A DNA stretch of 64,000 nucleotides. Origin: a virus. The stretch covers positions 1 through 64,000 of the IMG/VR virus record IMGVR_UViG_3300001681_000071; one strand, written 5' to 3'. Positions 1 to 64,000 of the stretch are shown in pieces. The notes beneath the pieces were generated by a model. It worked only from the letters and a program-made list of their open reading frames with translations, did no database searches and was not told where the DNA came from. A program made the translations under genes and the position numbers. How positions within the stretch are numbered: the stretch's first letter is position 1; the number at the start of each line of letters is the position of its first letter.

Positions 1-266
1 TATTCGATGTACTGCGAGCCTGTTTTGAACAGATGTACAGTGTTTTCATGGGGTAATTTGCGCCCTCTAACCTACCGTACCGTAGGTTATGACTTTCGAC
101 GTTGTACCGATTGTGTAAGATAAACGAGCTAACCCCTACCGAATATGGTAATTTGGGTGTGGATAGTTCCAATTAAGGGGCTATTCGAACCATAAGGGAT
201 CCAAGTGGAACTACGAAGTTAGTAAAGCTATCATCGCCACTTGACCCGCAAACCAGAGAAGACACA

Positions 267-1139
267 ATGAAAACCAAAACAACCCAAAAGGTAACCACCA
301 AAACCGAAAAGGTAGTTACCGCCCCGAAAGCAGTTAACCAAACTGCTACCACCGACAACGCAACCCCCGACGCTACCACCGTCGCCAAGGGTAGCGACAC
401 CGCCACAACCGACGCTACCACCGTCAATGATGACGCTACCACCGTCAATGAGACACAACGTACCCAACCCCTCACCCTTGAAGACGTTAACACCGTTCGA
501 CTTGAGAGCAACCTCAACCCTTGCGCTCAACACCTTGCGGGGTTGCTCCGAAAGATGATCCCCCAACCCACCCACGTTGACGCCTATCTCATTGAGCGCC
601 TTCTCAATGGTAGCGTTCCTGATTCCGAATGGATCGAAGGGCAATACTCCTTCCTCATGGGGATGGATGTCGATATCCTTGACGAGCAAGGAGAATGGAC
701 AGGAGAGACTGTATTCCAGAAGCTACGGGTTTACTTCCCCGCTTGTACCGTCGCGACACTTGACAAGTTGTTTATCCAATCGACCCATAATAAGAAGAAT
801 GCTAAGACGGGAAAGGTTGACACCGTTAAACGGAATGGCGCGTTAGCGCGTGTTTTGATCGCGCGTAACAAGGATCTGACGGTGGAAAGTACTAAGGTAG
901 GGAACAAGACCCACAAGTACATCAAGTATCTCCCTGAGTTCACCATTGACGATCTCCGTGGCGCTAAGGTGTCACGCCTTGACGCTACCCTCAAGATCCT
1001 ACTTGGTACGCTGTTCACTTGTGATGTTCGTACAACGGGTGATCTGTTCGACACTGTTAGCACTGACGGGGACTTCACTATTCTAAAGAATGGTGATCTT
1101 ACCGTCGTAACAGTTCGGAAAGCCTATCGAAGCACGTAA
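267..1139 (+). CDS. hypothetical protein with Thr-rich N-terminal DATTV repeats; probably continues in the +1 frame to 1446
   Basis: 290-aa ORF; GACGCTACCACCGTC repeated at ~369, 411 and 432; C-ending codon style differs from downstream genes. Confidence 0.75.
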   Translation: MKTKTTQKVTTKTEKVVTAPKAVNQTATTDNATPDATTVAKGSDTATTDATTVNDDATTVNETQRTQPLTLEDVNTVRLESNLNPCAQHLAGLLRKMIPQPTHVDAYLIERLLNGSVPDSEWIEGQYSFLMGMDVDILDEQGEWTGETVFQKLRVYFPACTVATLDKLFIQSTHNKKNAKTGKVDTVKRNGALARVLIARNKDLTVESTKVGNKTHKYIKYLPEFTIDDLRGAKVSRLDATLKILLGTLFTCDVRTTGDLFDTVSTDGDFTILKNGDLTVVTVRKAYRST

Positions 1140-1446
1140 CAACCGGGTTAACGCTCAGTCCCTTGCGGACTTTGCTATCTCAACCGGGATTATCCCACAG
1201 AAGGATGGCGAAACATTGGAGAAGGCCCATAGCCGTATCCGCAAGGAGATCCGAGATAGCGGATTCCCTGCTTGCTCATGGGTTGAGACTGCTCCTTCTG
1301 TGGGCAACTTCAAACCCGTCATGTTCACCAAGGAAGGAGTTGAGGGTATTACCGCCTATCTTGATTCAATCAAGACCATTGAGGAAGCAGCAGAAGCGAA
1401 AGCAGAAGCGAAAGCGAAAGCAGAAGCAGAGCAGGAAGCAAGCTAA
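1111..1446 (+). CDS. probable C-terminal continuation of the 267 gene, or a separate small protein; ends in EAKA repeats
   Basis: Frame is open from 1111 (QFGKPIEARNNRVNAQSLADF...EAKAEAEQEAS), same codon style, followed by a terminator. Confidence 0.5.
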   Translation, partial: QFGKPIEARNNRVNAQSLADFAISTGIIPQKDGETLEKAHSRIRKEIRDSGFPACSWVETAPSVGNFKPVMFTKEGVEGITAYLDSIKTIEEAAEAKAEAKAKAEAEQEAS

Positions 1447-1503
1447 CAATCCCCTATCGCGGGTGAGCCCCATGCTTGCCGTTTGCGATAATCGAAACAA
1501 CCC

Positions 1504-1535
1504 GCCCCACTGTTAACGCAGTGGGGCTTTTTTTT
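1504..1535 (+). terminator. rho-independent terminator
   Basis: GCCCCACTG-ttaacg-CAGTGGGGC followed by T8. Confidence 0.9.
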
Positions 1536-1896
1536 GCTTAACGCCCACGCCTGGCGCGCTCCACCACTGTTGACATGTCAAGAGGAAGCTCGCCAGGTGG
1601 CCTGTGGGCGACTTTCAAACCCTACCCTACCCTGTACCCCTATGATATTCGGGCTGTGGCTGTGGTGGGGCTGGCCTACACCATGGCGGTTTGTGGTGGA
1701 TACCATCGCCATGGATCGCGGGGTAGCTACACGCCACGCGAGAAGCTCCACACCCGATCCACGTTAGCACCCCTCATGTATTTTCGAGGTTAGGTGGTGG
1801 CAAGTCAACACGCCACCGCTTTTTTTTCCGGATTTGCGGGGCATTAGCTCCCTCGGTTGCTAGCTTCGAGCCCGGCTCGAAGGCAATGCCAGGAAG

Positions 1897-2295
1897 CTAG
1901 CTCCCAGGAGCCAACACACACGCGCCAACTTCGGATTTCTGGTGTGGTGGCATTAGCAACCCAAAAGTTCGTCCGCGATAAATCCAAAAGAAGTTAGCCA
2001 GGCCATAGACACACGCGCAAGCACTTCGGTTGTTAATTTCGACGTACCGACACAACTGGCGCGTCCGTGGAAACATCGGGCGGAACGCACATATCTTAAT
2101 TAGGTCTCGCGCTTCAATCTCTACTGTTATAGCTTCGTGCTTACACGCGCCACAGCGTCTATGTCGAACTACAAACTCGTCTGAATACCAGGATAACAAT
2201 GTCTTACCAATTAACCGTAGGTGCTGGCGTGAATCGTCGTCCTTCGATGCTGTGTTTAACACTCGCCATCTCTGTCCACACCTTGGGCAGTCCAT
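1897..2295 (-). CDS. NrdR-N-like zinc-ribbon protein
   Basis: MDCPRCG...RVLNT...VVRHRRCGACKHEAITVE matches the NrdR N-terminal CxxC...RRxCxxC..T.E pattern; no ATP-cone. Confidence 0.6.
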   Translation of the reverse strand: MDCPRCGQRWRVLNTASKDDDSRQHLRLIGKTLLSWYSDEFVVRHRRCGACKHEAITVEIEARDLIKICAFRPMFPRTRQLCRYVEINNRSACACVYGLANFFWIYRGRTFGLLMPPHQKSEVGACVLAPGS

Positions 2296-2939
2296 ACACT
2301 CAACCTTCGCTTGGGCTGGAGCAAATCATAAAGGCTTGTGGCTCCTGTGACAAATTAATTGCCCAGAGGCATTAACGACCCAATGCTCTAAGCATATCCA
2401 ATGTAGGAGTAATTATATATATACATATACAGTTTATCGTCCTGTATAGATTATAAGTTCTGTGGAATAGCGAACTGGAGCTATAGGTATAAACATAGCA
2501 GGGCCGACGCGCCCTGTTTTTTACATAAGCCGTAGATGTTATCCATACTATGCTTGCCGTTTTGTTCTTATAGAGTTTTGAACTGACCCCGATATTATGT
2601 ATCCGGCCTCAGCCGGATGTAGTCATTGTTTATATAGATTAATATATATTATAGCCAATACAGCCGTATTCGCCCTTAGAGCTATCTTACACCTTGGCAA
2701 GCCAGTCTACCCTACCCTGAACACTAAAGAACACACCAGCCGAAGAAGAGAGCCCTTATAAGCGCTATCTATAAAGCGCTAATAGATACATAATTAATTA
2801 ATACTAATAACTTACAAACAGATATGGAGTTTCCGCGCACAGGCACAAGGAGTATATATCTCTTTTATGCACAAGCAATATGATCAGTAGTGTATCTACG
2901 GTCTCTCTGCACAGGCGCTGTAAAATCCTTAAATCGACA

Positions 2940-3014
2940 TATAATTATCAATTATTACTATCAATTACTATCAATTGTAATTATCAATTATTACTATCAA
3001 TTATCACTATCAAG
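2940..3014. repeat. AT-rich degenerate tandem repeat (TATCAATTA/TTAC units)
   Basis: TATCAA occurs about 6 times in ~75 bp of non-coding DNA. Confidence 0.8.
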
Positions 3015-3225
3015 TACAGATATAATTGTAATTAAGAAACGTTAAAGAATCTACCAATGGTACTAACAATGAATCAAGAATCACGCAAATTCATTTTACA
3101 ATTAAAAATAATTAGCACCACCAAAGAAGAAGGGGAAGTAGCTTGTTTTCACTACAACCCCATGGAGCGGAAATTTGATAGGAAATTTTTACGGCTAGTG
3201 GAAAACCGTGGCGGGAAAGATCACC

Positions 3226-3606
3226 CTACCACCTTTTCTTCCAACCGTTAACAAGAGACTGAGCCGGACCACTTGGTAACGATAGCGATACTCCTGGCCT
3301 TCTGGCTTTTGGCTGATGCCCAACGATGTGAAGCGTTTCGTAAATGTTCCCTCTGTTATCCCGACGAACCTTAATCGTTATACCAGCACCAAAGATAGTA
3401 GCTTTCGTATCTACGCTGGCTTTTGCTACTTCTAACAGTAGTTCTAAAGTGGGAATGTCCAAGATCATCTGAATGTTTCTGCCACAGGTGGGACCACCAA
3501 GAGTGTACTCACGTAGCACCTCGTCTTGTCCAGCTATCTGGAGGCACGTGTCCTTTCTCTTTACTTTTACTTCGTCCATAATTGGGGTGTTAGTGTCATA
3601 CATCAA
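3226..3606 (-). CDS. hypothetical protein
   Basis: 126-aa ORF overlapping the end of the upstream terS-like gene. Confidence 0.7.
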   Translation of the reverse strand: MMYDTNTPIMDEVKVKRKDTCLQIAGQDEVLREYTLGGPTCGRNIQMILDIPTLELLLEVAKASVDTKATIFGAGITIKVRRDNRGNIYETLHIVGHQPKARRPGVSLSLPSGPAQSLVNGWKKRW

Positions 3607-4339
3607 TCACCTCACGCAACCCAGAAACATCAATGTCCTTATCCTTAGATCGAATGGCACCAAGTACAGCTTGCAACTCGCAAACATCTTCATACATAGC
3701 TTCAACTATATCTTCGCCACGAGCCTTAGCATCACTGACCCTAACCGACTCAACAAGCAGCTTACCGCCATGCTTACCACTATCACCATCCGATAGCTCA
3801 GAACGCAACTGAAGTAACAAGGGCAAGTCCCTAAGAGTCCTACGAATCTCCTTATCTTTTATCCCCTGGGCTACATACCCAATAGCGGCATCAAGTAACA
3901 TCAAATGCTTGCGCTTCATCTCAGCGGTGAATATCGTTCCTTCATCCGGTCTGGACTCACGGATGCTTCGCTCTACCTCATCAGCTACGCCCTGAGACAA
4001 CGGAGAGATCGCTGTTAACGGAGCCATGATGTTCTTCTTTACAGCCTCGATCTCAGAGATGCCATACTTGTCGAAGTACAGCTCTCTGTAAAGTGCTTGT
4101 GCCTGAGACTCTACTGTTCCGCTCTGACAACGAGTATCCCAACTCCACCGAACCTTGAATTCCCTTATAGTCGTAGCCGCTCTGTCCAAAGCCCGTCCAA
4201 CAGCCCGTTGATTCCGTAGCTTAGGTGCTTGCATCGCCCACAATAACATGGCGCGGTGAGCCCTTTCCGACTCGCGCGGTTGGCGTGTCAATGGCCCCAT
4301 AGAACGAACGGGTTTATGCTTTTTTACCTTGTTTTTCAT
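3596..4339 (-). CDS. putative terminase small subunit (HTH)
   Basis: RQPRESERAHRAMLLW...RNQRAVGRALDRAATTIREFKVRWSWDTR resembles the ES..A..AF..Y...RS...VA..L......W...W..R TerS pattern; SD GGGGGA before ATG 4339. Confidence 0.55.
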   Translation of the reverse strand: MKNKVKKHKPVRSMGPLTRQPRESERAHRAMLLWAMQAPKLRNQRAVGRALDRAATTIREFKVRWSWDTRCQSGTVESQAQALYRELYFDKYGISEIEAVKKNIMAPLTAISPLSQGVADEVERSIRESRPDEGTIFTAEMKRKHLMLLDAAIGYVAQGIKDKEIRRTLRDLPLLLQLRSELSDGDSGKHGGKLLVESVRVSDAKARGEDIVEAMYEDVCELQAVLGAIRSKDKDIDVSGLREVIDV

Positions 4340-4960
4340 GCTAATTCCCCCATACAATTTGTAATTCTACTCATGATGTTCGTGAATTCTATACCTTTCC
4401 CTTAAAATAGCCCATAAATTACTAACATGTGAACGTGTTGTAATTTGGTAGAGGTACAGTGTTAGGTTGTTCTTTCGTTGATAAGTCAGTTAGTAAGTGG
4501 TTAATGGTAGCCCTAACAGAGCTGGTTAGAATAGACGGGTATTTGTTGGGGAAGTTGTGTTTGCGGGAGTGTTTTTTGTATTTAGCCCTAATTCCCTTAT
4601 ATGGTTGCGGTTGATTTTGGCAGGGTGTTGTGATTTGTTAGAAAATCCTTGTGGTTGTTTGTTTAGGGTAGTTTGGTGTTGAGTTGTGAGCTGTAGTAGG
4701 TGTGTTTTGTGCGGGTGAATTACGATTTGTTGAAAATGATAGGGTTTTTTCTGGCTTATGTAGAATTGTTAGGTTTGGCCCTGGCTTTTCGATCTTTCTT
4801 AACGGAATCGGCAAAATGTGGGATTGGCAGTAAGAATATCTCCCATTTTGGTTACGCATCGGGTATAATAAGCATGAGGGATTGTTGAAATTTTATTTGT
4901 CGAAACTATTCGATAGCACCCTTTTCAAAGTTAACCACCCAACCATAGAGGAACCTAACC

Positions 4961-5368
4961 ATGGAACAAGCTAACCCATTCGATCTCAATGACCGTATTA
5001 TCCAAATCAAGAAGGAAAGGAGAGAAAAAAAGAAGTTAGGTCGAAGCCAAGCGAAGGACAATAAGCCCAATTACTTAATGACAGTAGGCGGTATCACCTA
5101 CTACTTGAAGCCGGTAGTTAGCCGGTATGGTGAGTGGGGCCGACCCCATCAGGAGATGCTTGGGGTTTGCTTCCTTGCGAAGTCTACGGCTAACTCAGGG
5201 AAGGCAATGAGCAACTATACGGAGGTTAGCTCCGAGGGTTGGCTAACTCTACCCAAGCAAACCAGATGTGAACTTAGGGATAGAGCTAATCTTCTTATGT
5301 GTGGAGGTAGCCGATCTAGGACTTCCTCGATCAACAAGTTTATGAAGGCTTACCCACAGCCAAGATAG
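4961..5368 (+). CDS. hypothetical early protein
   Basis: 135-aa ORF with GAGGA SD and AC-rich leader. Confidence 0.8.
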   Translation: MEQANPFDLNDRIIQIKKERREKKKLGRSQAKDNKPNYLMTVGGITYYLKPVVSRYGEWGRPHQEMLGVCFLAKSTANSGKAMSNYTEVSSEGWLTLPKQTRCELRDRANLLMCGGSRSRTSSINKFMKAYPQPR

Positions 5369-5444
5369 TTTTACGGGGCTAGTGATAGCCCCACCTTTTA
5401 ACATGATTTACTTTACTCACCCTAACCAACAGAAGGAACCAACC

Positions 5445-5852
5445 ATGGAACAAGTTAACGAAAACAACCGGCTTATAGCGCGTATAAACGCTATGTTTGC
5501 TGGACGAGAAGAGACAATAGTAGAGTACCGCGACATAGGCTCGGCTTTGCCGGGTAGCTGGTCGATTGGGATTGTGAAAGAGAAGCGAGATAAGCAGAAA
5601 GCCTTTCCGTCGGTGTTAGGATACGGCTTGTCGCGGTCAGTTACCACAAAGGTAGCTATCTATAAGTCGAATGGTCAAGAGTTAACCAAGGAAGAGTGGG
5701 TAGCATTGTCCTACGGTAACAGGAGACTGTTCGTGGTAGAGGTAGAGATAGAGTATCGCATTCCAAACTTGGTTTGCGATATGGATGGGGGGATCAATAG
5801 CTACCCTTTCCAGATGAGCGATAAAAAGAGAGAAGAAAACTTTCTGGCGTAG
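5445..5852 (+). CDS. hypothetical early protein
   Basis: Start moved to the ATG after SD GAAGGA. Confidence 0.8.
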   Translation: MEQVNENNRLIARINAMFAGREETIVEYRDIGSALPGSWSIGIVKEKRDKQKAFPSVLGYGLSRSVTTKVAIYKSNGQELTKEEWVALSYGNRRLFVVEVEIEYRIPNLVCDMDGGINSYPFQMSDKKREENFLA

Positions 5853-5936
5853 TACTGCTAAGTTTCCGGGGTGCTAGTCGGCCCCTATTTTAACTCTATT
5901 TATACTTTACTAACCACAAACCAATGGAAGGAACCA

Positions 5937-6410
5937 ATGATTATCACTAACCACCAACCGTGGGCTTTAGCTCTTAATGGACAGAGATACGACAGGAACC
6001 AAAAGGGAACAGCCTTCTGGAACGGCCCGATAACCCTAACTAACGAAATTAACGTAGGGGAGGTGCTTCGTCAGAAGCTACGTGGGATGTGGGCAAGGAA
6101 AACAGAGGAAGGCAATTGGATGATTGAATCCATCAGCAATAGCCGGAAAGAAAGTTTAGATAGCTTTCTTGACAATATGGTTAAGGCCGAGAGTATTAGT
6201 CCAACAAGCTCTTGTCTTGTTATCGACCATAATAGACGGGTAAGGGCGGAGCGTGGATTGTTTGAGTTTGAGATACTAGAGTTTCGCTTTATGGTTCCTT
6301 CGGACCAGACAAAAGCGCGAGCATTTTGCTCAGATGATTTTGTTGGCGTAGAATTGTTTAAGTTGCGGGAGGCTTTCAAAGATGAGTTTGCGAAACTTAT
6401 CGCTGAGTAG
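5937..6410 (+). CDS. hypothetical early protein
   Basis: Start moved to the ATG after SD GGAAGGA. Confidence 0.8.
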   Translation: MIITNHQPWALALNGQRYDRNQKGTAFWNGPITLTNEINVGEVLRQKLRGMWARKTEEGNWMIESISNSRKESLDSFLDNMVKAESISPTSSCLVIDHNRRVRAERGLFEFEILEFRFMVPSDQTKARAFCSDDFVGVELFKLREAFKDEFAKLIAE

Positions 6411-6499
6411 TTTTCGCTTTACCCGTCCAGCCAGGGCTAACCAGTAGCCCCATTTTCACTCTATTTATCTTTACTGCTAACCACAAACCGGAGAAAATA

Positions 6500-6666
6500 A
6501 TGTTGTATACACTGAAAACATGGAAAACCGAAAGCTCAAAACCACAGGAGCAAGAGCCCATCTACTTGCAAAGGTATGGATTTGGAAAGGTTTCCACTCC
6601 AAAATCCACATTATCTCTCGGAATGGAAAGGTTGTTACCGAACTAGATAAGCCAACTGCGGAATAG
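6500..6666 (+). CDS. small hypothetical protein, possibly frameshifted
   Basis: SD GGAG + ATG 6500 gives 48 aa. A second frame from ATG 6520 ends at the TAG (6666) that abuts the next repeat element. Confidence 0.45.
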
Positions 6667-6763
6667 TTTTCGCTTTACCCATCTCGCCAGGGCTAACCCG
6701 TAGCCCTATTTTCACTCTATTTATACTTTACCTATAACCCCCGACAATGGAAGGAACCCAACC

Positions 6764-6958
6764 ATGACACCTACTGAAATTAAAGAGCTTATTGAGTCAT
6801 ACAATAAAGATGATAACTGTGAAAGGTTCAAGACGGAAGAACTGCTAGTTCTTCTTAGCATCTTCAAAGGCGAGTGGCCCATAGTGGAAGAGTTAGAACT
6901 CAGAGCTATGGTACGACGTACCGTAAATGAGAGCGATTTTGCTTGCTACGGTACATAG
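6764..6958 (+). CDS. hypothetical protein
   Basis: 64-aa ORF between repeat elements, strong SD. Confidence 0.75.
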   Translation: MTPTEIKELIESYNKDDNCERFKTEELLVLLSIFKGEWPIVEELELRAMVRRTVNESDFACYGT

Positions 6959-7057
6959 TTTTGCTTGGCGGTTAGCTACCGCCTTTTAACATGATTTATA
7001 CATACTTTACACAACCCGCTACCGAAAGGTAGCACTAACCAACGGAAGGATAAAACC

Positions 7058-7474
7058 ATGGATGACTATAGCTCAGTAATATATAGGAATAACCACAGGG
7101 CGGTGAGGCTACCGTCCACTCCACATGAGGTGGAGATCACCAAGAACTTAACCGACGAAGAACACGAAGCTCTTCAGGTGGTTGATGTATACAAAAAAAC
7201 ACAGCTTAACTCTATCCATCCGTGGATGGACTTAAACGATGAAGGGATGCTTTCCTCTCTGTGGGGTCGAGCTAGCTTTTGTGAAGGAAACACAGGGCCA
7301 GACGACACATACTACAATCCGGTGTTCCGGAACATAACAAAGGCTAACAGGGTTTTTGTTAGTCTTTTTGGACGAACAGAAGTTAGCAAAATGTCATACT
7401 GGTTCCTTCAAGGGCCAAACGAAGCAAACAAGACAGTAACAATCATTACGCAAATACAATTAGGAGGTGGATGA
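7058..7474 (+). CDS. hypothetical protein
   Basis: 138-aa ORF, strong SD. Confidence 0.8.
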   Translation: MDDYSSVIYRNNHRAVRLPSTPHEVEITKNLTDEEHEALQVVDVYKKTQLNSIHPWMDLNDEGMLSSLWGRASFCEGNTGPDDTYYNPVFRNITKANRVFVSLFGRTEVSKMSYWFLQGPNEANKTVTIITQIQLGGG

Positions 7475-7893
7475 TGGAAGATACAGAGACAACGGAAGAT
7501 ACAGCTATGGTTAACGCCATAGAGCAGCTATGGACGATGCTCAACAAACCCTCTAAGAGCAAGTACGAGGCCGATGTTAAAGCCAAGCGGGTGGCTAAGT
7601 CAGCCAAGCTGCTTGTGATCCGGATGACACCGGATGAACTCCCCTATGATATTACATGGTCCGATTGGGCCTATGGTAACTTGGAGGTTCCTATGTCTTA
7701 CCGGACGTTTAAGGACAATAATGGTAGCCCATACTTCTCGAAAGAGAACATAGAAAAAATGGAGGCGGATCGGGCTAACCTCCCAGAAGTTCCCGAAGCT
7801 TTCTGGGGTGCTATCTCCTTAGAAGAAGAAGCTAACCGTCGGGTGTTTAGAAACGCCCTCAGTACGGACGTTAGCATCGGGAGAGGTATTTAG
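7471..7893 (+). CDS. hypothetical protein
   Basis: ATGA overlap with the upstream gene, SD GGAGG. Confidence 0.8.
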   Translation: MMEDTETTEDTAMVNAIEQLWTMLNKPSKSKYEADVKAKRVAKSAKLLVIRMTPDELPYDITWSDWAYGNLEVPMSYRTFKDNNGSPYFSKENIEKMEADRANLPEVPEAFWGAISLEEEANRRVFRNALSTDVSIGRGI

Positions 7894-7973
7894 CCTGTTT
7901 AGCCATTTGGCGGTTGGCTCCCGTCTTTTAATTCTATTTATACTTTACTAACAACCAACCCGGAAGGAACCAA

Positions 7974-8078
7974 ATGACTAACCTTTTCTATCTTATACTA
8001 CTTGGCGGTGGGCTGATCTTATACGGACTTTTCGTCAATATACTTGAACGCCTAAACACGGAAGGAACCAATGAATAA
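7974..8078 (+). CDS. small single-TM membrane peptide (34 aa), not in the ORF track
   Basis: MTNLFYLILLGGGLILYGLFVNILERLNTEGTNE after a repeat element and SD GGAAGGA. Confidence 0.65.
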   Translation: MTNLFYLILLGGGLILYGLFVNILERLNTEGTNE

Positions 8079-8340
8079 ACCAATCCCGTTGCAAACAACT
8101 ATAGTTCATAGCCTCAGAAAGTATTCATTTGAGGGGGGCTATCCCCTGTTTTACACGGGAGAACACAACAATGTCCATTGCGCGGATTGCGCGGAAGAAT
8201 GTAGCTTCGACGATGCTAACTATGTCGCTCACCGGACAGAGGCCGTCAATTGGGAAAGCGAGATCCACTGTGATCTATGTTCAGAAAAGATCGAGTCAGC
8301 TTACGGATATGATGAAGATTCCGTGGAAGATGAAAGCTAG
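8071..8340 (+). CDS. small acidic zinc-binding protein
   Basis: GGYPLFY...CADC...CDLC...IESAYG. Confidence 0.75.
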   Translation: MNKPIPLQTTIVHSLRKYSFEGGYPLFYTGEHNNVHCADCAEECSFDDANYVAHRTEAVNWESEIHCDLCSEKIESAYGYDEDSVEDES

Positions 8341-8425
8341 CTCTCCAGGGGGATAGCGGGTTGCGCTACTCCTATTTTAAGATGATTTATACTTTACTAT
8401 ACAACCCAAACCAGAGGATAGAACC

Positions 8426-8896
8426 ATGGGACTACACCTAACAGAACTGTTCTGGAGCTATGATGAACCGGCTCCAGATTCGGCTACATTCCGGAAGATA
8501 ACACCGGAAGAATACCAGGAGCTACGCGCTCCTGTGGCTAACCGAATGAAGATGATACCTATCACTCTCTCGGTAGGTGCTAACGACTATCATAAGGTAG
8601 TTTTATACACGACAGAAGTTAACGGAGATGGAAGTAAGCGTGTTTTTATCAAAATACTTCCTTCTTTTTTACCTTCACGGGCTGTTGGCTTCGAGCAGTT
8701 AGGTCTTACGATCTGGACAAGCGATACCTATATAGACCCAAACCACTTCTGTAGGCTTTTCGGTGATGTTATCGAAGATAGCGACGAAGATAATATGGTC
8801 TTTCGGGCAACAAAGTACAAGTATGTTGGCTGGCGTGATGAATTAAATAGTTTGGGTGAGGTTGTACCAGAACGACTACCCTATATTCGCCAGTAG
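8426..8896 (+). CDS. hypothetical protein
   Basis: 156-aa ORF after a repeat element. Confidence 0.8.
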   Translation: MGLHLTELFWSYDEPAPDSATFRKITPEEYQELRAPVANRMKMIPITLSVGANDYHKVVLYTTEVNGDGSKRVFIKILPSFLPSRAVGFEQLGLTIWTSDTYIDPNHFCRLFGDVIEDSDEDNMVFRATKYKYVGWRDELNSLGEVVPERLPYIRQ

Positions 8897-9001
8897 CTCG
8901 TGTTTAGCTGTACTGCATTTATACCAAGGGGATAACTCCCCTATTTTAGGATGATTTTCATCTACTCAACTTTACCAACTAACAACCAACCAAGGAAGAC
9001 C

Positions 9002-9346
9002 ATGAGAGCTTTAACATTAAGAACAGATAAAAGAACTTTAGACTATAGGGAACACAGCCTACTGCTAAGTGTCCTGAAAGTTAAAAGTAGACAGATCCGC
9101 TATATGAAAGTGTATCTGGATAGCTTGCCATTGCTAACAAACAACGAGCGAAAGATTGATTATGGGCCATTGTTTGCTAGTTTTCTTGACGACAATGACC
9201 TAACCAGAAGTCATCGCTTGTTTATCAATAACTTTGGTAAAGCAAAAAGCGAGAGCATTCTGGATTGGGAGTTAGGGAAAGAGACAGATAGGGATGGAAC
9301 GATCCACGACAACGTAACTATTACCTATATTGTCCCAAGCGAATAG
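9002..9346 (+). CDS. hypothetical protein
   Basis: Start moved to the SD-associated ATG. Confidence 0.75.
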   Translation: MRALTLRTDKRTLDYREHSLLLSVLKVKSRQIRYMKVYLDSLPLLTNNERKIDYGPLFASFLDDNDLTRSHRLFINNFGKAKSESILDWELGKETDRDGTIHDNVTITYIVPSE

Positions 9347-9431
9347 GCTCAGTTCTAACTACCAAAGGGTGGCTATGTCGCCCTATTTTTAGACTATTTA
9401 TGCTTTACCAACAACCAGCCAAGGGGATGAT

Positions 9432-9644
9432 ATGAATAACTACAAAATAGTACGCTTTTACCAAGAACGTTTTGTTAGACAAGCAACAATAAAAGAAGGG
9501 CTTAGTCTTGAAGAAGCTAAGGACCACTGTAGCGATCCAGAAACGAGCAGTACAACTGCTAAGTCGGAAGAATCGGTAGCTCACACCAAGGAATTTGGAA
9601 AGTGGTTCGATGGATATAGAAAAGAAGACCAACCAAACAGATAA
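9432..9644 (+). CDS. small hypothetical protein
   Basis: YKIVRFY...IKEGLSLEEAKDHCSDPETSS...WFDGY; follows a repeat element. Confidence 0.75.
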   Translation: MNNYKIVRFYQERFVRQATIKEGLSLEEAKDHCSDPETSSTTAKSEESVAHTKEFGKWFDGYRKEDQPNR

Positions 9645-9762
9645 GCATTGTGGGTGTAACTATAATTATAGTTGTGCTGCACAAGCAAAAGAAGACTCAC
9701 ACACAAACCGGAAGGAAGAACCAATGATTACCACTACCAATCACAAACGAAGGAAGGAAGCT

Positions 9763-9924
9763 ATGAAAAACTACAAAGTTACTGGAGTATTACGAAGTGG
9801 AGCGCGGTTTAAGGCAATCCACACCACCAACCCTTATTATGCTATGGGTATAAACCTGTTTCGTGGTAACGTGTGGGAAAAGTCGAACGGCAAATGGAAG
9901 ATCATAAAGTCCGTTTGGAATTAA
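9763..9924 (+). CDS. small hypothetical protein
   Basis: SD GGAAGGAAG before MKNYKVTGV; alternative start at 9724. Confidence 0.65.
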   Translation: MKNYKVTGVLRSGARFKAIHTTNPYYAMGINLFRGNVWEKSNGKWKIIKSVWN

Positions 9925-10030
9925 GATAAGAAAAGCTTTACCGAAGGAGTAGGTTTGATAACCATCCTTCTATTTTCAGATGATTTATTTACCATTTTAC
10001 CAACTAACAACCAACCAAAGGAAGATAACC

Positions 10031-10603
10031 ATGGGACCAAGAGTACCACTGTCCGTTGCAAGGAAGCAGCGACAAGAGATAATAGCTCACATAGAGAGCG
10101 CCATTAAAAAAGCGATAGACCTAACGCCAGGGTGTCCGGTAGCTATGGACTTGTATACGCTAAAGGCGTTTGCAATAGCGTTAGCGGAAGCTGACGAATA
10201 CATAGGTGAACTGGAGAGAGCCACGCCACATGAGCCAGCACCTAAGCAAAGCTTGTTGGATAACACCAACGAGTATTACACTAACTACTACAAGTCGTTT
10301 CCCTATAGTGACAGCGAAGTAATAACAGGAAGCTTTCACGGAAGTCGTCTTACGGGATTCCCGGTAGACGAATGGTTACAAGGCTTTGATAATAACTGGT
10401 GGGTAGAGATATATGCTTGCCCATATACAGAAGATAAGCCACCTAAGTGTAAAGACGCCCTACCCAAGAGCGAGGTTAAGTCTTGGAGCCGGAAAGGTAG
10501 TGAATACTCAGAAGAGTATCCTCCGTTGTGGGGGTTTTCAGAGACTCCATGGGTCTTAGGTCCATGTGAGATCATGACCACATTGGGTAATACACTAAGC
10601 TAA
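10031..10603 (+). CDS. hypothetical protein
   Basis: Start moved to the SD-associated ATG. Confidence 0.75.
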   Translation: MGPRVPLSVARKQRQEIIAHIESAIKKAIDLTPGCPVAMDLYTLKAFAIALAEADEYIGELERATPHEPAPKQSLLDNTNEYYTNYYKSFPYSDSEVITGSFHGSRLTGFPVDEWLQGFDNNWWVEIYACPYTEDKPPKCKDALPKSEVKSWSRKGSEYSEEYPPLWGFSETPWVLGPCEIMTTLGNTLS

Positions 10604-10687
10604 GATTATACCTTTGGGGTTAGGTTAAAAACCCCTTTTAATTCTATTTATGCTTTACACTCACAACCCAAACCAAGGAAGATAACC

Positions 10688-11029
10688 ATGACCTACTTTA
10701 CCACCAACGACGGACACACATTGACTGTGTATAGTTCTTTATACATGGACTACGGTCTAACCATAACAAAAGATGGGGAAGAGTTGTTTAGCAATCCCCA
10801 TGTTCTCAGCCACGAAAGCTATGGTAGCAAACCAAGCGAAGATTATGATGACATGGAAGAAGCGGAAGAAGCGTTAGAAAATGGAGATGAAAATGCTATC
10901 GTTCCTTGGGAAGATAGCGATTGGTCTGAGATGCTTGAACTAGAGGCCGACGAACTTATAGAAGCATTTATTGTTAAGGACTTTACAACCACAAACCAAA
11001 CCAACGGAGCTAACCATGAGCAATCATAG
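10688..11029 (+). CDS. highly acidic protein, paralog of 18844..19194
   Basis: Shared DYGL.I...G..L...S.E.YGSKP.E.Y.D..EA...GD..A...W.D.DW...LE.EADEL. Confidence 0.8.
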   Translation: MTYFTTNDGHTLTVYSSLYMDYGLTITKDGEELFSNPHVLSHESYGSKPSEDYDDMEEAEEALENGDENAIVPWEDSDWSEMLELEADELIEAFIVKDFTTTNQTNGANHEQS

Positions 11030-11276
11030 AGCAGTAGTACAATCATTCTTAAAGTCACAACCAGACAGGGGTTGCAACCTTGTCAGTGATGGTAAGGCCG
11101 TAAGATCATACGGTCATTTAGTCATAGCTGAATGGAAAGGAAAAGGTCTTGTAGTTTATAACTACACTTCCAAGAATGGCGGTACGTCGCGAAGTACCTC
11201 CACAACCCGTCACGTTAACATGGTTATGGAAGGAGCCATTGTCAGCGGTAGGGAGTTTACTCTTGTAAACCCGTAG
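11016..11276 (+). CDS. hypothetical protein
   Basis: MSNHRAVV...SYGHLVIAEW...STSTTRHV; SD GGAG. Confidence 0.75.
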   Translation: MSNHRAVVQSFLKSQPDRGCNLVSDGKAVRSYGHLVIAEWKGKGLVVYNYTSKNGGTSRSTSTTRHVNMVMEGAIVSGREFTLVNP

Positions 11277-11360
11277 CATCTACAGGTACGGAGACTTAAC
11301 CAACCTCCTTTTAACATGATTTATACTTTACTTTACCAACCAACCAACAAGGGGGAAACC

Positions 11361-11849
11361 ATGAGAAGTCAACAGAAAGAACAGCCAGAAAAACTAAGGG
11401 AACGTGAGCCTAAGTGTTCTGAGGCCATAAATAACGGACTACAACGGTTAGCAGAAGTACCGGAAGAGGTAATAGCTCTTATGAACTATGACTGTTTTGA
11501 AGATAAAAACTACATTCTTAGCTTCACAGAAAATGTTCTAATTAACCAATTTGAAACCTATGAATATGGAATGGCTGACGATGACCTTAGTGAGATAATG
11601 GGTATCTTAGAGTGGCTATTCATAAATGGCTATAAACAACCTGCCATATCGCTTATCCATCCACTTGGATGGGGAGACTTTACCCTCATAAACTGGGAAA
11701 AAGGACGCTCTTACTTTATTAAGGGAAAGCCAAGCGAAGATAAGGGCTACGATTTGGGTAGAAAGATACCTTGTGAGCCATATAACGTAACATATGGTGA
11801 AGGAGACAATAGCCGAACATACAGTATTAAGTATCACTATTGTCGGTAA
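11361..11849 (+). CDS. hypothetical protein
   Basis: Start moved to the ATG after GGGGGA. Confidence 0.75.
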   Translation: MRSQQKEQPEKLREREPKCSEAINNGLQRLAEVPEEVIALMNYDCFEDKNYILSFTENVLINQFETYEYGMADDDLSEIMGILEWLFINGYKQPAISLIHPLGWGDFTLINWEKGRSYFIKGKPSEDKGYDLGRKIPCEPYNVTYGEGDNSRTYSIKYHYCR

Positions 11850-11973
11850 CAACTTGATGTGATCTTGGGATCTAACCACTCCCCCATTTTAACATGATTT
11901 ATATATTTACCAGTTTAGAACCACTTTCACTCGATGCAGTTAAGTCTGTATCACTAACACCATGGGAGAAACC

Positions 11974-13176
11974 ATGACCACAACCAATCAGATAACTCCG
12001 GTTCGACCAAAACCGGATACAACGCCACCAAGACCTAAGTTAGTCGTAAGCGAAGATACCGTTTCTGGAACTATAGAGCGAGACTATGGCTTAGGTCATA
12101 CTGTTTGCTGGATAACTACCGGGAGATGGATGCCAGACACGGTTAAAGACGCTGCTATCAAGGGAGGTATAGACCAAGACTTGATTGACGATATAGGAGA
12201 AATTCCGGCAAGGACAGCGGCTCTGCGAGCTAAGGACAACTTCAATCGAAAGAACACGAAGAAAGATGTTCCCCGTAAAGCAGAAATTGTCAAAAGCGGA
12301 GGTAACGACCAAGTTGAGGTAGCTATACTCGAAAGAGATAATGAAAACCCCAAAAGACCGTGGAAGTTGACCAACACCGTGTACGTTAACAACGACAAAG
12401 GAACAAAGACTACACCAAACCCTGACTATGGACAGATTATTGGAGCGATAACCCCGGAAGGCTCGGAGTTTGAAGCTATCTACCATAATGAAAAGTCAAC
12501 ACTAACCGGAAACGACATATACACCACCATCATAAAGCCAACTACGGAGCGAGCGAGGCGGATCCCAATGGCGCGTGGTCTTTACTTCATCAGTAAGAAG
12601 TACACAGACAAGGTTGTGAGCCTTAAAGTGCTATGTCGGTTGCTCGGTATCCGATTTAAGTCGTTAACACTTATGAACGACCAGGATACCAAGGAAACGG
12701 TACAGATAGATGCAAGGGAAGAGATAGAAAAGAACATCACCAAGGTTAAGGAAGCACTGAAGGTATGGGAAGGCAAGGATAACATTCAACAACGGAGCCA
12801 GGATAGGGTACTGGAAGAGTTAGCCGAACTACTCTCATTAGCCGAAGAAGTAAGGGTTACGTTAGAAGTCGAAACGGAAGACTTAATTAAGGCAATAGAG
12901 TTAGTAAAGGACAAAGCTGACGATATAATAGATGGAAAGAATAACCTCTACACTCCTGAGCAGTTGGTAGCTTGGCAAGCCTTTCTGAACCCTTCAAACG
13001 CTGACGAAGTAACGTCTAACGGATGCACTTTCATAGTGTCCCGTAAAGATATTCCGGGCTTTAGCGAGGCTGACCACCAATGTTTGATGAAGCTTGACCA
13101 TTACATGTTCGCCCTTGATGATCTTGATGGCGAAGGCAATAATTTGATTATGGTTCAAGATTGTAAGGAGATTTGA
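11974..13176 (+). CDS. DUF6744/DUF3150-like protein (MoxR/VWA-associated)
   Basis: LGHTVCW...P.RTAALRA, helical C-terminus, near an AAA+VWA pair; family assignment from memory. Confidence 0.5.
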   Translation: MTTTNQITPVRPKPDTTPPRPKLVVSEDTVSGTIERDYGLGHTVCWITTGRWMPDTVKDAAIKGGIDQDLIDDIGEIPARTAALRAKDNFNRKNTKKDVPRKAEIVKSGGNDQVEVAILERDNENPKRPWKLTNTVYVNNDKGTKTTPNPDYGQIIGAITPEGSEFEAIYHNEKSTLTGNDIYTTIIKPTTERARRIPMARGLYFISKKYTDKVVSLKVLCRLLGIRFKSLTLMNDQDTKETVQIDAREEIEKNITKVKEALKVWEGKDNIQQRSQDRVLEELAELLSLAEEVRVTLEVETEDLIKAIELVKDKADDIIDGKNNLYTPEQLVAWQAFLNPSNADEVTSNGCTFIVSRKDIPGFSEADHQCLMKLDHYMFALDDLDGEGNNLIMVQDCKEI

Positions 13177-13177
13177 G

Positions 13178-13849
13178 ATGAAAATAGACCACTTCGCAAA
13201 GATTAATACTGGCGTTCAAATAAGAACCGAGGAAGATGTTATTGATGTTTCCAGAGGTACGTTTAGGTGGCTGTGTGGTGTTAACACCGACAATAGCTCG
13301 CCAACAAACATTGCTTTTGTAAGCACTCCCGCTACATACGACCTATGTTTGGTTGACGACCCAGATAACTTACACCATGACTCTTCTTTCCGGCTAATGG
13401 GAAAGCTACACTTCGCAGCCTTTCTGATTGGTGTGGAAACAGCCGATTATGTTATGATTATGGACAAAGGATCAACCGGAGAACTATTAGAAGAAACTCC
13501 GGATCTTTATGTAAAGGCTATAAGGTATGGCAAAATGGAGGCGGGTCCATTCTTAATAGAAGAGAGCGTTGAAGAAGTGACGGTAGGTGTATTGTTTAAT
13601 AAGGATGGGCCTATTTGGCTGGGATCCTTTGGTAGACAGTTCACCAAGTTTGTAACGCCAAAAGTTAAAAACTGGGTAGGGTCGAACGGATTAAACTTTA
13701 TGAAGTTTATAGATAAAAAGGAATTTCGCAGCTTAGATGAGTATTTTCATGAGTTTGATAAAGAATCCTTAACAGAAAGACCGGAAGACCTTGAGTTCTG
13801 TTCTCTTGTAAACAGAGCCCGTAAATTTGCTTGTTCTGATCTTAATTGA
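13178..13849 (+). CDS. hypothetical protein
   Basis: 223-aa ORF coupled to the upstream gene. Confidence 0.8.
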   Translation: MKIDHFAKINTGVQIRTEEDVIDVSRGTFRWLCGVNTDNSSPTNIAFVSTPATYDLCLVDDPDNLHHDSSFRLMGKLHFAAFLIGVETADYVMIMDKGSTGELLEETPDLYVKAIRYGKMEAGPFLIEESVEEVTVGVLFNKDGPIWLGSFGRQFTKFVTPKVKNWVGSNGLNFMKFIDKKEFRSLDEYFHEFDKESLTERPEDLEFCSLVNRARKFACSDLN

Positions 13850-14007
13850 TCCACACCTTGGGGGAGGTATATATCCCCCGCTTTAACTATGATTTACTAT
13901 AATGCTATTTATACAATATGTAGAACTAAATAGAAGTTCCACGCACAGACATTTTTCAACCGGGATATTTTTCCCAATCAACCAACCAACCAAAACCGGA
14001 TAAAACC

Positions 14008-15222
14008 ATGGAACCCTTAGCGATAGCTACAACCTCTCAACCCAATAAGGGTGAGGATATAGATAAAGCCATACAGAGATACAATGGCTTTCAAGACGCT
14101 CTTAATGACGCCTTCTTAGAGATGGAAGACGAAGTTAGAGCAATACTCATTGGACTTATATCGAAGCACAACGTGTGGCTTATAGGTCCACCGGGAACAT
14201 CGAAGTCATTGTTGGTAGAAGTTATAAGCCAAGCAATGTTGGATGAAAAAGACCTTCCTATGGGCTTCTTCCAGTATTTGATAAACCGCTACACTACCCC
14301 TGATGAGCTTCTGGGACACTTCTCCTTGAAGAAGCTAAAGGAAGACGACCTCCAGGTGAGGCGCGTGGCTGGGAAGTTACCAGAGGCGATCTTCGCGTTC
14401 TTGGATGAGTGGGAAAAGGGTAACTCTGGAACCCAAAACTCATTGCTTACAATGATGAATGAAAGAAAGTACGATGTAGGTGACGGTACGCGAAAGAAAG
14501 CACCGTTAGAGATAGTAGTTGGAGCCAGTAACGGATACCTAAAGAGCCCAGAACTTGCCGCATTGTGTGATAGGTGGATGTTTCGTGTCGAAACCGGCTA
14601 TATCGTACAAGATAAGAACTGGGATAGGCTACTATTTGATAAGGACATTGGAAAGACTACATCGACCATTAAGTGGAGCGATATTCTCTTAATCCGTGAA
14701 CGCGCAGATAATGTAGACCTTAGTGGTCTAAGACAAGTTCTCCATGACATTCGACAAGAGCTAAGTGAACGTAGGATAGTGGTATCTGACCGACGTTGGC
14801 GAAACATTCCGCCAATTCTCAGAGCAGAAGCCGCAGTTAACGGTAGAACGAAAGCGATTGATAGTGATTGTGGTATTTTACGCCACGTTCTATGGTCTAC
14901 ACAAGAGCAGAAAAATGTGGTCTCTCAAATCATCAACAAACTATGTAACTCCGAGATGAACAAAGCCACGGAAGTCAAGGCGTTAGCTGATGGTATCTAT
15001 CAACAGCACATTGAGATGAAAAGCTCTGGCGTAACAGACTTGAACGAATGGAAGAAGATTAAAGGAGGAATAGAAGACCTATATGATGATTCACAGAGGT
15101 TAGATGCTACAGATAAGCAGATAATAGTGATCACAGATAGGATTAAAACCCAAGTTGAAGAGATCAAAGATCATTTCCGGTTCCTTGTTTATGGCAAGAA
15201 GCGCAACGGTCTTAGGAGGTAA
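14008..15222 (+). CDS. MoxR/RavA-family AAA+ ATPase
   Basis: Walker A GPPGTSKS, FFQYLINRYTTPDELLG, Walker B FLDE, NSLLTMMNER, GASN, ALCDR, VSDRRW. Confidence 0.9.
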   Translation: MEPLAIATTSQPNKGEDIDKAIQRYNGFQDALNDAFLEMEDEVRAILIGLISKHNVWLIGPPGTSKSLLVEVISQAMLDEKDLPMGFFQYLINRYTTPDELLGHFSLKKLKEDDLQVRRVAGKLPEAIFAFLDEWEKGNSGTQNSLLTMMNERKYDVGDGTRKKAPLEIVVGASNGYLKSPELAALCDRWMFRVETGYIVQDKNWDRLLFDKDIGKTTSTIKWSDILLIRERADNVDLSGLRQVLHDIRQELSERRIVVSDRRWRNIPPILRAEAAVNGRTKAIDSDCGILRHVLWSTQEQKNVVSQIINKLCNSEMNKATEVKALADGIYQQHIEMKSSGVTDLNEWKKIKGGIEDLYDDSQRLDATDKQIIVITDRIKTQVEEIKDHFRFLVYGKKRNGLRR

Positions 15223-15224
15223 TT

Positions 15225-16883
15225 ATGTATAAACCAACACAGCTATTGAGAGTTAAAAAAGATAAAGACCCAAACCTAGCTTATCAAACTAGCCGAATGA
15301 GTAATTTTAGGTTTAGTGTGAGATGTGCTTACCGTGGAAACTCACAGTTATCGGAGGCGGTTGACGGGTTTGTTGATTGTATAGAGAGTGGCGAAGACTA
15401 CTCTGATCCAACTAACAACCCAGATACTTATAGCCAGGAGACTCCCAGAACCCATGCAGAACAGTTTGGCAAAGAACTGTTCAACCAGATGTTAGAGAAC
15501 CCTGACCCGGTAGGCGATGATGACGGGGAACAATGGGCAAAAGACGCAATGGGTGTAATAAATGAACTAACTTCATTCAAAGACCTGAAATACACCGTGA
15601 AGGGTGACGCTGACTTCTCAGCACTTGCGACTGCTCAACTCTTGCATGAAGGGAAAGAGTCTATAAGCGAACTGCGAAGGCAACAAAAGGAAGAAGAGAA
15701 TGAAGAACAACCACCTGATCCTAACGGCCCTCCGGGTGGAGGAGGTGGCGAAGGCGATGATAGCGGAGAAGGCGAAGACGCTCCAGATGGAAAAGGAAAG
15801 CCCAAAGAAGATAGCAAGCAACAAGAAGATAAGAAAGAACGCCAGAAGCAACGTGAGAAGGAAAGGGAGAGGTCAAAAGATAAACTGCGCTCTAAGGTCT
15901 TTAAGAAAGTAAAGGAAATCAATGAAGACTTTGAGGATGCTATGTCCTGTATGTCTACCATCCCAGGAATGGAGGACGGAGATATTCTTAACGGAGAAGA
16001 TTCCGCTAAACGAATGGAGATAGCCAAAAGACTTCTTAACGACAAACGCTTCCGCGCCATTATGGACATGGCGGGTCGTATGGAGATAGTTAGCTCCGGT
16101 GTTCCTTTAATGTCAAAAATGGCTAAAGAGAAAGTTGTTGGAGTGGAGACAGGAAACGATCTTCCATTCGTTCTTAATAGCGAGATAGGAAACTTAGCTG
16201 ATCCAGAGACAGAGGACATATTCTACAATCGCTTCATAAGGTCAGAATTGCTTCAATATGAAATGGAAGGAGAAGACACTAAGGGGAAAGGTCCGTTGGT
16301 GGTCATGCTCGATGCTTCCAGTAGTATGCGGGGGCGTCGTAATGAATTCACTCAGGGTATGGCTGCTGCCATACTAAGTAGCTGCTATAAAGAAAAGCGA
16401 ACAGTTATCTTCGCTGACTTCAATTACAGTGTCAAAGCTATCTATTCGTATAATGGAGATACAGGGTATTGCAACGTTGGTAATAGTAACTTTGCGAACG
16501 TTAAAACAACCGATTGTATAACGCTTATTGAAAAGCTATTATCGCGTGGTTGTAGTGGTGGTACGTCCTTTGATTCCGCACTTGTATGGGCAATGGCTAA
16601 CTCAGCTTGGGATGGCTGCGATAAAGACAGTGGCCCAGATATAATCATGCTAACTGATGGAGATTGCCATATCTCCACAAGTACAAGTGAGAAAGCTAAC
16701 GAAATAAAAGAAGAAAACGGAGTACGCTTTTGGGGAATACTTGTAGACCCAAGCCTTAGAGGTAACGATATACCAGATGAATTCTGTAAGGTTTTCAATC
16801 ACAGCGTAATAGTTGATACCAGTAATATTGAACAGGGTATTGGAGCTATAGGCGAACTGATAGGCAAAGCGAACGATAGATAA
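15225..16883 (+). CDS. VWA-domain protein (ViaA/CoxE-like)
   Basis: MIDAS DASSSM, GGTSF, LTDG; acidic Gly-rich linker; adjacent to the MoxR ATPase. Confidence 0.88.
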   Translation: MYKPTQLLRVKKDKDPNLAYQTSRMSNFRFSVRCAYRGNSQLSEAVDGFVDCIESGEDYSDPTNNPDTYSQETPRTHAEQFGKELFNQMLENPDPVGDDDGEQWAKDAMGVINELTSFKDLKYTVKGDADFSALATAQLLHEGKESISELRRQQKEEENEEQPPDPNGPPGGGGGEGDDSGEGEDAPDGKGKPKEDSKQQEDKKERQKQREKERERSKDKLRSKVFKKVKEINEDFEDAMSCMSTIPGMEDGDILNGEDSAKRMEIAKRLLNDKRFRAIMDMAGRMEIVSSGVPLMSKMAKEKVVGVETGNDLPFVLNSEIGNLADPETEDIFYNRFIRSELLQYEMEGEDTKGKGPLVVMLDASSSMRGRRNEFTQGMAAAILSSCYKEKRTVIFADFNYSVKAIYSYNGDTGYCNVGNSNFANVKTTDCITLIEKLLSRGCSGGTSFDSALVWAMANSAWDGCDKDSGPDIIMLTDGDCHISTSTSEKANEIKEENGVRFWGILVDPSLRGNDIPDEFCKVFNHSVIVDTSNIEQGIGAIGELIGKANDR

Positions 16884-16910
16884 CTAACCAACAAACCAGA
16901 AGGAAAACCA

Positions 16911-17549
16911 ATGCGACCAACAACAATAGATAAAACATTAGCCGAAAAGAAGGTGGGCATGTTGTGGTGTGACCACGGCAAGCACGAATTCAGCGACTAT
17001 GCGTCATTTGAAATAGACGAAAGCATCTCTCCTAACCATATTATATGCTTTGAATGTAGCAGGGTTATTGCCAATGAAGAGGTGATGCCCAAACGAACGA
17101 AAGACATAGCCCTCTCAGAAGAGCTATGGATACCTGTAGAAGAGGTGGATGAAGCCTTAGCTTTCTTTTACGAAGAAAACCCCAACCATAGCAGAGAATA
17201 TGAGGAAGCTGATTGGGATAGTAGCTGCATAGAAGTAGCTATGGAACAAGACCTCGACGTATGCAATCTGGTTAGCAACGAAACCGTAATCTATTACCGA
17301 GATATGGGTAATGGCGGTGGGCTTACAGAAGATGAGATGGTGGAAAAGATAGTAGAACACTTGGAGTTCGATATAAAAAGACCACCACACACTGTAGATT
17401 TAGTATCTATGGAGATTGGTGCGGAGTCTGAGATAGTTTCAGCAGATAAATACGCTATCGTTACGATAACTTGTTCGCTTGATAAGGATTTGAAAGACTT
17501 CCACACTAAGTTGGTTCAAATGGTTCGCGAACGAAGGAGTCAATTGTAA
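16911..17549 (+). CDS. acidic hypothetical protein
   Basis: 212-aa ORF, SD GAAGGA. Confidence 0.75.
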   Translation: MRPTTIDKTLAEKKVGMLWCDHGKHEFSDYASFEIDESISPNHIICFECSRVIANEEVMPKRTKDIALSEELWIPVEEVDEALAFFYEENPNHSREYEEADWDSSCIEVAMEQDLDVCNLVSNETVIYYRDMGNGGGLTEDEMVEKIVEHLEFDIKRPPHTVDLVSMEIGAESEIVSADKYAIVTITCSLDKDLKDFHTKLVQMVRERRSQL

Positions 17550-17674
17550 TGGAAGACATTCTTTTTGAAGACGTAGGCAGAATGGCCCTATTGATTGGCT
17601 TCATGTTCTTAATTGGATATGTTTGTCAAGAGATATACAGAAAATTCAATCCTTGGGAAGAGGAAGACCTATGA
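17549..17674 (+). CDS. small membrane peptide (41 aa), not in the ORF track
   Basis: MEDILFEDVGRMALLIGFMFLIGYVCQEIYRKFNPWEEEDL; TAATG and ATGA overlaps with both neighbours. Confidence 0.6.
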   Translation: MEDILFEDVGRMALLIGFMFLIGYVCQEIYRKFNPWEEEDL

Positions 17675-18228
17675 ACTTCGATATATTTAAGATAGCTGAT
17701 GAGTATCACACGAAGCATAAGATACCACAGCACAAGACAAGACCTAAGACATGGAATTTCAACATAGATGACCTTATAGAGTTTCACTCAGAGAAGGATG
17801 AGTATAAAGAACTGGTAAAGCATCTAAAATCCACACAGAAGAAAGATAAAGAACAAAAAACGCTAATAGCTTGCCCATCGGACAATAAGATTCATGGTCT
17901 TTTGAATGAAAGCACAGGATCATGTTTATGGATATTCGGTCCACAGTGGTATATTGAAAACGCCAATCTTGGTTATTTATTCGACGTTAAGCTCTTCACA
18001 AAGACCAAAACCGTAAAGAAGAAGAAGGCTAACGTCAAAATGGTAGCCGCTATCTTCATAGCCGGGATTAAGGGCCGCGAAGTAGCACATGTTCTTAGTT
18101 TTGAAGCCGCTAACCCAGGAAGCAGCTTGAACTCAGTCAGGAGATTTGGTGTTAGCGACACATTTAAAACAAAAAAGCGAACATGTGTTGGAACTGACGC
18201 AGCACACACCTATTGGCATAGCCTATAA
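17671..18228 (+). CDS. hypothetical protein
   Basis: Start moved to MNFDIF with SD GAGGA. Confidence 0.75.
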   Translation: MNFDIFKIADEYHTKHKIPQHKTRPKTWNFNIDDLIEFHSEKDEYKELVKHLKSTQKKDKEQKTLIACPSDNKIHGLLNESTGSCLWIFGPQWYIENANLGYLFDVKLFTKTKTVKKKKANVKMVAAIFIAGIKGREVAHVLSFEAANPGSSLNSVRRFGVSDTFKTKKRTCVGTDAAHTYWHSL

Positions 18229-18238
18229 AGGAAGTAAA

Positions 18239-18847
18239 ATGAACACAACCGAACCAGAAGTAAAAGTATTGAACCATCCAGTAGAACCATATCTTTTCAA
18301 GGTGACAATAGACTACGGGAGCCATACCGACGATGTTAGCGGCTGGGTAGACCAGAGCCAACTTAACAACCTCATTGAATTGGGGAATATATTTATAAAC
18401 AACGAAAGGTTCAAAGAAGACAAACCTAAGCCCGGAGCTATGTCTTCCCATTCATTCAATTTTGCAAACGAGATAACCAGAGAATCTTTCTTATTGGTTC
18501 TTCCGGAGCTATCTATATTAGACTCGAAGAAGGCGAGAGAGATTATACTTAACGAAGTAGAAAACTCGTTGGTTAGAGCCGGTTGGAAAAGAAGTCACGT
18601 TAAAAGAAAAGATAATGATTATGGTCAACCAATGCGGGGATGGAAGATAGGTAAAGCATTACCGCAAAAGTGTGTGGTATTTAGGTGTAGACATAGCAAG
18701 CGCAAGCATCCACCAAAGCCACCCCATACCTTATCTTCACCAAGCATAACACAGCACTCCTGTACAGAGATAGTGGTTTCACACTTAGCGTGGCCTTACC
18801 TTATGGAAGCTATGAAAGAATTATCCAAACGTGTGCTCTCGCTATGA
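18239..18847 (+). CDS. hypothetical protein
   Basis: Start at MNTTEP with SD AAGGA. Confidence 0.75.
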   Translation: MNTTEPEVKVLNHPVEPYLFKVTIDYGSHTDDVSGWVDQSQLNNLIELGNIFINNERFKEDKPKPGAMSSHSFNFANEITRESFLLVLPELSILDSKKAREIILNEVENSLVRAGWKRSHVKRKDNDYGQPMRGWKIGKALPQKCVVFRCRHSKRKHPPKPPHTLSSPSITQHSCTEIVVSHLAWPYLMEAMKELSKRVLSL

Positions 18848-19194
18848 GCGTTTATGCCACTAAGGATGGTTTTATTTTGACCGTGACCAAGGGTGATGTT
18901 GATTATGGCTTGCGTATAGAGGACTCAAACGGTGTGACTCTCTATTTTTCGTCTGTTGCTTTTTCTTCTGAGGAATATGGCAGTAAACCAGCGGAACGGT
19001 ACGAAGATTACGATGAGGCCGATATGGCTTATTTGGATGGGGATAAAGATGCTTTTATTGAGTGGGATGATGAGGATTGGGAACAAGTATTAGAAGACGA
19101 GGCAGATGAACTTCTTAATAGATTAGCCGGTATAGACGGTGGCGTTATTGAGAGAACGGACAACCCTATAAGGACAGTTATTTCAAGATTATAA
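18844..19194 (+). CDS. highly acidic protein, paralog of 10688..11029
   Basis: ATGA overlap; shared YGSKP...W.D.DW...LE.EADEL motif. Confidence 0.8.
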   Translation: MSVYATKDGFILTVTKGDVDYGLRIEDSNGVTLYFSSVAFSSEEYGSKPAERYEDYDEADMAYLDGDKDAFIEWDDEDWEQVLEDEADELLNRLAGIDGGVIERTDNPIRTVISRL

Positions 19195-19204
19195 GGAAGC
19201 AACC

Positions 19205-19603
19205 ATGATAGAAAGAACCGAAACCAGAATTACTAACCACAACCCTAAGTTTGGCCTTGGTCAAGTTGTAGTTACATGTGGAATAGGTGTGTTGATAGAA
19301 GCAGATGATGATTTCAAGGAGCAAATTAATATATCTATTGGCAAACACCATCGCGGAGAATGGGGAACTTTGACCAATGAGGATAGAAATCAAAATGAAA
19401 AGCATTTAAGAAGCGGGGAACGCTTAATGTCAATCTATTATCTTGCTTATGGATCACCAATTCCCGACCCCTTCGGAACGGGGTTATTCCGAACTGATAA
19501 TAAAATAAAGATATACGTTATCACAGAACGTGTAACTCCTAATGAAGCAAAAGGTATTGCGGAACGTCCTTGTACTACGGTATTGCTACCAACCGAATAC
19601 TAA
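19205..19603 (+). CDS. conserved mobile-element hypothetical protein
   Basis: FGLGQVVVT...H..GEWG.L..ED...N...L..GERLMS.Y...IYVITE...TTVLLPTEY, a pattern I recognise from plasmid/phage proteins of unknown function. Confidence 0.7.
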   Translation: MIERTETRITNHNPKFGLGQVVVTCGIGVLIEADDDFKEQINISIGKHHRGEWGTLTNEDRNQNEKHLRSGERLMSIYYLAYGSPIPDPFGTGLFRTDNKIKIYVITERVTPNEAKGIAERPCTTVLLPTEY

Positions 19604-19857
19604 TCATGGACACAAATTACAATAGCCGGAGAAATACTCATGGTGTCACCGTCATGTTTATGGGTTTGGTGCCTATAGATTTAAGTGGTGATGGTATTAT
19701 GAGAGACTGCTCCCTAAACGGGATGCGCTACCGTCGCCAAGGCCGACAAATAGAAAGCCACTTGGTAGAATGAAGGATTACGAAAGAACTAACAAAGCTA
19801 TGGGTATAAGATTTGTTATTCAAGTTCATAGGAACCAATACAATAACTAATAGAGTT

Positions 19858-19900
19858 TACACGCACAAGGAATACACGCACAAGTAATACCCGCACAGAC
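19858..19900 (+). repeat. three 15-bp-spaced TAC(A/C)CGCACA repeats
   Basis: TACACGCACAAGGAA TACACGCACAAGTAA TACCCGCACAGAC. Confidence 0.8.
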
Positions 19901-19929
19901 AACCACAAACCAACTAGAAGGAAGACAAC

Positions 19930-20253
19930 ATGAAACCGATTGATTTACTTTTTGCCAACCTTGCGGAAATGATCCGTGATGGAATGGCTGACGGTCAGAG
20001 CAACATGGATAAACTCGTTTCCAATATTTACATGGAGATAGGCGAGTATCACTCTGAACCAGACGTATACGGTCTGCCTATGGATCCAGAAGAACAAGAG
20101 GACTGCGAGCTAACAGGATTTGAAGACTATGAACTCTGTCCGTTGTGTCAGAACTCAATCCCAATTGGTAGCAATTGTTCATTCTGTGAAGAAACGACAC
20201 GCAGAGACGAAAAGAACGGATTGTATCCAGATAAATCTGACGACTGCAACTAA
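19930..20253 (+). CDS. acidic protein with C-terminal CxxC/CxxC
   Basis: CPLC...CSFC. Confidence 0.75.
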   Translation: MKPIDLLFANLAEMIRDGMADGQSNMDKLVSNIYMEIGEYHSEPDVYGLPMDPEEQEDCELTGFEDYELCPLCQNSIPIGSNCSFCEETTRRDEKNGLYPDKSDDCN

Positions 20254-20281
20254 ACAACCATAAACCCGAAGGAAGACAGAA

Positions 20282-20563
20282 ATGAAAAAATCAAAACAGA
20301 AAGCTCGATATAGGGAGCGTAAAGCTATCTTTAATATAGCAGACCAATTGGTTAAAGATGAGGGTAGCCGAAAACTTCTCTTAGCACTTCTGATCCCACT
20401 TAAAGGATCAAACAGTGGGGTTCTAACTCAAAAAGAATGCTACTCCTGTAATGAACTACGAACCGCATTAATTCTCATCTTAAAGAGGGGCGCTTCTGCC
20501 GATGGGTATATGCCCAAAAAGACGGAGAAGGAATTCCTTAAAACGTGGAGGGGTGATGCCTAA
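20282..20563 (+). CDS. basic hypothetical protein
   Basis: 93-aa ORF with SD. Confidence 0.7.
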   Translation: MKKSKQKARYRERKAIFNIADQLVKDEGSRKLLLALLIPLKGSNSGVLTQKECYSCNELRTALILILKRGASADGYMPKKTEKEFLKTWRGDA

Positions 20564-20606
20564 ACTCCAAACCTATCAGCAACCATAAAACCAAAGGAAG
20601 ATAGAC

Positions 20607-20756
20607 ATGAAGACATTTCAAAGATGGTGCGAAGACCAAGGAAGGCGATGGATAGGCTCCACTACTTACGAAGAATTTGAAAAGAATGCACAAGACTATG
20701 AAGCTTACCGAAAGGCAGAAGCAGAGAGGAAGGAGAAAGAAAATGACAGGCGATGA
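20607..20756 (+). CDS. small hypothetical protein, not in the ORF track
   Basis: MKTFQRWCEDQGRRW... after an AC-rich leader and AAGGAAG. Confidence 0.5.
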   Translation: MKTFQRWCEDQGRRWIGSTTYEEFEKNAQDYEAYRKAEAERKEKENDRR

Positions 20757-20804
20757 TGTGAAGAGGACAAGCCACAGATTTATAGGATCAAAAGGAGATA
20801 TGAC

Positions 20805-20996
20805 ATGGTTAAAGTAACGGATAAAAATGGAAACGAGATGTGGATTAACCCAAGCCGGGTTGACTGGATCAGTAAACATATCGACGGAAACACGATCCTG
20901 TGCCTCGGTGAAAAGCATATATTCTTCACGGAATCCCCGGAAGAAATACTGCGCCTCCTCAGAGAGCCCCACAAAACTTGGTGCGAGAATGACTGA
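20805..20996 (+). CDS. FlbD/SwrD-like small protein
   Basis: MVKVTDKNGNEMWINPSRVDWI...TILCLG....TESPEEILRLL resembles FlbD MIKLT..NG....LNP..IE.I...T.I.L..G....V.ES.EEV. Confidence 0.55.
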   Translation: MVKVTDKNGNEMWINPSRVDWISKHIDGNTILCLGEKHIFFTESPEEILRLLREPHKTWCEND

Positions 20997-21333
20997 TTTC
21001 ACCTATTACACCTATTACACATACTATCAATGCGACTCTACTGAGGGGTTTTCAACAGAGGTAAAGGGGAGCAATGGAAATACCTACACGGTAAGATACG
21101 TAGCATCCAACCACAAAGAACATGACTGCTCTCATGGGTATAGCTGTACGTGTCCTGTCTATAAATCCACCAAAACAGCACTATGCAAGCATATTGAACA
21201 AGCACGAAAAGAAGGGAGGCACTGTACTTGGATGCAGTTTCTCGACGGAGGGCAACCTACCGTAGAACCTGATGGAACACACTTGTGTCCTGAGTGTGGA
21301 AGCGATGTAACCAAAAGACAATGGGCTTGCTAA
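20989..21333 (+). CDS. SWIM zinc-finger + zinc-ribbon protein, copy 1
   Basis: GSNGNTYTV...YSCTCP...CKHI...CPECG. Confidence 0.8.
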   Translation: MTDFTYYTYYTYYQCDSTEGFSTEVKGSNGNTYTVRYVASNHKEHDCSHGYSCTCPVYKSTKTALCKHIEQARKEGRHCTWMQFLDGGQPTVEPDGTHLCPECGSDVTKRQWAC

Positions 21334-21372
21334 GAAGACAACAATAAACAATCAAACCAGTAGGAAAACAAG

Positions 21373-21708
21373 ATGCATGATTTTACATACCATACATATT
21401 ACCAATGTAACTCAACCGAAGGCTTTTCAACAGAGGTAAAGGGAAGCAATGGAAACGCCTATACCGTAAGATACGGATCGTCCGGTCACAAAGAACATGA
21501 TTATTCTCATGGATATAGTTGTACTTGCCCTTCATACAAGTTCGATAAAAAAGCAACATGCAAGCACATTGAACAGGTAAAAAAAGAAGGTCGGCACTGT
21601 AATTGGATGCAATTTACCGATGGTAACACGCCTACGATAGAACCTGATGGAACACAAGTCTGTCCTGAGTGTGGGAACGGTATAACTGCAAGAGAATGGG
21701 CTTGCTAA
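21373..21708 (+). CDS. SWIM zinc-finger + zinc-ribbon protein, copy 2
   Basis: Near-colinear paralog of 20989..21333. Confidence 0.8.
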   Translation: MHDFTYHTYYQCNSTEGFSTEVKGSNGNAYTVRYGSSGHKEHDYSHGYSCTCPSYKFDKKATCKHIEQVKKEGRHCNWMQFTDGNTPTIEPDGTQVCPECGNGITAREWAC

Positions 21709-21718
21709 GGATACAACC

Positions 21719-22006
21719 ATGAACGATACACAATCATTAGTTAAAGCCATACAAAAAGTACAAGCTACAAGTGCTGATAATTATGACGGTTTCGATGGGG
21801 TACGACCAAACCAAAGAATAACAAATTATCTTAATGCTGTAGACGATCTTAGAGACTTATTGCTTTCGACATTTAGTGAGAGGGAACTCGGAAGATTGAC
21901 CGAATTGCTAATTGATATGCAAAGTGATTCACTTTCGGTATTTGATATGGATGGAAATGAAATACCTAAAACTATAGAGTCATTTTTGTTGGATGACTTG
22001 ATCTAA
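21719..22006 (+). CDS. hypothetical protein
   Basis: 95-aa ORF with SD. Confidence 0.7.
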   Translation: MNDTQSLVKAIQKVQATSADNYDGFDGVRPNQRITNYLNAVDDLRDLLLSTFSERELGRLTELLIDMQSDSLSVFDMDGNEIPKTIESFLLDDLI

Positions 22007-22092
22007 ATACAATGCAAACAGACCCATTATCAGATGACAATCAAACCATAGGCTCATTTATAGATGAGCTTTCAAACCAGTAGGAGAATAAA

Positions 22093-22428
22093 ATGAGAAT
22101 TAGATTAGCAAACACGAAACAATTCTTAGCACTTGAAAAGGATTCACGCGGTAGAAATCAAGGACCAAGTAAAAAGTTATTAAAGATAATTGACCCAAGT
22201 GGCATTCATGTAGTTGAGTTTCTGATGATTCATAACGATTGTGAATGTAGGTGCCGTTGGGTGGTCAAGGTTAAAGACCAGAAATTGCCCATAACGGTGA
22301 CCATGGACAATTCATTTGAAGCCTTAGATCAAAATAGCTCCTTAGTTGACAACGAAGACATAAAGGAAGCAATCGAAAGAGAAGCTTTGGAAGAAATACC
22401 AGCATTAGACCCATGCAGATTGAATTAA
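22093..22428 (+). CDS. hypothetical protein
   Basis: 111-aa ORF, SD AGGAG. Confidence 0.75.
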   Translation: MRIRLANTKQFLALEKDSRGRNQGPSKKLLKIIDPSGIHVVEFLMIHNDCECRCRWVVKVKDQKLPITVTMDNSFEALDQNSSLVDNEDIKEAIEREALEEIPALDPCRLN

Positions 22429-22437
22429 AGGAGGTGA

Positions 22438-22755
22438 ATGATGAAGTGCTATCAAGTGCGTTATGAAGAGTCTGACCGATGGTCGCCAACTGGATTCCGA
22501 ATTGTCTGGACAAATGAATTTCATGCCACCAAGGAAGGTGCAATGAATTCTGCTCAGACAAAGACCACAGAGGTAGTCGTTTCTGAATGTAAGATACCTA
22601 CTGATAAACAGTCGGTAATTGCATATCTTAATGGAGCCCCTCCAATCTTGCATGGTATGGAGGTACGCCACCTGTTCTGGAATGAAGACGGCAAATCTGA
22701 CACATTACTTCCGTATGGTGAAAAACGAACGGAGATGTATAATGAGAAACCCTAA
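22438..22755 (+). CDS. hypothetical protein
   Basis: 105-aa ORF, SD GGAGG. Confidence 0.75.
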   Translation: MMKCYQVRYEESDRWSPTGFRIVWTNEFHATKEGAMNSAQTKTTEVVVSECKIPTDKQSVIAYLNGAPPILHGMEVRHLFWNEDGKSDTLLPYGEKRTEMYNEKP

Positions 22756-23044
22756 CGAAATTTTCATTACTGGCAGATGCGGAGAAGTCTGTGAAGACGC
22801 CTATAAATGTTTAGTGTTTGGCGAATGCCTAAATCCTATAAAAGATGATGCTGAGATTGATGTTTCTGAACTAAGGAAACCTCTACTTATACTCAAAGAG
22901 TTACGATATGATCAGGCGTTGAAGCCTGATATATATTACTCAACTCAACTTGATAGAGCTATTCACTACTTAGAAGTATTTTTGGCGGCAGTGAATGAAA
23001 AGAATGAGAGTCTTAAAACAAAAGAAGATGGATTTCCTAAGTAG
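22742..23044 (+). CDS. hypothetical protein
   Basis: Start moved to MRNPNE; overlaps the upstream stop. Confidence 0.65.
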   Translation: MRNPNEIFITGRCGEVCEDAYKCLVFGECLNPIKDDAEIDVSELRKPLLILKELRYDQALKPDIYYSTQLDRAIHYLEVFLAAVNEKNESLKTKEDGFPK

Positions 23045-23309
23045 GATTTTCTTAGTTACTCATTGTATTGAAGCCAAGTCAAAGGGCCTTATCTTATTAT
23101 TCCCCAAGGATAAGGCTTTTTTTTATTCAGAAGAGCCTATCAAAAAAGGGATACCTGAGATATATACAGAGACAGAGTGCGGCAAGTATTTTACTGTTGA
23201 TGGCTCTAAGAATGTCATAGAACTAAAGAACAGAAGATTCCTACGCTATGGGGTTAATGTTTACAACAAAGAGGACGTATTTTTCTATGTTGAAGAAGGA
23301 TTGCTTTAG
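23028..23309 (+). CDS. hypothetical protein
   Basis: ORF in a dense coupled array. Confidence 0.6.
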   Translation: MDFLSRIFLVTHCIEAKSKGLILLFPKDKAFFYSEEPIKKGIPEIYTETECGKYFTVDGSKNVIELKNRRFLRYGVNVYNKEDVFFYVEEGLL

Positions 23310-23337
23310 GTCAAAGACAGAACCATATTGGAGGAGC

Positions 23338-23646
23338 ATGAACACATGGATTTGCACAAATCATCTCCCCAGCATCTCTCTTCCGGCTAATGCTACTGAA
23401 TGTTGGTATATAACTTGCCCATGTAAGAGGCCGACATTTGAAGAAAGAGATGCCAAATTCAAAGTATCGTTATGTGGTTGGGAAAAATGTAAGCGTGGAT
23501 TTGAAGGAGGTCATGGCAGAAAGAAACAAGGAAGGAAGTATTGTTCCCACGAATGTAGAAAGGACAGGGCGAGACACACGTATAATATGAAGAAAAAACG
23601 AGCCCAAAGCACAGAGAATATAGTGTTACACAAACTGCATCAATAA
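23338..23646 (+). CDS. Cys-rich zinc-finger protein
   Basis: CGWEKC...RKYCSHECR; SD GGAGG. Confidence 0.65.
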   Translation: MNTWICTNHLPSISLPANATECWYITCPCKRPTFEERDAKFKVSLCGWEKCKRGFEGGHGRKKQGRKYCSHECRKDRARHTYNMKKKRAQSTENIVLHKLHQ

Positions 23647-23647
23647 T

Positions 23648-24520
23648 ATGGAAAGGACGATAAGAATTGGCTCATTGTTTTCTGGTATTGGGGGGATTGA
23701 GCTTGGGTTAGAGTATGGTATTCAAAACTCTATAACTATTTGGCAAGTCGAGTCGAACGAATTTTGTCGCCAGGTGCTAAAGCGGCACTGGCCCAAGTCA
23801 AAAATCTATAACGATGTAAAGAAGGTAGGAAAACATAACTTAGAGCCTGTAGACATTATTTGTGGTGGCTTTCCGTGCCAAGATATTTCAATAGCCGGGA
23901 AAAGAGAGGGGATAAATGACGGTGCCAAATCGAGTCTTTGGTGGGAAATGTGGCGGGTTGTTAGCGAGCTACGACCCCGAATCGTCGTCATTGAGAATGT
24001 CTCAGCTATCACTTTTTCCGATGGCGGGGGATGGGAGTTACTACATTCCCTTGCCCAAATCGGGTACTCTTGCGAATGGATTGATTTACGAGCAAGTGAT
24101 CCCCCGTTCAACGCGCCACACGAACGAGAACGCATATTCTTTGTTGCCTACACCGACACCAGCACTGAATATGACCTCTCCTTCAATGATGAAACACCAA
24201 GGGCATCAGAACTTTCGTGCGCTATTGCCGACACCAACAACGAACGATTGCAAAAACACACCGGGCGGTGTAGCCCAATGGGAAAGGCACAGCAGCTTAA
24301 ATATAGAAGCCGCGAAGATGGCGGGACGAACAAAGACGACAATTGGAAAGGATTTCCGATTGAACCCCCGCTTTGTCGAAGAGATGATGGGATTTCCGAT
24401 AGGGTGGACAGACTTAGAGCGTTAGGGAACTCAGTTGTTCCGGCATGTAGTAGGTGGATTGGTAAGCGAATACAAGAGTCAGGTCTTTTAAGGAGAAGAG
24501 ATGCATCAACACTTCCATAA
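23648..24520 (+). CDS. DNA cytosine-C5 methyltransferase, large (alpha) chain lacking motif IX
   Basis: I SLFSGIGG, IV GGFPCQDIS, VI IENV, VIII APHERERIF, X RLRALGNSV. Confidence 0.92.
   Translation: MERTIRIGSLFSGIGGIELGLEYGIQNSITIWQVESNEFCRQVLKRHWPKSKIYNDVKKVGKHNLEPVDIICGGFPCQDISIAGKREGINDGAKSSLWWEMWRVVSELRPRIVVIENVSAITFSDGGGWELLHSLAQIGYSCEWIDLRASDPPFNAPHERERIFFVAYTDTSTEYDLSFNDETPRASELSCAIADTNNERLQKHTGRCSPMGKAQQLKYRSREDGGTNKDDNWKGFPIEPPLCRRDDGISDRVDRLRALGNSVVPACSRWIGKRIQESGLLRRRDASTLP
23916..24425 (+). CDS. nested alternative-frame ORF, putative beta chain of the C5 methyltransferase (motif IX)
   Basis: LLPTPT twice and RLNPRFVEEMMGFPIGWTD; own SD GAGGGG before ATG 23916. Confidence 0.75.
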   Translation: MTVPNRVFGGKCGGLLASYDPESSSLRMSQLSLFPMAGDGSYYIPLPKSGTLANGLIYEQVIPRSTRHTNENAYSLLPTPTPALNMTSPSMMKHQGHQNFRALLPTPTTNDCKNTPGGVAQWERHSSLNIEAAKMAGRTKTTIGKDFRLNPRFVEEMMGFPIGWTDLER

Positions 24521-25049
24521 AAATTTAAACGTTAAGAATATATTGTCACGATATAAACCATCGACAATTGTAGAACTTGGTGGGCTTAATGGAGCCAATA
24601 CTTTACAGTTACTCACGATGGGCAAAGTCATCACTATAAGTGATAATAAGATGCCCGATAAGCTCTCTCCTTTCGTTAAGAAAGGCGAACTAAAATGGAT
24701 ACAAGCACTATCGTTTAACGCTCTCAAATCATTTGCTGATGGCTCTATTGAATTCGCTAGTGTTGACACTGACCACAATTACACCACTCTAAAGTTAGAA
24801 CTTATAGAATTAAAAAGAGCAATGAAGAAAGATGGTGTTGTTGTTTTACATGATGTTGAAACCTTTAAGAATAGAAACAACCAACATTATACTCTTGAAT
24901 ATGCCAACGGAGAGCCATATAACTTTGCTCTAATGACACAAGGCCATAGCTACACAGCGGCTTTGACAGAAGAAATACAAGAGGGCGAATGGAAACTGTT
25001 GGATTGGTCAGAAGCGAGCAACGGAGCAGCGGCTATTATCAAAACTTAG
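24501..25049 (+). CDS. class I SAM-dependent methyltransferase (Methyltransf_24-like)
   Basis: IVELGGLNG, VDTDHNY, GVVVLHDV. Confidence 0.75.
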   Translation: MHQHFHKNLNVKNILSRYKPSTIVELGGLNGANTLQLLTMGKVITISDNKMPDKLSPFVKKGELKWIQALSFNALKSFADGSIEFASVDTDHNYTTLKLELIELKRAMKKDGVVVLHDVETFKNRNNQHYTLEYANGEPYNFALMTQGHSYTAALTEEIQEGEWKLLDWSEASNGAAAIIKT

Positions 25050-25050
25050 G

Positions 25051-25521
25051 TTACCTCTCCATCGCAGAGAAGCGAGGTGTTCTTCTTTTTTCATCGAAGA
25101 TCAATAGACAAGAAGGAGCCGGTGCTGAATTTGGTGCCTTTTGAAATTTGATACGTCCCCTCACAAGCCTAATTTCAGCCGCCCTCATAGCCCAATCGTG
25201 CCACCACTTGGTGTCTGTACGGGCAAATGTCAAGCAAACCACCGTACAGCCTTTGGTACTCTCCCAATACGATTTCTCAATCCATTTGCCCACTTCTCTC
25301 CCGTAAGGAGGGTTGAGCCACACTGCCTCTCCGCGAGAAATTTTATGCCATGGCAAACTCAAAGCATTCCGGGTCAGGTATAGAACACATTTATGGTTCT
25401 CAGCAGAGGCAGCAGCGTCCAATACAAAATTGAATTCATCATTGATCTTATTAAAGAAAGACCACGGAGTTCCCCAATCTTGTTTTTTGCTACTGAACAG
25501 TTTATCCTCGGACCAACTCAT
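25051..25521 (-). CDS. phage DNA N6-adenine methyltransferase
   Basis: DWGTP, F.LDAAAS..N.KC, WLNPPYG, ARTDTKWW, GRIKF. Confidence 0.9.
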   Translation of the reverse strand: MSWSEDKLFSSKKQDWGTPWSFFNKINDEFNFVLDAAASAENHKCVLYLTRNALSLPWHKISRGEAVWLNPPYGREVGKWIEKSYWESTKGCTVVCLTFARTDTKWWHDWAMRAAEIRLVRGRIKFQKAPNSAPAPSCLLIFDEKRRTPRFSAMER

Positions 25522-25522
25522 A

Positions 25523-25681
25523 TTACTCCCACTTAACTTTCAGTCCTGGTCGCCATGCTGGTTCCCATGGAAGTCTCCAATCTCTTTGTATCTCCCCTGA
25601 TTGCTTTTCCGGCTTATGTTTGGGTTCTTCCTTCTGCGCGATCTCCGCCTGAGTTACCTTTTTTTCCTTTTTCATTTTCAT
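25523..25681 (-). CDS. small hypothetical protein, not in the ORF track
   Basis: 52-aa ORF ending 1 nt before the methyltransferase start. Confidence 0.4.
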   Translation of the reverse strand: MKMKKEKKVTQAEIAQKEEPKHKPEKQSGEIQRDWRLPWEPAWRPGLKVKWE

Positions 25682-25850
25682 TCCTTATAGAGTATTTGGT
25701 TTAACCATAAATGCTCAACGCCCAGGCGATGGCCTACGCGAACTTGGCTTATTATATTTATAGGTGAAATACACCCATGCCTTTAGAGGCTGAAGTGGGG
25801 CGGAGCGTAGAATTTTCTGGGCCATAAAATATCACTGGTTTATAGATTGT

Positions 25851-26801
25851 TTAGAAGAAGTTGTCTGCGTAGTCGGCTATTATTCCAAAATCTCTGAATA
25901 GTTTGCACCTATCAAGGTCTATGCCAACAATCCTTCCATTTAATTCTGACAAGTATTCTCTGCCAAATACAGCCTGTCTTGCCCTGTAAAGCACACCAAA
26001 GCTTTCACCTGTCTGAGACACCACCTTTTGTATCCTCATGTGCATACGGTCTATGTCTCGACCCACGTAGTATCTTCCTTTCTTCAATCCATGGAAGTCA
26101 CACAGCAAACTCTCTGTTATTGCCATATCTACGCCTAATCTTGCGTATTCTGGGTACTCAACTACACTCATTGATAGCTGTTTATGTATCCATCTGGCAT
26201 ATTCTTCCAAAACAACGCTTGGCGATGAGTTTGCCATACCAGTAATGTCGCATACTCCCCTCCTTGGGCCAGAGGCTTCGTCTATTTCCATGGTGGATGG
26301 TATTACATCGAAAACGTTAACCTTATGAAACATATCGGCAGATGTATAAGCAGCCCATCTGCCATTACCCCACACAGTTCTCAGATTGTTAAGAAGTGTT
26401 TTCCAATTGTCTTCTTTGGAATTGGTAAAGTCCTTCGTAAGATATTCTTTAGCACCACCGTTCTTAGATAATTCAACCAAGCTATTTATATGTTTCGTAA
26501 CACTGGTTGTTATAAGATTTCTGCGCTGTTTGCCTATATGAAGCTTATCGTAGTCCTCTGGTATACGTGTTGGATAAGGGTAGCGGAGGAACGTATAATA
26601 GGCAGAAGCCGGATTATAGAAGGCCATATAAAGAAATGATAACCACACTGCCTGTTCTGGATCCAGCCCTTTCTGTACCTCTATTAAAAGACCATGGAAC
26701 GGATCATAGTCCTTTGTTTTCAACTGCTTTCTCGCAAAGTCGTTAAAGTAAAACCACGTATCCGACTTTTTTACGCTGTCTGGATTTATGGTAGTTATCA
26801 T
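25851..26801 (-). CDS. amino acid:DNA transferase (AADT / aGPT-Pplase2 family)
   Basis: DYDP, WLSFLYMAFY, QRR, GNGRWAAY..AD, SGPRRG, ESLLCDF..L..GRYYVGRDID. Confidence 0.8.
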   Translation of the reverse strand: MITTINPDSVKKSDTWFYFNDFARKQLKTKDYDPFHGLLIEVQKGLDPEQAVWLSFLYMAFYNPASAYYTFLRYPYPTRIPEDYDKLHIGKQRRNLITTSVTKHINSLVELSKNGGAKEYLTKDFTNSKEDNWKTLLNNLRTVWGNGRWAAYTSADMFHKVNVFDVIPSTMEIDEASGPRRGVCDITGMANSSPSVVLEEYARWIHKQLSMSVVEYPEYARLGVDMAITESLLCDFHGLKKGRYYVGRDIDRMHMRIQKVVSQTGESFGVLYRARQAVFGREYLSELNGRIVGIDLDRCKLFRDFGIIADYADNFF

Positions 26802-27703
26802 TCTTTTCCCATTGGTTCTCTACATATTGGAAGAGTTAGACAAGCAAAACCACCCCCTAATTTCCTTATCTCGTTCATTTTGCTTTTATAAACTACTATT
26901 CCATTGTCTTCTAATATAGACTCGGTTTCAGGACAGTCATCTGGCATCAAAACAGAGTTTGGCGAAAGTGTAATCCAATTCATGGATAGTTTCTCGTTGA
27001 CCTCCTTGCTCGGTTTTAGATGTATAATCTCACCCGACCACTTAAAATTCTCTGTATCACTTCTGGTAAATAATCGTGTCCCAACAATGCGGTTTCCACC
27101 AAGTAAATGTTGTGGAATAGATGGGCCGAACTTATCAACATACTGCACTATACATCGTGTCTCATGGGACCAGAATTCAATTGCCTTTTTCTGGCTTCTG
27201 CCACCACAAGCAACACTAAAGGAGCCATCATTCATTATTAAGATGTCAGAAGCCTCAACAAAACCAATCATCAGTTTCATTGGAGAAGAATAATTACACC
27301 GAAACCACTTCATAATATAGTCAGCTTCACTACTCCTATGGGCTAACCCAGAGCGTGTAACATAAATCACATCACCAACTATTTTCGCCATATCGCGAAC
27401 AAACATTGAGTCAATGCTTTTACCACTACAAGCCTCATTTATATCCAAAACCTCTACTCCCAGACCCCGTAGCTTGGAAGTTAAAGAATCGAATTCCGTC
27501 AGTAATGTGTCATGGTTTGGAAGCTTAATCCAAGATGGCGGAGGCAAAGATGGCGGAGGCAAAGATGTACGTGAAGATAGAGTCATACGTGTATGCGAAA
27601 ACACTTCTGCATGAAATTTCAGATTGGTTGGGCGATTGACCAACACCGTAAACAGGTTCCCTGTTTCGTTTGTAATAAATGCACGCTTTTTATGTCCAAT
27701 CAT
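26798..27703 (-). CDS. amidinotransferase/ADI/DDAH (pentein) family enzyme
   Basis: NETGNL..VLV.RP, MFVRD, EASD (EGGD position), His in QHLL, C-terminal GGGFACLTLPICR with the catalytic Cys. Confidence 0.82.
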   Translation of the reverse strand: MIGHKKRAFITNETGNLFTVLVNRPTNLKFHAEVFSHTRMTLSSRTSLPPPSLPPPSWIKLPNHDTLLTEFDSLTSKLRGLGVEVLDINEACSGKSIDSMFVRDMAKIVGDVIYVTRSGLAHRSSEADYIMKWFRCNYSSPMKLMIGFVEASDILIMNDGSFSVACGGRSQKKAIEFWSHETRCIVQYVDKFGPSIPQHLLGGNRIVGTRLFTRSDTENFKWSGEIIHLKPSKEVNEKLSMNWITLSPNSVLMPDDCPETESILEDNGIVVYKSKMNEIRKLGGGFACLTLPICREPMGKE

Positions 27704-28787
27704 TTGAAGTCATCGGATATAAAAGCTGTTTCATAATCGTTCGTATTCTTTCTTTTTTTGCGAAAAGTAGTATTTCCTCTTTTCTTTTGTGCCATCTATA
27801 CTTCTTAGGGGAACTTGTTGCCATAGTGAGTTTAAGATCAATCGGATGCGGGGGCTCTATACCAATGTCCCTGCAAATCGTATGAATCATTCTTTGGGGA
27901 TGGGCTACAACTTCTTCAAACTTATAAGATAATGATATATTATATTTAAGTGCCATCGAATGTGCGTTTGCCCACTGGTTCAAACAAACCTCGATCAGCC
28001 TTTTGTTTTTGTCGTCATACCAGCCTGGGTAAAGGTCAAAACACCACCAATTATAATAATTGTAATTCTTAATATTAAGCCCTCCGACCTTGTAAGCAAA
28101 AAAGGCCCTTTTGTGCAACCATCCATCCATAAGTCCATTAACAGTAGCCGCAAAAGAACGTTTGAGATGTATATATTGAATCTCGCTAACGGGGAATAGT
28201 TCTTTAAATAAGCTTGGCCTATACACATTTTGCGGTGTTTTAAAGATGATGACCTTGCCACTTAAAGACAATGGATAAGAACATGCTGTTGGCATGACAA
28301 ATGGCGGTTCTTCCAGTATCACCTTGTGTTTTTGTGCTTCGCGGTCTTCCAATTTTCCATCGTACCAACTTTGGTCTACATCTTCAAATCTTGCCGTATC
28401 CTTGCCAGGCCATTGTAGTATCTTTCTTATGTGTATAGAATTTATAAGATGAGACTCTACACTAATATGCTTGTGACAAAGTTCTCCGCGCACAAGCGTT
28501 TTCAATTCTAATATATTATCAATTTTATCTAGTCTGTTCCCGCACAAGTAATCCTCATTCACAGCATTGCCAGTTAGCTTTAAATAAGGCTCTATCTCGC
28601 CTTGTAGGCTCACTACACTTGGGCTTCTGCTCAATACATCGAATAAACAACTACTCCCACTCCTTGAGGCCGTAAGAATTACAACTACTTTCTTTGGTTC
28701 GCCTATTGGGGAGTTGAGCAGTTTTCGGATATTGTTTTTTGCTGCCCCTATTTGATGATCATTCGGTTTCAACAATAGTTCTGGCAT
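27690..28787 (-). CDS. PAPS-dependent sulfotransferase family protein
   Basis: 5'-PSB loop ILTASRSGSSCL..VL..SP, KTP, IHLKR, FEEVVAHP...I..IC..IG. Confidence 0.8.
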   Translation of the reverse strand: MPELLLKPNDHQIGAAKNNIRKLLNSPIGEPKKVVVILTASRSGSSCLFDVLSRSPSVVSLQGEIEPYLKLTGNAVNEDYLCGNRLDKIDNILELKTLVRGELCHKHISVESHLINSIHIRKILQWPGKDTARFEDVDQSWYDGKLEDREAQKHKVILEEPPFVMPTACSYPLSLSGKVIIFKTPQNVYRPSLFKELFPVSEIQYIHLKRSFAATVNGLMDGWLHKRAFFAYKVGGLNIKNYNYYNWWCFDLYPGWYDDKNKRLIEVCLNQWANAHSMALKYNISLSYKFEEVVAHPQRMIHTICRDIGIEPPHPIDLKLTMATSSPKKYRWHKRKEEILLFAKKERIRTIMKQLLYPMTSNDWT

Positions 28788-29313
28788 TTGTATTGATCCA
28801 ATCTATTACTATCTCTGAAAGGGCTTTGGGGCTTTGCTTGCCATCTAAAATCAAACGGTCTCTATTCTTAAACATGTTAAAAAAGTTCTTTGCCTTTGTC
28901 TCCCTTCCCTTTAACCAATTTGCATTTTGATTGGACCCACGTTCTTTCCTACGTTCCACAAGAACATCATTTGGCAAATCTATCAATATACAAAAGCACC
29001 CGTCAGCGAATTCATTAACATATTCAAGACAGTATTTTGTAGAGAACCTATCGCCATCAAATATGGTGACAGAGTATTTTTCATTAGCCAGAAGAAAGCT
29101 ACTCCAATACTGCAAAGACTCTTTGAAGGCATTGTATGGAACGGTATCGCCACCATCGAACGTCTTCCCCAAGTAATGACCAGACAGTATGATGTTGTTT
29201 GTAAGGGTCCACTTTGGCTTAACTACAAACTCTGTATCGAATGGGTCAATATAGTTTCTTAGCATGGTTGTTTTTCCACAACCAGGAGAACCAACAACCC
29301 AAACTCCTATCAC
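28759..29313 (-). CDS. P-loop nucleotide kinase of base-hypermodification clusters (5-hydroxymethylpyrimidine DNA kinase-like)
   Basis: GSPGCGKTT, G.Y..KTFDGGD, DGDRF, RRKERGSNQ..NWLKGRETK. Confidence 0.78.
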   Translation of the reverse strand: MIGVWVVGSPGCGKTTMLRNYIDPFDTEFVVKPKWTLTNNIILSGHYLGKTFDGGDTVPYNAFKESLQYWSSFLLANEKYSVTIFDGDRFSTKYCLEYVNEFADGCFCILIDLPNDVLVERRKERGSNQNANWLKGRETKAKNFFNMFKNRDRLILDGKQSPKALSEIVIDWINTNARTIVETE

Positions 29314-30230
29314 AATGACTCCAGCTTTCTGGTGTTGTATTTCTTGGCCCTTTTAAGCTCCTCTTCTGGGGATAAGCAGCCAAGGATACGGTTTCTAAGA
29401 TACATAACTACGCTAACTCGATACCAATCCTTATTCTTTTTTCCTTCGGCTTTTGGAGGAATATTGCCGTGCCATACAGCAGGGTTAAAAAGTATAAAAT
29501 CGCCATGCCGCATATTTACAGCCAAGCTAAATTCTGGAAGGACCAATTCAAATCCAGAATAATCTCCGTGTCTCATGGCAAACATGCAACCAAAACCTTC
29601 TTTAAGGTCGCCACTGTCTTGATGATAAGCAGCACACACCGTATTATTGACGGAGATTGTTGAAAATGGTGTGCCAGGTACTACCCAAGCTGGATGAGCT
29701 TTGTTTGCAAATTCTGTTTGTATCTCATGGAAGTTTGGCAGCAAAGACTTATAGATCCGCGAACACTTCCGCAAGTGTTTGGCAATTTTTGCCCATTCCT
29801 CTGGGTGGTCGCGTGTATACGTTGTTGCTCTACAATATGGGAAGCGACCTCCAACGCTCTCATAAAATCCACCTATAGAGCTGTAGACGGAGACCATTCT
29901 GCCATTTTCATCTAATGATCTCTCTGATTTAGATAATGTGCCATCCTTTTTGATTACCCGACTTTGCTTGTATCCGGCATATGCCGCCCTTGCATCTGAT
30001 GGGTATCTCATAAATTCCCTATATGGCTTTCTCACTTCTTCCAGTTCTTCGTCAGTGAAACATCCACGCCTCATAAGTATAATGGGTATACCATTGCTGC
30101 TATATACATCACAATTGCCGTCTATTATTAGACCATAATGGTTAGGTCTTGGATGGGTAGATTTCCAAGGCTCTATCTTTTCAGCCGATACTTTCGACCT
30201 TACCACTATCTTCATTGTTTTCATTATCAT
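29310..30230 (-). CDS. TET/JBP-family 2OG-Fe(II) dioxygenase
   Basis: PFSTISVN, HQD (HxD), GDL..GFG, WHGN (distal His), RVSVVMYLR (2OG-binding Arg); phage-type YCRAT region. Confidence 0.88.
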   Translation of the reverse strand: MIMKTMKIVVRSKVSAEKIEPWKSTHPRPNHYGLIIDGNCDVYSSNGIPIILMRRGCFTDEELEEVRKPYREFMRYPSDARAAYAGYKQSRVIKKDGTLSKSERSLDENGRMVSVYSSIGGFYESVGGRFPYCRATTYTRDHPEEWAKIAKHLRKCSRIYKSLLPNFHEIQTEFANKAHPAWVVPGTPFSTISVNNTVCAAYHQDSGDLKEGFGCMFAMRHGDYSGFELVLPEFSLAVNMRHGDFILFNPAVWHGNIPPKAEGKKNKDWYRVSVVMYLRNRILGCLSPEEELKRAKKYNTRKLESL

Positions 30231-30963
30231 CACCACCAAGACGCTTGTACTCTGCCATTACCGCTTCATAAACTGTATCTGGCATATTATCCGTGTCATA
30301 TGCGTATGATAACGACTTACAAGCCATCTTGAATTTTTGGCACTTCTCGTTTTCAAATATAAGCTGAATCATTCTGGAAGTAGAAATAGTTGGATTATCT
30401 ATCGTGATTACATCTTCGGCAATTGCGTCTTCATCTCCAGAATCCCAGACATTAGTAACGGTAGAATTTTCTGTTCTTCCACCAGCACCAGCATTGGCAT
30501 CATTGCCACTATACTTTTCATCGGGAGGAGCAAAGAAGTCTAAGGAGTCGTCTATTCCCCCAAAGGAATTGATCAAATCATCCATTTCACTACCAGTGAA
30601 GCCAAGCATCGTTGGATCAAAATCTGCAAGTTTGGCTAACTCTTCTAAGTGGTGTGCAAGCATAGCCTCATCCCATCCGGACAGTTCTCCAGAACGATTG
30701 AGCCTAATAGATAATTTTCTTGCTACCTCATCGGATACGTCCAAATAAACTATATTTGTTGTTTCGTATCCGAGTTCCTTTAAAACCTTTAGCCTTGCAT
30801 TCCCAGCAATAACCATTTGGGTTGTTTTCTGAACAATTAACGGCTCTACCTGCCCATGATCTTCAATGCTATCTCGTATAGCTGCATAGTTTTGTTCATT
30901 GTGTTTTCTTGGGTTTTGCGGATCATAGACAAGTAAATCAACTTCAACTTCGGCATATTCCAT
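30181..30963 (-). CDS. ParB/Srx N-terminal domain protein
   Basis: PQNPRKH...IRDSIEDHGQVEPLIV...IAGNARL...LNR..ELSGWD. Confidence 0.85.
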   Translation of the reverse strand: MEYAEVEVDLLVYDPQNPRKHNEQNYAAIRDSIEDHGQVEPLIVQKTTQMVIAGNARLKVLKELGYETTNIVYLDVSDEVARKLSIRLNRSGELSGWDEAMLAHHLEELAKLADFDPTMLGFTGSEMDDLINSFGGIDDSLDFFAPPDEKYSGNDANAGAGGRTENSTVTNVWDSGDEDAIAEDVITIDNPTISTSRMIQLIFENEKCQKFKMACKSLSYAYDTDNMPDTVYEAVMAEYKRLGGDDNENNEDSGKVESIG

Positions 30964-30972
30964 CTTTAAACC

Positions 30973-31239
30973 TCACAAGTTTCTAATTATCATATATGCT
31001 AATTCCGAGATCAACACGAATAGAAATACAAGTATTATCCTGGGATAGAACAAATAATCAGAATTTTCTTCTTCGGGAGGTGGAGACATAATCAATAAAA
31101 GGTAAGGGGTATCATTATCGGAAACAGGGACAGATGAAATTATCATCCATTTCTTTTCTAATAAAGACAAAAGCTGTGGTTGGTTTATAGACTGTTCCAA
31201 ATTCAACAGGTCTATCCTAATTATAGCGTTGGTAGCCAA
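30973..31239 (-). CDS. small membrane protein
   Basis: C-terminal hydrophobic helix; SD GGAGG before TTG. Confidence 0.6.
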   Translation of the reverse strand: MATNAIIRIDLLNLEQSINQPQLLSLLEKKWMIISSVPVSDNDTPYLLLIMSPPPEEENSDYLFYPRIILVFLFVLISELAYMIIRNL

Positions 31240-31286
31240 TAGTGACCTCCATGACTTACTGAATTAGTATAACTACTTATTATTTT

Positions 31287-31532
31287 TTATCCACTTTTTG
31301 GGTATACAGCCGTACAATCCTTCCCAATACAAAACATTCGATGCTGTCCTTCTGCATCTAATACTATCCATCTCTCTGTATGTATACTATGTCGCATAGT
31401 CTCATCAATGCACAGTTTCATAGCATCATCAAGCGATGATGAAGGAACCACAGTGTATAAAGATCCTTTCTTGATTGTAAGATACTTCCCTTTGTTGTTG
31501 AACAAACAGTCTTTTATGATTTCATACTTCAT
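31287..31532 (-). CDS. hypothetical protein
   Basis: 81-aa ORF in the operon. Confidence 0.65.
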   Translation of the reverse strand: MKYEIIKDCLFNNKGKYLTIKKGSLYTVVPSSSLDDAMKLCIDETMRHSIHTERWIVLDAEGQHRMFCIGKDCTAVYPKSG

Positions 31533-31540
31533 GTGCCACC

Positions 31541-33457
31541 CTACTTTGGTATAACGACCCTTGCGTTTCTCTTACCGGCTGGCGTTAAATTCCAACTATC
31601 AGCATAGATACAGGCCAATGGATCAAAAGCCATTACACAGTGAGAGCCAGCCTTTCCAAACTCACTTCTAACTTTATCAAGGTATACAACTGTTGATGGT
31701 TTAGAGTCTTCGCTTTTTATAGGCAGTCGCTGAACAACAATCCCAACGTGAGCATCTTGTCTAATCGCACTTGCTCCCTTTAGGTCAGTTATCTTCACCC
31801 TGCGTTGCTGACTAACGGACAGATTATTAGGATGGCAAACGAGAACAATCGTTATATTGTCATTGATAGCAATAGTAGCCAATCGTCTGACTGTACTTTC
31901 TATAGCTAACCTCTCATCCATATTGCTTTCTGGTTTCGTTAAGAACCCAAGGTGATCTATTAAAGCTATCTTTAGATCGTGTCTGCGAACAGAATATCGG
32001 ATAGTTGAAATTACCTTCTCAACATCGAGTTCTCCATAGTGGTCTAAAATCATAATGGGCAACTTGCCAAGTTCTTCACACGCAATACGCCTTTGTGCCT
32101 CGGAATGTCTTGTGAAGTCATTGCCTAATTGATGGCGCAATAATTTCTGCACTGTTCCTATTGGCCTTTGTTCAAACGATGTAAGCAGAACCGGAACACC
32201 ACGTAATGCCTGTTCCCACATCAACCATGTAGCCCATGTGGTTTTACCGTGTCCAGTATCCCCCGTAACCACCCATAAGCCGGGTCTGATACCTCCAAAT
32301 ATGGCATCCAACTTTTGACTTCCCATAGGCAAACCAGCAAGACTCTGTGGATTTTTTATGAGTTCTTCTATGTCATCGCTATAGCTATCAACATTGCGAA
32401 GTGTTGCCTCAAAGTAATCCTCATAGTTCGATAATATGTCTCCTATTGTGGATGCTTTTGCCTTTTGTTGTAATGCTTCGCCAGGGTCATTATACTGCTT
32501 ACTTCTTATGCGGAAACAACGAAATTTCCCAAGTTTAGAGGCCAATTTCTCAGACCCTTCATCACCTGCTTTATCGTTGTCATACCAGAGATAGAACCCC
32601 TGATAAGGCTCCATAGAATCGAGCCATTGGGTACACCAGTTTGCGCTCGCTCCAGTTGTGCCAGAAACCACTGTAGAACCGTATCCATACGTCCTAAGAG
32701 CCAATACATCAAGTTCTCCTTCTGTCACTATTACAAACTTACTTTTATCTTCCGATAACTGATCGAAGCCGTATAAAGGCATTGGCCTTGAAGGACAGAC
32801 TCTATAGGTTTTCATATCTGGAGGTACAGACCTAAACCTCATGTTAACTATCTTCCCAAATCGGTCCTTCAACGGTATAACGAGCCAATTCTTTCCCCTT
32901 GACTTCATATATCCTAAATTAGCATCACGAATAACGCTTTCACTTATACGCCTAGTCTCTATTAGATAGTCAAGTACAGGTTTTCCTTCATTGCTAAATA
33001 AGTTACCAGCATAAATATCTGGCAATTTTTCATCCCAGCGAAAGATGCTTGAACCTGACGGGTCGGGTGGAGATGTAAACTCTTTTCTTACCGTATTATC
33101 AAGCAAACCGTCTATCGTTACAATCTTCTCTTTTGCCTTTTCTAAAGAAAATCCATTCTCTAGCGCCCAATTTAGTACCTTTTTCTTCTGACCTGGCCCA
33201 GAAGACCTGTATAGGTTTCCAACAACCTTACACGACACTAAGTCCGTCATGCTTCCGTGTGATTTACAAACATGACAACACCAGCCACTACCATTGGACG
33301 TTACTCCAATTGGGAATCTGCCATCCTCACTTCCTCTTTTCATTGCACGACATTTTGGGCATGGACCCCAACTTCCGGCCTTTCCTGATTTTAGGCCAAT
33401 TTTAGGCCCAATCTTAACTATACCAGCCTTGTTCATAATCTCAAACGCAGTCATCAT
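31541..33457 (-). CDS. DNA primase-helicase (T7 gp4/Twinkle-like)
   Basis: Zn finger CPKC...CHVC; TOPRIM EGELD and DNDKAG; SF4 helicase GDTGHGKTT, IDHL, DLKGASAIRQDA. Confidence 0.93.
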   Translation of the reverse strand: MMTAFEIMNKAGIVKIGPKIGLKSGKAGSWGPCPKCRAMKRGSEDGRFPIGVTSNGSGWCCHVCKSHGSMTDLVSCKVVGNLYRSSGPGQKKKVLNWALENGFSLEKAKEKIVTIDGLLDNTVRKEFTSPPDPSGSSIFRWDEKLPDIYAGNLFSNEGKPVLDYLIETRRISESVIRDANLGYMKSRGKNWLVIPLKDRFGKIVNMRFRSVPPDMKTYRVCPSRPMPLYGFDQLSEDKSKFVIVTEGELDVLALRTYGYGSTVVSGTTGASANWCTQWLDSMEPYQGFYLWYDNDKAGDEGSEKLASKLGKFRCFRIRSKQYNDPGEALQQKAKASTIGDILSNYEDYFEATLRNVDSYSDDIEELIKNPQSLAGLPMGSQKLDAIFGGIRPGLWVVTGDTGHGKTTWATWLMWEQALRGVPVLLTSFEQRPIGTVQKLLRHQLGNDFTRHSEAQRRIACEELGKLPIMILDHYGELDVEKVISTIRYSVRRHDLKIALIDHLGFLTKPESNMDERLAIESTVRRLATIAINDNITIVLVCHPNNLSVSQQRRVKITDLKGASAIRQDAHVGIVVQRLPIKSEDSKPSTVVYLDKVRSEFGKAGSHCVMAFDPLACIYADSWNLTPAGKRNARVVIPK

Positions 33458-33815
33458 TAGCCTCAACAATCATATAAGGTATATATACTTCGCTTATTTC
33501 CGAAGCCTTATTATGTTTCTGCCAATTCACTGCTCTGTCATATTTGTCATCGAACTTCCGTTCTCTAAACAAATTGTCTAACGTTGTATACGACACCCCA
33601 GAAGAACCACGCATAAATTGTGAGTAGTTGTCTTCTGACTCAGAGATATACTTTATAACTAATAGAACCCTATCCTTTCCGAACTTCTTTACAGCACGAA
33701 GTATCTTTTGTTCTATTTTTGCGGTCATTCTCAATGATGGGTCATACCCACATTTTTTTCTTAATGACTTCCATTGATTGAAAATTTCTCTAACTTGCCT
33801 CGTTAAGTTCTCCAC
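33441..33815 (-). CDS. replication-associated hypothetical protein
   Basis: Helical domain ending TLDNLFR..KFD.Y, directly upstream of the primase-helicase. Confidence 0.6.
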   Translation of the reverse strand: MENLTRQVREIFNQWKSLRKKCGYDPSLRMTAKIEQKILRAVKKFGKDRVLLVIKYISESEDNYSQFMRGSSGVSYTTLDNLFRERKFDDKYDRAVNWQKHNKASEISEVYIPYMIVEANDDCV

Positions 33816-34434
33816 TTAGTAACTCCGGTTCTGGTTTATATGGTTGTTGTTCGTCTGTTTCTTCTCTTTTAGACCACAAAGCAACGCCAGCAGCGTCAGA
33901 GATATGGTCCTGTCTTCCTTGTTGGTATAGGGCTATGCCAAGATGCGGCAATAGTTTAGGCATTATTTCAAGAGATAATCTTTTAGCCTCTTCCCGTTTT
34001 ATTCTTCTATTGACTCCAAGAACATCTTTTCTCCAAGTCATTACAGGAACAAATCTTACATCAACATCATGGTAAAGTTCTATTCCTCCAAGCAAAGCAC
34101 CTGTGAATCTAGCCAAGTGAAGAGCAGTTCTTCCTGATCCGGCACGGATATATATATCTTCACAAGCGAGTTTGAATGGAGTTTTTTCTAGCTCTGGCAA
34201 GTGTGCAATTACAGACCCTATTTTTGAAGGGCGATCTACTATAATCAATTGTTCTGTTCGCTTTATCATTCTTACGATTGACACTTTCCAAACACGTTTC
34301 TTTTTTCTTACTCTCTTATTCCACAGAACGGATATAGCGGCAGTGCCGTTGATTAGCACCACCGCTGATCCGTTATTAGCGGGGTCTATGCCTATATAAA
34401 TTTCATTAGAATGGCAATTCTTCCCAAGACTCAT
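33790..34434 (-). CDS. RuvC-like Holliday junction resolvase
   Basis: YIGIDP, ACED, W.K..LG...K, DHISDA. Confidence 0.75.
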   Translation of the reverse strand: MSLGKNCHSNEIYIGIDPANNGSAVVLINGTAAISVLWNKRVRKKKRVWKVSIVRMIKRTEQLIIVDRPSKIGSVIAHLPELEKTPFKLACEDIYIRAGSGRTALHLARFTGALLGGIELYHDVDVRFVPVMTWRKDVLGVNRRIKREEAKRLSLEIMPKLLPHLGIALYQQGRQDHISDAAGVALWSKREETDEQQPYKPEPELLSGELNEAS

Positions 34435-35011
34435 TTGTTTCTTCCCCACCGATATTTTTATCATCGTGTGGTTGGACTTGCTCATCAAATGAATTTAAGA
34501 ACTTGATTTTGTGATAAATATCGCCATATTCAATTCTTTTATCAATCATCTTCTGGATGCTAACTACAGCCTTAGCTATCACTTCCTTTTGTTGGTCTGT
34601 GACTTTTGATGACCGTGCAACATTGTAATATTTAATGTTCAGATATGTTTTTTCGTTGTAAGTTCTTTCGGCAAATGTGCCTTTGAAAACCTTTCCTTCG
34701 CGAACGATAGAAATAATATCTTCCATCCTCTCTGGATCAAACGGTATCTCACATCCCATTGCAGCCGCAAACTTTCCAATTTTCCAGGTAGCATTTTCAG
34801 TAAGGTAGAATTTATCAGAATGGATTATACCCACATCGTTACTGTCCTCTAAATCCTCAACGACAACATAAGTTATCTCCAACACGTTCTTCTCAAAGGA
34901 CTCCTTAAACCCAATCGCTATTGGGGATAGGATTTTACGCCCTTCGTGTATAATTCGTTTGATTTGCTCATTATCGCCATCTGTTTTCCAATCATTCGGA
35001 TTGACTTTCAT
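34406..35011 (-). CDS. putative ssDNA-binding protein (DUF669-like)
   Basis: Follows the Sak4-like ATPase; acidic tail ending WEELPF. Confidence 0.65.
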   Translation of the reverse strand: MKVNPNDWKTDGDNEQIKRIIHEGRKILSPIAIGFKESFEKNVLEITYVVVEDLEDSNDVGIIHSDKFYLTENATWKIGKFAAAMGCEIPFDPERMEDIISIVREGKVFKGTFAERTYNEKTYLNIKYYNVARSSKVTDQQKEVIAKAVVSIQKMIDKRIEYGDIYHKIKFLNSFDEQVQPHDDKNIGGEETNESWEELPF

Positions 35012-35831
35012 TTTCTTTCTCCACGGTTTCGGTTTCTATATTTATACTGGTTATTACTCTATCTATTATCTCTTCCATGTTGGGATTGGTTATTACTGAC
35101 TCCAATCCGAAACAAGGCTTACACATATAATTCTCAGGCCCATCGAACATTAACTTTCTAATTGCTACGTCTTCTGGGTTCTTAGCTCTTGTTCTATATA
35201 GGAATCCAACAGCCGAGAAGAATTGCATAACTTCGTTGCCTGTTTTCTTTCCTTCAAACATTGGTCCGACATATCTAACATCATCACCACCAGTGGTAAC
35301 TTCAGATAGGCACGTACAGACAACATGGGCTGGAACATCACGTATCCATCGAATTAGTCTTCTCATTCTGTCAGCTAATCTGCCCCAATCTTGAATTCTA
35401 AACTCAGGATTGTCTTCGCCTTTGGCTTCAAGAATTTCAGTTTTAATTAAACGCTGTACCTCAGTTAAAGAATCAATGACCAAAGTATCGAACATATGCT
35501 CTATTCCATCAGAATCTTTTAGACTTCCAGATTGAACTTGCATAAGAATATTGCGTAGATCATTCGCTGTAGTGCAAGTGATTATTAAAGCGTCCTTATT
35601 TGAATGAACAGCACTAACAGCACCGTTCGCCTCAGTTAAGATTATTAAAGGGTTTTTAGAACCCGCAGCAAGAAATGTCTTACCTGATCCAGAATCGCCT
35701 ATTACAAGTATCTTTGCTTTGGCTTGCTTATCTCGGAAAGCATTAGCAGCCTTAACTACGATGATAGGTTTTGTTTCTGGCTTATGGTTTGAATCGTCCT
35801 TTGGTCGTTTCTTGTTATTTTTTGGTGGCAT
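34992..35831 (-). CDS. Sak4-like (AAA_24) ATPase / annealase
   Basis: KILVIGDSGSGKT, TLVIDSLTE, QDWG. Confidence 0.85.
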   Translation of the reverse strand: MPPKNNKKRPKDDSNHKPETKPIIVVKAANAFRDKQAKAKILVIGDSGSGKTFLAAGSKNPLIILTEANGAVSAVHSNKDALIITCTTANDLRNILMQVQSGSLKDSDGIEHMFDTLVIDSLTEVQRLIKTEILEAKGEDNPEFRIQDWGRLADRMRRLIRWIRDVPAHVVCTCLSEVTTGGDDVRYVGPMFEGKKTGNEVMQFFSAVGFLYRTRAKNPEDVAIRKLMFDGPENYMCKPCFGLESVITNPNMEEIIDRVITSINIETETVEKENESQSE

Positions 35832-35846
35832 AATGCTCCATTGGTT

Positions 35847-37094
35847 TTATGTTTGGTTGTTGATAACCCACCTCATAGTGGGAAGCTGTGGATACTGTAT
35901 GACCTCTAAAGGAGTGTTAGCAATGCAATTAGCACCGAATTGGCACTTTCCCCATCTGTCACACAATGGATGACGTAAAGAAGCAAAATCAAACTGTCTT
36001 TTTGAATGTGGATTTATCCTGACTAGTTCATTCCGCTTTTCTGATAGCTTTTTTGCTACCGCGTAGTCTTCAACTGTAGTTCTTTCTATGTCTTCTTCCG
36101 TTATCCATCCGTATTCTATTCCAAAGTAATCGCTGTCCTTCTGTTCTTTACATTCACGGTAGTGTTCTTCATAGTCAGAAAAATCAAGATCATTTTCTAT
36201 TACCGCTTTCTTGAATTGCCAAGAAGGACCAAGCCTTGCTGTACTAAGCTTTCCAGACTTTAGCGGTTTTGGTGGGTTCGGTATTTTTGAACTACATATA
36301 TCCCACAAGTATCCAGCAACCCGCTCGCATTTTAAAGAGCTAAAACAACCATGCTCCAGTTCATACTGTAATAAGCGACAATATGATGGAAGTTGTAAAT
36401 CGTAAGAGAGCTTGTTCCTGTATGTCGAAAGAGAAGAGGTTGTTTTGTGGTCAATTATCCATAAATAGCCGTTGTCATTATCCATAAGAATAGCGTCAGC
36501 TTTCCCTATTTTATACCACGGCATTTGCATCTCAAAAGAATCGTGAATTTCCCCTACTTTTGCCAACCTATATTGTTTTACACCCTTGATTTCTTCTTCT
36601 ATAAATCTCTCGTTGCTTACAAAATGGTCGCCTTGTAAATCAAAAACAGGTGCAATTAATTCTTGTTCGATGGCTATAAGTGTATATTTACCAGATATAT
36701 GCTTGTTCCAACTTGCAACCCAACCCTCGGTGGAGTTTGCCATTCGTTGTTGAATCTCTTGGTGGAAATCTTCGTATTCATAGTCATTCAAATCATACTT
36801 ACTGAGTTCGTCAGAGATGAATTTCATATGAACACCACAGTCCATCTCTTTTTTTACCCTGTCAAACTGTAAATTTGAACCAAATCTAAAGAGTAGATAT
36901 TCAAGCCAGGAGTGCCAAATTATTCCATAAGCCCGTGGTTTGGACATACCTTTAGTATTGAATTCTTGAACGTATTTATATGTCCATAGTCGGTTACACC
37001 CAAACACGGACCTTTCCGTCTGACTAAAGACCATAGCTTGGCCCAATTGTGAGACTCGTTCACTTTTTTCGTACCGATTTACTATTAATTTCAA
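35847..37094 (-). CDS. PD-(D/E)XK RecB/Cas4-like exonuclease
   Basis: GKADAIL, IIDHKT, QLPSY; N-terminal Cys and C-terminal C..C...C. Confidence 0.82.
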   Translation of the reverse strand: MKLIVNRYEKSERVSQLGQAMVFSQTERSVFGCNRLWTYKYVQEFNTKGMSKPRAYGIIWHSWLEYLLFRFGSNLQFDRVKKEMDCGVHMKFISDELSKYDLNDYEYEDFHQEIQQRMANSTEGWVASWNKHISGKYTLIAIEQELIAPVFDLQGDHFVSNERFIEEEIKGVKQYRLAKVGEIHDSFEMQMPWYKIGKADAILMDNDNGYLWIIDHKTTSSLSTYRNKLSYDLQLPSYCRLLQYELEHGCFSSLKCERVAGYLWDICSSKIPNPPKPLKSGKLSTARLGPSWQFKKAVIENDLDFSDYEEHYRECKEQKDSDYFGIEYGWITEEDIERTTVEDYAVAKKLSEKRNELVRINPHSKRQFDFASLRHPLCDRWGKCQFGANCIANTPLEVIQYPQLPTMRWVINNQT

Positions 37095-37374
37095 TTGGTT
37101 CTCAAGTTATAGAATAATTTTATTACTCAAATCAGGATATTTATTATACAAATAAGATAACAACATTTCGAGGAAATAGCCACACAAACATCATTAATTT
37201 AATTAATTAATTATAACTCTATAACTGAAGAAGGGAGGGGAACCAATCCCTCCCTTCAGGGGTAAAGTAAAAACTTTACACAACCATAAAACCAGTATTA
37301 TAAGCCAAGCGGCACAATCCTAGGAAGTTGAACGTCTTGGCTGTATTTGGATAGTATCATAATTATTATCAAAA

Positions 37375-37665
37375 TCAAGAACTTTGTTCGTCTTTTTGGA
37401 TAAACCCGCTTTTCGCCATTGCTGCCCGTACAAAAGCATCCACGGCAGATTGACCCCCCAAGTACAACGCCTGTACTGTACCAGCGGCATAAACCATTGC
37501 AGATAGAACATTGGCGTCAATACCCTTTCGTATTCCGAACCAAATCAAACCCAACCAGCCGATGTTCCAAATCATTGCTGCCAAGAATTTCTTGGAGCCT
37601 AAAGGCGTTTTCTTGATCTCATCCAACCATTTATCATTATTTCCGTTTTTCAAAGATTCGCTCAC
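37375..37665 (-). CDS. putative holin (2 TM)
   Basis: SKKFLAAM.. two hydrophobic segments, YLGGQSAVD; near the putative lysin. Confidence 0.5.
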   Translation of the reverse strand: MSESLKNGNNDKWLDEIKKTPLGSKKFLAAMIWNIGWLGLIWFGIRKGIDANVLSAMVYAAGTVQALYLGGQSAVDAFVRAAMAKSGFIQKDEQSS

Positions 37666-38020
37666 AGTCTTCACTCCCTTCACATGCTTTAAGTATCACA
37701 ACTGAATTCAAAATATTTCCTATAGACTCACACTCTTGACCAGAAGTCTTGCTATCAATGCCTCTTGTGGTCATACGGCAAAACATTTCTCTACACAAAC
37801 CATCTTCGTGTTTGTCTATATATTCCATAGAACAAGGTATTTCCAATAAGTCTATGTTTGTAAGCTGTTTCTGAACAGCTATTTGTTCCTCGGCTACTTT
37901 GTTATCAGGAACTATCACTACAGGTACAATGTCGGGCCTTCTATTCAAGGCCATGAATGTGCCAGCCGTTCCACCGCCACCAACAATAGTACCAATCAAA
38001 ATCCATCCCCACCAAGTCAT
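37637..38020 (-). CDS. membrane-anchored Cys-rich protein, possible lysis accessory
   Basis: N-terminal TM (MTWWGWILIGTIV), 6 Cys; SD GAGG. Confidence 0.55.
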   Translation of the reverse strand: MTWWGWILIGTIVGGGGTAGTFMALNRRPDIVPVVIVPDNKVAEEQIAVQKQLTNIDLLEIPCSMEYIDKHEDGLCREMFCRMTTRGIDSKTSGQECESIGNILNSVVILKACEGSEDCERIFEKRK

Positions 38021-38052
38021 ATTAACCTCTGCTATTTTTTCTAAATCTACTT

Positions 38053-38604
38053 TCATACTATATCCAAACTTACATCCGAAATGACTTCATCACCCCAACA
38101 ATCCCAACCATCAACTCTTCTTCTTGCGAACAATTCTATTTTGTTTTGAACAGGGAACATATCCTCTATCCTTTGACGTACTTCTTCCGGCTTCTGGCTG
38201 TGTTTTGTGCGCTTTGAGTATACATACTGCCTTGCGTTCCTTATGCCTCTTGGTTGCGGAATACGCCCCCTTTTACCCAGCAAACAGAGTTCGCACTGAG
38301 ACATTGTGTAAAATCCTGGGTTTACTCTTACTTTATCCCACACAAAACCGACTGTAGCCCACTTGAAACCCCAAGACCTCATAAGGTCTACCGCTTGGTC
38401 TAAATGCGGGTTAGTTGTCCACATGAATAGCAAACAATCATCGTCACAGATAGAAGTAACATTAAGACGTTTAAGGTCTTTGAGCTTTATGGTCGAATAA
38501 TGAGAGATAGCTCCTCCGGTATCTATCCCACCTTCACCGTTATGTTGTTTTTGTCCTTTGTAATCCCATGGTGGGTCCACATAAATGACTTGGTACTTTT
38601 TCAT
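38053..38604 (-). CDS. MT-A70 family adenine methyltransferase
   Basis: YQVIYVDPPW, LFMWTT, WGF, E.CLLG.RG, HSQKP, KIELFAR. Confidence 0.9.
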   Translation of the reverse strand: MKKYQVIYVDPPWDYKGQKQHNGEGGIDTGGAISHYSTIKLKDLKRLNVTSICDDDCLLFMWTTNPHLDQAVDLMRSWGFKWATVGFVWDKVRVNPGFYTMSQCELCLLGKRGRIPQPRGIRNARQYVYSKRTKHSQKPEEVRQRIEDMFPVQNKIELFARRRVDGWDCWGDEVISDVSLDIV

Positions 38605-39179
38605 TCTTCAATCAATGTATACGAAAAGCTATTTCCATAAAGTGATGCCGAAAGCCTACAGAAAGACATAAAAACATCAAACTCCTTTGGATGAGCAAAT
38701 ACTTGGCAACCTGCTGACCACTTTTCTACTACGGTAGACTCCCTACGAGAATTGGACCTATGAATGTTTATTCCGAACCATCCCTCAGATACGCTACTGG
38801 CATCCATATCCAACACATTGTCTCTGTTAGAATCCCTATAGACCTTAACCTTCCCATTACGTTGGCATAAAGCATCATAGCGACCTCTATGTTTGTCTAT
38901 TTTCCATACCCCGCGATACTGACCAGGAACGAGTATAGCTGTGCCTTCTATTCTGCTTGGGTTTTGTAAATGATATAAACCGGGGTCAGTGGTAATTTGG
39001 AAGCATATATCTATCCAATTCCCAATCTCATCCTTACAAACAACATGCAAACTATCGTTATAAGTATTTGATATATTGTCCTGAGAGCGAACACCGATGA
39101 GGTTTAAATTCCACACCCCTGTTTCAAATACAGTGTGTCCAAGGTCTTTAGATTTTTGAAGAATAGCAGGTATAGGCAT
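38601..39179 (-). CDS. putative endolysin with an L,D-transpeptidase-like His/Cys motif
   Basis: LNLIGVR, TTDPG, PGQY, GINIH-x(13)-SAGCQV; SD GGAG before ATG 39179. Confidence 0.55.
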   Translation of the reverse strand: MPIPAILQKSKDLGHTVFETGVWNLNLIGVRSQDNISNTYNDSLHVVCKDEIGNWIDICFQITTDPGLYHLQNPSRIEGTAILVPGQYRGVWKIDKHRGRYDALCQRNGKVKVYRDSNRDNVLDMDASSVSEGWFGINIHRSNSRRESTVVEKWSAGCQVFAHPKEFDVFMSFCRLSASLYGNSFSYTLIEE

Positions 39180-39272
39180 AGTTTTCTCCGTTTTACAGTA
39201 GCCGAAGAAAAGATAATGCAGCCAAGGTCTGTTGTCGATTACCATAAACCACCGCCAACTTTAATCACATTT

Positions 39273-39698
39273 CTATTTTCCTATATAAACAATGTCAGGA
39301 TTTGGGTCAGGTGCATTTTCCCATTTACGGATATTTTTATTGGCCTCAAACTCCCTGATCTCTTTAAGAGTTGTTGTTCCTCCATTGTCTTCAAAAAACT
39401 TTTCCAATTCAAAGGAACTTCCCCTCATAGAAACAAGAAGAACAAAAGAACCGTCTGCTTCAGAATTCATTTTCTCTACCCATGTTTTCATAAAATTATA
39501 GTTAATCCAATTTGTGGCACCATAATCTAATCCGACATGCAGCGTTCGTGGCTCTGAGATAACCATTCCTCCATTTGAGCCAATACACTTATAGATTGTA
39601 AGATTTACATCGTATAGTACGAATAGCAGTTCTTTATTCTCTAAGAAGTCGAATTCTGCATGAATCGCATTGCTTAGTTTTATTCGTTTAGCTATCAT
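39273..39698 (-). CDS. hypothetical protein
   Basis: 141-aa ORF in a coupled array. Confidence 0.7.
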   Translation of the reverse strand: MIAKRIKLSNAIHAEFDFLENKELLFVLYDVNLTIYKCIGSNGGMVISEPRTLHVGLDYGATNWINYNFMKTWVEKMNSEADGSFVLLVSMRGSSFELEKFFEDNGGTTTLKEIREFEANKNIRKWENAPDPNPDIVYIGK

Positions 39699-39911
39699 CT
39701 ATCTCTTCTTCATAGCTATCAAATCTTCTGGATCTTCCCAACTCAGACCAGTAAAGGACCAAAGAACAACTATATGATCTCCGTCTATTTTCTCTACTGC
39801 GCCTGTCTCTGTTTCTTCTTCGATTTTTAGATAAGCGTCCTCTTTGATCTCCTTTATCCATTCGGCACTTCTCTTTACTTTTTCTCCTATGAGAATGTCG
39901 GCTATCTTCAT
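39699..39911 (-). CDS. hypothetical protein
   Basis: 70-aa ORF, ATGA overlap. Confidence 0.65.
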   Translation of the reverse strand: MKIADILIGEKVKRSAEWIKEIKEDAYLKIEEETETGAVEKIDGDHIVVLWSFTGLSWEDPEDLIAMKKR

Positions 39912-40723
39912 CTGTTATCCCCACTATTCTCAAGCGGCTGAACTGGAACAAAATTGGTATACAGAACATATTCTTTATAAGAATTCATTAGCTCTTCGTA
40001 ATCAAAATGGTTTCCACAAACATCTGCGAACGAGATCATAACAGAAGATTGGTCAATCCTTGTAACGTCACCGTTATAAGTGAATAGATGCTTATAAACT
40101 TTGACCTTTCCACTTATAAAGTCCAAACCCAATTCCGTTGGTTTCCATAGCCCTGTCATGCGCTTTTTCCTGGTTTTATCGCGGTTGGTAACAGCCAATC
40201 CCCACCAAGCTAGAGCCGGGTAGTCCCTTGAAGAGAATTCACAGTCTTTGTAGTGAATCCAGCCATCATTATCATCAACATGGCCCATTATATTCTCCAT
40301 ATACTTCTTAGTTAATGAGCCGAGAAATTTGGCACTATTGCTGCTTAGTGACCTTCTGTATTCCTTCACATGTTGGTCACAGCATGGACAAACAGTTCCT
40401 TTAATCCTTGTAGTTATCAAGTCACTTCTTGCGGAACGTATAAGCTCACTCCTAAGTTCAAACTCAGATATAATTCCTGTCTTATGAAGACCCAGAAAGA
40501 ACAAGAATTCATCCTCACTGTTTTTGAAAACATGGGGGTTCTTTTCCATTACTTGTGTAAATCGTGCCAACCATTGTTTGACTTTCTGCTTTTTAGGTGG
40601 CGGAATCTTGGGTGTATAGCCGGGACGATGCCCGATTTGCGCTGATGGCTTGCAAACATCTATAAAAAACATGACCTTCCTCACATCATCCGGTGTAAGG
40701 AAGCTAAATCTATCGTGGTTCAT
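39908..40723 (-). CDS. hypothetical protein with CPCC motif
   Basis: G..CPCCDQ.VK.Y.R.L...WWGL...GLWKPT..G..F. Confidence 0.75.
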   Translation of the reverse strand: MNHDRFSFLTPDDVRKVMFFIDVCKPSAQIGHRPGYTPKIPPPKKQKVKQWLARFTQVMEKNPHVFKNSEDEFLFFLGLHKTGIISEFELRSELIRSARSDLITTRIKGTVCPCCDQHVKEYRRSLSSNSAKFLGSLTKKYMENIMGHVDDNDGWIHYKDCEFSSRDYPALAWWGLAVTNRDKTRKKRMTGLWKPTELGLDFISGKVKVYKHLFTYNGDVTRIDQSSVMISFADVCGNHFDYEELMNSYKEYVLYTNFVPVQPLENSGDNR

Positions 40724-40738
40724 TGTGGTCCTTTGGTT

Positions 40739-41074
40739 TTATTGTTCGTTTTCCCCGTCAAGTATGTCTTGAAGTGAATCTACTGGAATACACACAACGC
40801 CATCGCCATGAATGGCAAGAGCCAGGTCTAACTCATAGCATAGTCTGATAATGGCCCATAACGGGGCAGAGCGACCTGTCGGGCTATTATTTGCGTAAGC
40901 AGCGCAAGCTTGCGGTGTAATCTCTAAAATTTCAGCCAAAGCAGAGGCAGTTCTTCCTGTTTTGAATTGCCATCTTTTCCGCAGTTCTCTAAACAAGTCC
41001 TTACGGGGCAAATCATTGTTCTTCGTGCCATAATAAGGAGCTTTTTCCTCTTCATTTGTAGCTATCGACGACAT
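40739..41074 (-). CDS. XRE-like helix-turn-helix protein
   Basis: TASALAEILEITPQACAAY.N...P...IIRLC. Confidence 0.65.
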   Translation of the reverse strand: MSSIATNEEEKAPYYGTKNNDLPRKDLFRELRKRWQFKTGRTASALAEILEITPQACAAYANNSPTGRSAPLWAIIRLCYELDLALAIHGDGVVCIPVDSLQDILDGENEQ

Positions 41075-41110
41075 TCTAACTCCTAAAAAAAACTAGACTC
41101 GTACAGACAT

Positions 41111-41119
41111 AGTATAGCA
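41111..41119 (-). promoter_or_regulatory. extended -10 promoter element (TGCTATACT)
   Basis: TGnTATACT about 37 bp upstream of the HTH gene; flanked by the inverted repeat ACAGAC (41103) / GTCTGT (41132). Confidence 0.45.
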
Positions 41120-41199
41120 CATTATTACACGGTCTGTGTTACAAATCAAGCCAATTCAGTAAGATAATTTACTTCCGATAGAATATATTTGGCGACAAT

Positions 41200-42624
41200 T
41201 TAAACAGTTGGTGCCTGACTTTTATAAGGGTGTGTGGGTTGCAATAGCCCCTGAAGTCCGTATCGCCAAGCCAAGTATCCTTCAAACTTCTGCCTATCTG
41301 GTATAGACAATTCACCACGAACAAGTATAACCTCCGCAATTCGTCCCTCAAATCTCGTTGTTGAGCTACCAATCCCCATATACAACGCATCTGCATTATC
41401 TGCCCCAACGGGAGCGGTTGTAAAATTACCGTATTGACTACCATTACGCCAAAATCCAAACTTCTGTGCTGTTACGGTACTATCTTTATTGGTGACAATT
41501 CCTTGAAGTTGGAATGTGCCAAGAGAAGTGGCGTTATCACTACTTGTCTCTTTATCACTACCCCCTGTTCCCCATCTGTATTGCAAACATTCATCATTGA
41601 CACCCCCATTATCATAGATCGAAGCCTCATAACTGTCTCCTTTCCATACTATCCCACTTCTTAACGGTGCTACTGAGCCAGGAGAAGCCCATGCGTCGTT
41701 CTTTGCCACCCATAAAACGCTAAGACCAGTGGAATTAAGGTCAAGTGAAGTGGAATCAATAGCCGTAAGAAAGGAAGCTAAACCATCAAATTCAATAGCC
41801 GGTAATGAGTTTACCGCATTTGAAATGTATTCTGGCCTAGAACCAGGAACGGCTTGAGAAAGATCATTACTATAGGCTGTATTATCCGTCCAAGCAGAAA
41901 CACGATCTTTACCATCTACAGACACTGTAGTTACATTTGCGGCATCAGCTCTCCACCAAGCAGCAAGTGTTCCAGTAAAGTCTCCGGGTGCCCACAATGC
42001 GGGAGACTCACCCGTTGCGGTGTATTCATACGTTGTAAAGTTATCAATATATGTAGTCCCGCTTTCAATATGCATACCGGGCTGACCAGTTACAAGCCTC
42101 TCCGCTGTAGTGTCACCAGTATTTATGACCACTTCTTCATCAATCAATAATTGCAGTGTGACTTGGGTTGTTCCATAACAGCGGAATTCCATGGTGTGCT
42201 TAGAGCCAACCGAAGTAGCATCAGAAGAGATAGAAGAAGCAGCAATAGTTAAATCTACGTCATCAATCCTTCTAACAATCTTAAACGAAGCGTCAGAATT
42301 ATCAAACCCTCCAAAGTACCCATACTTGGCACTATTCAAGCCAGCACTGGAACTTGTGAACGTATGCGTTCTAGCCATAAGCGATAGATTTCCAGCAGTA
42401 AACAAAGCGGTATTAGAAGGCCAAGCATATTCAATCTGAACCGAGTAATGGTCTTTAGCCCAAGCTGTAGAGGTATTTAGATAAGTGGACAGGTAGTCTT
42501 CATTCGTTGCCGAAACTCCGGAGCTACCCACCAGAACCTTGCCGGTCAGGACACCAGTTGGGTCATCTATGGTTCCCCATCCACCAATACCATGCCAATT
42601 GCTCTTAGCCATTTTAGACTCCAA
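41200..42624 (-). CDS. virion/tail-associated protein with a concanavalin/LamG-like domain
   Basis: AWWRAD..VSAWTD...P.Y..N..N.LPAIEFDG...FEGRIAEVIL...FEGYLAWRYGL. Confidence 0.7.
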   Translation of the reverse strand: MESKMAKSNWHGIGGWGTIDDPTGVLTGKVLVGSSGVSATNEDYLSTYLNTSTAWAKDHYSVQIEYAWPSNTALFTAGNLSLMARTHTFTSSSAGLNSAKYGYFGGFDNSDASFKIVRRIDDVDLTIAASSISSDATSVGSKHTMEFRCYGTTQVTLQLLIDEEVVINTGDTTAERLVTGQPGMHIESGTTYIDNFTTYEYTATGESPALWAPGDFTGTLAAWWRADAANVTTVSVDGKDRVSAWTDNTAYSNDLSQAVPGSRPEYISNAVNSLPAIEFDGLASFLTAIDSTSLDLNSTGLSVLWVAKNDAWASPGSVAPLRSGIVWKGDSYEASIYDNGGVNDECLQYRWGTGGSDKETSSDNATSLGTFQLQGIVTNKDSTVTAQKFGFWRNGSQYGNFTTAPVGADNADALYMGIGSSTTRFEGRIAEVILVRGELSIPDRQKFEGYLAWRYGLQGLLQPTHPYKSQAPTV

Positions 42625-42674
42625 ACTTTATTTGAAAGTATATCCTTTTGTTTTCCAATTCACACACGCCAATC

Positions 42675-42911
42675 TCAATGTTTGCTATCCTTCCCCTTTT
42701 TCTTCCCGGCTTTTGGATTTGTTTTTTCCCCAACATAAATCTTGTCTACGCATTCCGACCATATCAGAATGTACTTAGCAGTAGTATTGGGAACAATATT
42801 ATCAACCACACCATACGGAAGATCCAAGCGTAGCATATCTGTTGTAGGGCATTTAGAATACCCCTGGCACACTATGGCTGAACCACCTTTAAGGTAAACA
42901 ACGACCATCAT
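42675..42911 (-). CDS. small hypothetical protein
   Basis: 78-aa ORF in the tail region. Confidence 0.55.
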   Translation of the reverse strand: MMVVVYLKGGSAIVCQGYSKCPTTDMLRLDLPYGVVDNIVPNTTAKYILIWSECVDKIYVGEKTNPKAGKKKGKDSKH

Positions 42912-42924
42912 TTCATTTTAATAA

Positions 42925-44685
42925 TTATGTTTTAACAATGTCATACACGAACAGTAAGACTTCCGTATTTAGATCACCACCAGATCCGCCAAATGTAACA
43001 GTTGTAGTGCCAAGGGAACTTGCAACAGTATATTCTGAGGAATCTACCGGACCAGAAGCAACCAGCTTGCAGAAAACACCGTTCACGAACGCCATCACAC
43101 TATTAACATCTACAGTATCCGTAAGAAGTGCATATGCGAGATTAGCATTACCCACCGTTGCCTCTTGCTTTCTTTTAATTCCCATCTTGACATAAGTGAC
43201 AGCATTATTAGCCAGTTTGGCTGTGCTAACAGACCCATCTGCGAGACTACTTCCACCAGTAAACTGAGAGAATCCCATGGCAGTTGTACCAACAGTTACA
43301 GTGCTATCATTAGTTGAGATGAAGCCCTGATCTGCACCGGCTGTTCCTTCACGAACGAAAACAGCCCCACCGATAATCTTAGCGGAGGTATCGAAATCGG
43401 TGGCTCGTGTCAAAATAAACGCAGCACCCACCGCGCCAGCATTGGTAACTACATAAATACCGTTTCTTAGAGCGTTACCAGCAGTTTCATTCTTAATCAA
43501 TACACGAGTTGTTCCAGCGACAAAAGCAGTAACAGCATCAATTGTAAGTGTTCCACTTGCATTGGCTGTAATGGTCGCTCCAACCCCACTGGCTCCGTTA
43601 GCGTAGGTATTTGCCGGTAACACGGCAGCAGTTGCACATTTCACTGAATCTTTCCAGTGTACTCCAGTAAGTAGTGAAGCCACATATCCGACTGTTGCAA
43701 CATCATTATCATTAGGAGATGCGGAGGGAGTTGGGGAACGAAGGTATGTTGCCCCAGAGAGATCCCAATTCTGACCAGAAATGTTCAGGTTTCCGGAAGT
43801 GATAGCAGCAGTGGCAATCTTTCCCGCTGTAACAGCACTACCACTAATCCTATCTGCCGTTACACAGTTATCGGCTAATTCTCCACCAGTAACACAGTTT
43901 GCTGCTAGTTCGGAAGTACCAACAGCACCAGTGCCAATGCCAGCAGCAAGAACCGCGCCAGCGGCTATCTGAGTTGATGTAACCGCTCCAGTAGCGAGTT
44001 GAACGTTTGTGATTGTAGCATTTACAATCTTTGCTGCTGTTATTGTAGTGTTTGCAATCTGGGTGGCTGTGATTGTAGCATTTGCAATCTTTGCTGCTGT
44101 TATTGTAGTATTAGCGATCTGAGTGTCTGTAATTGTAGTATTCGCAATCTGACCGGCTGTGATTGTAAGGTTTGCGATCTTTGCTGATGTGACAGCTAAG
44201 TTATTGATAGCATCGGTGCCAACCGCACTACTAGCAATACTAGCAGCGATAACCGCGCCAGCACCAAGCTTCGTTGAAGTTACAGCACCAGTGGCAAGTT
44301 CGGTTGCTGTGATCGTAGTAGCTGCTATCTGCGCAGATGTGACTGTATTATCTGCTATCTGTCCGGCTGTAACTGTCTTATTCGCAAGCTGCGTGGATGT
44401 GATTGTATTATTCGCAATCTGCGTAGCTGTGATTGTAAGATTTGCGATCTTACCACCTGTGACAGCTAGGTTATTGATTGCAAGAGTGCCAACGGCATTA
44501 TTAGCAATACCAGCAGCGACAACTGCGCCATTCGCAAGCTTCGTTGAAGTTACAGCGCCAGTGGCAATAGCATCAGCAACAACGGCATCATCTGCCAGTT
44601 CGGCTGATCCTACTGCATTGGAGGCAATTAAAGCCTGAGTGACTGCATTATTCTTAATCTGGAAGGTGCTAAGTTGAATAGCCAT
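42925..44685 (-). CDS. repetitive tail fibre/virion protein (10-aa repeats)
   Basis: About 28 decamers of the (I/L)A.n(A/T)(V/I)T..k type; C-terminal WK.SV..AT...RVLIKN....NGIYVV...RATDFD fibre domain. Confidence 0.75.
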   Translation of the reverse strand: MAIQLSTFQIKNNAVTQALIASNAVGSAELADDAVVADAIATGAVTSTKLANGAVVAAGIANNAVGTLAINNLAVTGGKIANLTITATQIANNTITSTQLANKTVTAGQIADNTVTSAQIAATTITATELATGAVTSTKLGAGAVIAASIASSAVGTDAINNLAVTSAKIANLTITAGQIANTTITDTQIANTTITAAKIANATITATQIANTTITAAKIVNATITNVQLATGAVTSTQIAAGAVLAAGIGTGAVGTSELAANCVTGGELADNCVTADRISGSAVTAGKIATAAITSGNLNISGQNWDLSGATYLRSPTPSASPNDNDVATVGYVASLLTGVHWKDSVKCATAAVLPANTYANGASGVGATITANASGTLTIDAVTAFVAGTTRVLIKNETAGNALRNGIYVVTNAGAVGAAFILTRATDFDTSAKIIGGAVFVREGTAGADQGFISTNDSTVTVGTTAMGFSQFTGGSSLADGSVSTAKLANNAVTYVKMGIKRKQEATVGNANLAYALLTDTVDVNSVMAFVNGVFCKLVASGPVDSSEYTVASSLGTTTVTFGGSGGDLNTEVLLFVYDIVKT

Positions 44686-44777
44686 GGTATTCCCCGGTGT
44701 AAATCATTCATTCAATGAATTATTATCACATATAATCGTCATGCCCACTCAATATGTAGAATCTCAACAACTTGTTG

Positions 44778-45830
44778 TTAGACAAGCTCTTGGTAGTCCA
44801 CGAGCAATTCATCTCCAAAAGCCGGTAAAAAGGTGGTCGTAAAAGTGGTGTTATTATTTATTATGATCTCTGGCGAAGCTCCAGAAGAACTCTGGCGTAC
44901 ACCGTTCCAATATACATGTATTGGGCAATCGGCTCTAAAACTCTGCGTTGTTGTAAACGAAGTGGCTATTCCATCGGCTTGTGCGCTAAGGTTCTCCGTT
45001 TCAATACTACAATTCGCAGTAACAGAGCCAGGAATACTTGGAGCTACGCCTTCTGACCATAAATCTCCGCCAAAGCCTTCAATACCCATGGGAACTATTG
45101 TCTGAGGTTCTTGTAGCTTATTGGATGCGACGGTCCATTCCACGCTTGTGCCAGCATACCAATTCTCAACACTGGCTTCTGGGGATCCGCTTATATTCTC
45201 TTGTATGAAATTGCTGTACGAGATCGTTGTAGCGGTTCCGGCATACCATTCTGTATAGCCTTTTGTACTATTGAAGAATTCAACCCCTTGGTTATTAGAT
45301 GTTCTCCACCCCAAACCACTATTGCTAACTATCTTCACGCTCTCAAAAACTGGAGTTCCAGTGGTAATGGCGTATGTTCTTGCCTGTGCCACCCGATCCT
45401 GTTGGCTGTTAGAGCTATTCATGCTAAACCTTTTAGACCATGCAGCAAGTGTAAGTGGTGTCGTAGAAGTCGCTATGTCCACCTTTGAGGTATAAGAATC
45501 AGTAACAAGCACCAACCACTCATAATCGTCCCTAATCAATGTAAAGTCCTCAACCCGACCCATTGGGGTGGACTTACGAAGAATAAACGAGCCTTCGCCA
45601 TTTGTTCTATCGTTTGCAAGAAACATTAACGCTTCCATAGTTGTTGCCGGATCTACGATTGTAGAAGACAACGAATCGTACTCTACAAGAGACAATGAAT
45701 CGAATGACGTTCCACCATCAGGATTTCGTATATCAGGAGGAAGCACTTGTTTTAAACTGTCTTTCAGGCCATCAAACACAGAGTTTAGTTCTGCTGCCGT
45801 GTAATCCTCTCTATCTTGTGTAAGTGCCAT
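44778..45830 (-). CDS. putative virion structural protein
   Basis: Tail-module position; C-terminal ADG..TSFT...VYWNGVRQ module. Confidence 0.65.
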   Translation of the reverse strand: MALTQDREDYTAAELNSVFDGLKDSLKQVLPPDIRNPDGGTSFDSLSLVEYDSLSSTIVDPATTMEALMFLANDRTNGEGSFILRKSTPMGRVEDFTLIRDDYEWLVLVTDSYTSKVDIATSTTPLTLAAWSKRFSMNSSNSQQDRVAQARTYAITTGTPVFESVKIVSNSGLGWRTSNNQGVEFFNSTKGYTEWYAGTATTISYSNFIQENISGSPEASVENWYAGTSVEWTVASNKLQEPQTIVPMGIEGFGGDLWSEGVAPSIPGSVTANCSIETENLSAQADGIATSFTTTQSFRADCPIHVYWNGVRQSSSGASPEIIINNNTTFTTTFLPAFGDELLVDYQELV

Positions 45831-45839
45831 CTTATAATC

Positions 45840-47510
45840 CTATGCTATACGGTCATACAACAACCACATCCTCAAACCTATAACAAGCCTACCACGTTGA
45901 TACTCAATCTTCTCTATTGTGGATTTAATCTCGGAAAGACCTAATTTTTCGTCAGTAATCTTTACATTATCTCCCAATTGAACCATAAACATCAATGCCG
46001 GAGATCCTTCGTATTCTACATAATAAGATGGAAGACTAAAATGAGATGCCAGCCAATCAGCAACGTATTGGGCGGTAGCATCATCATGGATAATCACACT
46101 TTCTAACGGTTCTCTTTCTCTAAGACCCAATCGGCTTTCTGAAATTTTGCAAAACACATTGTTCGATGAATTGACCGTTATAATCTTTTCATGGTTATTG
46201 GTAATACCGTTAAATGAATATTTCAGAACATATGAATTGTAAATGTCTTCTTTAGAGGACTCTTGTACGGAAGAGGCCCTATCATACAAGAGATTTTGTC
46301 CAACTATCAGTTCCTCAACATACACAGGGCTACTTCTATTTGTAAATACAGGCCCATAACCACGACCACTGTAGGCCATACTAATCATTGGAAAACTACT
46401 ACATATTGTGGACTCGATATAATCTATCGCTGTAGCTATATCGTTCTCTCCGCTGGCGTTTATCAGCAATTGTGCCAGTAATGTCGGACATTTCGTCTTG
46501 GCTCTTGAAAAAAGGTTCTCGTCTACACCAACAGGGCCATATAAAGTCATTGTCCGTATAATATCTTCTATTAATTCAATAACAATTCTCTCTGACCCAT
46601 CAGAGCGTTCAACATAAACGTAGACCGATACATCTTTGTAGTAGCTATGGCTTTGGTTTAGAATGCTAACTTCCAGATACTTTATTCCATTAGCCGAGAA
46701 AGCATCACTAACAGTTACGATATTGAGAACCTGTGGAAGCTCTTCTCCATCAACAAAAACAGTCGTTACTCGATGTTGGTGCCCTAAACAAACAACAAAT
46801 TTATGTTGATACGAGCCAGTTGATAGGTCTTCTCTAAGAACACCAATACATGGCACACCAGAAGTATTTCTGTCCATTACAATTGGGAATCTAAACCCAA
46901 TGGAATCTTCTGGTATTGATGCTCCTTTAGTATAATTTCCGAAGGAATTTTCGTCACAGATGTATTGTGGCTGGATCTTATCAAATGTTATCTTTGGATC
47001 AATAACATCAAATTCCAATGGCTCATCACTTGTGCCAAAGACCACACCACCAGACATATCTCCTTTCAACAAAACGTAACGAGACTCATATTCTCCATCT
47101 GGTATTTGCAAACTTATCTCAGCAAACCCAGTTATTAAATCACCACCAAGAACAACCGCCATTGGATCAAGCGTCCTGGCATCAATACTAACAACAAAAG
47201 AACGCTGAGATGCAGCACCAGAACCCAATGTGTAGGAAGAGCTTATGGTTGGCTCTGCTATGAGCTTAGGCGCATAATAGTGACTTTTTGAGTTCTTATC
47301 TATCGTTGAAATGCTATCGGTTGCGACTGAAATTCTATGACCGTTCCCGAAAACAAAATCCATAGTCATGACAACATTGGTCATGCCGGGGTCTTTCGTT
47401 ATAATATCTAACCAATAAGAATTGATGACATTTACTGAAAAAACACGATTAAACACAATAGATCGCAAGTCTCTAAAACTATAGACCCCACCAGCACTAG
47501 TAACCGTCAT
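45840..47510 (-). CDS. putative tail tip/hub protein
   Basis: Downstream of the tape measure; C-terminal LGD.V.I.D..LG...IE.I hub-like signature. Confidence 0.6.
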   Translation of the reverse strand: MTVTSAGGVYSFRDLRSIVFNRVFSVNVINSYWLDIITKDPGMTNVVMTMDFVFGNGHRISVATDSISTIDKNSKSHYYAPKLIAEPTISSSYTLGSGAASQRSFVVSIDARTLDPMAVVLGGDLITGFAEISLQIPDGEYESRYVLLKGDMSGGVVFGTSDEPLEFDVIDPKITFDKIQPQYICDENSFGNYTKGASIPEDSIGFRFPIVMDRNTSGVPCIGVLREDLSTGSYQHKFVVCLGHQHRVTTVFVDGEELPQVLNIVTVSDAFSANGIKYLEVSILNQSHSYYKDVSVYVYVERSDGSERIVIELIEDIIRTMTLYGPVGVDENLFSRAKTKCPTLLAQLLINASGENDIATAIDYIESTICSSFPMISMAYSGRGYGPVFTNRSSPVYVEELIVGQNLLYDRASSVQESSKEDIYNSYVLKYSFNGITNNHEKIITVNSSNNVFCKISESRLGLREREPLESVIIHDDATAQYVADWLASHFSLPSYYVEYEGSPALMFMVQLGDNVKITDEKLGLSEIKSTIEKIEYQRGRLVIGLRMWLLYDRIA

Positions 47511-50500
47511 TAAACAACTTCCTGTAAGCTAATGGACATATTGCCAATTGGTTTCCATTGAAGATTGCGTTGATCATAGTACCAACCTTCATTATCCAGA
47601 GAAGTAGAGCCGTTATACTTAGATAAAATTAGATTGTCCGTCCTTTCCTTCGTAAAACCATTGAAGAACACAATTGGCCTTTTAGAATAGCTAGATAAAC
47701 TTCTCAACGAATCTCTTATTTTAAGTCTTTCCTCTTCACTCACATCGCCAACGATACTGAGGGTTAACTCTCGATTTGGTGGCCCTTCGTTGTAGCACCA
47801 GTAAACCCCACTACGGGTGGTGAATTCTGTTTGGTTAGGGGTCTCCTCGTCTGAATATGCCCAATCAAGAGGAACATTAAAGTCAAACTTCTGACCACCT
47901 ACAATGGTTCCTATTCGCACATGCCCTTCATATGTATAAGGCGTAGTAGATGCCAACCTAAAGATAGGCAAATGAACCATATTATCAAATTCAACTACAG
48001 AACGGTCTGCAAAAATCGCAACTGAAGTTCCAACCATAGATGCTTGAGAAATCTTACTTACATCTGGTGCTTCAAACGTGAAAGAGTCGGATCCAATATG
48101 ATTATCAATCTTAAACACAGCATTTGTTGGATAATAAAAGGTATCTGCCGTATTTGTTATTTCTAAGTAGAACGATCTTTTATCGGAAGAAGATAATGAC
48201 CCACCACGAACAATGTCCTCGTTTTCAGTACCAGCATATCCGGCACCAAAATAATCAATGACCCAAACTCCTTCCGTTACACTGGAAACACGACCAGTAA
48301 TGATTGTTGCATCAAAATCTTTAGATGTTGTAATCACAGTAGCAGCAGTAGAACGATAGGAAACTGTCCCCCTACGAATGTTTGTATTGAATAAAGCAAC
48401 ACACCGATGACTAAATACCTTGTCATTTGGTGCTTTAAAATCCAACACTACACTTGAAGGAGAGGTCTCTGATCTAAACATGGTTCTTGGAGAAGCAAAA
48501 GCGACAGCATTTTTAGAACTATATGAAAAGGCATTTGAGGCAGAGTAAGAGTCTCCATCCATTCCACCTGTTCCTCCCCACACAATCTCTATCTTATCGT
48601 TCATTAATACAGGTTCTCCTGTCATTAGCTTTCCGCGTGGAACATCTTTACGTTCCACATACTTCCATGGGCTTGTTGCGATACCGCTAAAATCACTATG
48701 TAGCTGACACATCAAGGCAGAGGAAGTTAAATCATTCGACCTATGAACACCGAAGTTTTGGAATTCAATAACAGTAGGGCCGCTAGGAGCAACAGTCGGT
48801 GTGTGTGGAAATAATCCGAATGAAACTGCTTGGTGCCACGGATTTGTTGTAGTGGAATTAACAAAAGATGGAGCAACATAATCGCTATCTGATGTTGTAG
48901 TTGATGACTTTGGGTAAACCATTGGAGTAGAGTACCAAGTCTCTGTTCCCTTTTTCCGAGCCATTAAAAGACACGCAGTTCTAATATTGGGATTGGCCTT
49001 AGTTGCCGACCAAACGCCTTGAACGGATAATGGATACCATCCCCACCTAAATTCAACAAAGCTGTCTTTAAAGAAATCAGTGCTTGGGCTTATAGTAGCT
49101 AATGCTATGTTCTGTCTTTCATCCCAAATTATTGCATAGCTTTTTCTAAGTCGAACACTACATCTAACTAGTGCGCCCTTAAAGTATGGTGGTGTCGTTA
49201 CTGGCGGTTCCCATATACTCATAGAATCTAACATAAAACTATTGAGACTAATCCCAGCAATCAGTGTAGTATTTTGAACTACAGAAGATGTATTTTCACG
49301 ACGGATTTTTGAGGTCCATACTATACAAGAGCCATGCCCATTAGTTGCTGGGATACTTACATCTGGTGGCGGTGCCGTACTCCACCAATAACCAGAATTA
49401 TACGGACTTATTGTCCCCGCATTATCTGGTACAAAGCACCAATTAACATCTGGCGTGGCCTGGTTTCTATAGATCCCAAGTGGATTAACAGCACTGACGC
49501 TCGCGTCATAATCATACTGACATATACCGGCAGAAGGGGACCAAACTGTGTTGTTGTTCCATGTAGATCCATTTCTGAAAGGGTATGCACCAACCCCCGG
49601 ATCTTGGAATGTATATGCTGCATATGTTTCAACATTGTATGCAATATTAGCTAATTTCAAGCTTTCGGTAGTTAGATTTTGTGTGCAATATCTAATGCTT
49701 CTCTTAAAAGGAGTATTAAGGGAAGAGTTGGTTGGAGTATTGTTCTCAGCCGGTGAGCCAATTGTTATGTCCCAATAAGGAGCGAAAATAGCGCCTTTTG
49801 GTTGCCAAGGATTTAATTCATCTAAAGACTTCTTACCCATTAGAAAAGAGTCAGGATAGTTACCAGCATTAAATGACCGTACAGGAGCTATTGACCATCC
49901 ACCCATCTTGTAATAAAAAATAAGAGCTAAGTTTGAATTTATGCCGGTGTTTCTATCGTATGCCTTATGAAAGAAAGAGAGAGATCCACCAGCCCAAAAG
50001 AGTTTTCCAACAGCCGGTAAATGGCGTATAGCACAGTTAAACCCAGTAATTCCGAACTCCGTGTCGCTACTGTCTACTGACCCAAGTGCTGTCCAGTTTA
50101 CTTCTTGGAGGTTAGATCCTAACGGTATCCTCTCCATATTATATTCTATGGCATCACTGGTATTCTCAACATTCAAATAATTATTCCTCTGACATAGATG
50201 AGAATAATAAATGACTAAATGAGCATCGGTTTTGCACATAAAGGGCTTCTCCGACCCCCACGAACCACGATGATGTATGTTTAGATTTTCTTGACCCTGA
50301 AAAGCACCTGATCCGGTAGCCATATACCCGGTATAGGCCATAATCCCATTTTGGCTAAGATTTATATAGCTATCATAATCTTCTAAAAATGGATTTGGAT
50401 CTGCTGATTCTGTTCTCTCAAACCATACATCAACATCTGGCTTAACCATTAGAACAAAGGTTCCGCTATCGTCTGCCGATGAAACATCGAACGACCACTT

Positions 50501-51523
50501 TGGGCCATTAAAATCAACTGTGCCCGGAACTATATCAAATTGATTTGTTAGACCCCAACTGGATCCACCATCAATACTAACCAACCCCAATAGATACCAA
50601 GAGTCAATAAACTCCAAATCAGACCTGCTACCAAACGGAGTAGAAGCTACGGTAACATCTTCTCGTCCAGCTACTGTTTCTGTATTTTTAGATGACGGGT
50701 CTTTGACTTCTCTTGCTGTATTAGCCGATACATACTCAACACACACAATTCGCAAGTAGTAACCGCTTGATACAAGCCTTATCTCGTCAAGTCCAGCAGC
50801 TTTTCTACCAAGAAATCTTGATGTGACCCTATCGCAAATTGCTGTCCACTCCAATCCGTCTTCAGAAGAAAAAATAGTTATGTCATTATTGCTTATGATT
50901 GCCATTCTGAACGTACCGTCAGGCATTACGCAAACATCAATACCGTGATATGGCAATTTATGTTGTGATAACTGTTTTGACGATGTTCTTATCTGCCAAT
51001 TGCTTGCTGTTGTCCAAGACTGTTCGTAATTAGACGCCCCTGCATTTCGGTATCGCGTCTGAATAGATCCAGTAGGATAGCGCGTTGAAGCCAAGTTCTT
51101 ATATGTGTATAAGTATTCTTTTTTCAATTTGGGATTGTATACAGCAGCCAGCGAATTCATTTGAAAACTTGCTGCCCCACTATCAAACGGGTCTGAAAAG
51201 TCATGGCGATACCGTATATCGTGCTGACCATAGTAGTTATCGTCGCTCTTGGTCTTGTCTTTCCACGTCCAAGTTGCTTCTCCCAACGAACCGCTTGTTT
51301 GTGCTCTTAAATCATACTCTGTAGACTGTGTTGGTACTCCCATAGCAAAAGCTGAGTTGTTGCCTAAATTCGTGCTTGCTGGCGTTATGCTGGGTGAAAT
51401 CAATGCTGGCTTGGTTGGAACCGCTAAAGGAGCATTTGCCGAAGTCATCACCTCTGCTTCCGTTAGCAGTGGGTCTGGAAGAATAAAGAACTGAGTAACA
51501 TTATTTGACGAAAATAGTGGCAT
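47510..51523 (-). CDS. large minor tail protein
   Basis: 1337 aa, beta-rich, directly after the tape measure. Confidence 0.7.
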   Translation of the reverse strand: MPLFSSNNVTQFFILPDPLLTEAEVMTSANAPLAVPTKPALISPSITPASTNLGNNSAFAMGVPTQSTEYDLRAQTSGSLGEATWTWKDKTKSDDNYYGQHDIRYRHDFSDPFDSGAASFQMNSLAAVYNPKLKKEYLYTYKNLASTRYPTGSIQTRYRNAGASNYEQSWTTASNWQIRTSSKQLSQHKLPYHGIDVCVMPDGTFRMAIISNNDITIFSSEDGLEWTAICDRVTSRFLGRKAAGLDEIRLVSSGYYLRIVCVEYVSANTAREVKDPSSKNTETVAGREDVTVASTPFGSRSDLEFIDSWYLLGLVSIDGGSSWGLTNQFDIVPGTVDFNGPKWSFDVSSADDSGTFVLMVKPDVDVWFERTESADPNPFLEDYDSYINLSQNGIMAYTGYMATGSGAFQGQENLNIHHRGSWGSEKPFMCKTDAHLVIYYSHLCQRNNYLNVENTSDAIEYNMERIPLGSNLQEVNWTALGSVDSSDTEFGITGFNCAIRHLPAVGKLFWAGGSLSFFHKAYDRNTGINSNLALIFYYKMGGWSIAPVRSFNAGNYPDSFLMGKKSLDELNPWQPKGAIFAPYWDITIGSPAENNTPTNSSLNTPFKRSIRYCTQNLTTESLKLANIAYNVETYAAYTFQDPGVGAYPFRNGSTWNNNTVWSPSAGICQYDYDASVSAVNPLGIYRNQATPDVNWCFVPDNAGTISPYNSGYWWSTAPPPDVSIPATNGHGSCIVWTSKIRRENTSSVVQNTTLIAGISLNSFMLDSMSIWEPPVTTPPYFKGALVRCSVRLRKSYAIIWDERQNIALATISPSTDFFKDSFVEFRWGWYPLSVQGVWSATKANPNIRTACLLMARKKGTETWYSTPMVYPKSSTTTSDSDYVAPSFVNSTTTNPWHQAVSFGLFPHTPTVAPSGPTVIEFQNFGVHRSNDLTSSALMCQLHSDFSGIATSPWKYVERKDVPRGKLMTGEPVLMNDKIEIVWGGTGGMDGDSYSASNAFSYSSKNAVAFASPRTMFRSETSPSSVVLDFKAPNDKVFSHRCVALFNTNIRRGTVSYRSTAATVITTSKDFDATIITGRVSSVTEGVWVIDYFGAGYAGTENEDIVRGGSLSSSDKRSFYLEITNTADTFYYPTNAVFKIDNHIGSDSFTFEAPDVSKISQASMVGTSVAIFADRSVVEFDNMVHLPIFRLASTTPYTYEGHVRIGTIVGGQKFDFNVPLDWAYSDEETPNQTEFTTRSGVYWCYNEGPPNRELTLSIVGDVSEEERLKIRDSLRSLSSYSKRPIVFFNGFTKERTDNLILSKYNGSTSLDNEGWYYDQRNLQWKPIGNMSISLQEVV

Positions 51524-51525
51524 TA

Positions 51526-54500
51526 TTAACTCGCAAATTTATTGAAACGGCCTCTACTGTAGCCAACGGTTACACCGCTTGCTCGTCTTAGCCTTTTTGT
51601 CATTTCTGGGGCATGTCCCCTCTTCATTGCTGTTATCTGAACAGCATCTAACAACCGTCCTTCCGCTATAATAGCTATATCTATCGGGGCAGACCCACCA
51701 TATGTTGGTGGAACAACAGGTGGCCCAGCAGCAGCAGCAGAAAGACTAGTAGCATATGACCCAATACTATTGGTTGCAGCCATAAGCGATTGGCGTATCA
51801 GTTCAGATGGTTGCTGTGCAGCTATAATGTAGTCTCCAGCAGCAAATGAAGCCATTAAGCCCTCTTGCCCAACCCGTATAGGAGCAGGTGTATCGTTAAA
51901 CATAGACCAATTTGATGGCTTGAGCCTTGAGTCCTCCCACCACTCTGAAACAGATTTATCCTCAGAAGGATGCTCCTCATCCCAAGCATCAGCTTCGGCT
52001 TGTTTCTCCTTTAGCTTCTCTATAAGCGGAAACATGCTTAGAATCGCTTTACCAAATACCTCTGCCATATGAACGGCTACTCCAAACACAGCCTTCCTAA
52101 ACGTTTCGCTACCAAGAGTTGCCTCCAGTATGCCTTGGAGAATATTGCCAAAAATATCCATTACGGCTTCAAAGGCAGAAGAGCTAACCACCCTCTCCAT
52201 TGTTGCGGTCAGGAGTTCTGAAACCGCATCTATTAAGCTTTTTATTAGCTTCTGCATTGGGCCACTAATCTGGTTCAATACGTCAGAAGACCCCTCAACT
52301 ACTCTTTTTAATATATGGAGATTGCTTATTATTGAGCGTATTGCGTCAGCTATCCTTCCAGAGTTGGAAGATATACTACTTACAAACGTCTTAACAATAG
52401 TAGGAAGCGCAGTTGCAACTGCATCTATAACGCCACCAGCACCTTCAATTGCTGTTCTAAAGAAATTCGGAAGTCCAGTAGCCAGAGAAGAGAGGACCTT
52501 TGGTGCCGCAGAACTAACGGCTGCAAATAACTTGGGCAGTCCAGCTATTAAAGCGTCCAAAACGGCTGGGGTTACCGCGACAAGTGACGTTGCGAAGTCT
52601 GTTGCAGCCTCTATCTTTGCTCCAACCCCTTTTTTCGCTGTTTCACGTGTAAAGGAGGCAGAACGAGCCTCACCTATGCGACGTTCACGGTCTGCTGCGC
52701 TTATCTCTCCTTCCTCGAATAATTTACTTGCTTCGTCTATTTGCTTTTGACGTTCAGACGCCACACTCGCTGCAATTCCTTTAATCATTGACAATGGATT
52801 TAAATCAAGGCCACCCGTCATAAATGACAAAGACGATTTAAAGACGCCCACGACCTTCTTTATTCCGGCTATTGCTACTTTTACAATCTTAACTGTTAGC
52901 CGTATCATGCCACCAATAACTTTAGCTGCTACCACTCCTATAGCAAGAACACCAGCAGCAATAACTGCAAGTGGGCCAGCAAGACCCGCAAGAGCCACAG
53001 CACCATCCTTTCCAAGCGACTTAAATAATGGGCCTAACTTCTTCAAACCCGTTGCTGTATCTGTCCCTTTAGTGGCAAATTCACCAATCCCACGTTTCCA
53101 ATCTTTCCAGGCACTACGAAGACCCGATTCTTTCCACGCATTACGAAAACCCGATTCTTTCCACGCGCTACTAAGACCCGATACACTGTTTTTAGCTAAC
53201 TCAATAATATCAACCAACCCACGTAGGCCAGCCCCTGCCGATTGTGCTGCTTTTCCAATATCTACAATCCCTTGTGGCAACACGGACGTTAGCAGGTCAC
53301 CCATAGCTGCTTGGGAGTCAATATCTCTGAGGTTTTCTAAAAACTTAATTGCAGCTTTCTTTTTTTCTTCGTCTTTTATGCCCCTAGTCGTCTTCTCCCT
53401 AGTCTCAAACTCTTCATTCACTTCAGTTAATTTTTCATAATACTGTCTAAACGCACCTATCTTCTCTTTGAAGGACGCAGACCTTATGTTCGTTTCTAAG
53501 GTGGTAAGACGCTGAACTTTTTTAATGTATTGCAACTCTACATTGTACAGGTCTTCTAAAATCTGTTCTTCAAGCCGTGCCCTTTCTTCCCACTGTTCGA
53601 GATTCAGCGCGGCTACAAGGTAAAGGGTTTCTTTCCTTTTATAGTCCTCCTTTGTTTTCTCCATGCTTTTGCGGTGTGTCTCATCGAGAATTTCCAATTC
53701 GCTTTTAGAAGCGTTCTCATTTACCGCTTTTATTTTCTTAACAAGCTCCTCTTCCAATCGTAAAAGCTCTTCATCGCGTATAGCAGCAGCAAGAACAATT
53801 TCCTTAGTTATCTGTTCTTGCTTTTTCCTTTCGCCCTCTATTTCGTTTAGTGCGTTCTCTTTCGCAAGATTTGCTTCTTCCTTTGCTATCTTTTTCTCTC
53901 CTTCTAACCTTTCAAGTTGCAACGCTAAAACCTCTCTTGAGGCCTTAGTACCAGCAAGCGTCCTTACGGTTTTCTTTGATGATGCTATCTCTTTTTCAAG
54001 ATGACTAATGTGTTCTTCAAGATCACTTAAATCAGGACTTAAATCAATCTTCTTCATCTCCTTTTCTAGCTCAGTCATTAGACCTATCTGCTTCTCGTTC
54101 ATTGCATTTAGATCAATAATTCTCTGATCATATGACTTTTTTATTTTAGTCTCTTCACTGTCTGTCATTCCAGCAAATGTATCGGATAGGTCTTTGCGTA
54201 CAGCTTTTACATTTTCGTTATACTCTGCGATTAGTATTTTCGCTTCTCCTGACAGACCCGCGAGCAAGGCGGCCTCATGCCCACCACCTAACTCTTGAAC
54301 AATCCCAATAGGCGCGTCTTCTATCTTGTGCCTAAATGCTATTGCCGCTCTCTCTGCCTCGTTTAGAGCAAGAGCGAGTTCGACTCTTCTCGCTAACTCC
54401 TTGTTGTATTGGGAAAGGGCCTTGGTTGACTTTTTAAGAGCCTGTTCTTGTTTTCTTGTTGCCCCAGGACCTATGTTTTTATCTCGGAGTTCACCCAGCT

Positions 54501-57474
54501 TTTTTTCTGCGTGGATTTGATTTTTTACTTGCTGTCCCGCTGTCTTTGCTCCCTGTTCATATCCACGTAGATGCTTTCGGTTTACTTCAAGCTGTGCGTC
54601 AACTGCTGCCGCATTTCTTTGTATTATTGTATATAGGTCTTTGAGGTCAGCGTGTTCACTAGGTAAGTCAAATGCTTTCATCCCCAGCCGCATACGCTCC
54701 GTATTTAATGATTTAAAGGATGCGATCATTGCAGCGTGGGTGGTTCTATTGTTCTCGCCATACTTATGTTCAGCGGCAGCGACCTCCTTTATTGTCTTAT
54801 GATACATCTCTTGTCTAGCAGTAAGAGTTTCAATAGTACCAGCAAAAAACTTACTTCTCTTTGAAGCATTCTCTTGTATTTTAAGACCGTCAGCCATACC
54901 CTCTTGAAGTAATCTCTGAGCAGCAGACCAAGACAAAACAGCAATTTTTCCTTTATGAATTATTTTAGTCAGATGGCCCTTTGATAAACCGTTCGCTATC
55001 TGTTCTGCTGTAAGTGTAGATAACGTATCGAGTTCATTTCTAAGAACACCTCCAAGTTTATGCCGCGACTCTAATTCTTTCTTCAAATTCACCAGAGTTT
55101 TGTTCTGGACTTTCTCAATTTTTACACCCTGCTTACGATATGTTTCCGCATCATCCTCCTGAATTTTCTGTATGGCCTTAGCTCCACCAAGAGCCCTTGC
55201 GCCAGCCAATGCAGCATTATCAGCAGCGGTTTCATACATGACCCAAGCAGCGATAGTGGCAACTATGGCTGCAACAATTCCCAATGGGCCTAACATGGCT
55301 GCTCTAAGTCGTACCATCGCGGAAGCAGTACCATCAGCAGCCACTCTAGCCGCTATAAATGCTTTTGATAGCTTATCTACGACTGTTATCAGCGAAGCAA
55401 CCCCTGCTAATATGCTTGAAGATACAAACACAAACAGCAGAGATTTCCCTAAAAACTTAATTGCATCTCTCGCTTGATATACAAACCGTACAAATTCAAG
55501 TAGCGCAGCAACCATAGAAGTTGCACCCGCAGCAAATTGATCTGCAAAATCCTCCGAGCTTTTTGTCATATCAGAAAACAACAATGTGAGTTGAGTTCCG
55601 ATTACAAGTTTCATTCCTCTAAAAGCTTCAGCGGTTCTATCTATGATAACTTTAAGTCCACCTATGAAGTCGCCAAGATTTGATTGGTCTCCACTACCGC
55701 CTTCGTTCATTAGTTCAAAAACAGTTATTAAAAGCTCTTCAAAGGCAGAACGCAAGATAAGGGCTCTGTTGCTTACAGCCGTTATCTGCTGTTCATATGT
55801 TCTTTTAGTAAGTCCTTCTGCGATCCCCTTATCAATTTCGACCATTATCATATTGAAACTATTGGACTCTTCAGAGGCAGTAGCAAACTCCTTGGAAATT
55901 TGAGCGATACTACCAGCAGCTCTCTTTGAGACAAGACTAACAATGTCTCCCATCTTCATGTTAGCCTTTCCAATCGTTGTCATTATCTCAGCAAAAGAAT
56001 TGGAAACAGGGTTTACCTCTTCCATTGTAATGCCGTATTTTTCCAACGCTTCTTGGGCTCTTGCTGTTGGTCGAGATAGTGCCAACATTGCCTGTCTAAA
56101 CTGTGTACCCGCGATGGAGCCTTCAAGTCCCAGGTCTCTAAACAACGCTAACGCTGTAGTTGTATCTTTCAGGCTCATTCCAAGCGCAGCACCAACCGAA
56201 CCCCCGTATCTCATAGCAATAGTTAAACTTTCAACATCTAAAAGAGAGTTTTGTAGTGCCCCGGTAAATGTATCTACAACCTCAGTAGACTTATCGGAAG
56301 TCAGGTTGAACTGAGCCATTGTTGCTGCAAGTAGCTGAGTAGCATTCGACATTGACGTTGCATTAGCACCAGCAAAGTTAAGAGCATCACCAGACACTTC
56401 CAAAATAGAGTTAGCATCCATACCAGCTCGCGCCAACGCTTGCATGGCATCAGCAGCCTCAGTAGCCGTAAAAAGGGTGGTCCTACCGAGTTGTCGCGCT
56501 GTGTCCTCCATATCTTGCATCTGTTGGATGCCTTCGGAAGTGCCCAAATTAATTCCACGTATCGAAGCAAGTGTGATGATTGATTTCTCAAAATCAGAAC
56601 CAACTTTCAATACAGCAACGCCTAGTGCTGCTGCCGCAAACGCAGCAACCTGGAAGGCCATTACAAGTGGTCCCATCATAAACGAATGTAAGGATTTCAC
56701 AGAACCGTGGAAGTCTTCCATGGCTCTTTTCTTCGCTGCTGCTTCACGTTTATGAATAGCAGCTATTTTCTTCGATGTAGCCTTTTCTTCTCGTTCTCTA
56801 CGATTTCGTGCCGCCTTTTCTACTCTTACTCGCTTTTTAATTCCGGCTAGCCGGTCTTTTTCTAGCCTCGACCAAAACTCATTTAGGGCCGTTTCGTTGG
56901 CCTTTTCTTTCTTGCGATTTGCATCCTTTACTCTTTCCAGCTTTTTAATTCCGGCTATCCGGTCTTTTTCGAGCCCGTCCCAAATGCTTTCCAGCGCTTC
57001 TGCCGTAGCTTTTTGTGACGCTAATACTTTCTTGTCTGCTGCCTTAGCGCGTTTTATATGTTCTGCTTTGAGCTTCTTCGAGTAGCTTTCCCACGCTTCT
57101 GCTGTAGCTTTTTGTGACGCTAAGTTTTTCTTATCTGCTGCCTTAGAATCTCGTTCCTCCTTACTCTTAATAGCCCTTTTCGCTGCCCTGGCCTCTTTAT
57201 CCAGTTGTATTTCTTTTAAAACCGTACCTTTATACGCTTCTAAGAGTTTTTCATTTGTTAGCTTTACTTCTGCAAGTTCTTTTCTGTGTGCCTGTAGTTT
57301 CTTGTCCCTGCGTTTTTTGTCGCGCCTTGCCCTCTTTTCCCTGCCCTTTTCAAGCTTATTCTCTTCTCTCTTTTGCTTCTTCATTAGATCAAGAAGCTTA
57401 TCAAAGCTTTGTGATACCTCAGTGGCGTCAACCTTAATAGAGATGCCAAGATCAGCAATATTTATAACAGCCAT
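51526..57474 (-). CDS. tape measure protein
   Basis: 1982 aa; ARQLGRTTLFTATEAADAMQALARAG and GLEGSIAGT TP901-type core; coiled coils and TM segments. Confidence 0.93.
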   Translation of the reverse strand: MAVINIADLGISIKVDATEVSQSFDKLLDLMKKQKREENKLEKGREKRARRDKKRRDKKLQAHRKELAEVKLTNEKLLEAYKGTVLKEIQLDKEARAAKRAIKSKEERDSKAADKKNLASQKATAEAWESYSKKLKAEHIKRAKAADKKVLASQKATAEALESIWDGLEKDRIAGIKKLERVKDANRKKEKANETALNEFWSRLEKDRLAGIKKRVRVEKAARNRREREEKATSKKIAAIHKREAAAKKRAMEDFHGSVKSLHSFMMGPLVMAFQVAAFAAAALGVAVLKVGSDFEKSIITLASIRGINLGTSEGIQQMQDMEDTARQLGRTTLFTATEAADAMQALARAGMDANSILEVSGDALNFAGANATSMSNATQLLAATMAQFNLTSDKSTEVVDTFTGALQNSLLDVESLTIAMRYGGSVGAALGMSLKDTTTALALFRDLGLEGSIAGTQFRQAMLALSRPTARAQEALEKYGITMEEVNPVSNSFAEIMTTIGKANMKMGDIVSLVSKRAAGSIAQISKEFATASEESNSFNMIMVEIDKGIAEGLTKRTYEQQITAVSNRALILRSAFEELLITVFELMNEGGSGDQSNLGDFIGGLKVIIDRTAEAFRGMKLVIGTQLTLLFSDMTKSSEDFADQFAAGATSMVAALLEFVRFVYQARDAIKFLGKSLLFVFVSSSILAGVASLITVVDKLSKAFIAARVAADGTASAMVRLRAAMLGPLGIVAAIVATIAAWVMYETAADNAALAGARALGGAKAIQKIQEDDAETYRKQGVKIEKVQNKTLVNLKKELESRHKLGGVLRNELDTLSTLTAEQIANGLSKGHLTKIIHKGKIAVLSWSAAQRLLQEGMADGLKIQENASKRSKFFAGTIETLTARQEMYHKTIKEVAAAEHKYGENNRTTHAAMIASFKSLNTERMRLGMKAFDLPSEHADLKDLYTIIQRNAAAVDAQLEVNRKHLRGYEQGAKTAGQQVKNQIHAEKKLGELRDKNIGPGATRKQEQALKKSTKALSQYNKELARRVELALALNEAERAAIAFRHKIEDAPIGIVQELGGGHEAALLAGLSGEAKILIAEYNENVKAVRKDLSDTFAGMTDSEETKIKKSYDQRIIDLNAMNEKQIGLMTELEKEMKKIDLSPDLSDLEEHISHLEKEIASSKKTVRTLAGTKASREVLALQLERLEGEKKIAKEEANLAKENALNEIEGERKKQEQITKEIVLAAAIRDEELLRLEEELVKKIKAVNENASKSELEILDETHRKSMEKTKEDYKRKETLYLVAALNLEQWEERARLEEQILEDLYNVELQYIKKVQRLTTLETNIRSASFKEKIGAFRQYYEKLTEVNEEFETREKTTRGIKDEEKKKAAIKFLENLRDIDSQAAMGDLLTSVLPQGIVDIGKAAQSAGAGLRGLVDIIELAKNSVSGLSSAWKESGFRNAWKESGLRSAWKDWKRGIGEFATKGTDTATGLKKLGPLFKSLGKDGAVALAGLAGPLAVIAAGVLAIGVVAAKVIGGMIRLTVKIVKVAIAGIKKVVGVFKSSLSFMTGGLDLNPLSMIKGIAASVASERQKQIDEASKLFEEGEISAADRERRIGEARSASFTRETAKKGVGAKIEAATDFATSLVAVTPAVLDALIAGLPKLFAAVSSAAPKVLSSLATGLPNFFRTAIEGAGGVIDAVATALPTIVKTFVSSISSNSGRIADAIRSIISNLHILKRVVEGSSDVLNQISGPMQKLIKSLIDAVSELLTATMERVVSSSAFEAVMDIFGNILQGILEATLGSETFRKAVFGVAVHMAEVFGKAILSMFPLIEKLKEKQAEADAWDEEHPSEDKSVSEWWEDSRLKPSNWSMFNDTPAPIRVGQEGLMASFAAGDYIIAAQQPSELIRQSLMAATNSIGSYATSLSAAAAGPPVVPPTYGGSAPIDIAIIAEGRLLDAVQITAMKRGHAPEMTKRLRRASGVTVGYSRGRFNKFAS

Positions 57475-57477
57475 GTA

Positions 57478-57846
57478 TCACCCATTAACGACAGGAACAT
57501 TTCCATAGACCTTACTTAATTTAGCCAATAATTCCGCCTTCTTTTGCTCCTTACTAACTCCCTTATTGGATTTTCTGGTCTTTGGTGGTTTTTTAGCTCC
57601 AAATGCAGAGGCAACAGGGTCCATTACCATCTCTATCATCGAGAGCTTGTGACGCATTGCGGCTCTTGAAGCCAAGCCAATCTGGTCAAAGCTCATATCA
57701 AGTATTTGTTCAAAACTTAAACCACAAGAAAGCAACGTTCCTAATGAACGCTCCAACGACTCAACTTTTTCTTCTTCTGTTACATGTTCGCTGTTATTGA
57801 TTTCACTGCTTGGCTCGCCTTTCTCGCCAGCCGTATAAACAAAGGG
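57478..57846 (-). CDS. tail assembly chaperone, frameshifted extension (T part of GT)
   Basis: The -1 frame is open from CCCTTTG through VYTAGEKGE...ERSLGTLLSCG to the stop at 57478. Confidence 0.8.
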   Translation of the reverse strand, partial: PFVYTAGEKGEPSSEINNSEHVTEEEKVESLERSLGTLLSCGLSFEQILDMSFDQIGLASRAAMRHKLSMIEMVMDPVASAFGAKKPPKTRKSNKGVSKEQKKAELLAKLSKVYGNVPVVNG

Positions 57847-58325
57847 ATTATGGCGGCTATCATCTCCTCTAGTGGAAATAGGTCTGCTGCTGCCAAATCA
57901 CTGTCCTCAAAAGGAAAGCCTTGTTCAGTCGCCTTCTTCTTTACGCTGGCGATTAAAAGTGGTTGAGACACCGAAAAGCAATTGGAGATCACCCTTAGCA
58001 CATCATCATTATCAGCAACCGACATAATCAAATCAAACATAGAAGAAGCGTCATTCGCAAATGGCATCTCCGTAAAGCTAAGAGACTTCAATTTTTCAAA
58101 CTGTCTTAGCACTTTTATCTGAACACGTGCGCTGGCGACTGTCCTTACCATGTGCTTTCCGCCTAATACATCTTGAACCTCGATTTCATCATCAGGTATC
58201 AATGTTTTCAACACGTTTTGAAGCGTATAACCAGCATCGGCTATTGTCAGTTGTTCTTCTACTTCTTCTACTTCTTCTTTTGGGATTTCTGGTTCAGAGG
58301 CGTGTGCCACTTCTGGATCTGTCAT
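57780..58325 (-). CDS. tail assembly chaperone (G)
   Basis: Upstream of the tape measure; SD AGGAG; slippery heptamer near the 3' end. Confidence 0.8.
   Translation of the reverse strand: MTDPEVAHASEPEIPKEEVEEVEEQLTIADAGYTLQNVLKTLIPDDEIEVQDVLGGKHMVRTVASARVQIKVLRQFEKLKSLSFTEMPFANDASSMFDLIMSVADNDDVLRVISNCFSVSQPLLIASVKKKATEQGFPFEDSDLAAADLFPLEEMIAAIIPLFIRLARKASQAVKSITANM
57840..57846 (-). other. programmed -1 ribosomal frameshift site C CCT TTG
   Basis: X XXY YYZ heptamer in the correct phase, joining the two ORFs. Confidence 0.8.
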
Positions 58326-58462
58326 TGTTTACTCCTACGTCATGCGTATTTTTGGGTAATAATTTTATATTACCTTATCATAACGGATACCAAAAAACCT
58401 ACAAATTACACCGATAGTAAACAAAAAAAGAACGGAAAAGACCCCCCGAACCCGATTCAATA

Positions 58463-58471
58463 TGTTATACT
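58463..58471 (+). promoter_or_regulatory. extended -10 promoter element (TGTTATACT) for the inverted island
   Basis: TGnTATACT about 50 bp upstream of ATG 58523. Confidence 0.5.
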
Positions 58472-58522
58472 ATATGAGTAACCAGAAGTGTAATTAATCA
58501 TACTCATAACCAGGGAAGAACA

Positions 58523-59167
58523 ATGGACCTCGTAACTATTACGTCCACGCTCAAAGGGGCTGTACGTGGCAGAAGACCAAACCGGAAAGCATACGGAAGA
58601 CACAGAGTTATATCTGCAATCGACGTAGGTTTCCGATACAGAGAGGTATTAAAAACCTCTTGCGACATTATTTATAGCGATAGATTTTATGACCTTTTAA
58701 TGGACAAATTGGACGCTGAAGGCATATTTGTAAAACGGGAAGATTGTGATTCGTTAATAGAGGCACAACACGACAAAATGAAATCCCAAATGACCGATAA
58801 TTGGGGGGTTAAAGAGTCAATTTATGCTCCAGCCCCATACTTCGGCATGGGATTCAAACGCCACAAGGAAACAGGTGGAATATACGTTGCTGGGCTACAA
58901 ATTTGCGAGAAAGTGGTAAACCATGACCCGAACGGAAGTATACCTGCTCCGAATTCCAAGGCAGCAACAATCGTAAAACGGTCAATAAGTGGCTTGATCC
59001 CGTTGGGAATATATAGAACCTATAAAGTAATAGACGTAGTAGAGGGGATAAGAATTCCAACAGCCGAGTGGAAAACAGGTCAAGATGCTTTGGAAATGCT
59101 CCTTATCAACGGTCTAAACCAAGCCAACAAACAATACAAAACTTTTTTAACACTGAAAGGGGAATAA
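58523..59167 (+). CDS. hypothetical protein (inverted island)
   Basis: 214-aa ORF with SD. Confidence 0.8.
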   Translation: MDLVTITSTLKGAVRGRRPNRKAYGRHRVISAIDVGFRYREVLKTSCDIIYSDRFYDLLMDKLDAEGIFVKREDCDSLIEAQHDKMKSQMTDNWGVKESIYAPAPYFGMGFKRHKETGGIYVAGLQICEKVVNHDPNGSIPAPNSKAATIVKRSISGLIPLGIYRTYKVIDVVEGIRIPTAEWKTGQDALEMLLINGLNQANKQYKTFLTLKGE

Positions 59168-59170
59168 GCA

Positions 59171-59524
59171 ATGGACCGGAATTATTCAGAAATATTTAAA
59201 GACTTAAACCAAATATTAACCAAGATAAAAGGACTAGGGCTCCTTGGCTATGAAGACAAATTTGCAATGTCACTATCATTTGGGCATGGAGTGAACAGGC
59301 GTAGTGGATATATAAATATCCATGTATTTGAAAAAGTGTTCACAGATATAGTTAGCAAGTTCAATCTTGCAAGTAAGGTTGAATTTTGCAATAGCTCTGG
59401 CAGTAGCGGACACCATGTTGAATTATATTTAGAAGAATACGATATAATGCTCACATCTATTCTCCCCTTTAAAGAAAAACCCGAAGACTTAAAGACCGAA
59501 TACTTTGGTGTATCCAATGTATGA
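59171..59524 (+). CDS. hypothetical protein
   Basis: 117-aa coupled ORF. Confidence 0.7.
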   Translation: MDRNYSEIFKDLNQILTKIKGLGLLGYEDKFAMSLSFGHGVNRRSGYINIHVFEKVFTDIVSKFNLASKVEFCNSSGSSGHHVELYLEEYDIMLTSILPFKEKPEDLKTEYFGVSNV

Positions 59525-59789
59525 AGTAGGAAAGATAATACAAAGTCCCGATAGATTTTTTGTCTGCGTAAGAATTAGAAACAAATGGGGCGTTCCATAC
59601 AGTCTCCGGAAAAGGATTGGTCCTTTGGAGATTAAAGAAGCGCACCAAACTCTTTCTAAATCCATAGAGAAATATGGCTGCAACTACGAGATAGTAATTG
59701 AGCCAGCAACACATGTAGATAGAACTGCTGATAGCTGTCATAACAGCATCATCCAAAACCATGAGGTTAACAATGACTCATCCCCTTAA
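59517..59789 (+). CDS. hypothetical protein
   Basis: Coupled ORF. Confidence 0.55.
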   Translation: MYEVGKIIQSPDRFFVCVRIRNKWGVPYSLRKRIGPLEIKEAHQTLSKSIEKYGCNYEIVIEPATHVDRTADSCHNSIIQNHEVNNDSSP

Positions 59790-59976
59790 TTCTATGCGCT
59801 ATGTGAGATTAGCAGAGCGCCTAAACGAAACATTGCGCTTGGTGAATACATATCTGCAACTTCGCATAGAAGAAGTAAAAACAAATTTGTCAGCACGACA
59901 GCTTGCCGACCTAACAAAGATAACGAACATAGATGAAGTTATCAAAGACTGCGACCAAGCAAGCCCTATAAATTGA
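59773..59976 (+). CDS. hypothetical protein
   Basis: SD GAGG, coupled ORF. Confidence 0.6.
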   Translation: MTHPLNSMRYVRLAERLNETLRLVNTYLQLRIEEVKTNLSARQLADLTKITNIDEVIKDCDQASPIN

Positions 59977-60189
59977 TAAATATTTCCGTGAATAGAGCCA
60001 GCGATTGGTCGCCTCATCATATGGTGTCTATGCAAGGCTTAACAGCCTTACCTTCCCCAAAGACTCCAGTTGGATACGGAGTTTGCGAAAGCTAAACGTA
60101 ATGAGGTCTATCCATAAAGGCCAGCAGGTTTGCTTCATGTAGCCTGTTGGTCTTTTAAATTTTATAAACAAACCACAAACGAGACAGCC

Positions 60190-60813
60190 ATGATAAAAAA
60201 CATTAGCCGGAAAAAAAGGGGGGTAACTACAACGTGTGACTTCAAGGAGTACGAACCACACGGTAAGGGCGAGCTATTGCCACCAGAACTGCGCGAACGG
60301 ATGGACCTAACAACATGGGATTGGGACACACTCAGATACTTTCAAAGCTCTGTTTACCGTGTCTCCTTTTATGTTCAGCCTCCGGTGGAAGATGTACGAC
60401 CATTCCACTTTGGTCTACTAAGTTATAGGCGTAGAGATGGAAAGACCATCGGATCTTGGAGGGAAAAGCAGCTTATAAAAGATTGTATCGCTGGCACATT
60501 ATGTGAAGGAGCAGAACTATTCCCCTCTCATCTACGGCTACTGGATACCGCTAACCAGTATCATCTCTGGCTTATGCCTAGTGCGTCCCTAATGCCGTTT
60601 GGATACTTTCAGCTACGGTGTACTGACCAAGACGAAGAGGTAGTTAAGATGGGATCACTGGTAACAAAAAACAGATGCCCACAACAACCACGAAAGAGCC
60701 GCCATGACTATACCGAAGATGCCGGGTTTGGGCCGTATGGTCTTCTCGGTAAATGGTGGGAAGAATATGGGTATCCCACAACAGATTGGGACAAAAAGAT
60801 AGGGGCTAAATAG
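60190..60813 (+). CDS. conserved phage hypothetical protein (DUF7694-like)
   Basis: RRRDG..I.SW.EKQ.IKD..G...E..E.FP...RL.D.AN.YHLW. Confidence 0.65.
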   Translation: MIKNISRKKRGVTTTCDFKEYEPHGKGELLPPELRERMDLTTWDWDTLRYFQSSVYRVSFYVQPPVEDVRPFHFGLLSYRRRDGKTIGSWREKQLIKDCIAGTLCEGAELFPSHLRLLDTANQYHLWLMPSASLMPFGYFQLRCTDQDEEVVKMGSLVTKNRCPQQPRKSRHDYTEDAGFGPYGLLGKWWEEYGYPTTDWDKKIGAK

Positions 60814-60861
60814 CCCCTTAGATAACTGATGTAGCAAATTACAGCATCTCAGCCCAAGATT

Positions 60862-61500
60862 CTAAATCTTAGTATATCTGTCGATACGGATTAAGCTTTG
60901 ATGGTCAGACAATGCTAGACCATCCCAAGATTTTGTAACACCAAGGGCAGTAAATCCAAACCCAAATGAGTGTTCATCTTGACCAAACGGAGCAGTAAAC
61001 CCGGTAGTTGACTGACATTTCCAAACATAACAGTTGAGAGTATCGCCTGTAACTCCCATTTGGTGACGTATACTCATTGAAATATCAACATTCGTAGGAT
61101 CTCCGCCAAACCAAAACGCTTCGCCAGTGGCAAGAGCGGGTATATCCCAACCAGGAGGCTCTGATGACCCGGCTCCATACAAGAGTTCATCTTCATCATT
61201 GATACCAGAACCTAATGCCATCTTGAACCGAAGAAAATCCCATTCAATAGAGGTAAAGGTGATGTTTACCATTTGTTGTTGTTGAAAAGTGTAGACTACC
61301 TGACGAGGATTTCCTTGCATGATCTGTTTCTTCTCTGAAACCATCTCAAGGGATACGCCATCGTCACCAATAAATCCAACATCAACGGTGGGAGTTAATC
61401 CATTCGGAGAAGTCCCGCTTCCAGTGAATAAGGCCATCTTTAAGGTGGCAGGTCCGAAACTAATGTCATTGGTAGTTCCGCTTGGTAGATTAAGAGCCAT
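60862..61500 (-). CDS. major tail (tube) protein
   Basis: ISFGPATL...DVGFI.DDGV.L...F.F.ALG; located after the tail terminator. Confidence 0.75.
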   Translation of the reverse strand: MALNLPSGTTNDISFGPATLKMALFTGSGTSPNGLTPTVDVGFIGDDGVSLEMVSEKKQIMQGNPRQVVYTFQQQQMVNITFTSIEWDFLRFKMALGSGINDEDELLYGAGSSEPPGWDIPALATGEAFWFGGDPTNVDISMSIRHQMGVTGDTLNCYVWKCQSTTGFTAPFGQDEHSFGFGFTALGVTKSWDGLALSDHQSLIRIDRYTKI

Positions 61501-61532
61501 GATCTTCTCCCAAAAAAGATTTCATTTCAAAT

Positions 61533-61874
61533 TTATAAAGGATTTTCTTTAGTATATCGTACAACATTAACATGTGAACAAGAACGACAAATAATTTTTA
61601 GCTTGCCGCCAACGCCAGCAGTCCAGTAAGCATAAAAATCTTTGTATCTTATTCTCAATTCATCGCCCTCTGTATCGTATATCCCAAGCCTAAAGCTGCA
61701 CTTCTCACAATTCCATATCACATCATTGGTATGTAATGCATCAGTGCCATCAAGTTCTTGATTGCCATCTGTATTTTGCTGAGAAAGAACAGCCATTTGG
61801 ATTATCGTTGCAAGCTCTGACTCTATTGCTTGAATTTGTCGCTCTAATCTTTCTATGGATTTTCGTTCAGACAT
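61533..61874 (-). CDS. small coiled-coil + zinc-ribbon protein
   Basis: CEKC..RLG...CRSC...N. Confidence 0.65.
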   Translation of the reverse strand: MSERKSIERLERQIQAIESELATIIQMAVLSQQNTDGNQELDGTDALHTNDVIWNCEKCSFRLGIYDTEGDELRIRYKDFYAYWTAGVGGKLKIICRSCSHVNVVRYTKENPL

Positions 61875-61875
61875 A

Positions 61876-62289
61876 TTAACCAACAGTAACGGCTCTATAT
61901 ATCCCTCTAACAGCCCAACACTTCATCGCATCATTAAAAAGACCAAAGGGTCGCTCAGTCTCATACATGTATCCCTTCATGCTAATTCCAGTATGCGAAA
62001 GTCGTACACAATTAAGAGACTTGTATGCCAGGTCATAAACCGACTTGCTTTGAGAGGCAGAAATACGGCTATATGTGTATATCTGGATCTCAATATTCTG
62101 ACTACACATGGCGTAATTGGCTCTACCGCTACGGTTTTCTATGATAATCAATGGCATCTTAACTGTAGGTATATCGTAATCCATGAAGTGATCAGTATAA
62201 ATACGATCTTCCACAACAGAGTTTATGTTCGGATCAAGAAGCAATTGCATACGAATTAACTGGTCTACTATCTCTATCTCGTTTGACAT
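61876..62289 (-). CDS. tail terminator/completion protein
   Basis: L..D..I...V.DRIY......P.III...IQIYTYS; size and synteny. Confidence 0.7.
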   Translation of the reverse strand: MSNEIEIVDQLIRMQLLLDPNINSVVEDRIYTDHFMDYDIPTVKMPLIIIENRSGRANYAMCSQNIEIQIYTYSRISASQSKSVYDLAYKSLNCVRLSHTGISMKGYMYETERPFGLFNDAMKCWAVRGIYRAVTVG

Positions 62290-62783
62290 TATCCCCTTCC
62301 CTGACGCTTAATATGCCGTATAAGAGTCTTTTCAAATACCGAAGCTAGCTTTTGTTGTACGACAGGTTTAGTGGCCTCTCCACGAACCGGATCACGCGCA
62401 ACCATTATCTTGGTGCCTTCCCAAACATACAGCCTTGATTTCGGGATCCCAGAAGTAGGCCCAACCCGACCTTCTAATGTAAGACTGTTAACGTCAAAAC
62501 CAAGATACTTTAGAAAAACACCCTTTCTTTTATGAACCATGTGTGGCTCTAAATTTCCGGGTAAAGGAAAGCCTCCAGCCCACTTTGTGGCGTATGGGTG
62601 GTTAAGATACCGTAGTCGCATTTCCGATATATCTGTTCTGGAAGACGCTTCAACCGAATACTGTAGAAGCCTTTTTGTTGTAGCCCTTAGAGCAAGAACA
62701 ACAGCAAGATTTACACCTCTTTTAGACTTGCGAAGCTGATCACTTAGCCCCGATACATTTATTCTCAACTCTATCTTCGGCAT
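62289..62783 (-). CDS. putative neck/tail completion protein (HK97 gp10-like position)
   Basis: Basic protein with Y.WEGTKIMVARD; synteny. Confidence 0.55.
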   Translation of the reverse strand: MPKIELRINVSGLSDQLRKSKRGVNLAVVLALRATTKRLLQYSVEASSRTDISEMRLRYLNHPYATKWAGGFPLPGNLEPHMVHKRKGVFLKYLGFDVNSLTLEGRVGPTSGIPKSRLYVWEGTKIMVARDPVRGEATKPVVQQKLASVFEKTLIRHIKRQGRG

Positions 62784-64000
62784 CTTCTATCTCAATTGGC
62801 TTTACAAAAAACGTACCCTTCTCATCTACTTCTATTCTATCATAAGGAAAATCAGGAAGGTCTTGTTCTATCGTCGGTCTGAATTCTCCGGTATCTATGA
62901 TTGATTGAAGAGGAAATACTGACTCTAACTTCTCAATAAGTTCAAAACAGACTTTATGAAACGGGTGGCCTGGACCGAGCCTTTCAAATGTATGTTTAAA
63001 CATCAGATTCGACTTCCTACCAAGATGGTAAGCATATTCTTTGTATGGCAAAAAGGCTGTTCCAGCACACATACAGGCTCTTTCATAACAAGTTTCTGCC
63101 TTAGCCATTTGACCATCATTCACACATTGAAGACCCAAAGCAACCCAAGACCCACAATCCAAGGGATTCTTCTTCAATTCATTGAACAACATTGAATTGT
63201 ATTTTCCTAACTTGTGTGCCATATCTTTTGGTTTCCGCATTAGGCCGGTATTCACAGTGATAAACGGAGCATATTGAACATTGGGGAAAATCCCCATATC
63301 CATTAGTCTATTGAAAGCTTTTTCATACCCCTCATGCACTGAGCCTTCTACTTTTACAAGCCCAACATCATCCAATTTTACCATTCGTATCGTTTCGCTT
63401 CTTGACTCTTTCTTGTCTCCAGCATTTGTAGGATTGGTAAATCTAAACATCCATCCCCACACATCGTTAACCTCTGCCATCCGTTTGACAGCAGCAGTGA
63501 ATGGAGGTTGATCTTGTGGCACAATCTCATCAGGGTCCATTGATAGTACCCATCCAATTGTGCCTTTGTTTGTTTGCCTAAAGTGATCTATAGCTGCATT
63601 CCTACACGCGCCAAGACCTCCTTCAATGACAGCAAGCTCTTTATGTATGACCTCCACCCTGAATAACCTCATAAGTTGAGCCAAATTCCATGATGGGCCG
63701 GTCTTATACTTTTTGCTCCATTCTTCTTCTGTAGGCCAAGAAGCATGATTATCATCTTTAGCCCACTCCATATCTTCCTCTTCCCACTTGCCTGTCCATA
63801 CAAGAGCCAACCTATCGCAGATCCCGTAAAGCTCTATAAACCATCGTCCAATATGCGGGATTATCTCATCTTCATATGCCAACATGTACGCTGCAATACC
63901 GTTCCTTGGATTGTAAACAGAAACCGGGACATTCTCTTGCCTGACGATATGACTGTAATTCCCATCCAAGCCCACAAGCTTTGGGTTTTTTTCCTTGTCT
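62740..64000 (-). CDS. GT2-like glycosyltransferase with TPR-like C-terminus, 5' end outside the window
   Basis: GLGACRNAAI, WVLSMDPDE (DxD), GSVHE, TPR-like WVALG.......AE..YERA; frame open to the window edge. Confidence 0.7.
   Translation of the reverse strand, partial: DKEKNPKLVGLDGNYSHIVRQENVPVSVYNPRNGIAAYMLAYEDEIIPHIGRWFIELYGICDRLALVWTGKWEEEDMEWAKDDNHASWPTEEEWSKKYKTGPSWNLAQLMRLFRVEVIHKELAVIEGGLGACRNAAIDHFRQTNKGTIGWVLSMDPDEIVPQDQPPFTAAVKRMAEVNDVWGWMFRFTNPTNAGDKKESRSETIRMVKLDDVGLVKVEGSVHEGYEKAFNRLMDMGIFPNVQYAPFITVNTGLMRKPKDMAHKLGKYNSMLFNELKKNPLDCGSWVALGLQCVNDGQMAKAETCYERACMCAGTAFLPYKEYAYHLGRKSNLMFKHTFERLGPGHPFHKVCFELIEKLESVFPLQSIIDTGEFRPTIEQDLPDFPYDRIEVDEKGTFFVKPIEIEDAEDRVENKCIGAK

Follow-up and report, generated by a model that had tools for sequence, protein, structure and literature searches.

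A repeated hairpin and box element bounding short ORFan gene units in an uncultured marine phage: a candidate terminator–promoter and recombination seam

The analysed window comprises 64,000 nt, positions 1 to 64,000 of a 79,172-bp virus record (IMGVR_UViG_3300001681_000071), which derives from an uncultured, siphovirus-like marine tailed phage of about 79 kb. Within this window lies a row of plus-strand genes opened by g0, which is preceded by a TATAAT at 4864 and by no element. Behind it, sequence reading and pattern scans identified 14 copies of a composite element, all on the plus strand and confined to 8.5 kb, which confirms the original prediction of about 14 hairpin and box copies bounding units of one or two genes. 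The coordinates of the genes and elements are given in Table 1.

Analysis of the cargo covered 18 genes, all of which proved to be ORFans. They had been described as mutually unrelated, and BLASTP among the 18 indeed finds no kinship. Searches against PHROG, Pfam and PADLOC returned no matches beyond two weak ones, of g8 to phrog_18452 (E 1e-7, the sole match in units 4-6) and of g17 to DUF6744. The g3 frame is broken in the record and becomes a single ORF of 61 aa after restoration of 19 nt that the X4 and X5 contigs contain, while g14 has a paralog at 18877-19194 with 41% identity. A role of the cargo in host takeover or anti-defence receives no support either way from the family and PADLOC screens. 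Position alone suggests that the array genes are early.

Each copy follows the same order, as originally claimed: (i) a stop codon; (ii) a hairpin with a T run; (iii) a box that includes a -10-like hexamer but lacks a -35; (iv) CTTTAC; (v) an A/C-rich leader, a Shine-Dalgarno (SD) sequence and an ATG, the last two being found downstream of all 14 copies. The distance from stop codon to box is 25-48 nt; 11 copies have 46-59 nt between box and ATG, and the remaining three 74, 88 and 126 nt. A loose 15-nt pattern with one mismatch allowed recovered 13 of the 14 copies, whereas shuffled sequences gave 4.6 +/- 2.1 matches and reached 13 in none of 100 shuffles. Pattern scans of the other 70 kb of the record revealed no true copy of the element, the off-array matches (71096 and 54952) being isolated chance ones. 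The box was likewise not found in a search of IMG/VR, JGI metagenomes and 51 distant relatives.

Table 1. Genes, elements and element remnants of the array, with positions in the window
Feature	Position	Strand	Box start	Description
g0	4961-5368	+		First + strand gene, 135 aa, pI 10; singleton ORFan
Units 1 and 2	5445-6410	+		g1 (5445-5852), g2 (5937-6410); both ORFans
Unit 3	6500-6666	+		g3
Units 4-6	6764-8340	+		g4 (6764-6958); g5+g6 (7058-7893, overlapping ATGA); g7+g8 (7974-8340)
Units 7-9	8426-9924	+		g9 (8426-8896); g10 (9002-9346); g11+g12 (9432-9924)
Units 10-12	10031-11849	+		g13 (10031-10603); g14+g15 (10688-11276); g16 (11361-11849)
Unit 13	11974-13849	+		g17 (11974-13176), g18 (13178-13849)
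Element 1	5375-5416	+	5396	GGGGCTA/TAGCCCC, TTTTAAC, ATG-type box, CTTTAC
Element 2	5868-5910	+	5888	GGGGT/GCCCC, TTTTAAC, TCT-type box, TATACT, CTTTAC
Element 3	6434-6474	+	6453	GGGCTA/TAGCCC, TTTTCAC, TCT-type; left of g3-flanking near-duplicate pair
Element 4	6689-6731	+	6709	AGGGCTA/TAGCCCT, TTTTCAC, TCT-type; right of g3-flanking pair
Element 5	6967-7010	+	6984	GGCGGT/ACCGCC, TTTTAAC, ATG-type box, TATACATACTTTAC
Element 6	7909-7948	+	7926	GGCGG/CCGTC (one G-U pair), TTTTAAT, TCT-type box
Element 7	8348-8397	+	8375	10-pair bulged hairpin, TTTTAAG, ATG-type box
Element 8	8927-8975	+	8944	AGGGGA/TCCCCT, TTTTAGG, ATG-type box (ATTTT), CTTTAC 13 nt on
Element 9	9366-9408	+	9386	8-pair hairpin, TTTTTAG, ACT-type box, TATGCT, CTTTAC
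Element 10	9943-10001	+	9973	Long bulged hairpin GAAGGA.../...TCCTTC, TTTTCAG, ATG-type box, TTTACC twice
Element 11	10616-10658	+	10636	GGGGTT/AACCCC, TTTTAAT, TCT-type box, TATGCT, CTTTAC
Element 12	11290-11336	+	11309	Weak hairpin GGAG/CTCC, TTTTAAC, ATG-type box, CTTTAC twice
Element 13	11867-11910	+	11887	Weak hairpin (-3.7 kcal/mol), TTTTAAC, ATG-type, TATATATTTACC; then 88-nt leader
Element 14	13859-13918	+	13882	GGGGGA/TCCCCC, two tandem boxes: ATGATTTA-C-TATAAT and CTATTTA-TACAAT
Half-element before g15	10981-11015	+		CTTTAC, AACC leader and SD; no hairpin, no box
Relic TTTTCG-CTTTAC	6411-6422	+		Between g2 stop codon and element 3 hairpin

The hairpin is present in all copies and has a stem of 4-10 bp, mostly 5-8, with the 3' arm ending 0-3 nt ahead of TTTT in 13 of the 14. 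A G-rich 5' arm and a C-rich 3' arm characterize 13 hairpins, and the folding energy lies between -8 and -14 kcal/mol in 12, copies 12 and 13 being weak. In element 6 this placement of the 3' arm requires the GGCGG/CCGTC pairing, which is not the minimum-energy fold. Variable stems with conserved pairing had been proposed, and all 14 stem sequences do differ; the first 2-3 stem pairs, however, are almost invariably G-C (5' G run, 3' C run), so that true compensatory variation is confined to the distal pairs. When the whole record was scanned strictly for a hairpin followed by TTTT, 21 matches were obtained on the plus strand, nine of them at elements, and four on the minus strand, at a shuffle baseline of about 1.5 matches per strand. 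All 14 elements have the geometry of an intrinsic terminator (a GC-rich hairpin, then a U tract), with two weak stems and a U tract of just 4 nt, owing to which the predicted termination may be weak.

The box that follows has a fixed register, TTTT-N6-ATTTA, with TTTT present in 13-14 and ATTTA in 11-14 of the 14 copies. The sequence behind the hairpin, originally given as TTTTAA, is corrected here to TTTT + (A/C)(A)(N). Three box types were distinguished, ATG-type (n=8), TCT-type (n=5) and ACT-type (n=1), and the two main forms, ATGATTTA and TCTATTTA, are conserved at -25 to -13. CTTTAC is enriched on the plus strand of the array (19 occurrences vs about 3 expected) and does occur after the box as described, but in no fixed register, at 0-13 nt past ATTTA.

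A hexamer of the form TAnnnT overlaps the box at a fixed register in 11 of the 14 copies, and a consensus scan found no -35 hexamer at any box, both in agreement with the claim of a -10-like box lacking a -35. The -35 slot coincides with the variable 3' arm of the hairpin. An extended -10, with TGn directly before the hexamer, is also absent: the preceding three bases are ATT in nearly all copies, and the TG of the ATG-type box sits 2 nt too far upstream. With neither a -35 nor a TGn, the site is expected from its sequence to be used poorly by the standard sigma-70 holoenzyme, unless the host recognizes promoters by the -10 alone or an additional factor assists. Searches of the record for a phage RNA polymerase or sigma factor found neither. 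A PF00940 search gave no match there, and the PF00940 control matched in no genome either. Large ORFs scanned with PHROGs all match non-polymerase families except one of 1337 aa, which adjoins the tape-measure gene and has no PHROG match.

Several copies are duplicated or degraded. Element 14, located 126 nt from the ATG of a MoxR ATPase operon, carries the ATTTA and TAnnnT combination twice in tandem, once with a perfect TATAAT. The relic TTTTCG-CTTTAC recurs at 6667-6678, and an orphan CTTTAC lies at 9936. Elements 3 and 4 belong to direct repeats (6402-6482 and 6658-6739; 82 nt, 86.6% identity) which flank g3. A stretch of 56 nt in element 2 recurs in elements 4 and 6 with 85.7% identity, and elements 8 and 10 have 60 nt in common at 83%.

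The elements had also been proposed as seams of gene gain and loss, and this is backed by two differences in the X6 relative. The marine contigs of X6 lack element 3 and g3; there, g2 runs from its 3' end directly into the flank of element 4 at 6674. A full TCT-type element precedes g15 in X6, where the record keeps only the CTTTAC half-element (at 10981). In an X5 variant a breakpoint falls in the leader after element 1. The informative breakpoints number three, each taken from 30-nt ends of metagenome contigs, and they are only moderate causal evidence, since viable indels are expected between genes anyway.

Taken together, the element is rather likely to be a composite of an intrinsic terminator and a promoter, similar in function to the promoter/stem-loop modules (PeSLs), which insulates units of one or two genes and serves as a recombination seam. 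The hairpin with its UUUU would act as a modest intrinsic terminator or attenuator, ending or damping transcription from the upstream unit. The box and the overlapping TAnnnT would form a promoter whose -10-like hexamer is read by host RNA polymerase, with transcription predicted to start about 7 nt downstream, within or just past CTTTAC. The resulting leader would be 20-30 nt long, unstructured and A/C-rich, with a strong SD, and the array would fall into 14 insulated units of one or two genes each. Neighbouring elements have 55-80 nt in common at 83-87% identity, through which general homologous recombination could delete, insert or swap whole units and leave the neighbours undisturbed. The phage has an exonuclease.

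PeSLs are known from the T4-type myoviruses RB49/phi1, T4/PST and KVP40/nt-1 (Arbiol et al. 2010, PMC2839356; Comeau et al. 2014, PMC4122927), where recombination of tandem copies is described as producing mini-circles, and PeSLs with the same order of parts showed promoter and terminator activity in reporter assays (PMC2839356). The elements described here resemble them in several respects: (i) a stem-loop immediately upstream of the promoter part, followed by SD and start codon; (ii) stems of G and C runs; (iii) many copies in a plastic region of small ORFans; (iv) indels at elements among close relatives, although with few breakpoints here, and direct-repeat elements flanking one ORFan. Degraded "1/2 PeSLs" have been described (PMC4122927), which the half-copies, relic boxes and orphan CTTTAC of this array resemble. 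However, there are also major differences. These relate to the phage, a 79-kb siphovirus-like marine phage rather than a T4-like myovirus, and to the box, which is lineage-specific and matches neither TTGACA-N17-TATAAT nor TTTACW-N17-TAYWAT, having instead two forms conserved upstream of the hexamer. The terminator and promoter reading of the original prediction is thus consistent with the layout and the PeSL analogy, whereas strict membership in the PeSLs fails for want of a -35 hexamer and an extended -10.

The lack of a -35 also accords with a signal acting at the RNA level, which is considered unlikely. One long transcript, from a start close to the TATAAT at 4864 and ahead of g0, would be cleaved at the boxes, the AU-rich box being a host RNase E-type or phage endoribonuclease site and the hairpins, as leaky terminators, guarding the 3' ends; cleavage would free one mRNA per unit, each beginning with a defined leader rich in A and C. 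RNase E typically cuts in AU-rich single-stranded RNA next to a stem-loop, a setting that the box beside the hairpin fits. The constrained distance from box to ATG, the location of all elements on the transcribed strand and the short 4-U tract, which would permit read-through, are likewise consistent with processing. On the other hand, about 20 nt conserved in two discrete forms exceed what an RNase E-type site needs, and the fixed register of TAnnnT and the tandem repeat in element 14 speak for a promoter. A search of positions 1-26000 gave no Rfam family and no ribozyme, and no RNA complementary to the box was found in the rest of the genome. The stems observed here are too short for RNase III, whose sites consist of dsRNA of about 20 bp or more and lack a T run. 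In the T7 early region, RNase III hairpins between genes yield single-gene messages with protected 3' ends; the array is similar in the placement of its hairpins and different in the length of its stems and in the TTTT and -10-like box that follow them.

Conservation at -25 to -13 lies exactly where a promoter without a -35 needs an additional contact, which brings in a factor-dependent promoter, a reading judged distinctly unlikely. A phage protein would bind ATGATTTA or TCTATTTA in place of the -35 contact, in the manner of MotA/AsiA of T4. Candidates are g0, a divergent helical 247-aa protein encoded at 3596-4339 and a protein delivered with the DNA. The first is basic (pI 10) and, alone among the genes of the row, lacks an element, yet it has no homologs at all and the box occurs in the X6 relative. 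The second is conserved across some 30 contigs of marine phages, and the confidently modelled N-terminal part is all-helical, but fold searches with its model were uninformative, and no DNA-binding or sigma-like family was detected in any candidate. If this reading were true, the genes of the array would be expressed delayed-early, and the two forms of the box could correspond to two timing classes. The thymines of the phage are probably modified (PMC13229309), and the box is T-rich. That the box serves an undescribed start system independent of a -35, one of these phage proteins binding ATGATTTA/TCTATTTA and recruiting host RNA polymerase, appears quite improbable as well; recognition might then be tuned to modified thymines, with the two forms setting timing classes.

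A dedicated mobile cassette system, with integron-like or MITE-like sites and site-specific recombination, would account for the cassette-like layout, the varying hairpins with kept pairing and the direct repeats around g3, but is very improbable, since no tyrosine or serine recombinase occurs in the whole record (PF00589 and PF00239 without match, both controls matched), the stems are far shorter than those of attC sites, all elements are tied to stop codons, SDs and ATGs like expression signals, and the element was not found in the databases and distant relatives searched. Among known systems, the integron attC cassette was rejected, an adjacent tyrosine-recombinase integrase not having been found (PF00589 without match, control matched).

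The composite terminator and promoter favoured here may also be compared with the host-takeover module of Bacillus phage SPO1, in which small early genes form a terminal block of many short operons, with strong promoters and SDs that resemble each other from operon to operon. The array is likewise a block of small genes partitioned into short units, with a recurring predicted start signal. In contrast to the array, in which a hairpin is fused to the box, the SPO1 promoters are canonical sigma-A promoters, and to our knowledge no fused hairpin and box repeat has been described as a recombination seam in SPO1. In keeping with the promoter reading, two distant relatives have repeated promoter modules of their own, within 20-kb loci that have the shared MoxR ATPase gene at their centre: TTGACA-17-TATAAT is present six times in L175, and a GATACT-type module eight times in L155.

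In silico analysis, combining a reading of positions 5000-14400 with pattern scans, revealed 14 copies of a repeated element consisting of a hairpin, TTTT, a conserved box and CTTTAC, all on the + strand (Table). The array of about 14 copies claimed in the original prediction is a real, well-defined feature, and scans of the remainder of the 79-kb record gave zero true copies outside it. The elements, numbered 1-14 from 5' to 3', share characteristic features: (i) a distance of 25-48 nt from the preceding stop codon in every copy; (ii) a hairpin with a G-run in the 5' arm and a C-run in the 3' arm, ending 0-3 nt 5' of TTTT in 13 of the 14; (iii) a fixed-register block, TTTT (A/C)(A)(N) (A/T)(T/C)(G/T) ATTTA; (iv) a TAnnnT beginning on the final TA of this block (11/14); (v) CTTTAC at 0-13 nt downstream of the block, followed by an A/C-rich leader, SD and ATG; (vi) a box to ATG spacing of 46-59 nt (11/14). 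The predicted box consensus holds overall, with small corrections concerning the bases after TTTT and the CTTTAC spacing. Element 14 possesses two copies of the ATTTA+TAnnnT unit, one of them with a perfect TATAAT.

Twelve of the 14 hairpins fold with energies of -8 to -14 kcal/mol, and no two stems have the same sequence. Since the basal two or three pairs are almost always G-C, true compensatory change is confined to the distal pairs. A strict scan for a hairpin with TTTT returned 21 + strand sites, nine of which coincide with elements, and 4 - strand sites, compared to about 1.5 per strand in shuffled sequences. The + strand of the array contains 19 CTTTAC motifs, where about 3 would be expected; among them are a half-element (CTTTAC, leader and SD, with neither hairpin nor box) before gene g15 and orphan copies lying 5' of the hairpin in elements 3, 4 and 10.

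Coordinates of the analysed features (positions of the record unless a locus is named)
Feature	Position	Strand	Description
Record ends	1-2088; G000 (full record) 77232-79172 = L181 13232-15172		diverged mutual copies, 79-94% identity
Genes in record ends	267-1139; 77490-78491		paralogous
Motif CACGCACA(A/G)G	2834-2849; 13940; 19860, 19875, ~19890		second repeated motif; 13940 before the MoxR ATPase operon; last three in tandem upstream of the gene at 19930
AT-rich repeats	2940-3010		iteron-like, ATTATCAATTATTACTATCAATTAC and similar; non-coding region
247-aa protein	3596-4339	-	divergent
Non-coding stretch	4380-4960		~580 nt between divergent operons; G/T-rich on +, C/A-rich on - (resembling gene leaders); TATAAT at 4864; 18.8-kb contig of run X4 terminates inside, at 4768
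Element array	5396-13896	+	elements 1-14
g3	6500-6666	+	frame-broken in the record, break after 6551
g11/g12 gap	9645-9723		sole long within-unit gap; no box; AT-rich palindrome with TATAAT (ACTATAATTATAGT) within a longer hairpin
g14	10688-11029	+	acidic, pI 4.1
g14 paralog	18877-19194		downstream of array; 41% identity over 88 aa
Adjacent small genes	21019-21352; 21394-21727		tandem diverged duplication, 77.5% over 338 nt
Tail-fibre gene repeats	44008-44567		internal, diverged
Promoter copies, locus L175	L175 1331-13953		six of 45 nt (TTGACA-17-TGgTATAAT), each after a conserved ACCATA...GACCATAC box
Hairpins, locus L155	L155 7073-13142		seven or eight, each followed by GTGATACTACCCCTG

The hairpin and U tract have the geometry of an intrinsic terminator; a terminator is predicted here, and it is probably leaky because the U tract is short. 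The complete element is most likely such a terminator followed by a promoter with a 20-30-nt leader, as serial terminators require restart signals and the box is tightly coupled to the next SD and ATG. Support for reading such repeats as promoters comes from two distant relatives identified through the ATPase, which carry their own repeated promoter modules in 20-kb loci around the ATPase gene: L175 has six copies of the canonical TTGACA-17-TATAAT, and L155 has seven or eight of a GATACT-type module. A -10-like box without a -35 had been predicted, and this is what was found: the -35 slot is occupied by the variable hairpin arm, no -35 hexamer is present at the boxes, a consensus scan matched at none of them, and the TGn of an extended -10 is absent before TAnnnT. 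No sigma factor was found in the phage; the search for a T7-type polymerase gave no match, and neither did its control. The promoter would be of one of two kinds: either the host tolerates -10-only promoters with a T-rich spacer or, as a separate rival reading, some factor binds the conserved box from -25 to -13.

Alternatively, the box may act at the RNA level, as an RNase E-type processing site next to a protective hairpin. Speaking against RNA-level readings, positions 1-26000 contain zero Rfam families, the genome elsewhere offers no RNA complementary to the box, and the stems are shorter than RNase III needs. The same Rfam result disfavours a trans-acting ribozyme or sRNA, and the box complement, with G-U pairs tolerated, is only its own antisense. 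An archaeal TATA-box (TTTATA) was rejected, as the predicted start, some 25 nt further on, would lie within the SD and the T7 gp4-type primase-helicase matched only bacterial phages in the phage-record search. Checks by eye for the Bacteroidota -33/-7 grammar, an ECF 'AAC' -35, sigma-54 and CTTTAC as a T4-like -35 revealed no partner motif at the correct spacing.

Read as a terminator-promoter unit, the element resembles the promoter-early stem-loops (PeSLs) of T4-type phages, to which it had been likened. The analogy extends to the order of parts, polyG/polyC stems, ORFan surroundings, degraded half-copies and indels associated with the copies. The promoter, terminator and mini-circle activities of PeSLs have been demonstrated at the bench (PMC2839356; PMC4122927). 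However, there are differences: the element lacks the sigma-70 -35/-10 promoter that is a defining PeSL feature, it belongs to a phage that is probably of siphovirus type, and its box is specific to the lineage. On present evidence, the element would work like a PeSL that departs in one defining feature. The PeSL principle is that of a portable stop-and-start unit, which insulates small accessory genes and supplies homology for swapping them; the present array would carry it beyond T4-like myoviruses to an uncultured marine siphovirus-type lineage of hydrothermal-vent and open-ocean metagenomes. The main points of interest are the direct contig evidence of cassette turnover and the non-canonical start box, an unusual signal with a conserved upstream box and no -35, which is a short, testable candidate for a marine-host promoter grammar or a factor-dependent phage promoter.

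The elements delimit 14 units, 13 of which contain the small genes g1-g18, one or two each; unit 14 is the start of the MoxR ATPase operon. Element 1 is preceded by g0. The cargo had been described as mutually unrelated, which proved correct for the 18 proteins compared (g0-g18 minus g3); g14 alone has a paralog, located outside the array. PHROG, Pfam and PADLOC searches of these proteins gave no family, the exceptions being g8, with a weak PHROG match, and g17, with a DUF6744 match below threshold. The 18 ORFans that the elements would drive form a defined candidate set of host-interaction genes. A third g14-related copy may precede g1 in the vent variant of run X5, where the match is weak. 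The contigs of runs X4 and X5 contain 19 additional bases after 6551, which restore g3 as a single 61-aa ORF from an SD-led ATG at 6500 to a stop at 6664-6666; g3 of the record is therefore either a variant with a 19-nt deletion or the product of misassembly.

Several elements are similar beyond the box: elements 8 and 10 have 60 nt in common at 83%, element 2 has 56 nt at 85.7% in common with both 4 and 6, and elements 3 and 4, with 82 nt at 86.6%, form direct repeats flanking the tiny g3. Direct repeats around a gene missing in a relative are a classic sign of homology-driven deletion or insertion. Breakpoints were read from contigs of four runs aligned on 3200-16900. In the marine run X6, the bases before 6674 are the 3' end of g2 (23/27 matching 6386-6412), so that this relative has g2 joined directly to element 4, without element 3 and g3. 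Before 10980, X6 has a full element with a TCT-type box (25/29 bases matching element 2), whereas the record phage has only the g14 end and CTTTAC. The X5 variant departs from the record at 5424, within the leader that follows element 1. The three informative breakpoints thus all fall in element/leader modules, which account for about 15% of the array. They constitute moderate evidence that the elements serve as seams for gene gain and loss, because selection would leave intergenic breakpoints anyway. A further X5 joint, 10683 to 11970, which would skip g14-g16, was rejected as too weak (a 20-nt side and 10 nt, AACCATGACC, in common), and the pieces from run X8, short conserved patches within unrelated flanking DNA, are not informative on breakpoints. 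The whole record encodes an exonuclease and no tyrosine or serine recombinase, so general recombination is the likely agent.

The box itself appears to be lineage-specific. Two box-pattern scans of IMG/VR gave only single chance matches in AT-rich contigs that do not resemble the phage genome, as did the scan of JGI metagenomes among the matches listed; an nhmmer profile of the box run against 51 ATPase-based relatives matched its own genome only. The contigs L194 and L195, found through the 247-aa protein, and L196, a scaffold binned with a Myxococcales MAG, are too diverged and differently organised.

The 79,172-bp IMG/VR record, of which the window is the first 64 kb, is rated complete. It encodes a 1982-aa tape-measure protein, tail fibres and a T7 gp4-type primase-helicase besides the exonuclease, and therefore represents a tailed phage, probably of siphovirus type; the MoxR ATPase and a VWA-domain protein (weak match) lie directly downstream of the array. 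The best identity of TerL and the primase-helicase to any isolate is 22-27%, and no tRNA genes were found from which to assign a host. A 15-kb megablast query had zero matches among 50,697 phage records, and scanning IMG/VR with the ATPase as the only protein query revealed no close relative; a 92%-identical ATPase homolog (P0001) sits on a 2,981-bp contig. Near-whole phage DNA is present in four hydrothermal-vent runs and one small run of another study, and about a quarter of it in several open-ocean runs; the runs listed as containing it include no RNA run. The two similar record ends may reflect a true terminal duplication that has diverged, or the assembly may have joined two strains at a terminal repeat. 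For the non-coding stretch at 4380-4960, a long leader, a non-coding RNA and a genome end are all conceivable.

The 247-aa protein is helical and belongs to no family. Marine phage contigs of up to 100 kb encode about 30 homologs at 41-81% identity. Its AF2 model (pLDDT 72) gave no Foldseek match at E <= 0.001 and only generic helical hairpins in VIA-align (Z <= 7.5). The protein is accompanied by MoxR, VWA and DUF6744 genes in L194 (80.7-kb IMG/VR contig, GC 35%) and by MoxR and VWA genes in L196 (78 kb, GC 65%). With one mismatch allowed, the CACGCACA(A/G)G pattern matches 10 times in the window, where 4.2 matches are expected; the motif may serve as an operator or as a promoter of a later class. 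Clusters analogous to the repeats at 2940-3010, with ACTAATTAGT palindromes and CGTAACAAA repeats, are found near the contig end of L194.

What the first reader, a model, noticed from the sequence alone, without database searches (positions are those of the whole stretch)
25851..30963. Six-gene post-replicative DNA hypermodification operon with unusual tailoring enzymes
Seen: six overlapping minus-strand genes in the order ParB-like, TET/JBP, P-loop kinase, sulfotransferase, pentein, AADT. Established: in phages such as ViI, M6 and PaMx11, a 5-hmdU DNA kinase activates the hydroxymethyl base. An amino acid:DNA transferase then installs an amino acid, which is tailored by PLP decarboxylase, radical SAM, flavin lyase or acetyltransferase enzymes. 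Those phages make hmU at the nucleotide level. Inference: here the hydroxymethyl base is made directly on DNA by TET/JBP (no dUMP/dCMP hydroxymethylase in this window). The tailoring slots are filled by a sulfotransferase and a guanidino-modifying enzyme. This predicts a new base, for example an amidinated/citrullinyl and/or sulfated aminoacyl-pyrimidine. I know of no characterised pathway with this combination.
Basis: partly seen in the sequence, partly recalled or inferred. Interest (0 to 1): 0.92.

Follow-up and report, generated by a model that had tools for sequence, protein, structure and literature searches.

The report
Phage thymine-modification operon with sulfotransferase
A complete 79-kb uncultured phage carries the published enzyme set that rebuilds thymine in finished DNA, joined to a conserved sulfate-adding enzyme and an arginine-cleaving enzyme that no studied phage has, so its DNA probably carries an undescribed, possibly sulfated, base.

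Summary
Six tightly packed minus-strand genes at 25851-30963 encode ParB_N, Tet_JBP, P-loop kinase PF18751, Sulfotransfer_3, a pentein and AADT PF18724, each above its Pfam cut-off.

The ParB / T-dioxygenase / kinase / AADT backbone is already published (Lee 2021, PMC8989533; O'Toole 2026, PMC13229309). That part is not new.

What is new is the sulfotransferase-pentein pair.
- The two genes lie together in 18 of 21 viral records, in three architectures whose hydroxymethyl source is either TET or a thymidylate-synthase-like enzyme.
- A complete relative (G007) keeps all six genes at 34-45% identity.
- A closer relative of G007 (L116) keeps ParB-TET but has a different cassette in the same slot.
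- No GenBank phage record has a homologue of either gene, and I found no paper on them.

The pentein is closest to DDAH and keeps its catalytic and arginine-binding residues. The sulfotransferase fold and its PAPS loop are confirmed. Bacterial relatives of the sulfotransferase sit next to an arginase-family gene.

My best reading is T to 5-hmU to 5-phosphomethyl-U, then a nitrogen adduct whose nitrogen comes from arginine, then sulfonation. The chemistry is inferred, not shown.

This scan noted a similar AADT / sulfotransferase / guanidino-enzyme trio earlier on other DNA (e1-5746059).

The parts
30181..30963 (-). ParB-like protein (260 aa), the predicted activator of the adjacent T-dioxygenase
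   Evidence: Pfam ParB_N at 32.9 bits, residues 4-86. PHROG ParB-like families at E 2e-35. 43% identical to the ParB next to the TET in G007. ParB is found next to TET in 67 of 80 related loci. The activator role is taken from PMC13229309 and is inferred here.
29310..30239 (-). TET/JBP-family Fe(II)/2OG 5-methylpyrimidine dioxygenase (309 aa), predicted to convert thymine to 5-hmU on DNA
   Evidence: Pfam Tet_JBP at 76.2 bits. H206-x-D208, H257 (WHGN motif) and R274 are conserved with the G007 homologue. The HxD aligns with that of human TET2. The genome has no thymidylate-synthase-family gene.
28759..29313 (-). P-loop kinase (184 aa), predicted 5-hmdU DNA kinase that makes 5-phosphomethyl-dU
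   Evidence: Pfam Ploopntkinase3 (PF18751) at 29.1 bits against a cut-off of 27. This is the family used to annotate ParB-dependent 5mYOX clusters. A Walker A GxxGxGKT is present. APS_kinase is not among its Pfam matches at E<=0.1. Distantly related to the P-loop kinase just upstream of the sulfotransferase in type C loci (hhalign probability 87.6%).
27690..28787 (-). PAPS-type sulfotransferase (365 aa), a predicted tailoring enzyme
   Evidence: Pfam Sulfotransfer_3 at 27.1 bits. 162 homologues. AF2 pLDDT 87.5 and pTM 0.90. The best Foldseek matches are CurM ST, TPST, OLS ST, Stf1 and 3-OST. The profile matches the CurM and OLS sulfotransferases at E 2e-7. The S-R42-S-G44-S45 loop, which lacks a Walker lysine, plus E64, K183, R190 and R210 are invariant in 30 sequences.
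26798..27703 (-). DDAH-like pentein (301 aa), a guanidino-group hydrolase or transferase acting on an arginine-type substrate
   Evidence: Pfam ADI. AF2 pLDDT 84. VIA Z 31-27 to ADI, SxtG/AGAT, ArgZ and DDAH. The profile matches PaDDAH at E 2.6e-31. D104, R123, E150, R169, H199 and C288 are invariant in 16 sequences. They align with PaDDAH D66, R85, E114, R132, H162 and C249.
25851..26801 (-). Amino acid:DNA transferase (316 aa); its start overlaps the pentein stop (ATGA)
   Evidence: Pfam ADDT (PF18724) at 71.4 bits and aGPT-Pplase3 at 32.1 bits. The profile matches solved AADTs: 25qc_A at E 5e-9 and PaMx11 gp46 (8z2m) at E 2e-4. D33, R93, E230 and C234 are invariant. These resemble the D24, R94, E243 and C247 site of gp46 described in PMC11472151.

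Best explanation
The six genes form one post-replicative thymidine-hypermodification pathway in a tailed phage.

Steps that rest on published relatives, inferred for this locus:
- The ParB-like protein activates the TET/JBP dioxygenase, which hydroxylates the C5-methyl of selected thymines in finished phage DNA to give 5-hmdU.
- The P-loop kinase phosphorylates it to 5-phosphomethyl-dU.
- The AADT displaces the phosphate with a nitrogen nucleophile.

Steps that are my inference:
- The DDAH-like pentein supplies or unmasks that nitrogen from L-arginine. It could hydrolyse free arginine to feed ammonia to the translationally coupled AADT, taking the place that a glutamine amidotransferase holds in sister clusters. 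Alternatively it could trim an arginyl adduct on the base.
- The PAPS-dependent sulfotransferase then caps the exposed amine, ureido or hydroxyl group with sulfate.
- The end product would be a new anionic thymine derivative. My leading guess is an N-sulfonated 5-aminomethyl-uracil or a sulfated arginine-derived side chain.
- It presumably shields phage DNA from host nucleases.

Odds:
- All six genes serve one thymine-modification pathway: about 0.75.
- The order 'nitrogen from arginine, then sulfonation': about 0.35.
- Any single named product: at most 0.2.
For: Families and folds of all six proteins are confirmed.

No other hydroxymethyl source.
- The complete genome has no thymidylate-synthase-family gene.

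The backbone matches a published class.
- ParB-dependent T-dioxygenases are consistently linked with P-loop kinases (PF18751) and AADTs (PF18724) (PMC13229309 and preprint).
- Lee 2021 noted TET_JBP in place of dUMP hydroxymethylase next to kinase and AADT.
- In the 80 nearest TET loci, ParB is adjacent in 67, and kinase plus AADT are present in 27.

The sulfotransferase-pentein pair belongs to thymine hypermodification.
- It occurs together in 18 of 21 viral records.
- Those records carry TET (G000, G007, G020), or TS-like enzymes with bona fide 5-hmdU DNA kinase domains and AADT, or TS-like enzymes with a P-loop kinase.
- A pentein-seeded scan returns the same contigs.
- G007 keeps all six genes at 34-45% identity.
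- L116 keeps ParB (80% identical) and TET (76%) but holds a glycosyltransferase-like / APH / HAD cassette in the same slot.

Arginine as the pentein's substrate.
- The family is closest to DDAH (E 2.6e-31).
- It keeps the catalytic Cys/His/Glu and both carboxylate-binding arginines.
- Enzymes that act on free arginine score Z 27-31, while agmatine and peptidyl-arginine deiminases score about Z 21.

Sulfation is real in this group.
- Two related phages encode an APS kinase at E 1e-73, and some bacterial loci do too.

The sulfotransferase is habitually paired with a guanidino enzyme.
- In 60 of 80 bacterial loci the next gene is an arginase-family hydrolase.

GATase and pentein look like alternatives.
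- GATase_7 lies next to TET in 11 of 26 TET-kinase-AADT records that lack the sulfotransferase.
- It is absent from all 5 records that carry the sulfotransferase-pentein pair.
Against: - No chemistry was observed. Every step at this locus is inferred from homology and gene context.
- Ten jumbo-like records carry kinase-sulfotransferase-pentein but have no recognisable AADT. The pair therefore does not strictly need an AADT.
- Two records have sulfotransferase plus AADT without a pentein.
- Residues well beyond the PAPS site are invariant between the phage sulfotransferases and the bacterial ones, which lie in no DNA-modification context. This fits a small free acceptor as well as a DNA-tethered one.
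- The closest solved sulfotransferases (CurM and OLS) use sulfate as a leaving group, not as a final decoration.
- The GATase/pentein exclusion is not significant (about 0.09 by my hypergeometric arithmetic).
- The sulfotransferase's Pfam score is marginal, and its structural matches have modest TM-scores of 0.44-0.55.
- A C5-cytosine methyltransferase lies 1.3 kb from the operon's end.
Confidence: 0.55

Rival explanations
1. The sulfotransferase is an activating enzyme, as in CurM. It sulfates 5-hmU, or a side-chain hydroxyl, to create a good leaving group. The group is then displaced by a nitrogen nucleophile that the pentein delivers as ammonia or an amidino/guanidino group. The final base would carry no sulfate; 5-aminomethyl- or 5-guanidinomethyl-uracil are examples.
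For: The nearest solved relatives by sequence and by fold are the CurM and OLS sulfotransferases, which sulfate a hydroxyl for elimination. Type C loci have kinase-sulfotransferase-pentein but no AADT, so a route from activation to displacement without an AADT must exist there. The pentein fold equally fits amidinotransferases (Z 28 to SxtG and AGAT).
Against: The window already has a PF18751 kinase and an AADT for activation and displacement, so a second activator would be redundant. By profile, the pentein is much nearer to the DDAH and ADI hydrolases (E 1e-31 to 1e-20) than to amidinotransferases (E 3e-11 or weaker). The similarity to CurM ST is weak and lies mainly in the PAPS-binding segments.
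Confidence: 0.15
2. The sulfotransferase and the pentein act on a free small molecule, not on DNA. They would make an unusual arginine-derived, sulfated donor that the AADT then installs, or they would be auxiliary metabolic genes that remodel host arginine or sulfur pools.
For: About 50 positions are invariant or nearly so between the phage sulfotransferases and the bacterial ones, which have no AADT, TET or kinase nearby. The pentein keeps the residues that bind the free alpha-carboxylate of arginine in DDAH. Type C loci sit among nucleotide-metabolism genes and have no AADT.
Against: The pair is found only inside base-modification clusters in viruses. It is exchanged together with the kinase and AADT as one block. 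All characterised tailoring steps after AADT transfer act on DNA (PMC8989533). A pure auxiliary-metabolism role would not explain the strict linkage to hmU-generating enzymes.
Confidence: 0.12
3. The dioxygenase works on 5-methylcytosine written by the phage's own C5-methyltransferase (23648-24520). The pathway would then decorate cytosine (5hmC to 5-phosphomethyl-C to adduct) rather than thymine.
For: A C5-cytosine methyltransferase (Pfam E 4e-41) lies 1.3 kb beyond the AADT on the opposite strand. Phage 5mC dioxygenases that co-occur with C5-MTs are documented (Burke 2021, PMC8256090, listed). The characterised phage T-dioxygenases also oxidise some 5mC (abstract of PMC13229309).
Against: The complete relative G007 has the same six genes and no C5-MT. 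Neither do G009, G020, G017 or G013. The methyltransferase is convergently transcribed within a cluster of other methylases, Methyltransf_24 and Dam. ParB-associated 5mYOXs are the T-dioxygenase subclass. In other phages the same sulfotransferase-pentein-AADT module pairs with 5-hmdU DNA kinase domains and TS-like enzymes.
Confidence: 0.08
4. The sulfotransferase and the pentein modify proteins or another non-DNA target, for example tyrosine sulfation or arginine deimination of phage or host proteins. On this view they sit in the operon only by genomic accident.
For: Tyrosylprotein sulfotransferases are among the structural matches, and peptidyl-arginine deiminases share the pentein fold.
Against: PADs score far below the enzymes that act on free arginine (Z 21 against 27-31). 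The linkage to hmU-generating and hmU-activating genes recurs in three unrelated architectures. The block is swapped together with the kinase and AADT.
Confidence: 0.03

Closest known systems
ParB-dependent phage T-dioxygenase (5mYOX clade C1) gene clusters (O'Toole et al., PNAS 2026, PMC13229309; preprint 10.1101/2025.08.14.668559)
   Same: A ParB homologue lies next to a Tet_JBP dioxygenase, followed by a PF18751 P-loop kinase and a PF18724 AADT. No hydroxymethylase is present. The pathway is post-replicative: T to 5-hmU, then hypermodification.
   Different: The published clusters are described with glutamine amidotransferases, glycosyltransferases, O-methyltransferases and similar enzymes. 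Neither text mentions a sulfotransferase or a pentein. Here no GATase is present, and a sulfotransferase-pentein pair sits between the kinase and the AADT. Only 1 of the 80 nearest TET loci shares this.
Thymidine hypermodification pathways of phages M6, ViI, PaMx11, PhiW-14 and SP10 (Lee et al. 2018; 2021, PMC8989533)
   Same: The logic of activating 5-hmdU with a DNA kinase and then displacing the phosphate with an AADT, followed by tailoring on DNA. PaMx11 offers the nearest parallel to my proposed order: install a nitrogen carrier, cleave it to 5-aminomethyl-dU, then cap the amine, there by acetylation.
   Different: Those phages make 5-hmdU before replication with a dUMP hydroxymethylase. 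They tailor with PLP decarboxylase, radical SAM, flavin lyase or acetyltransferase enzymes. None has a homologue of this sulfotransferase or pentein; tblastn found no match in 50,697 phage records.
Phage TET 5mC-dioxygenase pathways that yield glycosylated 5hmC (Burke et al. 2021, PMC8256090)
   Same: A phage-encoded Tet_JBP enzyme creates a hydroxymethyl handle on finished DNA for further decoration.
   Different: Those enzymes depend on an adjacent C5-MT and feed glycosyltransferases. Here a ParB partner, a kinase and an AADT point to thymine, and the relative G007 lacks any C5-MT.
Dimethylarginine dimethylaminohydrolase (DDAH) and arginine deiminase, hydrolases of the pentein superfamily
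   Same: The fold (Z 27-31). The Cys/His/Glu triad. The Asp that binds the guanidino group. Both arginines that hold the substrate's alpha-carboxylate. The His motif reads H-L-L, like H-L-K in DDAH and without the Asp at +2 that ADI and AGAT have.
   Different: It scores far below the NCBIfam equivalog cut-offs (43.7 bits against 340). It belongs to mainly viral clusters. It is always encoded next to a sulfotransferase inside DNA-modification clusters. Its substrate is unknown.
CurM / OLS 'activating' sulfotransferases and other Sulfotransfer_3 enzymes
   Same: The PAPS-sulfotransferase fold, a 5'-phosphosulfate-binding RSGS(S/T) loop, and a conserved Glu about 22 residues downstream.
   Different: About 13% identity and TM-scores of 0.44-0.55. 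There are large insertions. It is a stand-alone protein, not a PKS domain. The acceptor is unknown.
Earlier finding of this scan, e1-5746059 (another genome): AADT + sulfotransferase + guanidino hydrolase trio in a jumbo phage
   Same: The same three enzyme classes are linked in a thymidine-hypermodification context and were judged conserved in several phages.
   Different: It is a different genome and architecture. Here the hydroxymethyl source is ParB-TET rather than a nucleotide-level enzyme. I did not compare the sequences directly.

Membership tests
ParB-dependent 5mYOX (T-dioxygenase) hypermodification cluster | Tet_JBP dioxygenase with the Fe(II)/2OG ligands (HxD...H, Arg) | tested here: met
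   Pfam at 76.2 bits. H206-x-D208, H257 and R274 are conserved with the G007 homologue. The HxD aligns with that of TET2.
ParB-dependent 5mYOX (T-dioxygenase) hypermodification cluster | ParB homologue encoded next to the dioxygenase | tested here: met
   A ParB_N protein lies directly upstream, with overlapping ORFs. The same pairing occurs in 67 of the 80 nearest TET loci.
ParB-dependent 5mYOX (T-dioxygenase) hypermodification cluster | No neighbouring C5-cytosine methyltransferase | tested here: inconclusive
   A C5-MT lies at 23648-24520 on the other strand, 4.8 kb from the TET gene. The six-gene relative G007 and four other module-bearing records have none.
ParB-dependent 5mYOX (T-dioxygenase) hypermodification cluster | Placement in clade C1 of the published tree; ParB-dependent oxidation of T | not testable with these tools
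   The reference 5mYOX sequences and supplementary data are not held. Activity needs an experiment.
Thymidine hypermodification by 5-hmdU DNA kinase plus AADT | P-loop DNA-base kinase | tested here: met
   PF18751 at 29.1 bits against a cut-off of 27. Walker A is present. APS_kinase is not among the matches. The substrate was not tested.
Thymidine hypermodification by 5-hmdU DNA kinase plus AADT | Amino acid:DNA transferase with the conserved active-site residues | tested here: met
   PF18724 at 71.4 bits. The profile matches solved AADTs at E 5e-9 and 2e-4. D33, R93, E230 and C234 are invariant, compared with D24, R94, E243 and C247 of gp46. The residue correspondence is by motif, not by structural superposition.
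Thymidine hypermodification by 5-hmdU DNA kinase plus AADT | A source of 5-hmU | tested here: met
   TET is present, and no TS-family gene occurs in the complete genome.
PAPS-dependent sulfotransferase (Sulfotransfer_3 clan) | Sulfotransferase fold | tested here: met
   AF2 pLDDT 87.5. The top 30 or so Foldseek matches are sulfotransferases, the best being CurM ST at E 2e-5 and TM 0.44/0.55.
PAPS-dependent sulfotransferase (Sulfotransfer_3 clan) | 5'-phosphosulfate-binding loop (no Walker lysine) | tested here: met
   S41-R42-S-G44-S45-S46 is invariant or nearly so in 30 sequences, and aligns with RSGST of the CurM and OLS sulfotransferases.
PAPS-dependent sulfotransferase (Sulfotransfer_3 clan) | 3'-phosphate-binding motif (R...S) and a catalytic base | tested here: inconclusive
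   R210 and N217-G218 are invariant, but the canonical Ser spacing is not matched. E64 is invariant and sits where CurM-type sulfotransferases have their Glu base; that position is from memory.
PAPS-dependent sulfotransferase (Sulfotransfer_3 clan) | Use of PAPS | not testable with these tools
   Indirect only. APS kinase genes occur in two related phages and in some bacterial loci.
Pentein / guanidino-group-modifying enzyme superfamily, DDAH-like branch | Five-fold beta/alpha propeller fold | tested here: met
   AF2 pLDDT 84. Foldseek E 1e-15 to 1e-12. VIA Z 27-31, rmsd 2.2-2.9 A over 240-280 residues.
Pentein / guanidino-group-modifying enzyme superfamily, DDAH-like branch | Catalytic Cys, His and acidic residue | tested here: met
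   C288, H199 and E150 are invariant in 16 family members, and align with C249, H162 and E114 of PaDDAH.
Pentein / guanidino-group-modifying enzyme superfamily, DDAH-like branch | Equivalence to DDAH, ADI or ArgZ (same reaction) | tested here: not met
   The NCBIfam equivalog models score 14-44 bits against cut-offs of 300-1025. It is a separate family, and whether it is a hydrolase or a transferase is unresolved.

The most novel reading that the evidence does not exclude
These phages, and roughly fifteen other uncultured lineages that carry the same sulfotransferase-pentein module, put a covalently sulfonated, arginine-derived group on thymine. It could be a sulfamate on 5-aminomethyl-uracil or a sulfated ureido or amino side chain. 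To my knowledge that would be the first sulfate-bearing nucleobase in any genome. It would be made by a new enzymatic logic in which a DDAH-like enzyme draws nitrogen from arginine for DNA modification.
Probability: 0.35. Interest if true: 0.9.

Novelty: new variant of a known kind. Interest (0 to 1): 0.8.

Why it matters
All known thymidine hypermodifications end in neutral or cationic groups: aminoethyl, aminoethoxymethyl, putrescinyl, glutamyl and acetylaminomethyl. A sulfated or sulfamated base would add a strongly anionic decoration to DNA. That has consequences for restriction, CRISPR and other nuclease defences, for DNA packaging, and for sequencing chemistry.

The module is compact: four genes behind a ParB/TET pair. 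It works on ordinary thymine in finished DNA, so it can be tested directly by heterologous expression.

It would add two enzyme classes to the toolbox for site-selective DNA derivatisation: a PAPS sulfotransferase, and a DDAH-like pentein acting as nitrogen donor or trimmer.

The work also gives a testable function to a family of several hundred viral pentein proteins and to a sulfotransferase family found in 227 bacterial species, always beside a guanidino-group hydrolase.

Tried and rejected
Searches that found nothing or could not run:
- blastn of the operon against GenBank phages: no match.
- Single-sequence pattern scans of viral contigs with the sulfotransferase and the pentein, and with the first small pentein alignment: no relatives. 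Broader alignments were needed.
- The 16-sequence pentein alignment was too diverse for the locus scan.
- Search for longer, fused forms of the sulfotransferase: none found, which the tool rates as weak evidence.
- Promoter and terminator scan of 24400-31700: no more sites than in shuffled sequence, so transcription-unit borders are not defined.
- The supplementary tables of PMC13229309 are not held, and Iyer et al. 2013 (the source of the aGPT-Pplase and kinase families) is not held. I could not check whether either lists sulfotransferase or pentein neighbours.
- No pentein, AADT, TET, kinase or TS gene lies near the bacterial sulfotransferase homologues. I therefore dropped the idea that the bacterial loci are prophage copies of the module.

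Ideas considered and rejected:
- That the P-loop kinase is an APS kinase serving the sulfotransferase. APS_kinase is not among its Pfam matches at E<=0.1, whereas PF18751 is.
- That the operon depends on the neighbouring C5-methyltransferase. I judged this unlikely but kept it as a rival.
- Deciding between hydrolase and amidinotransferase from fold scores alone. This is not possible, because Z values are within 4 units across both classes.

Full report
WHAT IS THERE

The window is the first 64 kb of a 79,172-bp IMG/VR virus record that CheckV rates 100% complete. It is a tailed phage. It has tail-fibre and virion proteins, a primase-helicase, an AAA_24 ATPase and a PD-(D/E)XK exonuclease.

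At 25851-30963 six minus-strand ORFs overlap at every junction. Pfam assigns them, in transcription order, to ParB_N, Tet_JBP, Ploopntkinase3 (PF18751), Sulfotransfer_3, ADI (pentein) and ADDT (PF18724). All are above the curated cut-offs, two of them only just.

SECURING THE TWO WEAK FAMILY CALLS

Sulfotransferase:
- It has 162 homologues, nearly all pre-annotated PF13469.
- An AF2 model built on 30 sequences has pLDDT 87.5 and pTM 0.90.
- Its best Foldseek matches are all PAPS sulfotransferases: CurM ST, an Alicyclobacillus ST, TPST, OLS ST, Stf1, 3-OST, Stf0 and NST. E-values (from 2e-5) and TM-scores are modest.
- A family profile matches the CurM and OLS sulfotransferases at E 2e-7 through the RSGS(S/T) phosphosulfate loop and a C-terminal segment.
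- That loop lacks a Walker lysine. Together with E64, K183, R190, R210 and about 45 other positions, it is invariant or nearly so across the phage and bacterial members.

Pentein:
- The AF2 model has pLDDT 84.
- VIA-align gives Z 31-29 to arginine deiminases, 28 to SxtG and AGAT, 27.6 to ArgZ and 27 to DDAH. Agmatine and peptidyl-arginine deiminases reach only about 21.
- The 16-member family profile matches P. aeruginosa DDAH at E 2.6e-31 over nearly its whole length. That is ahead of ADI (2.5e-20), human DDAH-1 (1.6e-19), ArgZ (6e-14) and AGAT (3e-11).
- D104, R123, E150, R169, H199 and C288 are invariant. They align with D66, R85, E114, R132, H162 and C249 of that DDAH.
- In my recollection of the DDAH literature these are the guanidino-binding Asp, the two alpha-carboxylate-binding arginines and the catalytic triad.
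- The His motif reads H-L-L, as DDAH reads H-L-K. It lacks the Asp at +2 that ADI and AGAT use for an unsubstituted guanidino nitrogen.
- NCBIfam equivalog models are missed by a wide margin. This is a distinct, mainly viral family and not a DDAH orthologue.

AADT, kinase and dioxygenase:
- The AADT profile matches two solved AADTs. It keeps the D, R and E-x3-C residues described for PaMx11 gp46.
- The kinase has a Walker A motif, and APS_kinase is not among its Pfam matches at E<=0.1.
- The dioxygenase keeps HxD...H and the 2OG arginine.

WHAT IS ALREADY KNOWN

Lee et al. (PMC8989533) showed the sequence 5-hmdU DNA kinase, then AADT, then tailoring. In metavirome contigs they noted TET_JBP proteins replacing the dUMP hydroxymethylase beside such genes.

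O'Toole et al. (PMC13229309) showed experimentally that phage 5mYOXs oxidise thymine after replication and that one subclass needs an adjacent ParB. [quoted passage not shown] The preprint names PF18751 and PF18724 as the annotating models.

The backbone of this operon is therefore a member of a published class. Neither paper, nor any paper in the searchable library, links a sulfotransferase or a pentein to DNA hypermodification.

THE NEW PART: A CONSERVED SULFOTRANSFERASE-PENTEIN MODULE

An alignment-seeded scan of IMG/VR found 20 further viral records with a relative of the sulfotransferase. The pentein is present in 18 of the 21 records and usually directly follows the sulfotransferase. Of the other three, one is a 4.8-kb fragment and two are incomplete genomes that carry sulfotransferase plus AADT only. 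A scan seeded instead with penteins returned 11 loci. Ten lie on the same contigs, and the eleventh is cut off exactly where the sulfotransferase would lie.

Three architectures emerge.
- (A) ParB-TET-kinase-SULT-pentein-AADT. This is the window and G007, a complete 79-kb phage with all six genes in the same order at 34-45% identity. G009 is a fragment of the same kind. G020 has the genes in another order.
- (B) Thymidylate-synthase-like enzyme, 5-hmdU DNA kinase domains (PF18723, E 1e-48 to 1e-65; PF18748, a weak sub-threshold match) and AADT, with SULT and pentein in three of the five lineages.
- (C) Jumbo-like phages with two TS-like genes, a P-loop kinase, SULT, pentein, an APH-family kinase and a dUTPase, but no recognisable AADT. 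The P-loop kinase there has no Pfam match but is related to the window's kinase (hhalign probability 87.6%).

In every record with enough sequence to judge, the pair travels with an enzyme that makes a hydroxymethyl pyrimidine and, in most, with a kinase that can activate it.

A TET-seeded scan gave the converse view.
- Of the 80 nearest TET loci, 67 have the ParB and 27 have kinase plus AADT.
- Only G007 has the sulfotransferase and pentein, so the window is a rare variant of a common system.
- L116 is a close relative of G007, with ParB 80%, TET 76% and primase-helicase 82% identical, and with conserved flanks.
- L116 holds a different cassette in the same slot: a weak TET-associated glycosyltransferase match, an APH kinase and a HAD protein.
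- The kinase-SULT-pentein-AADT block therefore behaves as one exchangeable unit downstream of a fixed hydroxymethyl generator.

No homologue of the sulfotransferase or the pentein exists in 50,697 GenBank phage records. The AADT has about 30%-identical relatives in 17 actinophage records.

THYMINE OR 5-METHYLCYTOSINE?

A C5-cytosine methyltransferase lies 1.3 kb beyond the operon on the other strand, next to a Methyltransf_24 gene and a Dam gene. This could in principle feed the TET.

Against that:
- G007 and four other module-bearing records have no C5-MT.
- ParB-linked 5mYOXs are the thymine subclass.
- The same module elsewhere pairs with 5-hmdU kinase domains.

I put the 5mC reading at about 0.08.

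HOW THE PAIR MIGHT WORK (INFERENCE)

Four observations guide me.
- First, the pentein looks like an enzyme for an L-arginine-type substrate with a free carboxylate, and it is nearest to the hydrolases.
- Second, bacterial relatives of the sulfotransferase occur in 227 species, mostly Burkholderiales. They have none of the phage partners nearby. In 60 of 80 loci, however, they are followed by an arginase-family hydrolase. A HemK-like methyltransferase often precedes them, and an APS kinase and a flavin N-oxygenase sometimes accompany them. In cells and in viruses alike, this sulfotransferase sits beside an enzyme that cleaves a guanidino group.
- Third, 11 of 26 sister TET-kinase-AADT records have a small GATase next to the TET. 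None of five records with the pentein has one, and three of those are complete genomes. By my arithmetic the one-sided probability is about 0.09, so this is only suggestive.
- Fourth, the pentein stop overlaps the AADT start.

Together these suggest that the pentein provides nitrogen from arginine. One route is ammonia passed to the AADT, as a GATase would supply it from glutamine. The other is DDAH-type cleavage of an arginyl adduct, which would leave an amine on the base. The sulfotransferase would then sulfonate the exposed group. This parallels PaMx11, where glycine is installed, cleaved to 5-aminomethyl-dU and then acetylated.

Two type C phages encode their own APS kinase (E 1e-73), which argues that PAPS-dependent sulfation really occurs in this group.

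The main rival takes the nearest solved sulfotransferases at face value. CurM and OLS sulfate a hydroxyl to make it leave, and type C loci lack an AADT, so sulfate may be an activating group and not the final decoration.

A second rival is that both enzymes work on a free metabolite. The deep conservation between the phage and bacterial sulfotransferases fits that.

A midpoint-rooted tree shows three deep viral clades, with the bacterial sequences as one tight clade beside type C. I draw no direction of transfer from it.

LIMITS

- No chemistry, expression or virion DNA was examined.
- The supplementary data of the key paper and Iyer et al. 2013 were not available.
- Many viral records are fragments, so absences are weak evidence.
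- Several of the 21 records are near-duplicates. I count roughly 16 distinct lineages.

VERDICT

The backbone is known. The sulfotransferase-pentein tailoring module is, as far as the held literature shows, undescribed. It is conserved and mobile, and it is confined to uncultured phages. Earlier work in this scan (e1-5746059, e1-5966515) noted sulfotransferases in thymidine-hypermodification clusters on other DNA, so this is a recurring theme and not a one-off.

I rate it a new variant of a known kind, with high interest, because the predicted product class (a sulfonated DNA base) is unprecedented and can be tested directly.

Noticed in passing
window 23648-25521 and 38053-38604: A cluster of DNA methyltransferases lies at the convergence point of the two transcription directions: a C5-cytosine MTase (290 aa, whose Pfam match covers only model positions 2-201 of 324), Methyltransf_24 (24501-25049, +) and a Dam-type N6-A MTase (25051-25521, -). 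An MT-A70 MTase lies further upstream. An earlier first-reader note (e1-6066201) proposes that the nested ORF 23916-24425 supplies the missing C-terminal motifs of the C5-MTase. I did not test that.
   Followed up: partly
L002, L004-L007, L009, L011, L012, L017 (viral contigs): This is the 'type C' architecture in jumbo-like phages: TS-like a, P-loop kinase, sulfotransferase, pentein, TS-like b, APH-family kinase and dUTPase, set among RNR, guanylate-kinase-like and helicase genes. No AADT is recognisable anywhere in those records. Two of them (G010, G011) encode an APS kinase. Which enzyme attaches the side chain there is unexplained.
   Followed up: partly
L022-L101 (bacterial genome contigs), e.g. 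L024:9234-12027: 227 bacterial species, mainly Oxalobacteraceae and Comamonadaceae with a few CPR and archaeal MAGs, carry a ~412-aa homologue of the sulfotransferase. In 60 of 80 loci an arginase-family gene follows it. In 37 a HemK/PrmC-like methyltransferase precedes it. An APS kinase, a flavin N-oxygenase and two-component sensors sometimes accompany it. The pathway appears to be uncharacterised.
   Followed up: partly
L116:8891-11543: A close relative of G007 keeps ParB-TET but follows it with a TET-associated-glycosyltransferase-like protein (weak match, E 4e-4), an APH-family phosphotransferase and a HAD-domain protein. This is a different, also uncharacterised, tailoring cassette in the same slot.
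   Followed up: partly
window 25522-25675 (-): A small lysine-rich ORF of about 50 codons sits between the AADT and the Dam gene, and its stop abuts the Dam start (TAATATG). I did no homology search for it.
   Followed up: no
window 47510-57474 (-): Two very large adjacent ORFs (1337 aa and 1982 aa) lie downstream of the tail-fibre genes. The 1337-aa protein has no PHROG match at E<=1e-5. The 1982-aa protein was not searched.
   Followed up: no
protein P0036 (named by NCBI as a Sphaerospermopsis kisseleviana MAG protein) and P0004, P0011: These 'cellular' sulfotransferase hits group tightly with type C viral sequences in the tree. They probably come from phage contigs binned into MAGs and are probably not bacterial genes.
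   Followed up: no

Follow-up and report, generated by a model that had tools for sequence, protein, structure and literature searches.

A predicted guanidino-group hydrolase of the pentein type is encoded in the 64,000-nucleotide stretch of viral DNA analysed here (the window). Its constant partner is a sulfotransferase-like gene. This pairing suggests that phage DNA carries a decoration not yet described, derived from arginine and possibly sulfated. According to the best explanation, which is held tentatively and at a little under an even chance, the cysteine hydrolase and a PAPS-type sulfotransferase would make or complete an arginine-derived side chain whose final place is on thymidines derived from 5-hmU, with synthesis of the amino acid donor favoured as the role of the pair. 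The hydrolase clade is known only from uncultured phages.

Features of the hydrolase gene and its neighbours, in window coordinates
Feature	Position	Strand	Evidence or remark
AADT / aGPT-Pplase (amino acid:DNA transferase)	25851..26801	-	PF18724, 71.4 bits (cut-off 26.2)
Pentein (ADI/DDAH-type) guanidino-group hydrolase, 301 aa	26798..27703	-	Focal gene; predicted function
Cys288 codon, predicted nucleophile	26840..26842	-	Aligns with PaDDAH C249 and the catalytic Cys of ADI
Leu201 codon	27101..27103	-	Position of the second guanidino-binding Asp of ADI (HLD)
His199 codon	27107..27109	-	Aligns with PaDDAH H162 and the His of HLD in ADI
Glu150 codon	27254..27256	-	Aligns with PaDDAH E114 and the E of EGGD in ADI
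Asp104 codon, F.RD motif	27392..27394	-	Aligns with PaDDAH D66 and the D of FTRD in ADI
Perfect 15-nt tandem repeat, 2.4 copies, encoding LPPPS-LPPPS	27532..27567	.	TRF score 72
Sulfotransferase-like protein, 365 aa	27690..28787	-	PF13469; directly upstream of the hydrolase gene
P-loop nucleotide kinase 3 family, candidate 5-hydroxymethylpyrimidine DNA kinase	28759..29313	-	PF18751, 29.1 bits (cut-off 27)
TET/JBP-type 5-methylpyrimidine dioxygenase	29310..30239	-	PF12851, 76.2 bits (cut-off 34.9)
ParB-like protein, first in the overlapping six-gene chain	30181..30963	-	PF02195 (ParB_N), 32.9 bits; phrog_620, E 2e-35

The hydrolase reading frame is considered a real gene because a search among 1.8 billion representatives returned 199 homologues at E<=1e-3, the best of them at E 8e-49. 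Its AF2 model (pLDDT 89.1, pTM 0.88) has the five-fold pseudosymmetric alpha/beta propeller of the penteins, with pLDDT values of 74-96 around the triad, and superimposes on liganded arginine deiminase (ADI) structures with an rmsd of 2.0-2.4. The amidinotransferase-like fold that an earlier note on this DNA had proposed is thus borne out by the model and by profile and structure matches to DDAH and ADI.

Among the known guanidino-modifying enzymes, the P. aeruginosa DDAH (PaDDAH; 1h70, 3rhy) is both the best sequence-profile match, which runs end to end (E 1.4e-36), and the best Foldseek match. As with the phage hydrolase, it is a single-domain pentein of similar size that possesses a Cys-His-Glu triad, a guanidino-binding Asp and both carboxylate-binding Arg residues. 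The two also share an E-A-x-D motif, and neither has an Asp after His-Leu (HLK in PaDDAH, HLL in the hydrolase). In contrast, their identity is only ~20%, their genomic contexts are entirely different, R103 of the hydrolase occupies the position of DDAH E65, and the hydrolase family has hallmarks of its own (PQHLLG, E-V and CPET). The highest structural Z, 31.8 over 277 residues with an rmsd of 2.4, was obtained with ADI (4bof, 2a9g, 1lxy), which has the motifs PN..F.RD, R..E, EG.D, G.RT and GG..C in common with the hydrolase. However, the ~100-residue helical insertion domain of ADI is missing from the hydrolase (301 aa, compared with ~410 for ADI), the profile match falls into three stretches, the Pfam ADI family (PF02274) covers residues 239-295 only, and of the two guanidino-binding Asp residues of ADI, D104 is present while the HLD Asp is L201. 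ArgZ/AgrE (6jv0, 6lrf) differ in being fused to further domains. The bit scores of the hydrolase against curated families fall below the cut-offs, both for DDAH (NCBIfam NF045658/59/60, 43.7, 33.5 and 24.0 against 340, 450 and 300) and for ADI (TIGR01078, 24.6 against 489.1; PRK01388, 33.3 against 414), as well as for PF19420 (15.7 against 23) and the NCBIfam Arg_dihydro (17 against 450). The protein is provisionally placed in the ADI/DDAH branch of the pentein superfamily, outside the curated ADI and DDAH families.

The predicted active site is formed by the motifs MFVRD (R103, D104), VEASD (E150, D153) and PQHLLGG (H199, L201), and by C288 within GGGFACLTLPICR, i.e. GGGFAC(288)LTLPICR. The elements listed in the earlier note, namely F.RD, the His, the C-terminal Cys motif, EASD and HLL, were all found in the translation of the 301-aa reading frame. 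Likewise, its view that a Cys-His-acid triad is retained agrees with the alignments to PaDDAH and ADI and with the conservation of these residues in 44 or 45 of the 45 family representatives. Specifically, Cys288 is kept in 44 representatives and in all locus copies, His199 and Glu150 in all 45, and Asp104 in 44. Across the 45 representatives and the 27 locus-encoded copies together, little or no variation is seen at C288, H199, E150, D104, R123, R169, E126 and N242. The Cys288-His199-Glu150 triad is retained, with its geometry predicted from the alignments, and the hydrolase is predicted to be catalytically intact.

Residues that would hold an amino acid substrate are conserved as well. R123 and R169 align with R85 and R132 of PaDDAH and with the RxxE and G.RT motifs of ADI; in 1h70 and the ADI structures, we take the residues at these positions to hold the alpha-carboxylate of the substrate. 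Position 98, which is D in the window and N elsewhere, aligns with DDAH D60 and with the N of PN..F.RD in ADI. D60 is presumably the alpha-amino binder of DDAH, whose substrate set we take to be D60, D66, R85 and R132 (1h70). In the alignments, D98, D104, R123 and R169 of the hydrolase match this set, and a second guanidino Asp is absent.

The description of this active-site signature as altered does not hold in the form given by the earlier note. Its comparators, EGGD and HLD, are arginine-deiminase motifs, and its reading of EGGD as EASD is correct, but both acidic residues remain; as judged by alignment, EASD is a minor variant of the EGAD of the family. The loss of a guanidino-binding Asp is supported insofar as L201 aligns with the D of MHLD in ADI 4bof. 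However, this is not peculiar to the window, as Leu is found at position 201 in 40 of the 45 representatives and PaDDAH (3rhy) has the K of HLK (K164) there. HLL is a trait of a family of ~200 clusters, and either HLL or HIL is present in all 27 of the locus-encoded copies that cover the site. Because it is a hallmark of the family, and because PaDDAH also does without that Asp, HLL is not a lesion.

The same position bears on whether the enzyme could act by transfer. Amidination of DNA, one of three roles that the earlier note had offered, would require that the amidino group of arginine pass to Cys288 and from there to an amine, either of the modified base or of a donor, yielding a guanidinylated base. 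The hydrolase does have profile matches to AGAT (E 5e-16, positions 122-277, in the C-terminal half only) and StrB1 (E 4e-06), although the similarity to AGAT is much weaker than that to DDAH and ADI. Moreover, the second Asp expected of amidinotransferases (AGAT, StrB1, SxtG), which we take to be D305 in AGAT, corresponds to the Leu found in most family representatives, and the cellular partner of the same sulfotransferase family is an arginase-fold hydrolase, as described below. Amidino transfer is therefore very improbable and the least supported of the three roles; the other two, trimming of an arginyl adduct and supply of a donor, are both taken up below.

The hydrolase gene belongs to a six-gene overlapping chain on the minus strand, which spans 30963 to 25851. 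Its stop codon TGA and the start codon ATG of the AADT share the sequence ATGA. This overlap, reported in the earlier note, was confirmed, and together with the chain it upholds the proposed translational coupling to the AADT inside a DNA hypermodification operon. The nearest GenBank relatives of the AADT are ~30% identical, are annotated aGPT-Pplase2 and come from actinophages. By its gene content, which comprises a kinase, an AADT and a source of 5-hmU, the chain is predicted to be a cluster for post-replicative thymidine hypermodification. The same gene families occur in the pathways of phages ViI, M6, PaMx11 and PhiW-14 and in ParB-dependent clusters (PMC8989533, PMC11472151, PMC13229309), and the 5mYOXs colocalised with ParB are predicted or shown T-dioxygenases linked to P-loop kinases and AADTs (PMC13229309). 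The tailoring enzymes described for these systems are PLP decarboxylases, radical-SAM and FAD enzymes, GATases and amidoligases (PMC8989533, PMC11472151, PMC13229309). These three papers mention no pentein enzyme and no sulfotransferase, and PMC13229309 contains no sulfo-, arginine or amidino- terms. A full-text literature search found nothing tying phages or hypermodification to an amidinotransferase, deiminase, DDAH or sulfotransferase. Additionally, megablast of the operon against 50,697 GenBank phage records and tblastn searches of cultured phages with the hydrolase, a clade-B hydrolase and the sulfotransferase gave no match.

Within these neighbourhoods, the constant partner of the hydrolase is not the AADT but the sulfotransferase-like gene, which the earlier note had missed. 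In the window, the hydrolase gene shares its first 14 nt with the end of the sulfotransferase-like gene. Neighbourhoods of the homologues were taken from IMG/VR, metagenome and genome scans, the viral contigs being scanned with the ten-sequence alignment A2. Of the 18 testable viral or metagenomic loci, 17 have the two genes side by side, usually with an overlap, and roughly half have an AADT. The sulfotransferase gene is directly upstream, mostly with an overlap of 7-29 nt, in the window and in loci L002-L004 and L006-L009, and is separated from the hydrolase by one gene in L005. It likewise adjoins the hydrolase in nine metagenomic contigs. C-terminal sulfotransferase fragments lie upstream of the hydrolase in L090 and L095, and in L100 the 250 nt upstream of the gene hold no detectable fragment. 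At least three cluster architectures of uncultured phages, some of them with large T4-like genomes, contain the pair.

The partner scores 27.1 bits with PF13469, a borderline value given the cut-off of 27.0, and its Atlas clusters are named sulfotransferase. The motifs RSGSS and HLKR..VNGLMDGW, as well as R210, are invariant in alignment A3. Its AF2 model is of medium confidence (pLDDT 70), with the sulfotransferase domains of CurM/OLS and TPST as the nearest PDB folds at a weak TM of 0.4-0.5; a search of the PDB by sequence gave no match. The complex prediction for the sulfotransferase (A3) with the hydrolase (A1) gave 0.00, compared with a mark of 0.32, and is not counted on either side of the question of binding. 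No PAPS-synthesis gene is encoded by the phage, whose genome lacks both APS kinase (PF01583) and PAPS reductase (PF01507). This counts against the best explanation, as do the borderline Pfam score and medium-confidence model behind the identity of the sulfotransferase.

Sulfotransferases of the same family are also found in cells, with a different partner. In all 80 of the bacterial or archaeal loci, the gene overlaps an arginase-family gene (PF00491), whose nearest PDB entries are arginase 8d27 and DcsB 6lug, and a pentein neighbour was found in none of them. A HemK-like N-methyltransferase gene lies upstream in 77 of the 80. In a quick sulfotransferase tree, viral and cellular sequences are split by a single label change, consistent with one swap of partner. 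The methyltransferase-sulfotransferase-arginase-like cassette of the Burkholderiales, which is uncharacterised, has a sulfotransferase of this family with 30-37% identity and the motifs VNGLMDGW and FKTP. As in the phage pair, translational coupling joins the sulfotransferase gene to that of a guanidino-group hydrolase; unlike the phage pair, this hydrolase has the arginase fold, and the cassette includes an N-methyltransferase and often an FAD/NAD(P)-binding protein. The arginase fold cannot transfer amidino groups. That two guanidino-hydrolase folds with no relation to each other take the same place favours an arginine-type substrate that is hydrolysed over amidino transfer. Arginase yields an amine and urea, while a deiminase or DDAH yields a ureido compound and ammonia or an amine, so the products of the two partners would be equal only if the pentein enzyme were a dihydrolase like ArgZ. 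This counts against the best explanation; no evidence of such a second hydrolytic step was found for the phage pentein. A precedent for the combination exists in the clethramycin/mediomycin pathway, where a PAPS sulfotransferase and a guanidino-removing hydrolase finish one arginine-derived metabolite in either order (PMC5704753). That pathway differs in that its substrate is a polyketide and its hydrolase is arginase-type and unlinked (PMC5704753).

The chemistry of these reactions also allows for a role in nitrogen supply. GATases are frequent in ParB-dependent T-dioxygenase clusters (PMC13229309), and Pfam annotation found none in the cluster of the window. In parallel to the GATases, the hydrolase might deiminate free arginine and so feed an amination step with ammonia or with a substituted amine, since ADI/DDAH-type reactions release such products. 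Nevertheless, this role seems quite improbable, as it leaves unexplained both the obligate sulfotransferase partner and the replacement of the hydrolase in cells by an arginase-type enzyme, which produces urea and not ammonia.

The cellular cassette has no DNA-modification genes nearby, and viral copies of the hydrolase and sulfotransferase are mostly acidic (pI 5-6). Both observations would suit a pair unrelated to DNA that makes or destroys an arginine-derived metabolite for host takeover, signalling or a toxin/antidote system and merely rides in an early or modification block. This, however, is improbable because in every viral locus with context the pair is placed between genes of the hydroxymethylpyrimidine pathway, flanked by TET/ParB/kinase/AADT genes or by thymidylate-synthase-like genes and kinases, often via overlapping reading frames.

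Hypermodifications of phage DNA defeat restriction enzymes and CRISPR nucleases, and they have been a source of useful enzymes, among them DNA kinases, AADTs and TETs. Thymidine tailoring is known to include decarboxylation, isomerisation, oxidation and acylation, a range that a guanidino-group hydrolase locked to a sulfotransferase would extend to arginine chemistry and possibly to sulfation. A bolder proposal, and a doubtful one, is that the pair marks a new branch of pyrimidine hypermodification in which 5-hmU-derived bases carry a sulfated, arginine-derived (ornithine- or citrulline-like) side chain, while the Burkholderiales cassette makes a related free metabolite. If true, a nucleobase bearing sulfate or sulfamate would be seen in DNA for the first time. 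Since the pair is found in no cultured phage, the modification would be invisible to nucleoside surveys of isolates. The link to a widespread, unexplained cellular cassette also means that both problems could be tested with one substrate set.

In the best explanation, the predicted substrate is an L-arginine-like moiety, that is, an alpha-amino acid with a guanidino group, which is probably N-omega-substituted like the substrates of DDAH. Cys288 would attack the guanidino carbon with the help of His199 and Glu150 and leave a ureido or amino group, and the sulfotransferase and hydrolase together would produce the arginine-derived side chain. In the phage of the window, thymidine would be hydroxylated by ParB/TET, activated by the P-loop kinase and substituted by the AADT. 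The hydrolase probably acts on the free amino acid before the AADT does, which is favoured over action on a DNA-bound adduct. AADTs accept free amino acids or putrescine (PMC8989533). This small-molecule stage is preferred because most viral copies are acidic and because in architecture-B loci the pair occurs without an AADT in the contigs searched, for which a positive control was run; these contigs are 12-54% complete, and the AADT could be elsewhere in the genomes.

Alternatively, the AADT might attach L-arginine through its alpha-amino group to activated 5-hmU, after which the hydrolase would take the tethered arginyl side chain into its pore and give citrullinyl- or ornithinyl-thymidine, and the sulfotransferase would modify the same adduct. 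The other members of the overlapping chain act on DNA, the hydrolase stop overlaps the AADT start, and in known pathways the amino acid is tailored after transfer (PMC8989533, PMC11472151). An N-alpha-linked adduct would also keep a free alpha-carboxylate for R123 and R169. On the other hand, the alpha-amino-binding position (D98 or N) is kept, which suggests a free amine. The acidic character of most family members, the clusters with the pair and no detectable AADT, and the cellular cassettes of the same sulfotransferase family, with no DNA enzyme nearby, also speak against tailoring on DNA, which is considered rather unlikely.

Two features of the window copies would nonetheless fit a DNA-bound substrate and weigh against donor synthesis. 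Unlike most of their relatives, the hydrolase and sulfotransferase of the window are basic, with pI values of 8.4 and 9.2; as a proxy for DNA binding, the isoelectric point gave a mixed outcome and is a weak hint only. The hydrolase also carries an N-terminal insertion at about residues 30-60, modelled with low confidence (pLDDT 54-70), which is absent from its homologues (alignments A1 and A2) and lies near the pore entrance and the region that forms a lid in DDAH. The LPPPS repeat sits inside this insertion and appears to be a recent duplication; a variant that is 98% identical to the hydrolase (P0001) is without one 5-aa repeat unit.

The window lies in an IMG/VR virus record of 79,172 bp that is rated complete. 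Its gene for a predicted pentein hydrolase belongs to a single chain of six overlapping minus-strand genes (see table). The start of this gene lies 14 nt within the 3' end of the upstream sulfotransferase-like gene, and, as the earlier note had read, its stop codon and the start of the downstream amino acid:DNA transferase (AADT) gene have an ATGA in common. In a 2026 paper (PMC13229309), 5mYOX enzymes associated with ParB are assigned to the T-dioxygenases and tied to P-loop kinases and AADTs. The donors that AADTs attach to kinase-activated 5-hmdU are putrescine or free amino acids (PMC8989533). No pentein enzyme and no sulfotransferase is mentioned for such clusters in either paper or in the results of full-text literature searches. 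The sulfotransferase-hydrolase module would be a new tailoring variant inside known pyrimidine hypermodification pathways. Additionally, a Dam-type N6-adenine methyltransferase gene follows the AADT gene, and a C5 cytosine methyltransferase gene and a Methyltransf_24 gene converge on the operon.

Genes and sequence features of the window and of related loci
Sequence	Feature	Position	Strand	Pfam or remark
Window	ParB-like (gene 1 of chain)		minus	PF02195
Window	TET/JBP dioxygenase (gene 2)		minus	PF12851
Window	P-loop kinase 3 (gene 3)		minus	PF18751
Window	Sulfotransferase-like protein (gene 4)	27690-28787	minus	PF13469, score at cut-off
Window	Pentein hydrolase (gene 5)	26798-27703	minus	PF02274, C-terminus only
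Window	AADT (gene 6)	25851-26801	minus	PF18724
Window	Perfect 15-nt tandem repeat, 2.4 copies	27532-27567		Encodes LPPPS-LPPPS, within the hydrolase insertion
Window	C5 cytosine methyltransferase, Methyltransf_24 and Dam-type N6-adenine methyltransferase genes	23648-25521	plus (first two)	
L004	Adenylosuccinate-synthetase-like, 357 aa	940-2013		PF00709
L005	Nucleoside 2-deoxyribosyltransferase-like	6426-6887		PF15891, E 2e-34
L006	Two thymidylate-synthase-fold genes	7701-8672; 9473-10348		
L012	HemK-like N-methyltransferase, sulfotransferase, arginase-family hydrolase	7234-10027		

The hydrolase has 301 residues, of which Pfam recognizes only the C-terminal 57 as ADI (25.2 bits). An exhaustive HMMER search identified homologues in 199 cluster representatives at E<=1e-3, including 44 at E<=1e-10. 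A profile of 45 family representatives, 42 of which match PF02274 and 23 PF19420, aligned over its full length with the DDAH of Pseudomonas aeruginosa (PaDDAH; 3rhy, E 1.4e-36), followed by arginine deiminases (1e-31), human DDAH-1 (4e-26) and the arginine dihydrolase ArgZ (7e-23); the match to AGAT was weak (5e-16). The AF2 model (pLDDT 89.1, pTM 0.88) likewise had PaDDAH as its top Foldseek match, with a target-normalised TM of 0.84, and the NCBIfam equivalog scores were all an order of magnitude under their cut-offs. The hydrolase therefore represents a clade of its own, as yet unnamed, that falls between those of ADI and DDAH and is new within a known superfamily.

The motifs listed in the earlier note are all present in the ORF, namely MFVRD (R103-D104), VEASD (E150...D153), PQHLLGG (H199, L201) and GGGFAC(288)LTLPICR. 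When residues were mapped through profile alignments to 3rhy and 4bof, C288 and H199 aligned with the catalytic Cys and His, E150 with the triad Glu, and D104 with the guanidino Asp of F.RD. Similarly, R123 and R169 aligned with the two DDAH/ADI arginines that hold the substrate alpha-carboxylate, and Asp at position 98 with the alpha-amino binder, which is D60 in DDAH and Asn in ADI. All of these positions are invariant or nearly so, both among the 45 representatives and across all copies from 27 viral or metagenomic loci. Because the putative binders of the alpha-carboxylate and alpha-amino groups are conserved, the alignment points to an amino-acid moiety as the predicted substrate, rather than agmatine or a peptide. 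The altered signature from which a shifted substrate had been proposed proved to be largely that of the family. While EASD is present as read, it is a local variant of the family EGAD/EAAD that retains both acidic residues. The change from HLD to HLL is a real loss of Asp relative to ADI and AGAT, with L201 falling exactly on the Asp of the ADI motif, but it is a DDAH-like family hallmark, the position being Leu in 40 of the 45 representatives and Lys in PaDDAH. In DDAH, the missing second guanidino Asp goes together with N-omega-substituted arginines.

Relatives of the hydrolase were found at eight loci in IMG/VR and on nineteen contigs from metagenomes. At 17 of the 18 loci with upstream DNA, the sulfotransferase gene lies directly upstream, usually with an overlap of 7-29 nt. 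L005 is the sole locus where one gene, nucleoside 2-deoxyribosyltransferase-like, interrupts the pair, and no sulfotransferase fragment was found in the 250 nt upstream of the hydrolase gene of L100. Architecture A, ParB-TET-kinase-sulfotransferase-hydrolase-AADT, occurs in the window, L002/L003 and L091, and the hydrolase-AADT junction is present too in L090, L092, L093 and L096. In architecture A' (L004/L107, L094 and L101) the order is AADT-sulfotransferase-hydrolase. Architecture B, P-loop kinase-sulfotransferase-hydrolase-thymidylate-synthase-like-APH-type kinase-thymidylate-synthase-like, is found in L005-L009, L099, L102-L104 and L108. A search with a positive control found no AADT in the architecture-B contigs, which are 12-54% complete. 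Thus, the coupling to AADT emphasized in the earlier note is real in the clade of the window hydrolase but not general, as judged from these partial contigs, whereas the coupling to the sulfotransferase is general. Neither gene was found in any GenBank phage. Position 98 is Asp wherever the AADT gene comes after the hydrolase gene (architecture A) and Asn in A' and B, and may be a specificity marker. The two thymidylate-synthase-fold genes of architecture B (L006, also L005, L007-L009 and L102-L104) include one weakly similar to the CMP hydroxymethylase MilA (E 0.035), and between them, immediately 3' of the hydrolase gene, is an APH-type small-molecule kinase.

The viral sulfotransferases share 30-37% identity and the motifs VNGLMDGW, FKTP and RSGSS with cellular homologues, sampled here from 80 genomes, bacterial and in a few cases archaeal, mostly of Oxalobacteraceae and other Burkholderiales. 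No pentein or hypermodification gene was found within 8 kb of the sulfotransferase at these 80 loci. An arginase-family gene overlaps its 3' end in all 80, a HemK-like N-methyltransferase lies upstream in 77, and about half add a downstream FAD/NAD(P)-binding protein. The resulting three-gene cassette (L010-L089, for example L012) is strictly conserved, and the nearest matches of its arginase-like protein are arginase 8d27 and the N-omega-hydroxy-arginine amidinohydrolase DcsB. In a quick, midpoint-rooted ML tree with long viral branches, one branch (SH-aLRT 86) separates the viral, pentein-linked sulfotransferases from the cellular, arginase-linked ones, which fits a single partner swap. The cassettes of Kerfeldbacteria, Parcubacteria and Woesearchaeota MAGs (L023, L031, L067 and L039) are nested in the Burkholderiales clade, reflecting either recent transfer or bin contamination.

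Pentein and arginase are unrelated folds that share a slot next to a single sulfotransferase family, and their common chemistry is guanidino-group hydrolysis. For this reason, the most economical reading is that the phage enzyme hydrolyses the guanidino group of a substrate of the arginine type. The shared slot and the absent second Asp disfavour the amidino transfer considered earlier. The products of arginase and deiminase would be identical only if the pentein enzyme were a dihydrolase. We favour action on the free amino acid, in donor synthesis, because no AADT accompanies the pair in the partial architecture-B contigs, no DNA enzymes accompany its cellular counterpart, the alpha-amino binder is retained and most copies are acidic. 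The copy of the window phage is basic and carries an additional insertion, and these properties keep alive action on an N-alpha-linked adduct on DNA. The insertion, of about 30 residues (30-60) and low model confidence, is peculiar to this phage and absent from homologues. The LPPPS repeat within it is polymorphic, since one of its units is missing from a database variant of 98% identity. The sulfotransferase may sulfate the arginine-derived product or, alternatively, turn a hydroxyl into a leaving group; the structures most similar to it, though only weakly so, are the 'activating' sulfotransferase domains of CurM and OLS. In a polyketide precedent, sulfotransfer and amidinohydrolysis complete one guanidino metabolite (PMC5704753).

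The nearest viral pentein-fold models are proteins annotated as a 'glycine amidinotransferase' of Campylobacter phage CP20 (BFVD A0A410T7C9) and an 'inosamine-phosphate amidinotransferase' of an uncultured phage. Their TM to the hydrolase is 0.62-0.70, and tblastn detects no sequence relationship. Pentein enzymes therefore exist in other phages with modified DNA. Lastly, the 188-kb T4-like contig L004 encodes a short adenylosuccinate-synthetase-like protein 2.6 kb upstream of AADT-sulfotransferase-hydrolase. This may be a PurZ-type enzyme, in which case 2-aminoadenine and thymidine hypermodification might coexist in one phage.
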